Shown one piece after another: positions 1 to 28,947 of a stretch of DNA of 28,947 nt. The stretch lies in the NCBI GenBank assembly GCA_964465735.1, contig CAYXKT010000018.1:1-28947 (forward strand), given 5' to 3'. The stretch is from an uncultured bacterium. GTDB taxonomy: Bacteria; Auribacterota; Erginobacteria; Erginobacterales; Erginobacteraceae. Every line of letters starts with the position of its first letter. Within the stretch, counting starts at the first letter, position 1. Position numbers and translations under genes: made by a program. The notes beneath the pieces were generated by a model. It saw only the letters and a list, made by a program, of their open reading frames with translations. It did no database searches and was not told the origin of the DNA.

Positions 1-54
1 CGTTCGGACGCAAAAGATTGGTGCAGTTCGCCGCATAGAATCGCTCAATTTAGG
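1..54 (+). mobile_element. 161-bp MITE-like element, copy 1 (last 54 bp only; cut by window edge)
   Basis: Bases 1-54 are identical to the last 54 bp of the complete copy at 12371-12531 and end in the terminal repeat AATCGCTCAATTTAGG. TGTAA at 55-59 would be one half of the target duplication. Confidence 0.8.
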
Positions 55-135
55 TGTAATGAAGGAGGCGAGACGGGGCGATCCGCAGGACCGTCTGGCC
101 GCAGACCGAACCCAGTCCCGAAAACGGAGGTTATT

Positions 136-501
136 ATGATCCAGATCAAACGTGCGTACGATCCGCCCGCCAGGACGGATGGTACCCGTATCCTGGTGGA
201 GCGGCTCTGGCCGCGCGGGATCAAGAAAGAGGCCTTGAAACTCGATGACTGGTTGAAAGATACCGCGCCCAGCACGGAACTGCGGAAATGGTTCAGTCAC
301 GATCCGGCCAAGTGGACCGAGTTTCAGCGGCGCTACCGGGCTGAACTCGACCGGCATCCCGAGGCGTGGCAGCCGATCCTCGACGCGGCGAAAAAAGGCC
401 GGGTGACGCTGATTTTCAGTTCCCACGACGCTGAACACAACAATGTGGTGGCGTTAAAGGCGTACCTGAAAGGACGGTTAAAGGAGGGGGAAAAGCGCTG
501 A
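136..501 (+). CDS. yeaO: DUF488 family protein (YeaO-like)
   Basis: 121-aa ORF with GGAGG 5 nt upstream of the ATG. The sequence KRAYDPPARTDGTRILVERLWPRGIKK...STELRKWF closely follows the E. coli YeaO/DUF488 pattern as I recall it. Confidence 0.9.
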   Translation: MIQIKRAYDPPARTDGTRILVERLWPRGIKKEALKLDDWLKDTAPSTELRKWFSHDPAKWTEFQRRYRAELDRHPEAWQPILDAAKKGRVTLIFSSHDAEHNNVVALKAYLKGRLKEGEKR

Positions 502-508
502 TCCCCTT

Positions 509-649
509 TCAACCAAAGACCACCGCCGCAGAATAGAGATATGCCACCGAGACCGCCAGGCCGATCAGGGTCGTCATCCCCGGAGATTTCTTCTTCAGTT
601 GGGAGTGAAGTCCGGATAAAAACGCCCGCCCTCCGTAGAAATAATAAAA
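509..649 (-). pseudogene. Relic of a heavy-metal (P1B-type) ATPase, about 46 codons
   Basis: The tail of ORF 509..769 reads FYYFYGGRAFLSGLHSQLKKKSPGMTTLIGLAVSVAYLYSAAVVFG*. This matches the CopA-type segment F-x-G-x-x-F...L-x(5)-M-D-x-L-x-A-L-G-x-x-A-A-Y-x-Y-S. No HMA, phosphorylation or ATP-binding domains are present, and the fragment is squeezed between two intact genes. Confidence 0.5.
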
Positions 650-686
650 GTCGCGAGCGCGAGATCTTTTTTCTCCCCGTCTGGGC

Positions 687-2066
687 CTAACTTTCCTCGC
701 CCTTCCGGATCGGGCAGCCGATCTCGGAGCAGGCTTGCATCGATCCCAGGCAGGACTCGACCCGGTCAAATCCGTTTATCTTCAGCAGGGAAGCGGCGAT
801 GATCGCCCGCCGCCCATTGCCGCAGAAAGTAATCAGAGGCCGTTCTTTAGGGATCTTTTTTAAGTGTTGGGGCAGCTCACCTAAGTAGATCGAAATTGCT
901 CCCGGCAGATGGCCGGAGAGGAACTCCTCCCGGGATCGGACATCGAGCAGGGTGAAGCTGTCTTTCCGGGTGATCTTCTCGACGATCTCGGCGGCGTGAA
1001 CTGTCGGGATCCGGTCGTATCTCCGCCCGCTGGACTCCCAGTAAAGGAGGCCGGGGGCGAGAAAGAACGGGATGTCTTCATACCCCATTCGGAAGAGGTG
1101 GCGTCCGGCGATCCGGGCTGCCCGCCCCTCCTCGGCCACCAGACCGATCGGGCGGTCGTAGGAAAGAAACCAGCCGGCGAACTGGGCGATCATCTCCAGG
1201 GGGATGGCCAGGCTGCCGGGGATGAAGGCCCCGGAGATCGCTTCCGGACTTCGCAGATCGACGATCACCATCCCCCGGGCCGCCTCGGCGGCGAATTCCT
1301 CGGCCCCGGCCGCTGCCGGTCGGACCGGCCACCACGGCGCGGCGGTTCCTTCCAGGTTGAGAAGTTCCATCCGCTGAAAGTACGGGGGGTGGTAATGAAA
1401 TTCGTTGGCCTTGCGGGCGATAAACTCGTCTCGTCCCTTAACTTGCAGGCTCGGATTATAAAGCCGTTCCAGGCCGATGGTGGAGAACTCCCGGGGTGAA
1501 AGGGAGGCGCCGCAGGCCGAACCGGCGCTGTGGGCGGGATAAATAATGGTGGAGTCGCCCAGGGGCAGGAGCTGATTAAAGATACTCTCGTAGAGCAGCC
1601 CGGCGAGTTCCTCGCGCCGGTGAGGCAGTAAATCGGTCCGACCGGTCGCCCCGACAAAGAGGGTGTCGCCGGTAAAGACCGCCACCGGGGAAGCGCCCGC
1701 CCCCCGTTCATAGAGGACGATTGAGATCGATTCGTCGGTATGGCCCGGGGTCTCTAAAATCTTCAGGGTGAGATCGCCGAACGAGAACTCATCCTCTTCG
1801 GTGACCGCCTCGCCATAGGCAAACGGGAGGGCCGCTCCGTGCCGGATCGGCGCCCCGGTTTGTCCGGCCAGTTCGACCGCTCCGCTGACGTAATCTTCGT
1901 TACGGTGAGTCTCGAAAATCTCGGTGATCCGGCAACTCTCCCGTTCGGCGATTGACCGGTAGATGGAGCAGTCCCTCCTGGGATCGATCACCGCCGCCTT
2001 CCCCTCGTCGCCAAAGATATAGGAGAGATGGGCCAGGCCTTCGGTCCGGATTTTTTCCAGAAACAT
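687..2066 (-). CDS. MBL-fold metallo-hydrolase fused to tandem rhodanese domains (persulfide-dioxygenase-like / sulfurtransferase)
   Basis: ORF 687..2099 trimmed to the ATG at 2066, which follows AGGAGG by 6 nt. The N-terminal beta-lactamase fold has ETHRNEDYVSG and TPGHTDES. The C-terminus has two rhodanese-like domains, the last with the active-site loop FCGNGRRA. Confidence 0.9.
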   Translation of the reverse strand: MFLEKIRTEGLAHLSYIFGDEGKAAVIDPRRDCSIYRSIAERESCRITEIFETHRNEDYVSGAVELAGQTGAPIRHGAALPFAYGEAVTEEDEFSFGDLTLKILETPGHTDESISIVLYERGAGASPVAVFTGDTLFVGATGRTDLLPHRREELAGLLYESIFNQLLPLGDSTIIYPAHSAGSACGASLSPREFSTIGLERLYNPSLQVKGRDEFIARKANEFHYHPPYFQRMELLNLEGTAAPWWPVRPAAAGAEEFAAEAARGMVIVDLRSPEAISGAFIPGSLAIPLEMIAQFAGWFLSYDRPIGLVAEEGRAARIAGRHLFRMGYEDIPFFLAPGLLYWESSGRRYDRIPTVHAAEIVEKITRKDSFTLLDVRSREEFLSGHLPGAISIYLGELPQHLKKIPKERPLITFCGNGRRAIIAASLLKINGFDRVESCLGSMQACSEIGCPIRKGEES

Positions 2067-2213
2067 CAGCTGCCTCCTGGTTCCCGGGCTTTCCCGCACC
2101 GGGAATGTTTATCGGTTAGCAACACTTTAGCCTTCTAAAAACGTTATTGATTGTCATCGCGATCCGGATTTTCTATCCGGTTTCTCGCGGATCCGGCTGC
2201 GGACGAATGCCTT

Positions 2214-2248
2214 GTCTCATAGTAGATGAGACTGGCATCTGATATAAT
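2214..2248 (+). promoter_or_regulatory. Palindrome GTCTCAT-N5-ATGAGAC followed 7 nt later by the extended -10 TGATATAAT (orphan copy)
   Basis: gtctcatagtagatgagactggcatctgatataat. This is a near-duplicate, in inverted orientation, of the module at 5508-5542 upstream of OFOR. No plus-strand gene follows it. Confidence 0.4.
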
Positions 2249-2400
2249 GTGTAAATCGCGCTACTGAAATTACGCTGGCTCCCAAGGGAAATACTGTCTC
2301 GGATTATGATCTGGCCCTCCTTTGTCGGCGCTCATTTTTTTTGCACCAGGTCAAAACCGAATCTCCAATTGAGATTGTCCTTGAGTTGAATATATTGATA

Positions 2401-2561
2401 CCTAAATTGAGCGATTCTATGCGGCGAACTGCACCAATCTTTTGCGTCCGAACGGATATTGAAAATCCTCGCCATATCTCCTGGATATGGCTGCGGTTTT
2501 CGCAACCCGTCGGCCGGCAAAATCTTAGCACATTTCATCCGCGATAATCGCTCAACTTAGG
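2401..2561 (-). mobile_element. 161-bp MITE-like element, copy 2
   Basis: Termini are CCTAAATTGAGCGATT ... AATCGCTCAACTTAGG. It is flanked by the 5-bp direct repeat TGATA (2396-2400 and 2562-2566). One SNP against the consensus (G at 2543). Confidence 0.9.
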
Positions 2562-2580
2562 TGATATACTTTTTTAGTGA

Positions 2581-2622
2581 GTCTCATTGAAGCTGAAACG
2601 CCAGTCTCATTGAAGATGAAAC
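2581..2622 (+). repeat. Two tandem degenerate copies of the GTCTCAT-N5-ATGAGAC palindrome
   Basis: gtctcattgaagctgaaac (2581-2599) and gtctcattgaagatgaaac (2604-2622). The segment gccagtctcattgaagatgaaacgcgac resembles gccggtctcatcgactatgagacgcgac at 5520-5547. Both lie just to the right of a MITE copy. Confidence 0.4.
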
Positions 2623-2648
2623 GCGACCGACGAAAAACGGAAGACGGA

Positions 2649-3515
2649 TCAGATCCGTAAGCCGGCAAAGAGCTGGACCAGACGATCCCGATCGAACTTC
2701 CTTTGGTAGAGCGGTTTGCCTTCCGCGGGGAGATCTTCACCGAGAGTCTTTTCAAACGTGGTTTTCTCCGGGCCGCGGTAGAGGATGCCCAGGGGATATT
2801 TCTCAGTTTCGATCGCCCGGGCAAAGGCCGCCCTCCGGTCCGAAGGGTTGTGATCATCCTCCAGGTAATAGCTGTTCTCCTGGAACCAGTCATAGGTATT
2901 TACCCGGTTGAAGGTTACGCAGGGTTGGAAGATATCCACCAGGGCGAAACCCCGATGCCGGATGGCCTGCTTCAGGATCTCTCCAGTCTGGGCGAAATTT
3001 TTGATATAGGCTCGAGCGACAAAGGAAGCGTTGAGGGCGATCGCCACTGCCAGGGGGTTGAAGGGCTCCTGGGTTACTCCGTCGGTGTCGATCGGGGTGC
3101 GGAATCCGGGGAGACTGGTCGGTGAGGCCTGACCCTTGGTCAGACCGTAGATCATATTGTTGTGGACAATGCAGGTGATATCCGGATTTCTCCGGATACT
3201 ATGAATGAAATGATTTCCTCCCTCCCCGTACATACAGCCGTCGCCGCTTTCGGCGATCACGGTCAGTTCCGGGTTGGCCGCCTTGATCGCGGTGGCCGCC
3301 GGGAGCGCGCGGCCGTGGAGGCCGTTGAAAAAATTGGTTTTCAGGTACTGAGGGGTCTTGGCCGCCTGTCCGATCCCGGAGACCATCACCAGTTTTTCCG
3401 GGACGATCTCCAGTTCGGCCAGCGATTTTTTTAAGATATTCAGAATCCCGAAATTCCCGCAGCCGGGGCACCAGGCGATCTCGGCGTTTTCCAAATTGAA
3501 GGGGTTTTTATTCAT
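2649..3515 (-). CDS. 2-oxoacid:ferredoxin oxidoreductase, beta (TPP-binding) subunit
   Basis: 288 aa with an N-terminal WCPGCGNFG and the TPP motif [13 protein letters not shown]. Its start overlaps the stop of the upstream alpha gene by 8 nt. Confidence 0.9.
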
Positions 3516-5217
3516 TGTCGGCCTCCTGATTTAAAGCTTGGCTGATCTCTTCCCGGCTGAAGGGAAGTCCGTCATATTTGTTGACTCCGGTCAGGTTCTC
3601 CGGACCGAAGGTCATCTTCAGCAGCCGGGCGAACTGGCCGGAGAGGTTATTTTCGATGACGATGATCCTTTCCGCCCGCTGGAGATATTCCGCGGTCTTC
3701 GGATGGAGGGGATAAACCTGGCGGAAGTGGAGTCCGCCGATCCCTTTTTCACTTCTCTTCTCCAGGCACTCCCGGATGACGGGATAAGTGGAGCCCCAGC
3801 CGATGACCAGGGTTCGATAGTCCCGGTCCCCGAAAAATTTCGGCTCCAGCGCCTCTCGTGTCAGGAGGGCGAGTTTTTCCTGCCGCTTGTCGGCCATCTC
3901 TACCCGGCAGGAGAAACTCTCGGTGATCCGTCCGGACCGATCGTGTTCGTCGCTGTCCACCGCCACTGTCCCCCGGCCCCAGCCGGGGATGCCCCGGGGG
4001 GAAACCCCGTCTTCGCCGGGTTCGTAGCGCCGGTAGTCCGGGCCTGTCTCGACAATCCGGTTCCCCGGATCTTCCTCGGGGATCTCGGGCTGGGGGAGAT
4101 TGTAAGCGGAGTCGAGCAGGTACTGATCGGTGAGGACGATTACCGGGACCTGGCAGCGATCAGCGAGGAGAAAAGCTTGGCGGGTGAGAAAGAAGCATTC
4201 CTCGATTGTCCCCGGGGCGAAGATCGCCCGGGGAAATTCGCCGTGTCCGGCGAAGAGGGAGTGGAGCAGATCGCCTTGTTCGGTCCGGGTGGGCAGCCCG
4301 GTGGCCGGTCCGGGGCGCTGTCCGAGGTGGATGACCAGCGGTGTCTCGATCATCCCGGCCAGGCTCAACCCCTCGTTCATCAGGGCGAAGCCGCCGCCCG
4401 AGGTGGTTACCAACCCCCTCCCTCCGGCGTACCAGGCGCCCAGGGCCATATTGACCGCCGAGATCTCGTCCTCGGCCTGGATCACCTCGATATTGAAGTC
4501 AGATGACTTACCGGCCAGAAAGACCCCGACCCCGGTGGCCGGGGACATCGGGTAGAAGGAGAGGAAGTTGCAGCCCCCGGCGATCGCCCCCAGGGCCACA
4601 CCCTGGGTGCCGTTTAAAAAGACTTCACCCGCTTTATCCCCGGGGCTTATCTGCGGGAAGGTCAACCCCTTCTCCCGGGCGATCTCCCGACCTCTTTGCC
4701 GGCCGCGCCGGAAAGCCCGGAGGTTGTTCTCCTGGATCTCTGTGCCGAAACGGGAAAAATAGCTCTCGACGATCGTCTCCGCCGCCGCCTCTTCCAGGCC
4801 CAGAACCCCGGCAATCGCCCCGACCGAGACGGTATTGGCGTAAACCGCGCCGCCCAGTTCTTCGGCGATCTTCTGCCAGGAGACCGAGGCGAAGTTCTCC
4901 CGTTCCCGGTCCTCGTCGCGGACTGTCTTTTCATCGCTGAGGATCAGGGTTTCGGCTTCTACCCGGTCGCCGATATGGGCCACTCCGCCGGCGTGAAGTG
5001 AGACCAGGATATCCACCCGACGGCTGAAGCTTCTCACCCGCGAGGAGGAGATCCGGATCGCGGTCGAGTTCATCCCGCCCCGGATCCGGGACATTAATTC
5101 CTGGGTGGTGAAGACATTGTACCCGCCACCGGTAAATATCCGGGCCAGAACCCCCTCCAGGGTATTAATCCCCTGGCCGGCTTGACCGCAGATCACTATT
5201 GTCACATCTTCATTCAT
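3508..5217 (-). CDS. 2-oxoacid:ferredoxin oxidoreductase, fused gamma/alpha subunit
   Basis: ORF 3508..5253 trimmed to the ATG at 5217, with GGAGGG 6 nt upstream. It has an N-terminal gamma-type domain ([15 protein letters not shown]) and an alpha domain ([14 protein letters not shown]). No delta/ferredoxin subunit gene is adjacent. Confidence 0.9.
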
Positions 5218-5340
5218 AATTGTCCCTCCGATCGGAAAAGTGAGTTCTGTCAAAAATGATAACCACCGAGAATACAGAGCGTATTACAATAAAAGGGCTT
5301 AAATAAAATGACTCTTTCTCCCCCTCAATGTTCTCTTAAA
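5218..5340 (-). promoter_or_regulatory. Paralogous 5'-leader cassette (OFOR copy)
   Basis: Minus-strand reading. TAAGAGAACATTGAGGGGGAGAAAGAGTCATTTTATTTAA (5338->5299) is 40/40 identical to 12316-12355. It is followed by ...TTTTGACAGAAC (5255->5244), then GGAGGG and the ATG at 5217. Overall 83/95 nt identical, with equal length, to the FDP leader once the MITE is removed. Confidence 0.5.
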
Positions 5341-5501
5341 CCTAAATTGAGCGATTCTATGCGGCGAACTGCACCAATCTTTTGCGTCCGAACGGATATT
5401 GAAAATCCTCGCCATATCTCCTGGATATGGCTGCGGTTTTCGCAACCCGTCGGCCGGCAAAATCTTAGCACATTTCATCCGCAATAATCGCTCAACTTAG
5501 G
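5341..5501 (-). mobile_element. 161-bp MITE-like element, copy 3
   Basis: Identical to the consensus. It is flanked by TTAAA (5336-5340) and TTACA (5502-5506), a 4/5 direct repeat. It sits between the -10 box and the leader of the OFOR operon. Confidence 0.9.
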
Positions 5502-5507
5502 TTACAC

Positions 5508-5542
5508 ATTATATCAGATGCCGGTCTCATCGACTATGAGAC
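5508..5542 (-). promoter_or_regulatory. Candidate OFOR promoter/operator: GTCTCAT-N5-ATGAGAC palindrome plus extended -10 TGATATAAT
   Basis: The minus strand reads gtctcatagtcgatgagaccggcatcTGaTATAATg. TGnTATAAT is a textbook extended -10, and the 7-5-7 perfect palindrome covers the -35 region. Confidence 0.5.
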
Positions 5543-5773
5543 GCGACACCTGGCGATGACCTGATCTTCGCGGTTTATCGATCAGACACTATTTAAGCGG
5601 ATGGCACGAGAAATTCCAACCGGCTGACTCCCCCTTTTTCTGACTTTATTCCACTTGCGGTTTCTCCCCAATCCATCTATACTGATTGATACAGTCATCT
5701 TAACTGTCTTTCGTTATCAAGTCCCGGGGTTTCGGTCTTTAACCCGGGTGAATATAATCCGGGAGCGATCGAG

Positions 5774-6499
5774 ATGCCCTACAATATTCTGCTGGTCGAT
5801 GACGACTCCGATTTTCGTGAAGAGTTCAAGGATTACTTCCGGGGTTATCGGGTTATCGGGGTGGGCCGGGGCGATCAGGCCTTACTCGAGCTGGAGAAGC
5901 CCAATGAGATTGACCTGGTAGTCCTCGATGTCCGGCTGCCGGAATCCTCGGGGACCGAGATCCTCCAGCGGATCAAGCGATCCTGGCCGGATCTGGGAGT
6001 GATCATCCTCACCGGATTCGGATCGAAGAGTGTGGTGATCAACGCTCTGCAGGGGGAAGCCGACGGGTATCTGGAGAAACCGCTGGATATCGAGAAGACC
6101 GAGGCGGCGATTGAGAAGGTCCTCCGGCGGTCCCGCTGGCCGGCGGGGATTGAGGCGGAGGATATCGAAGGGAAGATGGAACGGGTCAAAGTCTTTCTGC
6201 GCAGGAACGTCCACAAAAAGGTTACCCTCCAGGCGGCGGCCGCGGTAGTGGCTCTCAGCCCGAAGTACTTGAGCCGGATCTTTCGGGAAGTTACCGGCAG
6301 GAAGTTCAACCGGTACAAGCTGGAGCTGAAGATCGAGCAGGCGAAGGAATGGCTGGCCGAAACCGGGCACAGCGTGGATATGATCGCCTACTCCCTCGGC
6401 TACCTCAACGCGGAGTCCTTTATCCGGATCTTCAAGAAATTCACCGGGCAGACCCCCACCGCTTACCGGAAATCCGTCTCCCGGCGGAGGTCCAAGTGA
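5774..6499 (+). CDS. Response regulator, REC domain + AraC-type HTH output
   Basis: 241 aa. The receiver has LLVDDD, LVVLDVRLP and EKPLD. The C-terminus has the AraC signature (LSPKYLSRIFREVTG...AYSLGYLNAESFIRIFKKFTGQTPTAYR). Confidence 0.9.
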   Translation: MPYNILLVDDDSDFREEFKDYFRGYRVIGVGRGDQALLELEKPNEIDLVVLDVRLPESSGTEILQRIKRSWPDLGVIILTGFGSKSVVINALQGEADGYLEKPLDIEKTEAAIEKVLRRSRWPAGIEAEDIEGKMERVKVFLRRNVHKKVTLQAAAAVVALSPKYLSRIFREVTGRKFNRYKLELKIEQAKEWLAETGHSVDMIAYSLGYLNAESFIRIFKKFTGQTPTAYRKSVSRRRSK

Positions 6500-8109
6500 G
6501 CGGACAGAGATCTTCCGACCAGCCGGACTCCGCTGATCTTCCCCGGAGGAAGGTCGCGGGACCGGGGCGGCGCGACGGCCACCGGCTGGCCGGGACTCCG
6601 GTGGCGAATCCGGCCAGTCAGGACAAAGAACTCGAACGTTTGAGGCGGGTTCTCGACTCGATGGTGGACCTGGTCTATGTGACCGACTCCAGCTGCCGGA
6701 TTGAATATATCAATCCGGCGATGCGCCGGGCCTTTGGTCCGATCCGGGGGAGAAAATGCTTTGCCTATTTACATCACCGGGACCAGCCTTGTCCCTGGTG
6801 TCGGCGGGACGAGGTCTTGCGGGGAGAGGTGATCCGCTCAGAGTGGTCTCCCCCCGCTACCGGGCGGACATACGATATCATCGAAACGGCGATCCCCAAA
6901 CCCGACGGCACCGCCTCCAAGCTGAAGATGATGCGGGATATTACCGAAAGCCGGCGCCTGAAAGATGACCTGGAACGGTTCAACGATAAACTCGAGAAGG
7001 TTGTCGTTCGTCGGACAGTGGAGCTTTCCGAGGCCAGCGAACTTCTGGAACGGTTTTTTTCCAGTATCCATTTTCTCCTCGCCTATCTGGACGCTGACTT
7101 CAACTTCCTCCGTGTCAACCCGGCTTATGCCGCGGCCTCTCGCCGTACCCCGGAATACTTTGTCGGCAAGAACCACTTCCGATTATTCCCTGACCGGGAG
7201 AACCGGGAGATCTTCGAGGAGGTGGTCCGGACCGGCCGGCCCTTTGTCGCTACTGCCCGTCCTTTTGTTTATCCCGATCATCCGGAGTGGGGTGTCACCT
7301 ATTGGGACTGGTCGCTCCGGTCGGTAAAAGAAAAATCCGGCCGGGTCGAGGCCCTGCTCCTGGTTTTATTTGACGCCACCGAACGCCGGCGGAGTGAGGA
7401 GAAAGCCGCTCGGGCCGAGAGAAAGATGGCTGATATGTCCCGGCTGGCCGAACTTGGTACCCTGTCCGCGATGGTAGCTCACGAGGTGCGCACCCCTTTA
7501 GCCGCCATCCAGATGGCCGCCCATAACCTTAGACTGAAGACCGCCGATCCCGCTCTTCTCAAGCACGTCGATTCCATCGATCGCAAGGTGGAGTTTGGCG
7601 GTCAGGTGATCGCCAACCTTCTGGAATATTCCCGGATTCAGCTTCCCGGGTATCAGCGGATCAACATCCTGCCGGTAGTACGCGACTGTATTGCCGCCTC
7701 GATCCGCCTCCATCGCCCGAAGTCAGTTTCCCTCGCCCTCGATCTCCAGGAATTGAGTAGGGTCAAAATCGATGCCGACCCCGCCCAGCTCCGCCAGATC
7801 TTCAATAACATTATGAATAACGCGATCGAGGCCGGCAGGGAAAACGACTGTCAGGTTAGAGTCCAGGCTCGGATAACCCAGGATCAGTCTGTCATCTTCC
7901 GGTTTTGGAACAACGGTCCACCGATCCCCGAGGAGAACCGGGAGTCGGTTTTTATCCCCTTCTACAGTGCCAAGCCGGATGGGATCGGGCTCGGTCTGCC
8001 GATCTGCCGGGAACTGGTCCGTCTCCACGAGGGGACAATCGAGATCCGGAGCGGACCGGGCCCGGGGACCGAGGTCATCATCCGACTCCCCCTGACCGCC
8101 CAGAAATGA
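6496..8109 (+). CDS. Soluble PAS-domain sensor histidine kinase
   Basis: ORF 6349..8109 trimmed to the GTG at 6496, which overlaps the regulator stop (GTGA) and has GGAGG 5 nt upstream. No TM segment. Two PAS-like regions, the H-box MVAHEVRTPLAAI, and the ATPase N/G boxes (NNIMNNAIEA, DGIGLGLPI). Confidence 0.85.
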   Translation: MSGQRSSDQPDSADLPRRKVAGPGRRDGHRLAGTPVANPASQDKELERLRRVLDSMVDLVYVTDSSCRIEYINPAMRRAFGPIRGRKCFAYLHHRDQPCPWCRRDEVLRGEVIRSEWSPPATGRTYDIIETAIPKPDGTASKLKMMRDITESRRLKDDLERFNDKLEKVVVRRTVELSEASELLERFFSSIHFLLAYLDADFNFLRVNPAYAAASRRTPEYFVGKNHFRLFPDRENREIFEEVVRTGRPFVATARPFVYPDHPEWGVTYWDWSLRSVKEKSGRVEALLLVLFDATERRRSEEKAARAERKMADMSRLAELGTLSAMVAHEVRTPLAAIQMAAHNLRLKTADPALLKHVDSIDRKVEFGGQVIANLLEYSRIQLPGYQRINILPVVRDCIAASIRLHRPKSVSLALDLQELSRVKIDADPAQLRQIFNNIMNNAIEAGRENDCQVRVQARITQDQSVIFRFWNNGPPIPEENRESVFIPFYSAKPDGIGLGLPICRELVRLHEGTIEIRSGPGPGTEVIIRLPLTAQK

Positions 8110-8244
8110 TCCACTCCTCCCGGCTGTCCGGTTTTTGGGGGAAAGTGGACTTCCGGCGTGGAGAAAAGTCAAAAGAAAGCGGAAACCGGCGGTTGTTTCC
8201 GGCATCCGTCTAAGAGAGAATCATACAACCTTTGAAAAGCCCCG

Positions 8245-8631
8245 ATGCCCAAGCGCTATAAAATTCTTCTGCTCGATGACGACGCTGATCTGGTTGAAGA
8301 ACTCTCCGACGCCCTGACCGCGGCCGGCTACGAGGTCAGGTCCTTTACCGACGGAGAGACGGCCCTGGCTGCCGCCGACGATCTGAGACCGGATATCGCC
8401 TTGATTGACCTGAAGATGAAGGGGATCAGCGGGTTCCAGGTGTCCCGGGAACTGGGCCGGAGAAAATCGACCTCGGGAATTCCGATAGTGGCGATGACCG
8501 GATACTATACCGGCCGCGAGGACGAGAAAAAGATGAAGCAGAGCGGTATCCGGGCCTGTCTGTTCAAGCCCTTCTCTTTTGAGGTGGCGGCCCGGAAGTT
8601 GAAATGTCTGCTGAAAGGATCGGGAATTTAA
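8245..8631 (+). CDS. Stand-alone CheY-like receiver protein
   Basis: 128 aa with LLLDDD, ALIDLKMKG and FKPF receiver signatures and no output domain. Confidence 0.9.
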   Translation: MPKRYKILLLDDDADLVEELSDALTAAGYEVRSFTDGETALAAADDLRPDIALIDLKMKGISGFQVSRELGRRKSTSGIPIVAMTGYYTGREDEKKMKQSGIRACLFKPFSFEVAARKLKCLLKGSGI

Positions 8632-8650
8632 TTGGGAGGTAAAAAGAGCG

Positions 8651-9085
8651 ATGAGACTGACCAGTCCTGTTTTTACTGAAGGCGGAGAGATCCCGCCTCG
8701 TTATACCTGTGATGGCGAAGATATCAGCCCCCGGTTGGAGATCGAGGGTATCCCCGAAGGGACCGAGGCCTTGGCCCTGATTATGGATGACCCCGATGCG
8801 CCCGGGAAGACCTTTGTCCACTGGGTGGCTTACGACATTGAACCGGTCGCCCGGTTCGAACAGGACGCGGACGTCGGCATTGGCGGCCTGAATCATTTCG
8901 GGACCAGGGTGTACGGGGGGCCCTGCCCCCCTTCGGGGAGCCACCGTTATATCTTCAAGCTTTACGCCCTGAACCGGAAACTTGGTCGCGAGGCGGGTAT
9001 GAACAAGGAAGAGCTATTAAAGGAGATCGAGGGCTCCATCCTGGCGGTGGCTGAATTAACCGGTCGCTATCGCCGGAATAAATAA
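8651..9085 (+). CDS. YbhB/YbcL (PEBP / Raf-kinase-inhibitor-like) family protein
   Basis: 144 aa with the motifs YTCDGEDISP, DDPDAP, FVHWV and GPCPPSGSHRYIFKLYAL. Confidence 0.9.
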   Translation: MRLTSPVFTEGGEIPPRYTCDGEDISPRLEIEGIPEGTEALALIMDDPDAPGKTFVHWVAYDIEPVARFEQDADVGIGGLNHFGTRVYGGPCPPSGSHRYIFKLYALNRKLGREAGMNKEELLKEIEGSILAVAELTGRYRRNK

Positions 9086-9283
9086 TCCGGAGGAGTAATT
9101 ATCCCGGAAGATAGGTTGATTTTCCGGGACAAGATGTCCGCGACCATAGACAGCTTAGAGCGTTCCAGCCGGTTGACGAAGCAGCGGTATCGTCTTCTCG
9201 GCGACTCGGGCGGTCCTGAAAAAAGAGCGGTTATCATTGCCTTCAACCTTCAGCCTGCAACCTAATAACCTGAGGAGATGGAT

Positions 9284-9796
9284 ATGGCAAAAATTGCGGT
9301 TTTGATCGATAACGATTTTGAGGATTCGGAATACACTCGGCCGGCAGAGGCTTTCCGGGAGGCCGGCCATCAGGTTGTCCACCTGGGGAAGAAGCAGGGG
9401 AGCGTGGTCCGGGGCAAGAAAGAGCAAACCCCGGTTGTCATAGACCGGGAAGTCGGCCAGGCCGATCCGGCGGAGTTCGACGCGCTCCTGATCCCCGGCG
9501 GTTATTCCCCCGACCGTCTCCGAGCTTTCCCGGAACCGGTGGCCTTCGTCCGGGAGTTTGTCGGGACCGCCCGGCCGGTATTTTTTATCTGTCACGGCGG
9601 CCAGCTCTTGATTACCGCCGACGTCCTGAAAGGGAGAAAGGTCACCGGCTGGAGATCGATCGCCCGCGATCTGATCAACGCGGGGGCCGATTACCGGGAC
9701 GAGGAGGTGGTGGTGGACGATAATTTTGTCTCCAGCCGCCAGCCCTCCGACCTCGACGCGTTCATCCGGGAATCCCTGAAACAGCTGGCCGGATAG
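9284..9796 (+). CDS. DJ-1/PfpI family protein (general-stress / deglycase-protease type)
   Basis: ORF 9278..9796. The second ATG (9284) has better spacing from GAGGAG. Has the nucleophile elbow FFICHGGQLL and DALLIPGG. An alternative start at 9278 is possible. Confidence 0.9.
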   Translation: MAKIAVLIDNDFEDSEYTRPAEAFREAGHQVVHLGKKQGSVVRGKKEQTPVVIDREVGQADPAEFDALLIPGGYSPDRLRAFPEPVAFVREFVGTARPVFFICHGGQLLITADVLKGRKVTGWRSIARDLINAGADYRDEEVVVDDNFVSSRQPSDLDAFIRESLKQLAG

Positions 9797-9877
9797 ACTG
9801 CCCACCCGCCCCTTTCTACAGGTCCGGAGTCAAGTCGATCTCCCTCTCCACCCCCGAGGGCATCGGCTTACTTTACA

Positions 9878-10038
9878 CCTAAATTGAGCGATTCTATGCG
9901 GCGAACTGCACCAATCTTTTGCGTCCGAACGGATATTGAAAATCCTCGCCATATCTCCTGGATATGGCTGCGGTTTTCGCAACCCGTCGGCCAGCAAAAT
10001 CTTAGCACATTTCATCCGCAATAATCGCTCAACTTAGG
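9878..10038 (-). mobile_element. 161-bp MITE-like element, copy 4
   Basis: Perfect 5-bp direct repeat TTACA (9873-9877 and 10039-10043). One SNP against the consensus (A at 9993). Confidence 0.9.
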
Positions 10039-10088
10039 TTACAGATGAAGTATGACTGGCAATCTAAAATAAATAGCGGGAGGAATAA

Positions 10089-11075
10089 TTGGATATGAAC
10101 GAAAGCGGAGATCTCAAGCCGAAAGTCTCGATCATCGGCGGCGGTAATGTCGGACTCCGCTACGCCTATGCCCTGATGATCCGCGGGATTGCCCGCCGGA
10201 TCTGCCTGGTCGATCTCGATTTCAAGCGACTGGAGGGGGATGTGATGGACCTCAACCACGGCGTCCCCTATATCTCCCCGGTTGAAGTTATCGCCGGCGA
10301 TTATCCCGATATCGAGGGTTCCGATCTGGTGGTGGTGACCGCCGGGAAGGGCCAGGTCCCCGGCCAGTCCCGGCTCGATCTTATCCGGGCCAACGTCGAG
10401 CTTTACCGGATCATCATCCCCCAAATTGTCCGCTTCGCCCCCCGGGCCCTTTTGCTGATCGTCTCCAACCCGGTCGATATCCTGGCCTATGCCGCTTACC
10501 GGATCTCGAAGAAGCCTCCCGGGGAGGTTATCGGCGCCGGGACAGTGCTTGACACCGCCCGGTTACGCTTCCTGCTCGGCCGGCACTGCCGGGTCGATAC
10601 CCGCAACGTCCACGCCTATATCCTCGGCGAGCACGGCGACAGCGAGTTCCCCGCCTGGTCTCGAGCCTTGATCGGCGGGATGTTCCTGAAAGACTACTGT
10701 ACGGTCTGCCCCTTCCGCGAGACCTGTGACCACGAGAAGGTCCTCGGGGAGATCTTCGTGCGGGTGCGGGACTCCGCTTATCGGATTATCGAGCGCAAGG
10801 GCGAGACCTCCTATGGTATCGGCCTGGCTCTGGCCCGGATCACCCGGGCGATTCTCAACGACGAGAACGCCATCCTCCCGGTCTCCTCGCTCTTTACCGA
10901 TTACCCGGGAGGAGAGGAGGTTTACTTGAGCCTCCCGGCCGTGGTCAACCGGGAGGGGGTGCGTCAGGTTATCCGCCTGAAACTGGACCCCGCGGAAGAA
11001 GATGCCCTGGTCCGTTCCGCCGGGGTTATCCGGGAGGTGATCGGCCAATTGGATCTGCCCGGGCCGTCCGTTTGA
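10089..11075 (+). CDS. ldh: L-lactate dehydrogenase (LDH/MDH superfamily)
   Basis: Rossmann IIGGGNVG and catalytic GEHGDSE. A Gln in the specificity loop (GKGQVPGQSRLDL) favours lactate over malate. Start is TTG 10089 (6 nt after GGGAGG) or ATG 10095. Confidence 0.85.
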   Translation: MDMNESGDLKPKVSIIGGGNVGLRYAYALMIRGIARRICLVDLDFKRLEGDVMDLNHGVPYISPVEVIAGDYPDIEGSDLVVVTAGKGQVPGQSRLDLIRANVELYRIIIPQIVRFAPRALLLIVSNPVDILAYAAYRISKKPPGEVIGAGTVLDTARLRFLLGRHCRVDTRNVHAYILGEHGDSEFPAWSRALIGGMFLKDYCTVCPFRETCDHEKVLGEIFVRVRDSAYRIIERKGETSYGIGLALARITRAILNDENAILPVSSLFTDYPGGEEVYLSLPAVVNREGVRQVIRLKLDPAEEDALVRSAGVIREVIGQLDLPGPSV

Positions 11076-11094
11076 CGGGACCGATATACTGGAA

Positions 11095-11255
11095 CCTAAA
11101 TTGAGCGATTCTATGCGGCGAACTGCACCAATCTTTTGCGTCCGAACGGATATTGAAAATCCTCGCCATATCTCCTGGATATGGCTGCGGTTTTCGCAAC
11201 CCGTCGGCCGGCAAAATCTTAGCACATTTCATCCGCAATAATCGCTCAACTTAGG
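11095..11255 (-). mobile_element. 161-bp MITE-like element, copy 5
   Basis: Identical to the consensus, with a perfect 5-bp direct repeat TGGAA (11090-11094 and 11256-11260). It begins 19 nt after the ldh stop. Confidence 0.9.
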
Positions 11256-11355
11256 TGGAAGAAACCGGGGGTGGGAAACTGAGGAAAGCAGGGCGCAGCG
11301 GGAAAGTCCCCTCACCGCCCCCCCAATAAAATGACCAGGAATAGCGCCAACTGAA

Positions 11356-11395
11356 TATTTTGACAGAACTAAATCTAACCCAGGGAGGTATGGCT
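11356..11395 (+). promoter_or_regulatory. Short version of the shared leader (SOR copy): TATTTTGACAGAAC-N13-GGGAGG
   Basis: TTGACAGAAC at 11360-11369 lies exactly 36 nt upstream of the ATG at 11396. The spacing is the same at the OFOR and FDP genes. Confidence 0.4.
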
Positions 11396-11791
11396 ATGAC
11401 CGCGTTGTCGAAAAATTTTCAAACCGCTGATTGGAAAAACGAGAAACACGTTCCGGTGATCGAGGCCCCCGAGAAAGCGGAGAAAGGGGAGCTCTTCACA
11501 GTTAAGGTCAGCGTGGGCCGGGAGGTCGCTCACCCCAACAAAACCGAGCACCATATCCGCTGGATTGACCTCTACTTCCACCCCGAAGGGGAGAAGTTCC
11601 CCTACCAGATCGGGAAGGTTGAGTTCTGCGCCCACGGCGCTTCGGTCTCGGGGCCGGATACCAGCACAGTCTATACTCACCCCTCGGCAGTCTTCAGTTT
11701 CCAGACCGGGAAACCCGGGACCATCTTGGCATCTTCTTACTGCAACATCCACGGACTGTGGGAGAACTCCGCCGAACTGGCGGTGGAATAA
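11396..11791 (+). CDS. Superoxide reductase, 1Fe (neelaredoxin) type
   Basis: ORF 11360..11791 trimmed to the ATG at 11396, 7 nt after GGGAGG. The motifs EKHVPVIE, HPNKTEHHIRWIDLY and CNIHGLW supply the His4Cys iron ligands typical of SOR. Confidence 0.85.
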   Translation: MTALSKNFQTADWKNEKHVPVIEAPEKAEKGELFTVKVSVGREVAHPNKTEHHIRWIDLYFHPEGEKFPYQIGKVEFCAHGASVSGPDTSTVYTHPSAVFSFQTGKPGTILASSYCNIHGLWENSAELAVE

Positions 11792-12052
11792 CTTCTTTCC
11801 GGATGGTTCTCGAGGAGACCGGCTTCAACTTTTCAATCTCCTCTTCCACCTCCTCGGTACCCTCGGCATAAAACTTCGCTTCGTCAGGGGTCAGTCCGGG
11901 GAGGAGTCGGAGAAACTTCCGGCTTGGCCTGTCTCCTTCTGGTTGGCGGGCTTTGGCGGTTGCCGAGTTCTGTCGGGAGGTGTATAATCCCTGGTAGATA
12001 TCGAGCCATTGTCTGGAATGTGCAGTATGGTACTGTCAAAAATTTCATAAAA

Positions 12053-12127
12053 AAGAATGAAACCACAGAGACCACTGAGAGAATTCAGGATCAAGTTTTT
12101 CCTTCTTCTCTGTGAACACTAAATACT
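12053..12127 (+). repeat. 75-nt intergenic repeat block, copy A
   Basis: aagaatgaaaccacagagaccactgagagaattcaggatcaagtttttccttcttctctgtgaacactaaatact. By hand count it is 61/75 identical, without gaps, to 23736-23810. Confidence 0.6.
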
Positions 12128-12307
12128 GCAAAAGAAGTCGGGCCTCACCGCTAAGATTTTTCCGCGGAAGGGGACGCGGCAGCGCAGATATAGGCGGTTG
12201 AAAGTAGGCCCCGGATATTCGCGGCGCAATAATTAACGTATTTAAATGCCGCCGGCAAGAAAGTCGGATTAATCATTAACATTTGCCCAAGGACAGGACT
12301 AAAAGGA

Positions 12308-12355
12308 TGGTATTTTAAGAGAACATTGAGGGGGAGAAAGAGTCATTTTATTTAA
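12308..12355 (+). promoter_or_regulatory. Paralogous leader cassette (FDP copy), proximal part with a -10-like TGgTATTTT
   Basis: TGGTATTTT (12308-12316) runs into TAAGAGAACATTGAGGGGGAGAAAGAGTCATTTTATTTAA (12316-12355). The same 40-mer occurs upstream of OFOR, and a 2-mismatch version occurs at 23997-24030. Confidence 0.45.
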
Positions 12356-12370
12356 TCCCTTCTAGTTCAA

Positions 12371-12531
12371 CCTAAGTTGAGCGATTATTGCGGATGAAAT
12401 GTGCTAAGATTTTGCCGGCCGACGGGTTGCGAAAACCGCAGCCATATCCAGGAGATATGGCGAGGATTTTCAATATCCGTTCGGACGCAAAAGATTGGTG
12501 CAGTTCGCCGCATAGAATCGCTCAATTTAGG
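12371..12531 (+). mobile_element. 161-bp MITE-like element, copy 6
   Basis: Exact reverse complement of the consensus, with a perfect 5-bp direct repeat TTCAA (12366-12370 and 12532-12536). It is inserted inside the FDP leader cassette. Confidence 0.9.
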
Positions 12532-12536
12532 TTCAA

Positions 12537-12602
12537 TACTCTCTGTGTTCTCTGTGATTATTTATTTTGACAGAACGTTCAACATAACCGGGAGGTCTGT
12601 TT
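12537..12602 (+). promoter_or_regulatory. Paralogous leader cassette (FDP copy), distal part with TTGACAGAAC and RBS
   Basis: tactctctgtgttctctgtgattatttaTTTTGACAGAACgttcaacataaccGGGAGGtctgttt then ATG. TTGACA begins at 12567, 36 nt before the ATG at 12603. Confidence 0.45.
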
Positions 12603-13769
12603 ATGAAGCCGAGAGAGGTGGTAAAAGGGGTTAGTTCCGTGGGGGTGATCGACTGGCACCGTCAGCTCTTTGATGCCCTGATCCCGTTGCCCGACGGGAC
12701 CAGTTACAACTCTTTTTTGATCGAGGGGAGTGAGAAGACCGCCCTGATCGATACCGTTGACCCTCCCTTTGCCCAAAAGTTTTTGGAGAACCTGTCCGGG
12801 GTGAAGAAGATCGACTATATCGTCGCCAATCACGCCGAGCAGGATCACTCCGGCACCCTCCCGATGGTCTTAGACCGCTTTCCCGAAGCCAGAGTGGTCT
12901 GCTCCGAGAAGTGCCGGGGGATGCTGATCGACCTGCTGGGGATCGCTGAAGATCGTTTTCTCACCGTAACCGACGGGGAGTCCATCTCGCTTGGTGGCCG
13001 GACGCTGAGATTTATCTTCACCCCCTGGGTTCACTGGCCGGAGACCATCTCCACCTACCTCGAGGAAGAGCGGATTCTCTTCTCCTGCGATTTCCTGGGC
13101 TCCCATCTGGCCACCACCGACCTTTACGCCTCCGATTGGTGTCGGGTTTACGAGTCGGCTAAGCGCTATTACGGCGAGATTATGATGCCCTTCCGGACTA
13201 TGATCGTAAAGAACCTCGAGAAGATCAAAGACCTGAAGCTCCAGCTGATCTGCCCCAGCCACGGCCCGATTTACGACCGGCCGGAGCTGATTGTCGAAGC
13301 TTACCGGGATTGGGTCTCCGGCCCCTTAAAGAAGTCGGTGGTGATCCCTTTTGTCTCGATGCACGGGTCCACCGCCCTGATGGTCGATCACCTGTTGGCC
13401 GCCCTGGTCGAAAAGGGGATCTCCGTTTATCCCTTTGATCTGACCGTGAGCGATCCCGGAAAACTGGTGATCGCCCTGGTCGATGCCGGTGCCCTCGCCA
13501 TCGGGACCCCGACCGTGCTGGCCGGTCCCCATCCCCTGGCGGTCTCCGCCGCCGTGCTGGCCAACGCGCTCAGACCGCGGCTGGAGTATGTCGCCCTCTT
13601 TGGTTCCTATGGCTGGGGGGGGAAGATGGTGGAGACGCTCACGGCCCTGACCGGAAATCTCAAAGCCGAGCTGCTCGAACCGGTACTTGCTCGAGGACTT
13701 CCCGGCCCGGAGGATTATCCCGCCCTTGACCGTATGGCGCAAGAACTGGCCGGGCGGCTAAACGGGTAG
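12603..13769 (+). CDS. Flavodiiron protein (FprA / rubredoxin:oxygen oxidoreductase family)
   Basis: 388 aa. An MBL-like domain carries the di-iron motif NHAEQDHSG (HxExDH). The C-terminus is flavodoxin-like (VVIPFVSMHGSTALM). Confidence 0.9.
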   Translation: MKPREVVKGVSSVGVIDWHRQLFDALIPLPDGTSYNSFLIEGSEKTALIDTVDPPFAQKFLENLSGVKKIDYIVANHAEQDHSGTLPMVLDRFPEARVVCSEKCRGMLIDLLGIAEDRFLTVTDGESISLGGRTLRFIFTPWVHWPETISTYLEEERILFSCDFLGSHLATTDLYASDWCRVYESAKRYYGEIMMPFRTMIVKNLEKIKDLKLQLICPSHGPIYDRPELIVEAYRDWVSGPLKKSVVIPFVSMHGSTALMVDHLLAALVEKGISVYPFDLTVSDPGKLVIALVDAGALAIGTPTVLAGPHPLAVSAAVLANALRPRLEYVALFGSYGWGGKMVETLTALTGNLKAELLEPVLARGLPGPEDYPALDRMAQELAGRLNG

Positions 13770-13775
13770 TCTCGG

Positions 13776-15614
13776 GTGTTTTCCCGGGCCGTTGCCGCCA
13801 TTGCCGCTATGGACCGGCAGATACTCTTCGTTTTACTGGTTGTTCTGCTGATCCCGGTATCTCCGGTCCAGGCGGACGGGGTCGAACCCTACTCGGTCTT
13901 GATCCACCTCCACGGGGAGAAGACCGACCAGCTGAAACAGCTCCTCCGGGACGTCTCGACCGCCGATGCCCAGGGGGATAGACCGCTCCCCAGCTTCGCT
14001 CTTTTGGAAGCGATTGCCCGCGATGATGTCCGGAAGATGAAAAAGGTCCTCCGGGCGGAAAGTTTCTATGCCGCCTCGATCGAGATCAATCTCAAGGACC
14101 GGGACAACTCTCCCCGGCTCTATTTCTCGGTCACCACCGGCCCTCCCTTCCTGATCGGTTCGAGTACGGTCAATATCACCGGCCCCCCTCTGCCGGACGA
14201 TCTGATCCATCCCGACGAGGCGGAGATACTCCTGGTCCCCGGATCCCGGGGGACCTCGACCGCTATCCTGGCCGCTGAGGACGGTCTGCTCAATTACTTC
14301 CGCCTCCGGGGTTATCCCGCCGTCAAGGCCGGGGAGCGGGAGGTGGTGGTAAATTACGCCGACCAATCGGTATCGGTCACCTACCGGATCGATCCCGGTC
14401 CTCGCTCGGTATTCGCCCGGACAATCTTTTCCGGGCTCGAGGATGTCCGGGAGAAGTTTGTCCGCCGGCAGATCCCCTGGCTGATGGGAGAGATCTATAG
14501 CCCGGAGCAGATCCAGATCTTCCGTAACCGGCTGGCCCGGACCGGGCTTTTTACCACCCTGCTGATCTCGACCGAGGAAGCCGGGGATTTTCCCGCCGGC
14601 CGGCCCGGTCCAGCGGCCCCGCTCCGCCCGGTCGATGTTCTGGTCACGCTCCGGGAGCGCGAGCCTCATACCGTGGGTCTCGAGGCCGGCTACGGCACTG
14701 ACATCGGCTTGGGGGGGGCGGTCTCCTGGGAGGATCGAAATATCTTCGGGCACGGCGAACTTTTCCGGCTCCGGGTCTTCGGCAGCCAGGAGCTGTATTA
14801 TGCCGAAGGGCTCTTGCGGGTTCCGAGTTTTCTCCACCCCGACCAATCGCTGAACCTGTCTGTCCAGCCGGTCTATGATCACCCGAAAGCTTATGATAGT
14901 GATCGGCTCCGGATCTCGGCCCTGATCCGCCGGGAGTTTACCGGCGCTCTGGTTCTCAGCGGCGGTACGGCCCTGACCATCGACCGGGTCACCCAGTTCG
15001 GCAGCCGGCGGGAATTTCATCTCTTCTCCACCCCGCTCAGTGTCCAGCTCAAGGTCGGGGGCGATCAGCCCTTCAATCGGGCGGGGGCCCTCTTGCTCCT
15101 CCAGGGAGAACCTTACTTTAATCTCCAGGACGGCCGATCCTTTTTTAAGACGATGGTTGCCGGGAACTTTCTCTTCCGACTCCCCTCGGTCCCCTTCCTG
15201 ACCGCCCTGGCTCGGGTCACCGCGGGAAGTATCCCGGAAGCCGACCTGGAAGAGATCCCGGCTGACCTCCGATTCTATGCCGGGGGGGCGAACTCGATCC
15301 GGGGCTACTCCTACCAGAAGGTCGGTCCGCTGGCCGGGAAAGATCCGATCGGCGGCCTCTCTCTCTTTACCGCCTGCCTCGAGCTCAATTGTCAGGTGAT
15401 CGGCGAGTTCGGCGTGGCCGCTTTTATTGACGGCGGGGCGGCCTTCGCCGAGAGCCGGCCCCGTTTCGGTGACGAGATCCGCTGGGGGGCCGGCGGGGGG
15501 CTGCGGTATTTTACCCCGATCGGTCCGATCGGTCTCGATGTCGGTTTCCCGATCGATCCCCGGGAAATCGACAGTGATTTCCAGGTTTATATCAGTATCG
15601 CTCAGATTTACTAA
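13776..15614 (+). CDS. tamA: Omp85-family outer-membrane protein (TamA/BamA-like)
   Basis: Signal peptide ...ILFVLLVVLLIPVSPVQA/DG, a POTRA-like N-terminal part, and a C-terminal beta-barrel ending ...YISIAQIY. It is followed directly by a TamB-like gene. Alternative start at ATG 13809. Confidence 0.85.
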   Translation: MFSRAVAAIAAMDRQILFVLLVVLLIPVSPVQADGVEPYSVLIHLHGEKTDQLKQLLRDVSTADAQGDRPLPSFALLEAIARDDVRKMKKVLRAESFYAASIEINLKDRDNSPRLYFSVTTGPPFLIGSSTVNITGPPLPDDLIHPDEAEILLVPGSRGTSTAILAAEDGLLNYFRLRGYPAVKAGEREVVVNYADQSVSVTYRIDPGPRSVFARTIFSGLEDVREKFVRRQIPWLMGEIYSPEQIQIFRNRLARTGLFTTLLISTEEAGDFPAGRPGPAAPLRPVDVLVTLREREPHTVGLEAGYGTDIGLGGAVSWEDRNIFGHGELFRLRVFGSQELYYAEGLLRVPSFLHPDQSLNLSVQPVYDHPKAYDSDRLRISALIRREFTGALVLSGGTALTIDRVTQFGSRREFHLFSTPLSVQLKVGGDQPFNRAGALLLLQGEPYFNLQDGRSFFKTMVAGNFLFRLPSVPFLTALARVTAGSIPEADLEEIPADLRFYAGGANSIRGYSYQKVGPLAGKDPIGGLSLFTACLELNCQVIGEFGVAAFIDGGAAFAESRPRFGDEIRWGAGGGLRYFTPIGPIGLDVGFPIDPREIDSDFQVYISIAQIY

Positions 15615-15641
15615 AGTGCCTGAAGTTGTTGGTTACCGCGG

Positions 15642-18425
15642 ATGAAGAAAGAAAATAAAAGATCTCTCTGGCGGAGGATTGTCCGGAGCGTAATCAAGTT
15701 TACCGTCCGGCTGGTCATCGCGGTCATCATCCTAACCGCGGCCGCCCTGATTATGGTCCAGACCCCGCCCGGAAAGATGTTCCTGGCCCGGGCCCTGACC
15801 CGGGTCGCCTCCACCCCGGGGACGACCATCAGCTTTGGCCGGATCTCCGGGATCCTCCCCTTCCGGGTCCGGCTGGGCGAACTCCGGCTCGGCGACCCCG
15901 AAGGTGACTGGCTGGTGATCGAAGAGGTGCGGGCCCATCTCGATCCCTTTGAAATTCTCTCGCTCCGTCTCCACGCCACCAGCGTGACTGTGGAACGGGT
16001 CACCTGGTACCGGCTTCCGGGGGCCGGGGGAGGAGACCAACCCGGTTCAGAGGATAAAGCAAGTTTCACCCCGGCCAAGATCCCCTCCTTGATCGTTGAC
16101 CGGCTGCTGGTGAAGAAGATGACGGCGGCCGAATCCCTCTTTGGGCATCGGAGGGAGGCTTCTCTTGAGGGCCGGGTTGCCAACAGCGTCTCTTCCGGTC
16201 CCCGGGCGGAACTGCGGCTTTCCCCCCTCTGGCGGGAAGGCGAGGCTCTGGCGATCACCGCCGATTCGGCCGCCGATCTCTCTTACCTGAATGTGGGGTT
16301 AGAACTCGATGAGACCGGGGGAGGGGAGCTGGGCGGGCTCCTCTTCCCCGGTGATGTCGGTCCTCTCGCCTTCCGGTTCCGGGCCGAGGGTCCCTGGAGT
16401 GGGGTGAAGACCGAACTTTCCCTGCGGCTTCCGGAGCGGGGCGAGGTGAAAGGGGATTGGGTCCTTGATCTCTCCCGGCTCCTTCTGGAAGGGGAATTGA
16501 ACGCCGCTGTCCAGCGTCCTCCCTTCCCCGATTGGGAGGGAAGCGGTACTCTCCGAGCTGGTTTTACCGTCAAGGATGAGGGACAGAACCTCTCCGCCCA
16601 AATTGAGGGTCACGATCTGGTCGGTCCCAGCTTGGGATTGGAGCGGTTCCAGGTCACGGCCGAACTGGCCGATCTCTACCGATCCGTCCGGGGAGAAGTC
16701 AAATTTCAAGGGGAGAGCGGGTCCCTGGCCACCTCGGAAGATGATCCTGATACCGGCGAACTTTTCGACGCCTTGACCGGCCGGCTTGTCCTCCAAAACG
16801 GGTCTTTTGGCCCGGGCGCTGAACTCGAGCTCCAGGTCCGGGGATATGATATCCCCGGGCTCCTCCTCCAGCCGGAGAAGGTCCCGACCCTCGATCTGAC
16901 CGGCCGGCTGACAGGTGACCGGCTGGAGTTGCGACTTCAGGGAAAGGGCGAGCCGGGATCGCGCCTCGAGGCCGACTTCTCGGCCGCCGCCCGCTGCCCG
17001 GCCGGACTCTTCTCGGTTGAGTTCCCCGCGGACGGGGACCTGAAAGGTTCTCTCTCCTCAGAGATTGATCTGAAGATTCTCAATAACTACCTCGCTCTCA
17101 CCCGCCAGACTCTGGCCGGCCGGGTGGAGATTGAACTCGGCCTGGGCGGGACCTGGGGACGGCCCCTCCCCCGGGGTGGGATCGTCATCTCCGGGGGGGA
17201 ATACCAGAACCTCAATACCGGGACCTTCTTCCATAACCTTAACGCCCGGGCGCGGGTCCTGGACGACCGGCTGGTCTTGCAAGAACTGACCACCTCGACC
17301 CCTCCTCCTGCTCAGTCCCTTCTTTTCAGCTGGACTAAGTATATCCCCGGGATCCGCTTTACTCCTCTGGTTGATCAGGCCCGGGAGATCATCGAAGCCG
17401 GCCGGATCTCTCTTTCCGGTTCCACCCGGTTCTCCCCGGGCGAGGGTTATCCCTCGTCCTATACCCTCCTTCTCGAAGATGCCCTTCTGGCGGATATGGA
17501 GATTGGCAGTGTGATTGCCTCGGGCCGGATCGATCTCGAGGGGTCGGGGGACGAAAGTCTTCTCAAAGGAGAGGTCAGGATCCGCCGCGTTCGGGGGCGG
17601 ATCCCCGGCCGGATGGCGGACTCCGTCCCCGAGATCGAGGTAGTTGAGATCAACCGGCCGGGGGAGGAAGCGCCCCGTCCGCCGACTCGCCCCGTGGCGT
17701 TACTCGAGAAGATGGCGCTCGATCTGAATCTGACCGCGCCGAATAACGTGATTATCCAGGGCCGGGGTCTCGATTCGGAGTGGGAGGCTGATATCCGGAT
17801 TACCGGGACCGCGGATTCTCCCGAGATCCGGGGCGGCCTGACCCTGCTCTCCGGGATCTTTATCTTTATGGGGGAGGAACTGTCGCTGGAGGACTGTGCC
17901 GTGATGATGGACGGCGAGTACCCCCCGGTCCCCCAGCTGAAGATCAACGCCGAGATCGTCAAGCCGGCCATCATTATGAACCTCCAGATAGTCGGACCGG
18001 TCACCCAGCCCGAGGTCATCATCTCCTCCCAGCCACCCTACCCGGACGACGAAATTCTCGCTCGCCTCCTCTTCGGCCGTCCCGCCTCCCAGTTGAGCGG
18101 CCTCCAGGCCCTCCAGATCGTCAACGGGCTTCGGTCGCTCCAGGGCCAGGCCGGATTCTTCGATCTTCTGACCGACTGGGCCTCATTTCTCGGAAATATC
18201 CAGGTTGATTTTACTGACCTCCAGGGGACCGAGGACCAGACCGCGGTCCGGGTCCGCTGGTCTTTGAGCCGCAACTTTTATGTTGAGAACCAGCGCTCGC
18301 TCGAGGCTCCGGACAATCTCTTTCTCGCCCGCTGGGAGATTATCCGCAACCTCCAGCTCCGGCTGCAGTCCGGTTATGGTATCCTCGGCCACGCCGGCTT
18401 CCTCCACTGGCAGATGAACTATTAA
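15642..18425 (+). CDS. tamB: TamB-like translocation and assembly module protein (DUF490 C-terminus)
   Basis: 927 aa with an N-terminal membrane anchor (VIAVIILTAAALIMV), a long beta-rich repetitive body and a conserved C-terminal region. It is paired with the Omp85 gene upstream. Confidence 0.85.
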   Translation: MKKENKRSLWRRIVRSVIKFTVRLVIAVIILTAAALIMVQTPPGKMFLARALTRVASTPGTTISFGRISGILPFRVRLGELRLGDPEGDWLVIEEVRAHLDPFEILSLRLHATSVTVERVTWYRLPGAGGGDQPGSEDKASFTPAKIPSLIVDRLLVKKMTAAESLFGHRREASLEGRVANSVSSGPRAELRLSPLWREGEALAITADSAADLSYLNVGLELDETGGGELGGLLFPGDVGPLAFRFRAEGPWSGVKTELSLRLPERGEVKGDWVLDLSRLLLEGELNAAVQRPPFPDWEGSGTLRAGFTVKDEGQNLSAQIEGHDLVGPSLGLERFQVTAELADLYRSVRGEVKFQGESGSLATSEDDPDTGELFDALTGRLVLQNGSFGPGAELELQVRGYDIPGLLLQPEKVPTLDLTGRLTGDRLELRLQGKGEPGSRLEADFSAAARCPAGLFSVEFPADGDLKGSLSSEIDLKILNNYLALTRQTLAGRVEIELGLGGTWGRPLPRGGIVISGGEYQNLNTGTFFHNLNARARVLDDRLVLQELTTSTPPPAQSLLFSWTKYIPGIRFTPLVDQAREIIEAGRISLSGSTRFSPGEGYPSSYTLLLEDALLADMEIGSVIASGRIDLEGSGDESLLKGEVRIRRVRGRIPGRMADSVPEIEVVEINRPGEEAPRPPTRPVALLEKMALDLNLTAPNNVIIQGRGLDSEWEADIRITGTADSPEIRGGLTLLSGIFIFMGEELSLEDCAVMMDGEYPPVPQLKINAEIVKPAIIMNLQIVGPVTQPEVIISSQPPYPDDEILARLLFGRPASQLSGLQALQIVNGLRSLQGQAGFFDLLTDWASFLGNIQVDFTDLQGTEDQTAVRVRWSLSRNFYVENQRSLEAPDNLFLARWEIIRNLQLRLQSGYGILGHAGFLHWQMNY

Positions 18426-18546
18426 GGTTATCCGGCGCAAAAACCTGAAGGTCTGACTGTTACGGGTGTACTTTCCAACGCGGACAGAAGGAACCGGAAC
18501 CGCTATCGCGATCCGTCGAAATTTACATTGCCGGTCGCGTCTCCGG

Positions 18547-18555
18547 TGCTATAAT
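18547..18555 (+). promoter_or_regulatory. Extended -10 promoter element TGcTATAAT
   Basis: ggTGcTATAATc lies 44 nt upstream of the ATG at 18599. No good -35 is present, which is acceptable for extended -10 promoters. Confidence 0.4.
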
Positions 18556-18598
18556 CTTGAGGAAAACAGTTCAACAAATCAATCAGGAGATGATCCCG

Positions 18599-19429
18599 AT
18601 GAAAATCACCCCACTGGCTAAAGTATCTCAGGATGTAATCACTTTCAGTGTCAGCGAGATCGAGGCGATCCTTCAGGCCCCTTTGCTCGACGTGCCACCC
18701 TTTGCCCCTCGTTCGGTAATTTTGAGCAGCCAATCCGGCGAGGCGGAAACGATGCTGATCCGCCCGGCCCGCCGTGAAGAAGCCCCAAGCCTGCTCCGGT
18801 TCATCAGCGAAAAATTTTTCGGTGCCGAGGATCTCGATCAGGCTCCTGACTTCACCGACCTTATCGGGGCCCGGGTCTATGCTGAAGTCCTTGGCTGGTA
18901 CCGCGCTCGATTAAAAGATTCCTATAATTTGCTTGCCCTGAGCGGCGGGGAGTTGATCGGCTTGGCCAACGGCCGGCTGATGAACGAGGAGATCAACATC
19001 AATCTCCATACCCTGGCCTTTGACCGCGATCACCGGATCGAGGCGGCGTTATACTGCGCCCGATGCCAGTACTGCTTCGAGGATCTCGGCCAGGATGAGC
19101 TATGGTCAGCCTTCGAGAGCTATGATGGCTGGAAGCATTGGGGGGTGGGGATGGCCCAACCCTCTTACCCCTGGCCCGACCTCCAGCACGAGTTGGGTGG
19201 GGGGAGAGTTTACTACCTGACCCGGAAATATTGGGAGTCAACTGTCCGAGGTTACCTGGCCGAGAATTACGGTATCCGGATCGAACGGGAGGTCTCCCCG
19301 GAGCTAATGGCGGAAAATGAGTCCATCAAGTTCCCTCCCCCGCCGGCGCCGGAACCAGTGGAGCCGGAGACCCCGGCACCGGCCGACCCCGTCTCTCCGG
19401 AAGTCGGGCCGGACCTCTCCGGGGTCTGA
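18599..19429 (+). CDS. Hypothetical protein with a Pro-rich C-terminal tail
   Basis: ORF 18557..19429 trimmed to the ATG at 18599, 9 nt after AGGAG. Codon usage resembles the neighbours. I recognise no family motif; a weak acyltransferase-like feel is not a call. The tail is PPPPAPEPVEPETPAPADPVSPE. Confidence 0.7.
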   Translation: MKITPLAKVSQDVITFSVSEIEAILQAPLLDVPPFAPRSVILSSQSGEAETMLIRPARREEAPSLLRFISEKFFGAEDLDQAPDFTDLIGARVYAEVLGWYRARLKDSYNLLALSGGELIGLANGRLMNEEININLHTLAFDRDHRIEAALYCARCQYCFEDLGQDELWSAFESYDGWKHWGVGMAQPSYPWPDLQHELGGGRVYYLTRKYWESTVRGYLAENYGIRIEREVSPELMAENESIKFPPPPAPEPVEPETPAPADPVSPEVGPDLSGV

Positions 19430-19439
19430 TCAGGGATTT

Positions 19440-19710
19440 TCCGCCGGGATCACGATGGCCCTGAAGTCGGCCACGGTGGACGCCGCCGGCGTGCCGTTGG
19501 CCGTCCTGCCTTGAGCTGCGGGATGTTTATCCGGACTTTGGTGGATTTCCTGATCATCGCCGCCGCCATCTTTATGGTCACCAAGGCGATGAACGTGATA
19601 CGGGAAAAGAAGGAAGAGGCACCGGCCGCTCCCCCGGCCCCAACCAGGGAAGAAGCCCTCCTGACCGAGATCCCCGACCGGATTCAAAGGAAGCAACCCT
19701 CCGTCCCGGC
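19440..19710 (+). pseudogene. mscL: mscL relic (large-conductance mechanosensitive channel), 5'-truncated and frameshifted
   Basis: Frame 3 reads ...FSAGITMALKSATVDAAGVPLAVLP* (stop at 19512). Frame 2 continues GMFIRTLVDFLIIAAAIFMVTKAMNVIREKKEEAPAAPPAPTREEALLTEI. That is the loop, TM2 and C-terminal helix of MscL (compare E. coli [55 protein letters not shown]). TM1 is absent and the natural stop is lost. Confidence 0.55.
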
Positions 19711-19840
19711 CGGATGGGCACCGAGCTTGGTTCAGTTCGGGCAAGAAGAATGTAGCACGGGCATTGCTGTCTGTGTAGGCCTGGTCACAGGCAGGAATAC
19801 CTGTGCTACTCTGGCCGGCATCCAGACCACCTTTCTTGCG

Positions 19841-21568
19841 TTATCGGGTATTGCAGTTTCGCACTCCGATATACGGTCCCAGGACCATATCCCGATAGCC
19901 CTTCCCCGCCGGGATGAAGGGATAGACCGCTTCTTCCCGGTCGATGATTACCTCGAGGAAAGACGGGCCCTCCGCGGCCAAAAAATCGTCCAGCGCCCCC
20001 TCCAGTTCTTCCGGCCGTTGGATTCTTTGCTGCCAGGTAAAGCCGCATTCGGCGGCAATCCGAGAGAAATCGGCGCCGAACTCACGTTCAGTGGCGGTAA
20101 AACGGCGGTGGTAATGGACGGCCTGGAGTGTCCGGACCATCCCGTCGGCCTGGTTGTTGAGCAGCAGTACCTTGATCGGGAGGCCCAGGGAGCCGATGGT
20201 ATGGATCTCCCCCATATTCATCTTGATCGAACCGTCACCGTCGATAGCGATTATCCGGGAGTCGGGGTCGGAGAAATAGGCCCCGACCGCGGCCGGGAGG
20301 GCGAACCCCATCGTTCCGAAAGACCCCGGGGTGAGAAATGACTTCGGCCGGGCCATCGGGAGATATTGGGCGGCCAGCATCTGGTGCTGCCCGACTCCGG
20401 TGGTGACCCGGGTTTCCTCGGTCAGCCGCCGGGAGAGGAGATCCATTACCTCGGCCGCCTGGATCAGGTCGCTGTCCCGGTTATAATCGAGCCGCAGGGA
20501 TTGTTTCAGTTGGGCCACCCGTTTCTGCCAGTCCTTGATCTCCAGCCCGACCGGGTGCCGGCCGGCATACTCCAGGAGATCTTTGAGGACAGCGCAGGCG
20601 TCACCGATGAAGGAGAATTTCGGGTTCCGGGTGACCCGGACCTCCTGGACTTTCTCCGGGTGGATATCGATATAGGCGATATCCGCTTCCAGCCCGGATT
20701 CCCCGACCTTCTGGGAGACGCGATCGTTCCAGCGGACCCCGAAGGCGACGAAGAGATCAGTCTCCTGGATGGCCAGATTGGCGGCCGGATTCCCGAACAT
20801 CCCCAGCATCCCCAGCGAGGTCTCGAGAGTCTCATCAACTACCCCCTTGGCCATCAGGCTGATGATCGAGGGGATCTGGAAGATCCGGTTGAACTCCCGC
20901 ACTTTCCGGCTGGCCGCCCGCGAATTGAGTCCGCCCCCGATATAGAGGAGCGGCCGTCGGGACTGTTCCAGCAGCTGGAAGAACTGTCGGCATTGGTTTT
21001 CTCCCAGGTGCGATTCCTGGTCGTATTTCAACCGGAAACGTTCGATCTCGATTCCCTGATAATCGCTCTCGGCCTGTTGGCTGTCGAAGGGGAAATCGAT
21101 GACTACCGGACCCGGTTTCCCGGCGCGGGCGTAGAACCAGGCGTCCTTGACCGCTTCCTCGATCCGGGCGGGATCGGTGATCTGGATTACCTTCTTGGCT
21201 GCCCGGGCAAAGATATTTCCGACATCGATGTGCTGGAACTCGTCAGTGCCCAGCCGGCTCTGCCGGACCTGTCCGGCAAAGACCAGCAAGGGGATGGAGT
21301 CGGCATAGGAGTCGGCCACCGCGGTCAGGGTATTGGTGATTGCCGGCCCCGAAGTCACCACTACCACCCCTGTCCGGTCCCCGGAGCGGGAATATCCCGC
21401 CGCCGAGAAGGCGCACGACTGTTCGTTGGAATTGACAGTGATCGAGATCGAGCTCTTTCCCAGGGCGTCAAAGACCGGGAGGATTGCCGCGCCGATATAA
21501 CCGAAGACCCGATCCACGCCCAGGTCCTCGAGACTTTTGACCATAATCGAGGCCCCATTCATTTTCAT
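19841..21568 (-). CDS. ilvB: Acetolactate synthase large (catalytic) subunit / TPP-dependent enzyme
   Basis: 575 aa with the N-terminal MNGASIMVKSLEDLGVDRVFGY and the TPP motif IDGDGSIKMNMGE...LLLNNQADGMV. No small-subunit gene is adjacent. Confidence 0.9.
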   Translation of the reverse strand: MKMNGASIMVKSLEDLGVDRVFGYIGAAILPVFDALGKSSISITVNSNEQSCAFSAAGYSRSGDRTGVVVVTSGPAITNTLTAVADSYADSIPLLVFAGQVRQSRLGTDEFQHIDVGNIFARAAKKVIQITDPARIEEAVKDAWFYARAGKPGPVVIDFPFDSQQAESDYQGIEIERFRLKYDQESHLGENQCRQFFQLLEQSRRPLLYIGGGLNSRAASRKVREFNRIFQIPSIISLMAKGVVDETLETSLGMLGMFGNPAANLAIQETDLFVAFGVRWNDRVSQKVGESGLEADIAYIDIHPEKVQEVRVTRNPKFSFIGDACAVLKDLLEYAGRHPVGLEIKDWQKRVAQLKQSLRLDYNRDSDLIQAAEVMDLLSRRLTEETRVTTGVGQHQMLAAQYLPMARPKSFLTPGSFGTMGFALPAAVGAYFSDPDSRIIAIDGDGSIKMNMGEIHTIGSLGLPIKVLLLNNQADGMVRTLQAVHYHRRFTATEREFGADFSRIAAECGFTWQQRIQRPEELEGALDDFLAAEGPSFLEVIIDREEAVYPFIPAGKGYRDMVLGPYIGVRNCNTR

Positions 21569-21635
21569 CGGTTTTATGACTCCTTTGGTATCGGTAATCA
21601 GGCAGAAGACCGGAGGCTAAGGTAACCGCTCTTTT

Positions 21636-21674
21636 TTTGAAAAGCCCGGTAAGCAATATTCCTGCTTCACCGGC
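21636..21674 (-). terminator. Terminator/attenuator-like hairpin inside the ilvB leader
   Basis: The minus-strand RNA is CCGGUGAAGCA-GGAAUAU-UGCUUACCGG (10 bp with one bulge) followed by GCUUUUC. The U-tract is only 4 nt, so confidence is low. Confidence 0.3.
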
Positions 21675-21805
21675 CGGTTCAAGTGCCCTGAGTTTCATTT
21701 GCCCGCGCCGTTTCGGTGCCTGACCACCCTCCACCTTCGGTATATCCATCTGGGTGGTTACTGCCTTTTTCCTGTTGACGCGGGCCCTTACCCGTTACAA
21801 TTCGG

Positions 21806-21833
21806 ATCATACTTGCTTCCGAAAATAAGTCAA
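21806..21833 (-). promoter_or_regulatory. Sigma-70-type promoter for ilvB
   Basis: The minus strand has TTGACT (21833->21828), a 16-nt spacer and TATGAT (21811->21806). This predicts a leader of about 230 nt. Confidence 0.5.
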
Positions 21834-21955
21834 GCTCTCCGGACCTGATCAGCTCTGATTCCTTTGACTTCCGGCGCCGTCTGGATTAAGATAACGCTTA
21901 TGCAAAATGATTTCAGCTTCCCGGCTTGTTCCTGCCGGCCTCAATCAAAATAATT

Positions 21956-22567
21956 ATGACCTTCTACCTGAGATCATTAGCCCTGCTTCTGGTTCTGCTC
22001 AACCCGTTTCTGGTTATTGTCTATCTGGTGGACGTGGTGGAGAAACTGGATCAAAGGCGCTTTGCCTCGACCCTCTGCCGGGCCGGGCTGATCGCCGGAG
22101 CGGTTTTTTGCGTCTTTGCCGTCCTTGGTGATGCCTTCTTCTCCAATATTATCCAGGCGGATTTCGCTTCTTTCCAGATCTTCGGGGGCCTGGTCTTTTT
22201 ATTGATCGGCTTGCAGTTCGTCTTCCGGGGGCCGAAGGCGATCAAGATCCTCCGCGGTGAATCCGAGCACCTGGCCGGGGCGATCGCGATGCCGCTTCTG
22301 GTCGGCCCCGGGACGATCAGTGCCAGCGTGATTATCGGCCAGAGGCACGACATCTATATTTCCTGTTTGATTGTCATCGTGGCGATAGTAATCGCGGTGG
22401 CCTGTATGCTCCTGCTCAAGTGGCTCCACGACTATGTCCGGCCCCGCCGCGAGCCCCTGATTCAGCGCTACATCGAGATCGCCGGCCGGGTCACCGCCCT
22501 CTTTGTCGGTACCGTCTCGGTAGAGATGATTATGCGCGGTATCCAGACCTGGGCCTCCAAGTTCTGA
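21956..22567 (+). CDS. MarC family (UPF0056) integral membrane protein
   Basis: ORF 21926..22567 trimmed to the ATG at 21956. Multi-TM protein with the N-terminal LLLVLLNPF pattern typical of MarC/NAAT proteins. No clear RBS, so the start is uncertain. Confidence 0.8.
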   Translation: MTFYLRSLALLLVLLNPFLVIVYLVDVVEKLDQRRFASTLCRAGLIAGAVFCVFAVLGDAFFSNIIQADFASFQIFGGLVFLLIGLQFVFRGPKAIKILRGESEHLAGAIAMPLLVGPGTISASVIIGQRHDIYISCLIVIVAIVIAVACMLLLKWLHDYVRPRREPLIQRYIEIAGRVTALFVGTVSVEMIMRGIQTWASKF

Positions 22568-22602
22568 GCTCCCCGAGTATGCCGGCCGGGTATTGTTTTT
22601 TC

Positions 22603-22631
22603 TTGACTTCGGGGGTCGAAAAGCCTATTGT
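22603..22631 (+). promoter_or_regulatory. Sigma-70-type promoter for the peroxiredoxin gene
   Basis: TTGACT (22603-22608), a 17-nt spacer and TATTGT (22626-22631). Confidence 0.45.
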
Positions 22632-22645
22632 GATAAACGTTATCA
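22631..22645 (+). promoter_or_regulatory. Fur-family (Fur/PerR-like) 7-1-7 operator
   Basis: TGATAAA-C-GTTATCA, with 6 of 7 positions per arm complementary. Compare the classic Fur 7-1-7 box TGATAAT-N-ATTATCA. It starts at the last base of the -10 and covers the predicted +1. Confidence 0.5.
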
Positions 22646-22709
22646 TTACCAACTAACCCCGTTTGCTGCTCGAAAAGCGGGCGAGGGGTCAACCAACAAG
22701 GAGGAAGAA

Positions 22710-23438
22710 ATGGAGACTATCGGTGAAAAGATGACACCCGCGATGCCCCGGATCGGGGAGAAAGCTCCGGCCTTCAAGGCCGTCACCACCCAGGGCGAGA
22801 TTGACTTCCCCAAGCAGTATGCCGGGAAGTGGGTCATTCTCTTCAGCCATCCGGCCGACTTCACCCCGGTCTGTACCTCGGAGTTTATGACCTTTGCCAC
22901 GATGGCTCCCCAGTATGCCGAGGCCAACTGCGAACTGGTCGGGCTCTCCGTGGACGGTCTTTACAGTCATATCGCCTGGCTGCGGACAATCAAGGAAAAG
23001 ATCGAGTACAAGGGGATGAAGGATGTCGAGGTGAATTTCCCTCTGATCGAAGATATCTCGATGGAGGTCGCCAACCTTTACGGGATGATTCAGCCGGGAG
23101 AGAGTTCGACCAAGGCGGTCCGGGCGGTATTTTATATCGACCCCAAGGGGATCATTCGGGCTATTATGTACTACCCGCTGACCACCGGCCGGAATTTCAA
23201 TGAGCTTTACCGGACCCTGATCGCGCTCCAAACCTCCGATGCCTTCTCCGTCGCCACCCCCGCCGACTGGCATCCGGGTGACGAGGTGATTGTCCCCACC
23301 GCCGAGTCCTGCGGAGTGGCCAAGAAGCGGATGTCCACCAAGGGGATCAAGTGCTACGATTGGTTCTTCTGTACCAAGGCACTTGCCAAGGAAAAGGTTT
23401 TTAACGCTATCCTGAAGAAGGACAAAAAGAAGAAGTAA
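22710..23438 (+). CDS. Peroxiredoxin, 1-Cys / Prx6 type
   Basis: ORF 22593..23438 trimmed to the ATG at 22710, 5 nt after AGGAGG. Has IGEKAPAFKAVTTQGEIDFP...WVILFSHPADFTPVCTSE (peroxidatic Cys motif) and a Lys-rich tail. Confidence 0.9.
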   Translation: METIGEKMTPAMPRIGEKAPAFKAVTTQGEIDFPKQYAGKWVILFSHPADFTPVCTSEFMTFATMAPQYAEANCELVGLSVDGLYSHIAWLRTIKEKIEYKGMKDVEVNFPLIEDISMEVANLYGMIQPGESSTKAVRAVFYIDPKGIIRAIMYYPLTTGRNFNELYRTLIALQTSDAFSVATPADWHPGDEVIVPTAESCGVAKKRMSTKGIKCYDWFFCTKALAKEKVFNAILKKDKKKK

Positions 23439-23449
23439 ATCTCCGGCTT

Positions 23450-23478
23450 CCCCCTCTCTCCGGCGCGGAGAGAGGGGG
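23450..23478 (+). terminator. GC-rich perfect hairpin downstream of the peroxiredoxin gene
   Basis: CCCCCTCTCTCCG-gcg-CGGAGAGAGGGGG, with 13-bp perfect arms, 12 nt after the stop. No U-tract follows, so this is not a canonical intrinsic terminator. Confidence 0.45.
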
Positions 23479-23654
23479 GACTTCCGGGGTTATCCTGTCC
23501 CGCGGACAAGGAGCCGATCTTCCGGGTCGGGTAAAATCAAGAAGAATATAGTTGCCGGTGGCGGATCAGCGGGATATATTATTATATCGATCGCACACCT
23601 ACTATGTCGGGATAATTGCTCGGTTAGATAGTACCTGAACGGCAACCGCCAGGT

Positions 23655-23726
23655 ACATAGAATTTGTCATTGCGAGGAACGAATGACGAAGCAATCTCAT
23701 TTCGGAATAAACAGATCGCCTTCCTC
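23655..23726 (+). repeat. REP-like palindromic repeat R1 (3' arm truncated)
   Basis: acatagaatttgtcattgcgaggaacgaatgacgaagcaatctcat...acagatcgccttcctc is about 80% identical to 25035-25106. Confidence 0.6.
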
Positions 23727-23735
23727 TTTATGAGA

Positions 23736-23810
23736 AAGAATGAAACCACCAGGACCACTGGGAAAATTCAGGATCACGTCTTTCGACTTTATCTGTGAAC
23801 TCTAAAAACT
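23736..23810 (+). repeat. 75-nt intergenic repeat block, copy B
   Basis: aagaatgaaaccaccaggaccactgggaaaattcaggatcacgtctttcgactttatctgtgaactctaaaaact is 61/75 identical to 12053-12127. Confidence 0.6.
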
Positions 23811-23988
23811 AATGTTCTCCTAAGCGGATTATATATCCTCATTCGGAAATAACAAAAGAATCATATCTCGCGCCATCGAAGGGCGTCAGAGTTGAGGACC
23901 GGGGTTATGCGCAAGTGGGTATGAGCAAGCATCAGCCGATGAATTTGGCTTGAGAAAGATTGTTTTTGCGCGACAATAGAGTATCAAA

Positions 23989-24065
23989 TGGTATTTTAAG
24001 GGAACATTGAGGGGGAGAAAGAGTCGTTTTGTTTTGACAGAACGCCAACACTAAATAGGAGCCGG
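23989..24065 (+). promoter_or_regulatory. Paralogous leader cassette (secreted-hypothetical copy, short form, no MITE)
   Basis: TGGTATTTTAAGGGAACATTGAGGGGGAGAAAGAGTCGTTTTGTTTTGACAGAACgccaacactaaatAGGAGccgg then ATG. It lacks the roughly 48-nt middle segment present in the OFOR and FDP copies. Confidence 0.45.
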
Positions 24066-25007
24066 ATGATGAAATCAGAGACGAAAATTTATCCCCAACC
24101 GGGATCTGCGCGGCGTTTTTCCGTCCTGGCCCTGACTCTGGGGTTGTTGTGCTTCGCCTTCTCCGCCTCGGGTATGCCAGACATTATCCCGGTCTCCACC
24201 GGACTGAGCCTGACTGTCTTTGAGCAGACCGGGGCCATCTTTGAAACCACCTTTGCCTTTGAAGATCTCCTGGCTGAGCGGGCCGAGTTCCTGACCGATG
24301 CCGGCGAGAAATATACTCTCACCACCGATGGCGCCTTGCTGACCATCAGCTGTCTTTACGATAACTCCCGCTCCTATCCGGGGCTGGCGGTGGGGATAGC
24401 GGATGAGCGGACCGTGGTCTCCGAACTGGATTATGGGCCTCTCCCCGGCTATTCCGTCGGGAATAATATCGTCGCTGTCCGCCTCGATGGCAATACCGAT
24501 TTCCCCTCCGGCCTCTGGGCCTCTTTTGTCGCCGATTACTCCCTGGGCGGCGGGGGCGTCGCCGAATCCTGCTCCAACTCCCTCGGGGATCCCGGTTTTT
24601 CCGGACCCTGGGGCGACCGTCACTATACCGCCCTCGGGACTGGAGAGAGTACGATCACACTGGGCTTTTCGCCACTGATCATCGCCTCGGCCAAAATCTC
24701 GGAGACGCCGGACTGGAATGATGATCTGGCCCTGGACATCCAGCTGCCGGAAGGATACTCCCCTTCCCAGGTTGATTTTTATTCGCTGGAACTGGTCCGG
24801 GTTGGTGAGTCGGAGACCGCGATCCGGCCGCTGGGTTGGTGGAATATCCGGGAGAACGGAGACCCCGCCGGTCCGGTCCTCCAGATCGAGTTCAGCCGAG
24901 GAGAGGTTGCGCCCTTCCTTCTTCCCGGTGATAACCTCCTGCTGATCCGGGGCAGCCTTTCCTCTGTTCTTCCCTTCGAGGCTCGGGTAATCCTTCCCGT
25001 TAACTAA
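24066..25007 (+). CDS. Hypothetical secreted protein
   Basis: 313 aa with AGGAG upstream. N-terminal signal peptide (RRFSVLALTLGLLCFAFSASG) and a beta-rich, Gly/Ser/Asp-rich body. I recognise no family. The plus-strand frame has host-like codon usage; the 318-aa antisense ORF is a shadow. Confidence 0.75.
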   Translation: MMKSETKIYPQPGSARRFSVLALTLGLLCFAFSASGMPDIIPVSTGLSLTVFEQTGAIFETTFAFEDLLAERAEFLTDAGEKYTLTTDGALLTISCLYDNSRSYPGLAVGIADERTVVSELDYGPLPGYSVGNNIVAVRLDGNTDFPSGLWASFVADYSLGGGGVAESCSNSLGDPGFSGPWGDRHYTALGTGESTITLGFSPLIIASAKISETPDWNDDLALDIQLPEGYSPSQVDFYSLELVRVGESETAIRPLGWWNIRENGDPAGPVLQIEFSRGEVAPFLLPGDNLLLIRGSLSSVLPFEARVILPVN

Positions 25008-25034
25008 GCGGTCCCGGAACGAAAATCTCAAATT

Positions 25035-25124
25035 ACATAGACTTTGTCAGCGCGAGGAAGAAGTGGCGAAGCAATCTCATCACAGAACAAACAGATTGCT
25101 TCCTCGTCCCTCCTCGCAATGATC
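25035..25124 (+). repeat. REP-like long palindromic repeat R2 (complete hairpin)
   Basis: gtcagcgcgaggaagaagtggcGAAGCAATCTcatcacagaacaaacAGATTGCTTCctcgtccctcctcgcaatgatc. There is a 10-bp inner stem plus outer gcgagg/cctcgc pairing. It lies 28 nt after the stop of the secreted-protein gene and is followed by GGGGTTTTTGTTT. Confidence 0.65.
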
Positions 25125-25293
25125 TGGCTTCTGGGGTTTTTGTTTAAATTCCGTCGGTGCCCGCCCGGCTGCCGGCAAGAATGCCCGTGCCGCTTTGCTC
25201 TGGGTTACCCCGAATGATCCTGCTTTTGCCCGATCTCGAATTTATTCAGCGATTCAGGCTATTCAAACCGGGGACAGGAACCGGACCGAAGAT

Positions 25294-25698
25294 ATGAATG
25301 AATTTGACGATATGCTGGAGGATGTTGATCGCTTCCTCAACCGGATGTTCGATGTCTCCGGACTCCGCCGTCTTCCCAACCCTGACGGCTGGCACCCTCC
25401 AACCGACCTTTATGAAACTCCCCGGGGTTATCTTCTGATTGTAGATCTGGCGGGGATGGAGCGTAAGGATATCCAGGTCCGGGTGGTTTCGGGGCATTTG
25501 ATCATCAGCGGTGTCCGGCGGCTGCCGATCCCGGCCGATGTCACCGGTTGCCATAACCTGGAGATCTCCAGCGGAAGTTTCCAGAGGGTGCTGGTGATCG
25601 ATGATATCCCCGACAGCGAAAAGATTGAAGCCCGTTACCGCGCGGGCTTCTTAATTATTGAACTGCCGAAAACAAGGGGGAGAGAATGCCGAAAATAA
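25294..25698 (+). CDS. Hsp20 / alpha-crystallin family small heat-shock protein
   Basis: ORF 25195..25698 trimmed to the ATG at 25294. Alpha-crystallin domain: WHPPTDLYETPRGYLLIVDLAGMERKDIQVRV...GFLIIELPK. The RBS is weak, so the start is uncertain. Confidence 0.85.
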   Translation: MNEFDDMLEDVDRFLNRMFDVSGLRRLPNPDGWHPPTDLYETPRGYLLIVDLAGMERKDIQVRVVSGHLIISGVRRLPIPADVTGCHNLEISSGSFQRVLVIDDIPDSEKIEARYRAGFLIIELPKTRGRECRK

Positions 25699-28019
25699 TA
25701 GTCCCCTCCTCAGATCCTATCGGAGAACTGCCGATTCTACCGCTGCGGGATGCCGTGATCTTCCCTCATATGGCCCTTCCCCTTACTGTGGAACGGCCGG
25801 CGTCGATCAAGCTGATCGAGGAAGTCAGCGCTGGAGATAAGATCCTCGGGGTGGTGGCGATGAAAGATGGGAAGAAGGAAGTTCCCGCGGTGAATAACGT
25901 TTACCGGATCGGAACGGTCTGCCGGATCCTGCAGGTTCTGAAACAGCCCTCCGGGCAGCTGATCGTCCTGATTCACGGCCAGGAACGATGCCGGATCGAG
26001 CGCTGGATCCGCCGCCGGCCTTACTGGAAGGCGAAGATTGAGCAGCTCCCCGACCGCTACGAAAAGAGTAAAGAACTGGAAGCCCGGACAGTCAACCTGA
26101 AGAAACTGGCGCTCCGGATTGTCAAGTCATCCCCCGATCTGCCCGAAGAAGTCTCTCGGGCCATCCTCCAGATTACCGAACCGGGCGCGTTACTCGATCT
26201 GCTGGCCGGGGTTTTGAACATAAAAAAGAAGCAGAAACAGGAGATCCTGGAGACGCTGGATATTGAGGAGCGCTTCAAGAAGCTGACCCGGATTTTGACC
26301 CACCAGGGCGAGGTCCTTGACCTCTGTGACAAGATCCAGTCCCAGGTCCAGGAGTCGATCGGGAAATCCCAGAAGGAAGTTTACCTCCGCGAACAGTTGC
26401 GGGCAATCCAGAAGGAGTTGGGCGAGGAGGATGAACGGAAACTGGAAGTCAGGGAGTTCGCCGAGAAGATTGAAAAGGCTCAAATGCCGGAAGAGGCGGA
26501 ACGCGAGGCCCGCAAACAACTCAAGCACCTGGAGATCGGCCACCCCGCTTCGCCCCAGTATGGGGTGGTGAGAACCTACCTGGAGTGGCTGACCGATCTG
26601 CCCTGGTCGAAATCCACCGCGGACCGTTTGGAACTCAGACGGGCTGAACGGGTGCTCGATGAGGATCATTTCGACCTGGAGAAAGTGAAAAAACGGATCC
26701 TGGAGAGTCTGGCGGTCAGGAAGCTCAAGGCGGATCCCCGGGGGCCGATCCTCTGTTTCGTCGGGCCGCCGGGGACCGGGAAGACTTCTCTGGGCCGTTC
26801 GATCGCCCGCGCGATGGGCCGGGAATTCATCCGGATGTCCTTAGGAGGTGTGCGGGACGAAGCCGAGATCCGAGGGCACCGGAGAACTTACATCGGCGCG
26901 CTCCCGGGGAGGATCATCCAGAGCCTCCGGAAGGCCGGGAGCAACAACCCGGTCTTTATGCTCGACGAAGTGGATAAGATCGGGGCCGATTTCCGTGGCG
27001 ATCCTGCCAGTGCCCTGCTTGAAGTTCTTGACCCGGAGCAGAACTACGCCTTCTCCGATCATTATCTGGAGGTGCCCTTTGACCTCTCCCGGGTGATGTT
27101 CATCACTACCGCCAATATCCTCGCCCCGATCCCCGCGCCCTTGCTTGACCGGATGGAGGTTCTGGAGCTGCCCGGTTATACCCAGGAGGAGAAATTGGCG
27201 ATCGCCCGGAAATTCCTCATCCCCAAACAGCTGGTTGAGCACGGTCTGAGGAAATCCCAACTGAAGATCCGGGTTCCGGCTCTAAGAGAAATCATCTCTT
27301 CTTATACCCGGGAGGCGGGCTTGAGGAACCTGGAGCGGGAGATCGCCGCCGTCTGCCGGGCGGTGGCCCGGAAGATCGTTGAGGCGGAGGAGAAAAAATT
27401 CACTGTCGGACCGGCGGATCTGGAAGAATATCTTGGTCCGGTTAAATTTATCCCCGAGATAGCGGAGCGCACCGCCGCTACCGGGGTATCCACTGGTTTG
27501 GCCTGGACCCCCGCCGGCGGTCAGTTGATTTTTGTCGAGGCGACAACGATGCCGGGCAAGGGGGTCCTCCATCTGACCGGGCAGTTAGGCGAGGTGATGA
27601 AGGAATCGGCCCAGGCCGCCTTGAGCTTTCTGCGTTCTCAGGGCGATGATCTGGGTCTCGACCCCGACTACTTCAACCGGCACGACATCCATATCCACGT
27701 CCCGGCGGGAGCGATCAAGAAAGACGGCCCTTCGGCCGGGGTGGCCATTTACTGCGCCCTGTTCTCTCGGCTCAGCGGCCGGAAGGTGAAGAGCGGGGTG
27801 GCGATGACCGGGGAGATCACCCTCCGAGGTCAGGTCCTCCCGGTGGGAGGGATCAAGGAAAAAGCCCTGGCTGCCGCCCGGGCCGGGATCAAGACCATCA
27901 TCCTCCCCGAGCAGAACGAAAAAGATCTGGTGGACCTGCCGGAGACGGTGCGGGGGAAGTTGGGAGTCAAGCTGGTCAAGCGGATGGGCCAGGCCCGGGA
28001 AGTGGCCCTGGAGCCGTGA
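25686..28019 (+). CDS. lon: ATP-dependent Lon protease (endopeptidase La)
   Basis: 777 aa with the Lon N-domain, Walker A GPPGTGKTS, Walker B MLDEVDK and the protease Ser in KDGPSAG. Its start overlaps the hsp20 stop by 13 nt. Confidence 0.95.
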   Translation: MPKIIVPSSDPIGELPILPLRDAVIFPHMALPLTVERPASIKLIEEVSAGDKILGVVAMKDGKKEVPAVNNVYRIGTVCRILQVLKQPSGQLIVLIHGQERCRIERWIRRRPYWKAKIEQLPDRYEKSKELEARTVNLKKLALRIVKSSPDLPEEVSRAILQITEPGALLDLLAGVLNIKKKQKQEILETLDIEERFKKLTRILTHQGEVLDLCDKIQSQVQESIGKSQKEVYLREQLRAIQKELGEEDERKLEVREFAEKIEKAQMPEEAEREARKQLKHLEIGHPASPQYGVVRTYLEWLTDLPWSKSTADRLELRRAERVLDEDHFDLEKVKKRILESLAVRKLKADPRGPILCFVGPPGTGKTSLGRSIARAMGREFIRMSLGGVRDEAEIRGHRRTYIGALPGRIIQSLRKAGSNNPVFMLDEVDKIGADFRGDPASALLEVLDPEQNYAFSDHYLEVPFDLSRVMFITTANILAPIPAPLLDRMEVLELPGYTQEEKLAIARKFLIPKQLVEHGLRKSQLKIRVPALREIISSYTREAGLRNLEREIAAVCRAVARKIVEAEEKKFTVGPADLEEYLGPVKFIPEIAERTAATGVSTGLAWTPAGGQLIFVEATTMPGKGVLHLTGQLGEVMKESAQAALSFLRSQGDDLGLDPDYFNRHDIHIHVPAGAIKKDGPSAGVAIYCALFSRLSGRKVKSGVAMTGEITLRGQVLPVGGIKEKALAAARAGIKTIILPEQNEKDLVDLPETVRGKLGVKLVKRMGQAREVALEP

Positions 28020-28020
28020 A

Positions 28021-28524
28021 CTATGAGGGGTGGCCGGTAGTTTTGTCTCCGGCCCCGGTCCTCTCCAGGCGATCTTCTGCTTCGCCGATGTAGGCGGCCA
28101 GAGTGTTTCCCGACTGCTCAATCAGGGTCTTCAGGTCGCCGGACTCCTGCCGGAGCTGAGTCAGGACCAGGTCCGTCGATTTCACGGTCCGCGTTTCTTC
28201 TTTTCTCAATCCTTCCTCCAGGACCTCACGTAATTTAGTGTAGCGGGAGGTCTCGGCTTTCTCGGCCAGTTCCCGAGCGGCTTGTATTTGGGCTGCCTGA
28301 CGGCGGGATTCTTTCCGCGCTGCGGCCTGGAGGCCGACCGCGAAGGCGAGAAAGAAGATCGTCAGGGCGGCGGCCAGTCCGAGCATCACCAACCCCAAAG
28401 AGGCGCGGACTGTGGTCACCCCGAGCGAGAGTTCGGCCGGGACGACGAAGATGCCCCAGTTGAGGACCGTGAAAGCGGTGATCACCACCGCGATCAGCAA
28501 TATCACTGTTGAGTAAAATTTCAT
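28021..28524 (-). CDS. LapA-like (DUF1049-type) membrane protein with a coiled-coil tail
   Basis: 167 aa with two N-terminal TM helices (TVILLIAVVITAFTVLNW; LGLVMLGLAAALTIFFLAFAV) followed by a charged helical region. The family assignment is pattern-based only. Confidence 0.7.
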   Translation of the reverse strand: MKFYSTVILLIAVVITAFTVLNWGIFVVPAELSLGVTTVRASLGLVMLGLAAALTIFFLAFAVGLQAAARKESRRQAAQIQAARELAEKAETSRYTKLREVLEEGLRKEETRTVKSTDLVLTQLRQESGDLKTLIEQSGNTLAAYIGEAEDRLERTGAGDKTTGHPS

Positions 28525-28613
28525 ATCGGCTGGCCTTTATCTCAGAATTGCGGGAGCAAAACTTTATCACACTTTAGCTGGATAAAAGTATCTACTGTTT
28601 TATCCGCCCGCGG

Positions 28614-28700
28614 TTGTCATCGCCAGGAGGTCCGAAAACCATCGCCCCGACGAAGCAATCTCCGGGTTGAGATTAGTTTTTCCGTCTTCTCTTGCCGCAG
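28614..28700 (+). repeat. Degenerate third copy of the REP-like repeat (R3)
   Basis: ttgtcatcgccaggagg...cgacGAAGCAATCTCcgggttGAGATTAGTTtttcc shares the gtcat...cgaagcaatctc core and an 8/10 inner stem with R1 and R2. Confidence 0.35.
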
Positions 28701-28710
28701 TCCTCGGTCA

Positions 28711-28947
28711 TCAGTAGGTGAAGAGATCTTCTCGAGTATACTCCCGGCCCGCGGCCCGGGACAGGGCGGAGATTATCTTGAGCTGGACCCGAGAGGTCAG
28801 TCGGCGGCCCCGGCAGGCTCGGGAGACCATTTTGTGGGTGATCTGTTCCGTCGAGGCCGCGACCAGGGCGTGGGGATCGAGGTTATGATCCCGCATTATC
28901 CGGACAATCGGCTGCTCACCCAAGTTTCGTTGGATCTCACTGTTCAT
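28711..28947 (-). CDS. Small hypothetical protein, possibly DNA-binding; may extend beyond the window
   Basis: 78-aa ORF whose ATG is the last three bases of the window. The segment ITHKMVSRACRGRRLTSRVQLKIISAL looks HTH-like. No family is recognised with confidence. Confidence 0.5.
   Translation of the reverse strand: MNSEIQRNLGEQPIVRIMRDHNLDPHALVAASTEQITHKMVSRACRGRRLTSRVQLKIISALSRAAGREYTREDLFTY

Follow-up and report, generated by a model that had tools for sequence, protein, structure and literature searches.

A repeat of 161 bp is present in the window analysed here, a 28,947-nucleotide stretch of DNA from an uncultured Auribacterota (Erginobacteraceae-like) bacterium, in five full-length copies and one truncated one, all at the positions given in our first-pass annotation (Table 1). 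As that annotation had also claimed, every insertion is intergenic relative to Pfam-supported genes. The copy at 2401 lies between an MBL-rhodanese gene and a korB-like gene, the copy at 5341 occupies the divergent region between a korA-like gene and a response-regulator gene, and the copy at 9878 separates the DJ-1 and Mdh/Ldh genes. The copy at 11095 begins 20 nt past the Mdh/Ldh stop codon, upstream of desulfoferrodoxin, and that at 12371 precedes an FprA/ODP gene and lies 30 nt upstream of a TTTGACAGAAC motif. Several copies directly adjoin genes for redox functions and oxidative stress, on the upstream or the downstream side, and so may alter expression. No promoter-like site was found in or around the copy at 5341.

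Table 1. Copies of the 161-bp repeat in the window, with the 5-mers that flank them
Feature	Span	Strand	Left/right 5-mer	Remarks
Truncated copy 1-54	1..54	-		Cut by window start; TGTAA follows at 55-59; reverse complement equals consensus nt 1-54
Copy 2401-2561	2396..2566	+	TGATA/TGATA (2396-2400, 2562-2566)	One substitution, A>G at window 2543
Copy 5341-5501	5336..5506	+	TTAAA/TTACA (4/5)	Consensus sequence
Copy 9878-10038	9873..10043	+	TTACA/TTACA	One substitution, G>A at window 9993; empty allele documented
Copy 11095-11255	11090..11260	+	TGGAA/TGGAA	Consensus sequence
Copy 12371-12531	12366..12536	-	TTCAA/TTCAA	Reverse complement identical to consensus

The complete copies had been described as exactly 161 bp long and at most one base away from the consensus, and this description holds: three are identical to one another, as is the partial copy over its length, and the remaining two carry one change each. 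Four copies run one way and two (12371 and 1-54) the other, which is why a same-strand comparison returns only 63% identity.

The repeat is bounded by CC-initiated terminal inverted repeats, CCTAAATTGAGCGATT and CCTAAGTTGAGCGATT, that match at 15 of 16 positions. For the 16-nt terminus CCTAARTTGAGCGATT, 11 occurrences were counted in the window, with 0.34 expected. Imperfect continuation of the inverted repeat to about 24 bp had been claimed, and it in fact reaches through the whole 161 bp, with 57 predicted pairs. Across variants, the ends keep the architecture CCTAARTTGAGCGATT-N2-3-TGCGG, and approximately 42 nt per arm are retained. The hairpin is predicted by folding to be very stable (z = -6.7 and -11.3), and compensatory changes are found in 11 of its 57 pairs. 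One strand folds better than the other by approximately 16 kcal/mol in 45 of 46 variants, and the G.U pairs are always on the same strand. Judged from these predictions, the whole element appears to be an imperfect hairpin maintained by compensatory changes, for which any role would be putative.

The first-pass annotation held that each complete copy is bracketed by a different 5-bp direct repeat. The duplications do differ between copies, four being perfect and one matching at four of five positions. Of 53 non-redundant relatives collected from metagenomes and other genomes, 40 have perfect duplications, 10 match at 4/5 and three at 3/5. In 37 of 37 target sites the 5-mer begins with T and ends with A, the middle is W-rich and the insertion-site context is 74% AT. 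The target consensus is thus T-W-W-W-A, with the T and the A strictly invariant. It had been considered that the flanking 5-mers might belong to the repeat itself; they do not, for they vary from copy to copy and only the first T and the last A are constant. A burst of insertions in the first 12.5 kb, with none in the remaining 16 kb, had also been proposed. The absence from the second part is real, but the clustering is not significant: there are 133 intergenic TNNNA sites in the first part versus 85 in the second, and with intergenic targets available in these numbers, the five internal copies would all land in the first part with a probability of approximately 0.08.

Presence/absence polymorphism, proposed at the outset as a check, was seen in a Logan contig (L026) from a related strain with approximately 89% nucleotide identity, which has a precise empty site at the position of the 9878 insertion. 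The empty allele reads ...ATCGGCTTATT[TTATA]AATGCGG..., with a single TTATA, and the window reads ...ATCGGCTTACT[TTACA]-element-[TTACA]GATGAAG.... Once the element and one duplication are removed, the junction aligns without gaps over 93 nt. Because of this precise empty site, we consider the element to be mobile, and the copies were inserted very recently, after the split from the ~89%-identical strain. The earlier claim of very recent mobilisation is upheld, and the window documents five to six recent insertions between genes and shows that transposition is continuing in this uncultured candidate phylum.

Several other places were considered as sources of empty sites. A relative with 82% amino acid identity has no copy in the syntenic 17 kb, and its intergenic DNA is too diverged to be informative. 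Gene order in the ~89% strain differs downstream of mdh. The paralogous region at 23727-24043 lacks the element but also approximately 45 nt of flank, and is therefore imprecise. Contigs in independent Logan and ENA assemblies of the window's own strain end within copies, the Logan contigs within the copy at 5341, so that the element explains why the organism's assemblies are fragmented at fixed points. Samples in which this strain occurs include SRR11702754, SRR29792785 and ERZ1761212.

On the basis of its inverted ends, 5-bp duplications, near-identical copies, empty site and lack of coding capacity (no Pfam-supported gene overlaps any copy, and at 161 bp it is well under 600 bp), the repeat is very probably a non-autonomous DNA transposon of the miniature inverted-repeat (MITE) type, as first proposed. 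The family is new, but the class is already known, and this is a clean but ordinary example that leaves the understanding of how MITEs work unchanged. In the mechanism that we propose, which presumes both DDE chemistry and the identity of the enzyme, a DDE-type transposase supplied in trans would bind the conserved termini and join the 3' ends of the element to a T-W-W-W-A target with a 5-bp stagger, and gap repair would then produce the 5-bp duplication.

In agreement with the first-pass annotation, no transposase ORF was found in the window. Likewise, no transposase of any family lies beside a terminus in the window, in at least 10 genome loci, in eight viral loci or in 86 metagenome stretches, and the longer, transposase-encoding element with the same ends that the annotation had suggested seeking was not recovered in the genome, viral or metagenome scans. 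The genome scan for the terminus returned at least 10 stretches, with only MITEs and solo ends among the matches listed, and the ORFs that adjoin the solo ends correspond to ordinary genes. Of the matches in the viral scan, most were chance occurrences within genes of phages, and a single one (L023) was a true relative. The metagenome scan, whose pattern was made to skip 161-bp copies and has a sensitivity of approximately 75% for full-length elements with the same ends, returned MITE variants or truncated ends in all 86 stretches. Two leads were rejected as parents. The one transposase-like ORF in these stretches (L109) proved to be a DruA plus Tn5-type pseudogene interrupted by a fragment of the MITE, and is a target. 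The sole plasmid BLAST match, 20 nt in a Kovacikia plasmid, represents a solo end or arose by chance, and an unrelated IS5-family element interrupts it.

Regarding the mobilising partner, we lean towards an IS1380-family transposase, because the element has CC/CCT ends, makes a 5-bp duplication and shares its first eight bases with the right repeat of ISEcp1. That repeat, CCTAAATTCCACG, agrees with the MITE end at 8/8 of the first bases (CCTAAATT) and at 10/13 overall, diverging beyond nt 8; the corresponding value for IS1678, ISPosp7, IS942 and IS1247 is 5-6/8. All five annotated IS1380 members that we checked start with CCT or CCC. IS1678 has CC...GG ends with a 5-bp duplication, GATAG, outside them, the duplication of ISPosp7 is 4 bp, and the ISEcp1 duplication is reported to be 5 bp and AT-rich (PMC2887853). 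The MITE thus shares with IS1380-family elements both an outermost CC(T) and a 4-5-bp duplication in AT-rich DNA. However, ISEcp1/IS1380 elements are approximately 1.6-1.7 kb long, whereas the MITE is 161 bp and lacks a transposase gene, and the left flanks of ISEcp1 (TCATA, TGCAG, ATTTC, TCTTT and TAATA) are looser than the strict T-W-W-W-A target of the MITE.

The first-pass annotation had suggested this family with reference to an ISEcp1 inverted repeat. The left repeat that it quoted was right (100% match in 3644 plasmids), but the cognate transposase was not found: neither tblastn with five IS1380 proteins nor an HMM search at E<=10 detected an IS1380 transposase in approximately 0.8 Mb around MITE copies, and no cognate element was found. 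IS1380 transposases are prokaryotic relatives of piggyBac, for which they serve as the outgroup (PMC10813416). Like the MITE, piggyBac has CC-initiated ends and a short, palindromic AT target that does not vary (TTAA in piggyBac, TTWAA/TAWTA in the MITE), although its duplication is 4 bp rather than 5 bp and it is eukaryotic rather than bacterial. Few bacterial MITEs have so far been linked to the IS1380/piggyBac lineage, and IS1380 is unmentioned in a 2024 review of prokaryotic MITEs. The strict TWWWA target and the conserved end of approximately 24-42 nt could guide a search for the missing transposase.

A partner from outside IS1380, whether IS1634-, IS701- or ISH3-like, of the Tn3 family (as for TIMEs) or from an undescribed family, is a possible but less likely alternative. 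The lack of an IS1380 gene near the copies and the strictness of the target favour such a partner, and duplications of 4-6 bp are known from the IS1634, IS701 and ISH3-type families as well. Set against this are the eight terminal bases shared with ISEcp1 and the CCT/CCC starts of IS1380 members. For a Tn3 partner in particular, the 38-bp repeats of that family start with GGGG, whereas the MITE termini start with CCTAA. Tn3-derived TIMEs, with repeats 38 bp long, are nevertheless similar in being non-autonomous and in making 5-bp duplications in AT-rich DNA (PMC4133298). An IS5- or PIF-Harbinger-type origin was rejected, as the duplications are 5-mers whose centre varies (for example TGATA, TGGAA, TTCAA) and do not fit 3-4-bp TNA or CTAG duplications.

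Members or ends of the MITE were seen in Auribacterota and in MAGs labelled Desulfobacterota, Acidobacteriota and Marinimicrobia. It is rather unlikely, but conceivable, that these form a cross-phylum superfamily served by an undescribed transposase of the IS1380/piggyBac-like kind for which a T-W-W-W-A target is obligatory, and the same-strand G.U pairs and the compensated hairpin could then stem from a single-stranded intermediate or function, DNA or RNA, that is specific to one strand.

We regard as improbable a different geometry, in which the element is 163 bp long (ACC...GGT) and makes a 3-bp duplication in a T-NNN-A context. An A always precedes the left end and a T always follows the right, which lengthens the inverted repeat by one pair, and the sequence by itself and the empty site agree with both this and the 161-bp, CC...GG geometry. 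However, this geometry would leave the outer T and A to be accounted for as target context, and the 5-bp duplications of the CC-ended IS1678 and of ISEcp1 argue for 161 bp. Finally, it is very improbable that the repeat is a structured RNA or a regulatory palindromic repeat (REP/ERIC-like) spreading by recombination: the stability, compensatory changes and strand asymmetry of the hairpin would suit this reading, but hairpins are compatible with and usual in MITEs, no Rfam match at gathering score was found in the window, orientation relative to flanking genes is unbiased (11 versus 12), and the duplications and precise empty site contradict such a mode of spread.

As a MITE, the element resembles the classical bacterial examples (Correia, RUP, ERIC, Nezha and MaeMITEs), which are likewise 100-300 bp long and intergenic, with inverted ends, a flanking duplication and a hairpin predicted to be stable. 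Their sequences are unrelated and their duplications different, that of Correia being TA, and the present host belongs to the candidate phylum Auribacterota. Nezha also shows filled and empty sites between relatives (PMC3184786), but its 10-bp repeat rules it out as a relative (PMC6042816). Metagenome relatives of the MITE carry zero to three internal tandem units of approximately 25 nt, of which the 161-bp copies in the window have none; these units are reminiscent of a Porphyromonas gingivalis MITE that contains a minisatellite and differs in sequence (PMC4596501).

The 161-bp non-coding repeat with inverted ends represents a real, recently active MITE. Its 16-nt terminus, CCTAARTTGAGCGATT, occurs 11 times in the window compared with 0.34 occurrences expected from shuffles, and the repeat finder and pattern search place all copies at the same positions as a first-pass annotation made from the sequence alone. 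The copies at 12371 and 1-54 run opposite to the other four; with orientation corrected, the 1-54 fragment is identical to three of the complete copies, and the remaining two complete copies carry one substitution each, at window positions 2543 and 9993, in keeping with the divergence of at most one base noted originally. The reported 5-bp direct repeats (TGATA, TTAAA/TTACA, TTACA, TGGAA and TTCAA) are likewise present around every complete copy, with one pair (TTAAA/TTACA) imperfect. All copies are intergenic. The Pfam-supported genes of the window include a 2-oxoacid:ferredoxin oxidoreductase pair, a two-component system, PEBP, DJ-1, Ldh/Mdh, desulfoferrodoxin, an FprA/ODP flavoprotein, Omp85/TamB, peroxiredoxin, Hsp20 and Lon; none of them encodes a transposase, in agreement with the original remark that the window holds no transposase ORF.

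Repeated features of the window
Feature	Position	Remarks
MITE, partial copy	1-54	inverted; repeat finder and pattern search
MITE, complete copies (161 bp each)	starts 2401, 5341, 9878, 11095, 12371	repeat finder and pattern search
Motif TTTGACAGAAC	5244-5254(-), 11359-11369(+), 12030-12040(-), 12566-12576(+), 24033-24043(+)	
Paralogous non-coding region, ~310 nt	12044-12353 and 23727-24034	blocks 80% and 94% identical
89-nt repeat	23631-23719 and 25011-25099	76% identical; holds palindrome GTCATTGCGAGGAACGAATGACGAAGCAATCTC

A Logan contig of a related strain from another sample (L026) is 88-89% identical to the window over the regulator genes and mdh. Where the window reads ATCGGCTTACT-TTACA-[MITE]-TTACA-GATGAAGTATGAC at the 9878 site, this contig has ATCGGCTTATT-TTATA-AATGCGGTATGAC, and with the MITE and one 5-mer taken out the two align without gaps over 93 nt across the junction. 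The single TTATA marks a precise empty site, providing the presence/absence difference that the first-pass annotation had proposed looking for. No MITE copy is present in the syntenic 17 kb of a more distant genome (82% amino acid identity; L027/L028), and contigs encoding identical proteins in four other samples end inside MITE copies, as would be expected where a repeat is present in multiple copies. Given the near-identity of the copies and the empty site, the window insertions are recent, and this part of the proposed 'burst in 12.5 kb' holds. The clustering fares less well, since intergenic TNNNA sites number 133 in the first 12.5 kb versus 85 in the rest of the window, and placement of all five internal copies in the first part has p ~0.08 (TNNNA sites) or ~0.17 (TWNWA sites); confinement to this region is weak evidence of anything. 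L026 also lacks the PEBP and DJ-1 genes, with 139 nt in place of window 8642-10032, and its mdh appears linked to FprA/ODP via a CCTTCAGCCTTTAA-type tandem repeat, which breaks assembly (L026:3081-3219, L026:4266-4387 and L120:1-84 for the missing genes and the mdh junction).

Among the matches listed from one genome scan and one metagenome scan, the latter using a pattern designed to pass over canonical 161-bp copies, homologous elements fall into length classes of 161, 191, 196, 226, 253, 278 and 303 bp. Approximately 42 nt at each end are common to all, and two internal inserts, one with 0-3 tandem hairpin units of ~25 nt, together produce the discrete classes. These modular relatives (L033-L112, e.g. 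L034:185-487 and L056:966-1243) carry the first insert, of 35 nt, after nt ~49 and the second between CACATTTCA and TCCGCAATAATCG, with units of the form GCATCCCG-N8-CGGG.

Duplications flanking 53 non-redundant paired elements are perfect in 40 cases, match at 4/5 positions in 10 and at 3/5 in three. Every one of the 37 unique targets reconstructed has T at position 1 and A at position 5, positions 2-4 are A or T with few exceptions, and the AT content around the sites is 74%. With its invariant ends and W-rich middle, the insertion target is T-W-W-W-A. The sequence fits both a 5-bp stagger with CC...GG ends and a 3-bp stagger with ACC...GGT ends, but the latter is improbable because a CC-ended IS1678 copy has the 5-bp duplication GATAG outside its ends, and duplications of 5 bp are likewise reported for ISEcp1 (PMC2887853). 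By analogy with these elements, we prefer the 5-bp geometry as the probable one.

Neither tblastn with five IS1380 transposases, nor an HMM search at E<=10, nor inspection of the ORFs next to solo ends revealed a transposase adjoining a terminus, either in the window or across ~0.8 Mb of fetched loci. The sole transposase-like ORF in the loci searched (L109:379-1831) combines a DruA (DUF4338) domain with the DNA-binding domain of a Tn5-type transposase; it is a pseudogene with an in-frame stop and is split by a 58-nt MITE end. A DDE transposase acting in trans very probably mobilised the MITE. Because none was found beside a terminus in these loci, the IS1380 assignment ventured in the first-pass annotation rests on resemblance. 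The ISEcp1 left repeat given there is correct, the ISEcp1 right repeat (CCTAAATTCCACG) shares its first 8 nt with the MITE, and the duplication length of 5 bp recurs in IS1678, that of ISPosp7 being 4 bp. The ends of IS1247, IS1678, IS942 and ISPosp7 all start CCT/CCC, in a comparison confined to IS1380 members; 5-bp duplications are also made by other families, such as IS1634, IS701 and ISH3. IS1380 transposases have been used as an outgroup for piggyBac (PMC10813416), whose CC ends and short palindromic AT target parallel those of the MITE. Against the assignment stand the lack of a cognate transposase in the loci searched and the ISEcp1 flanks, which, unlike the MITE targets, are not strictly T...A; on balance, an IS1380-family enzyme seems slightly favoured as the mover. 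No description of this MITE family was found in the literature searched. A Tn3-type TIME is an unlikely source, since such repeats start GGGG whereas the MITE ends are CCTAA. On Kovacikia minuta plasmid pA (L016:4001-4960), 20 nt (CCTAAATTGAGCGATTCTAT) match the MITE terminus exactly, beginning precisely at the element boundary. An IS5-family element of ~945 bp splits this match at a TA, and the match represents either a cyanobacterial solo end or a chance hit (E = 6).

Shuffled sequences fold far less well than either MITE strand (z = -6.7 and -11.3). Changes on both sides preserve 11 of 57 pairs between two subfamilies with different cores, which argues that the whole palindrome is maintained, by selection or by arm-to-arm correction. 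At all six positions where the arms differ by a transition, one strand has G.U and the other A.C; the G.U-bearing strand folds more stably in 45 of the 46 variants, which share ancestry. Given that ancestry and the lack of any preferred orientation with respect to neighbouring genes (11 vs 12), the strand asymmetry may reflect nothing more than left/right end differences.

The FprA protein of the window shares 83% identity with one attributed to Candidatus Erginobacter occultus, and an element copy found by genome scan in Candidatus Euphemobacter frigidus, whose genus belongs to the family Erginobacteraceae (phylum Auribacterota), is 92% identical. These matches point to an Erginobacteraceae-like member of Auribacterota as the host.

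Several other features of the window were observed. Motif TTTGACAGAAC is found five times where 0.2 occurrences are expected. At least four of these five sites lie ~25-35 nt upstream of a ribosome-binding site, the genes that follow being korA-like, desulfoferrodoxin, FprA/ODP and a 313-aa ORF. Redox and stress genes may share the motif as a promoter, operator or leader; conservation does not extend to the 82% relative L027. The paralogous regions lie upstream of FprA/ODP (12-kb copy) and of the 313-aa ORF (24-kb copy). Block ATGGTATTTTAAGGGAACATTGAGGGGGAGAAAGAGTC is separated from TTTGACAGAAC by 8 nt in the 24-kb copy versus 212 nt in the 12-kb copy, where 166 nt are the MITE and its duplication. 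No Rfam match was found in the 24-kb copy, or window-wide at the gathering score. A CATTGCGAG...GCAATC hairpin, similar to the palindrome of the 89-nt repeat, adjoins a solo MITE end in two fetched loci (L005/L045). Finally, long plus-strand ORFs at 19511-20341 overlap a well-supported TPP-enzyme gene at 19841-21568(-), and the MscL match of the 19511 ORF is limited to its first ~58 residues, equivalent to the C-terminal half of MscL; these ORFs are probably largely spurious, or mscL is frameshifted.
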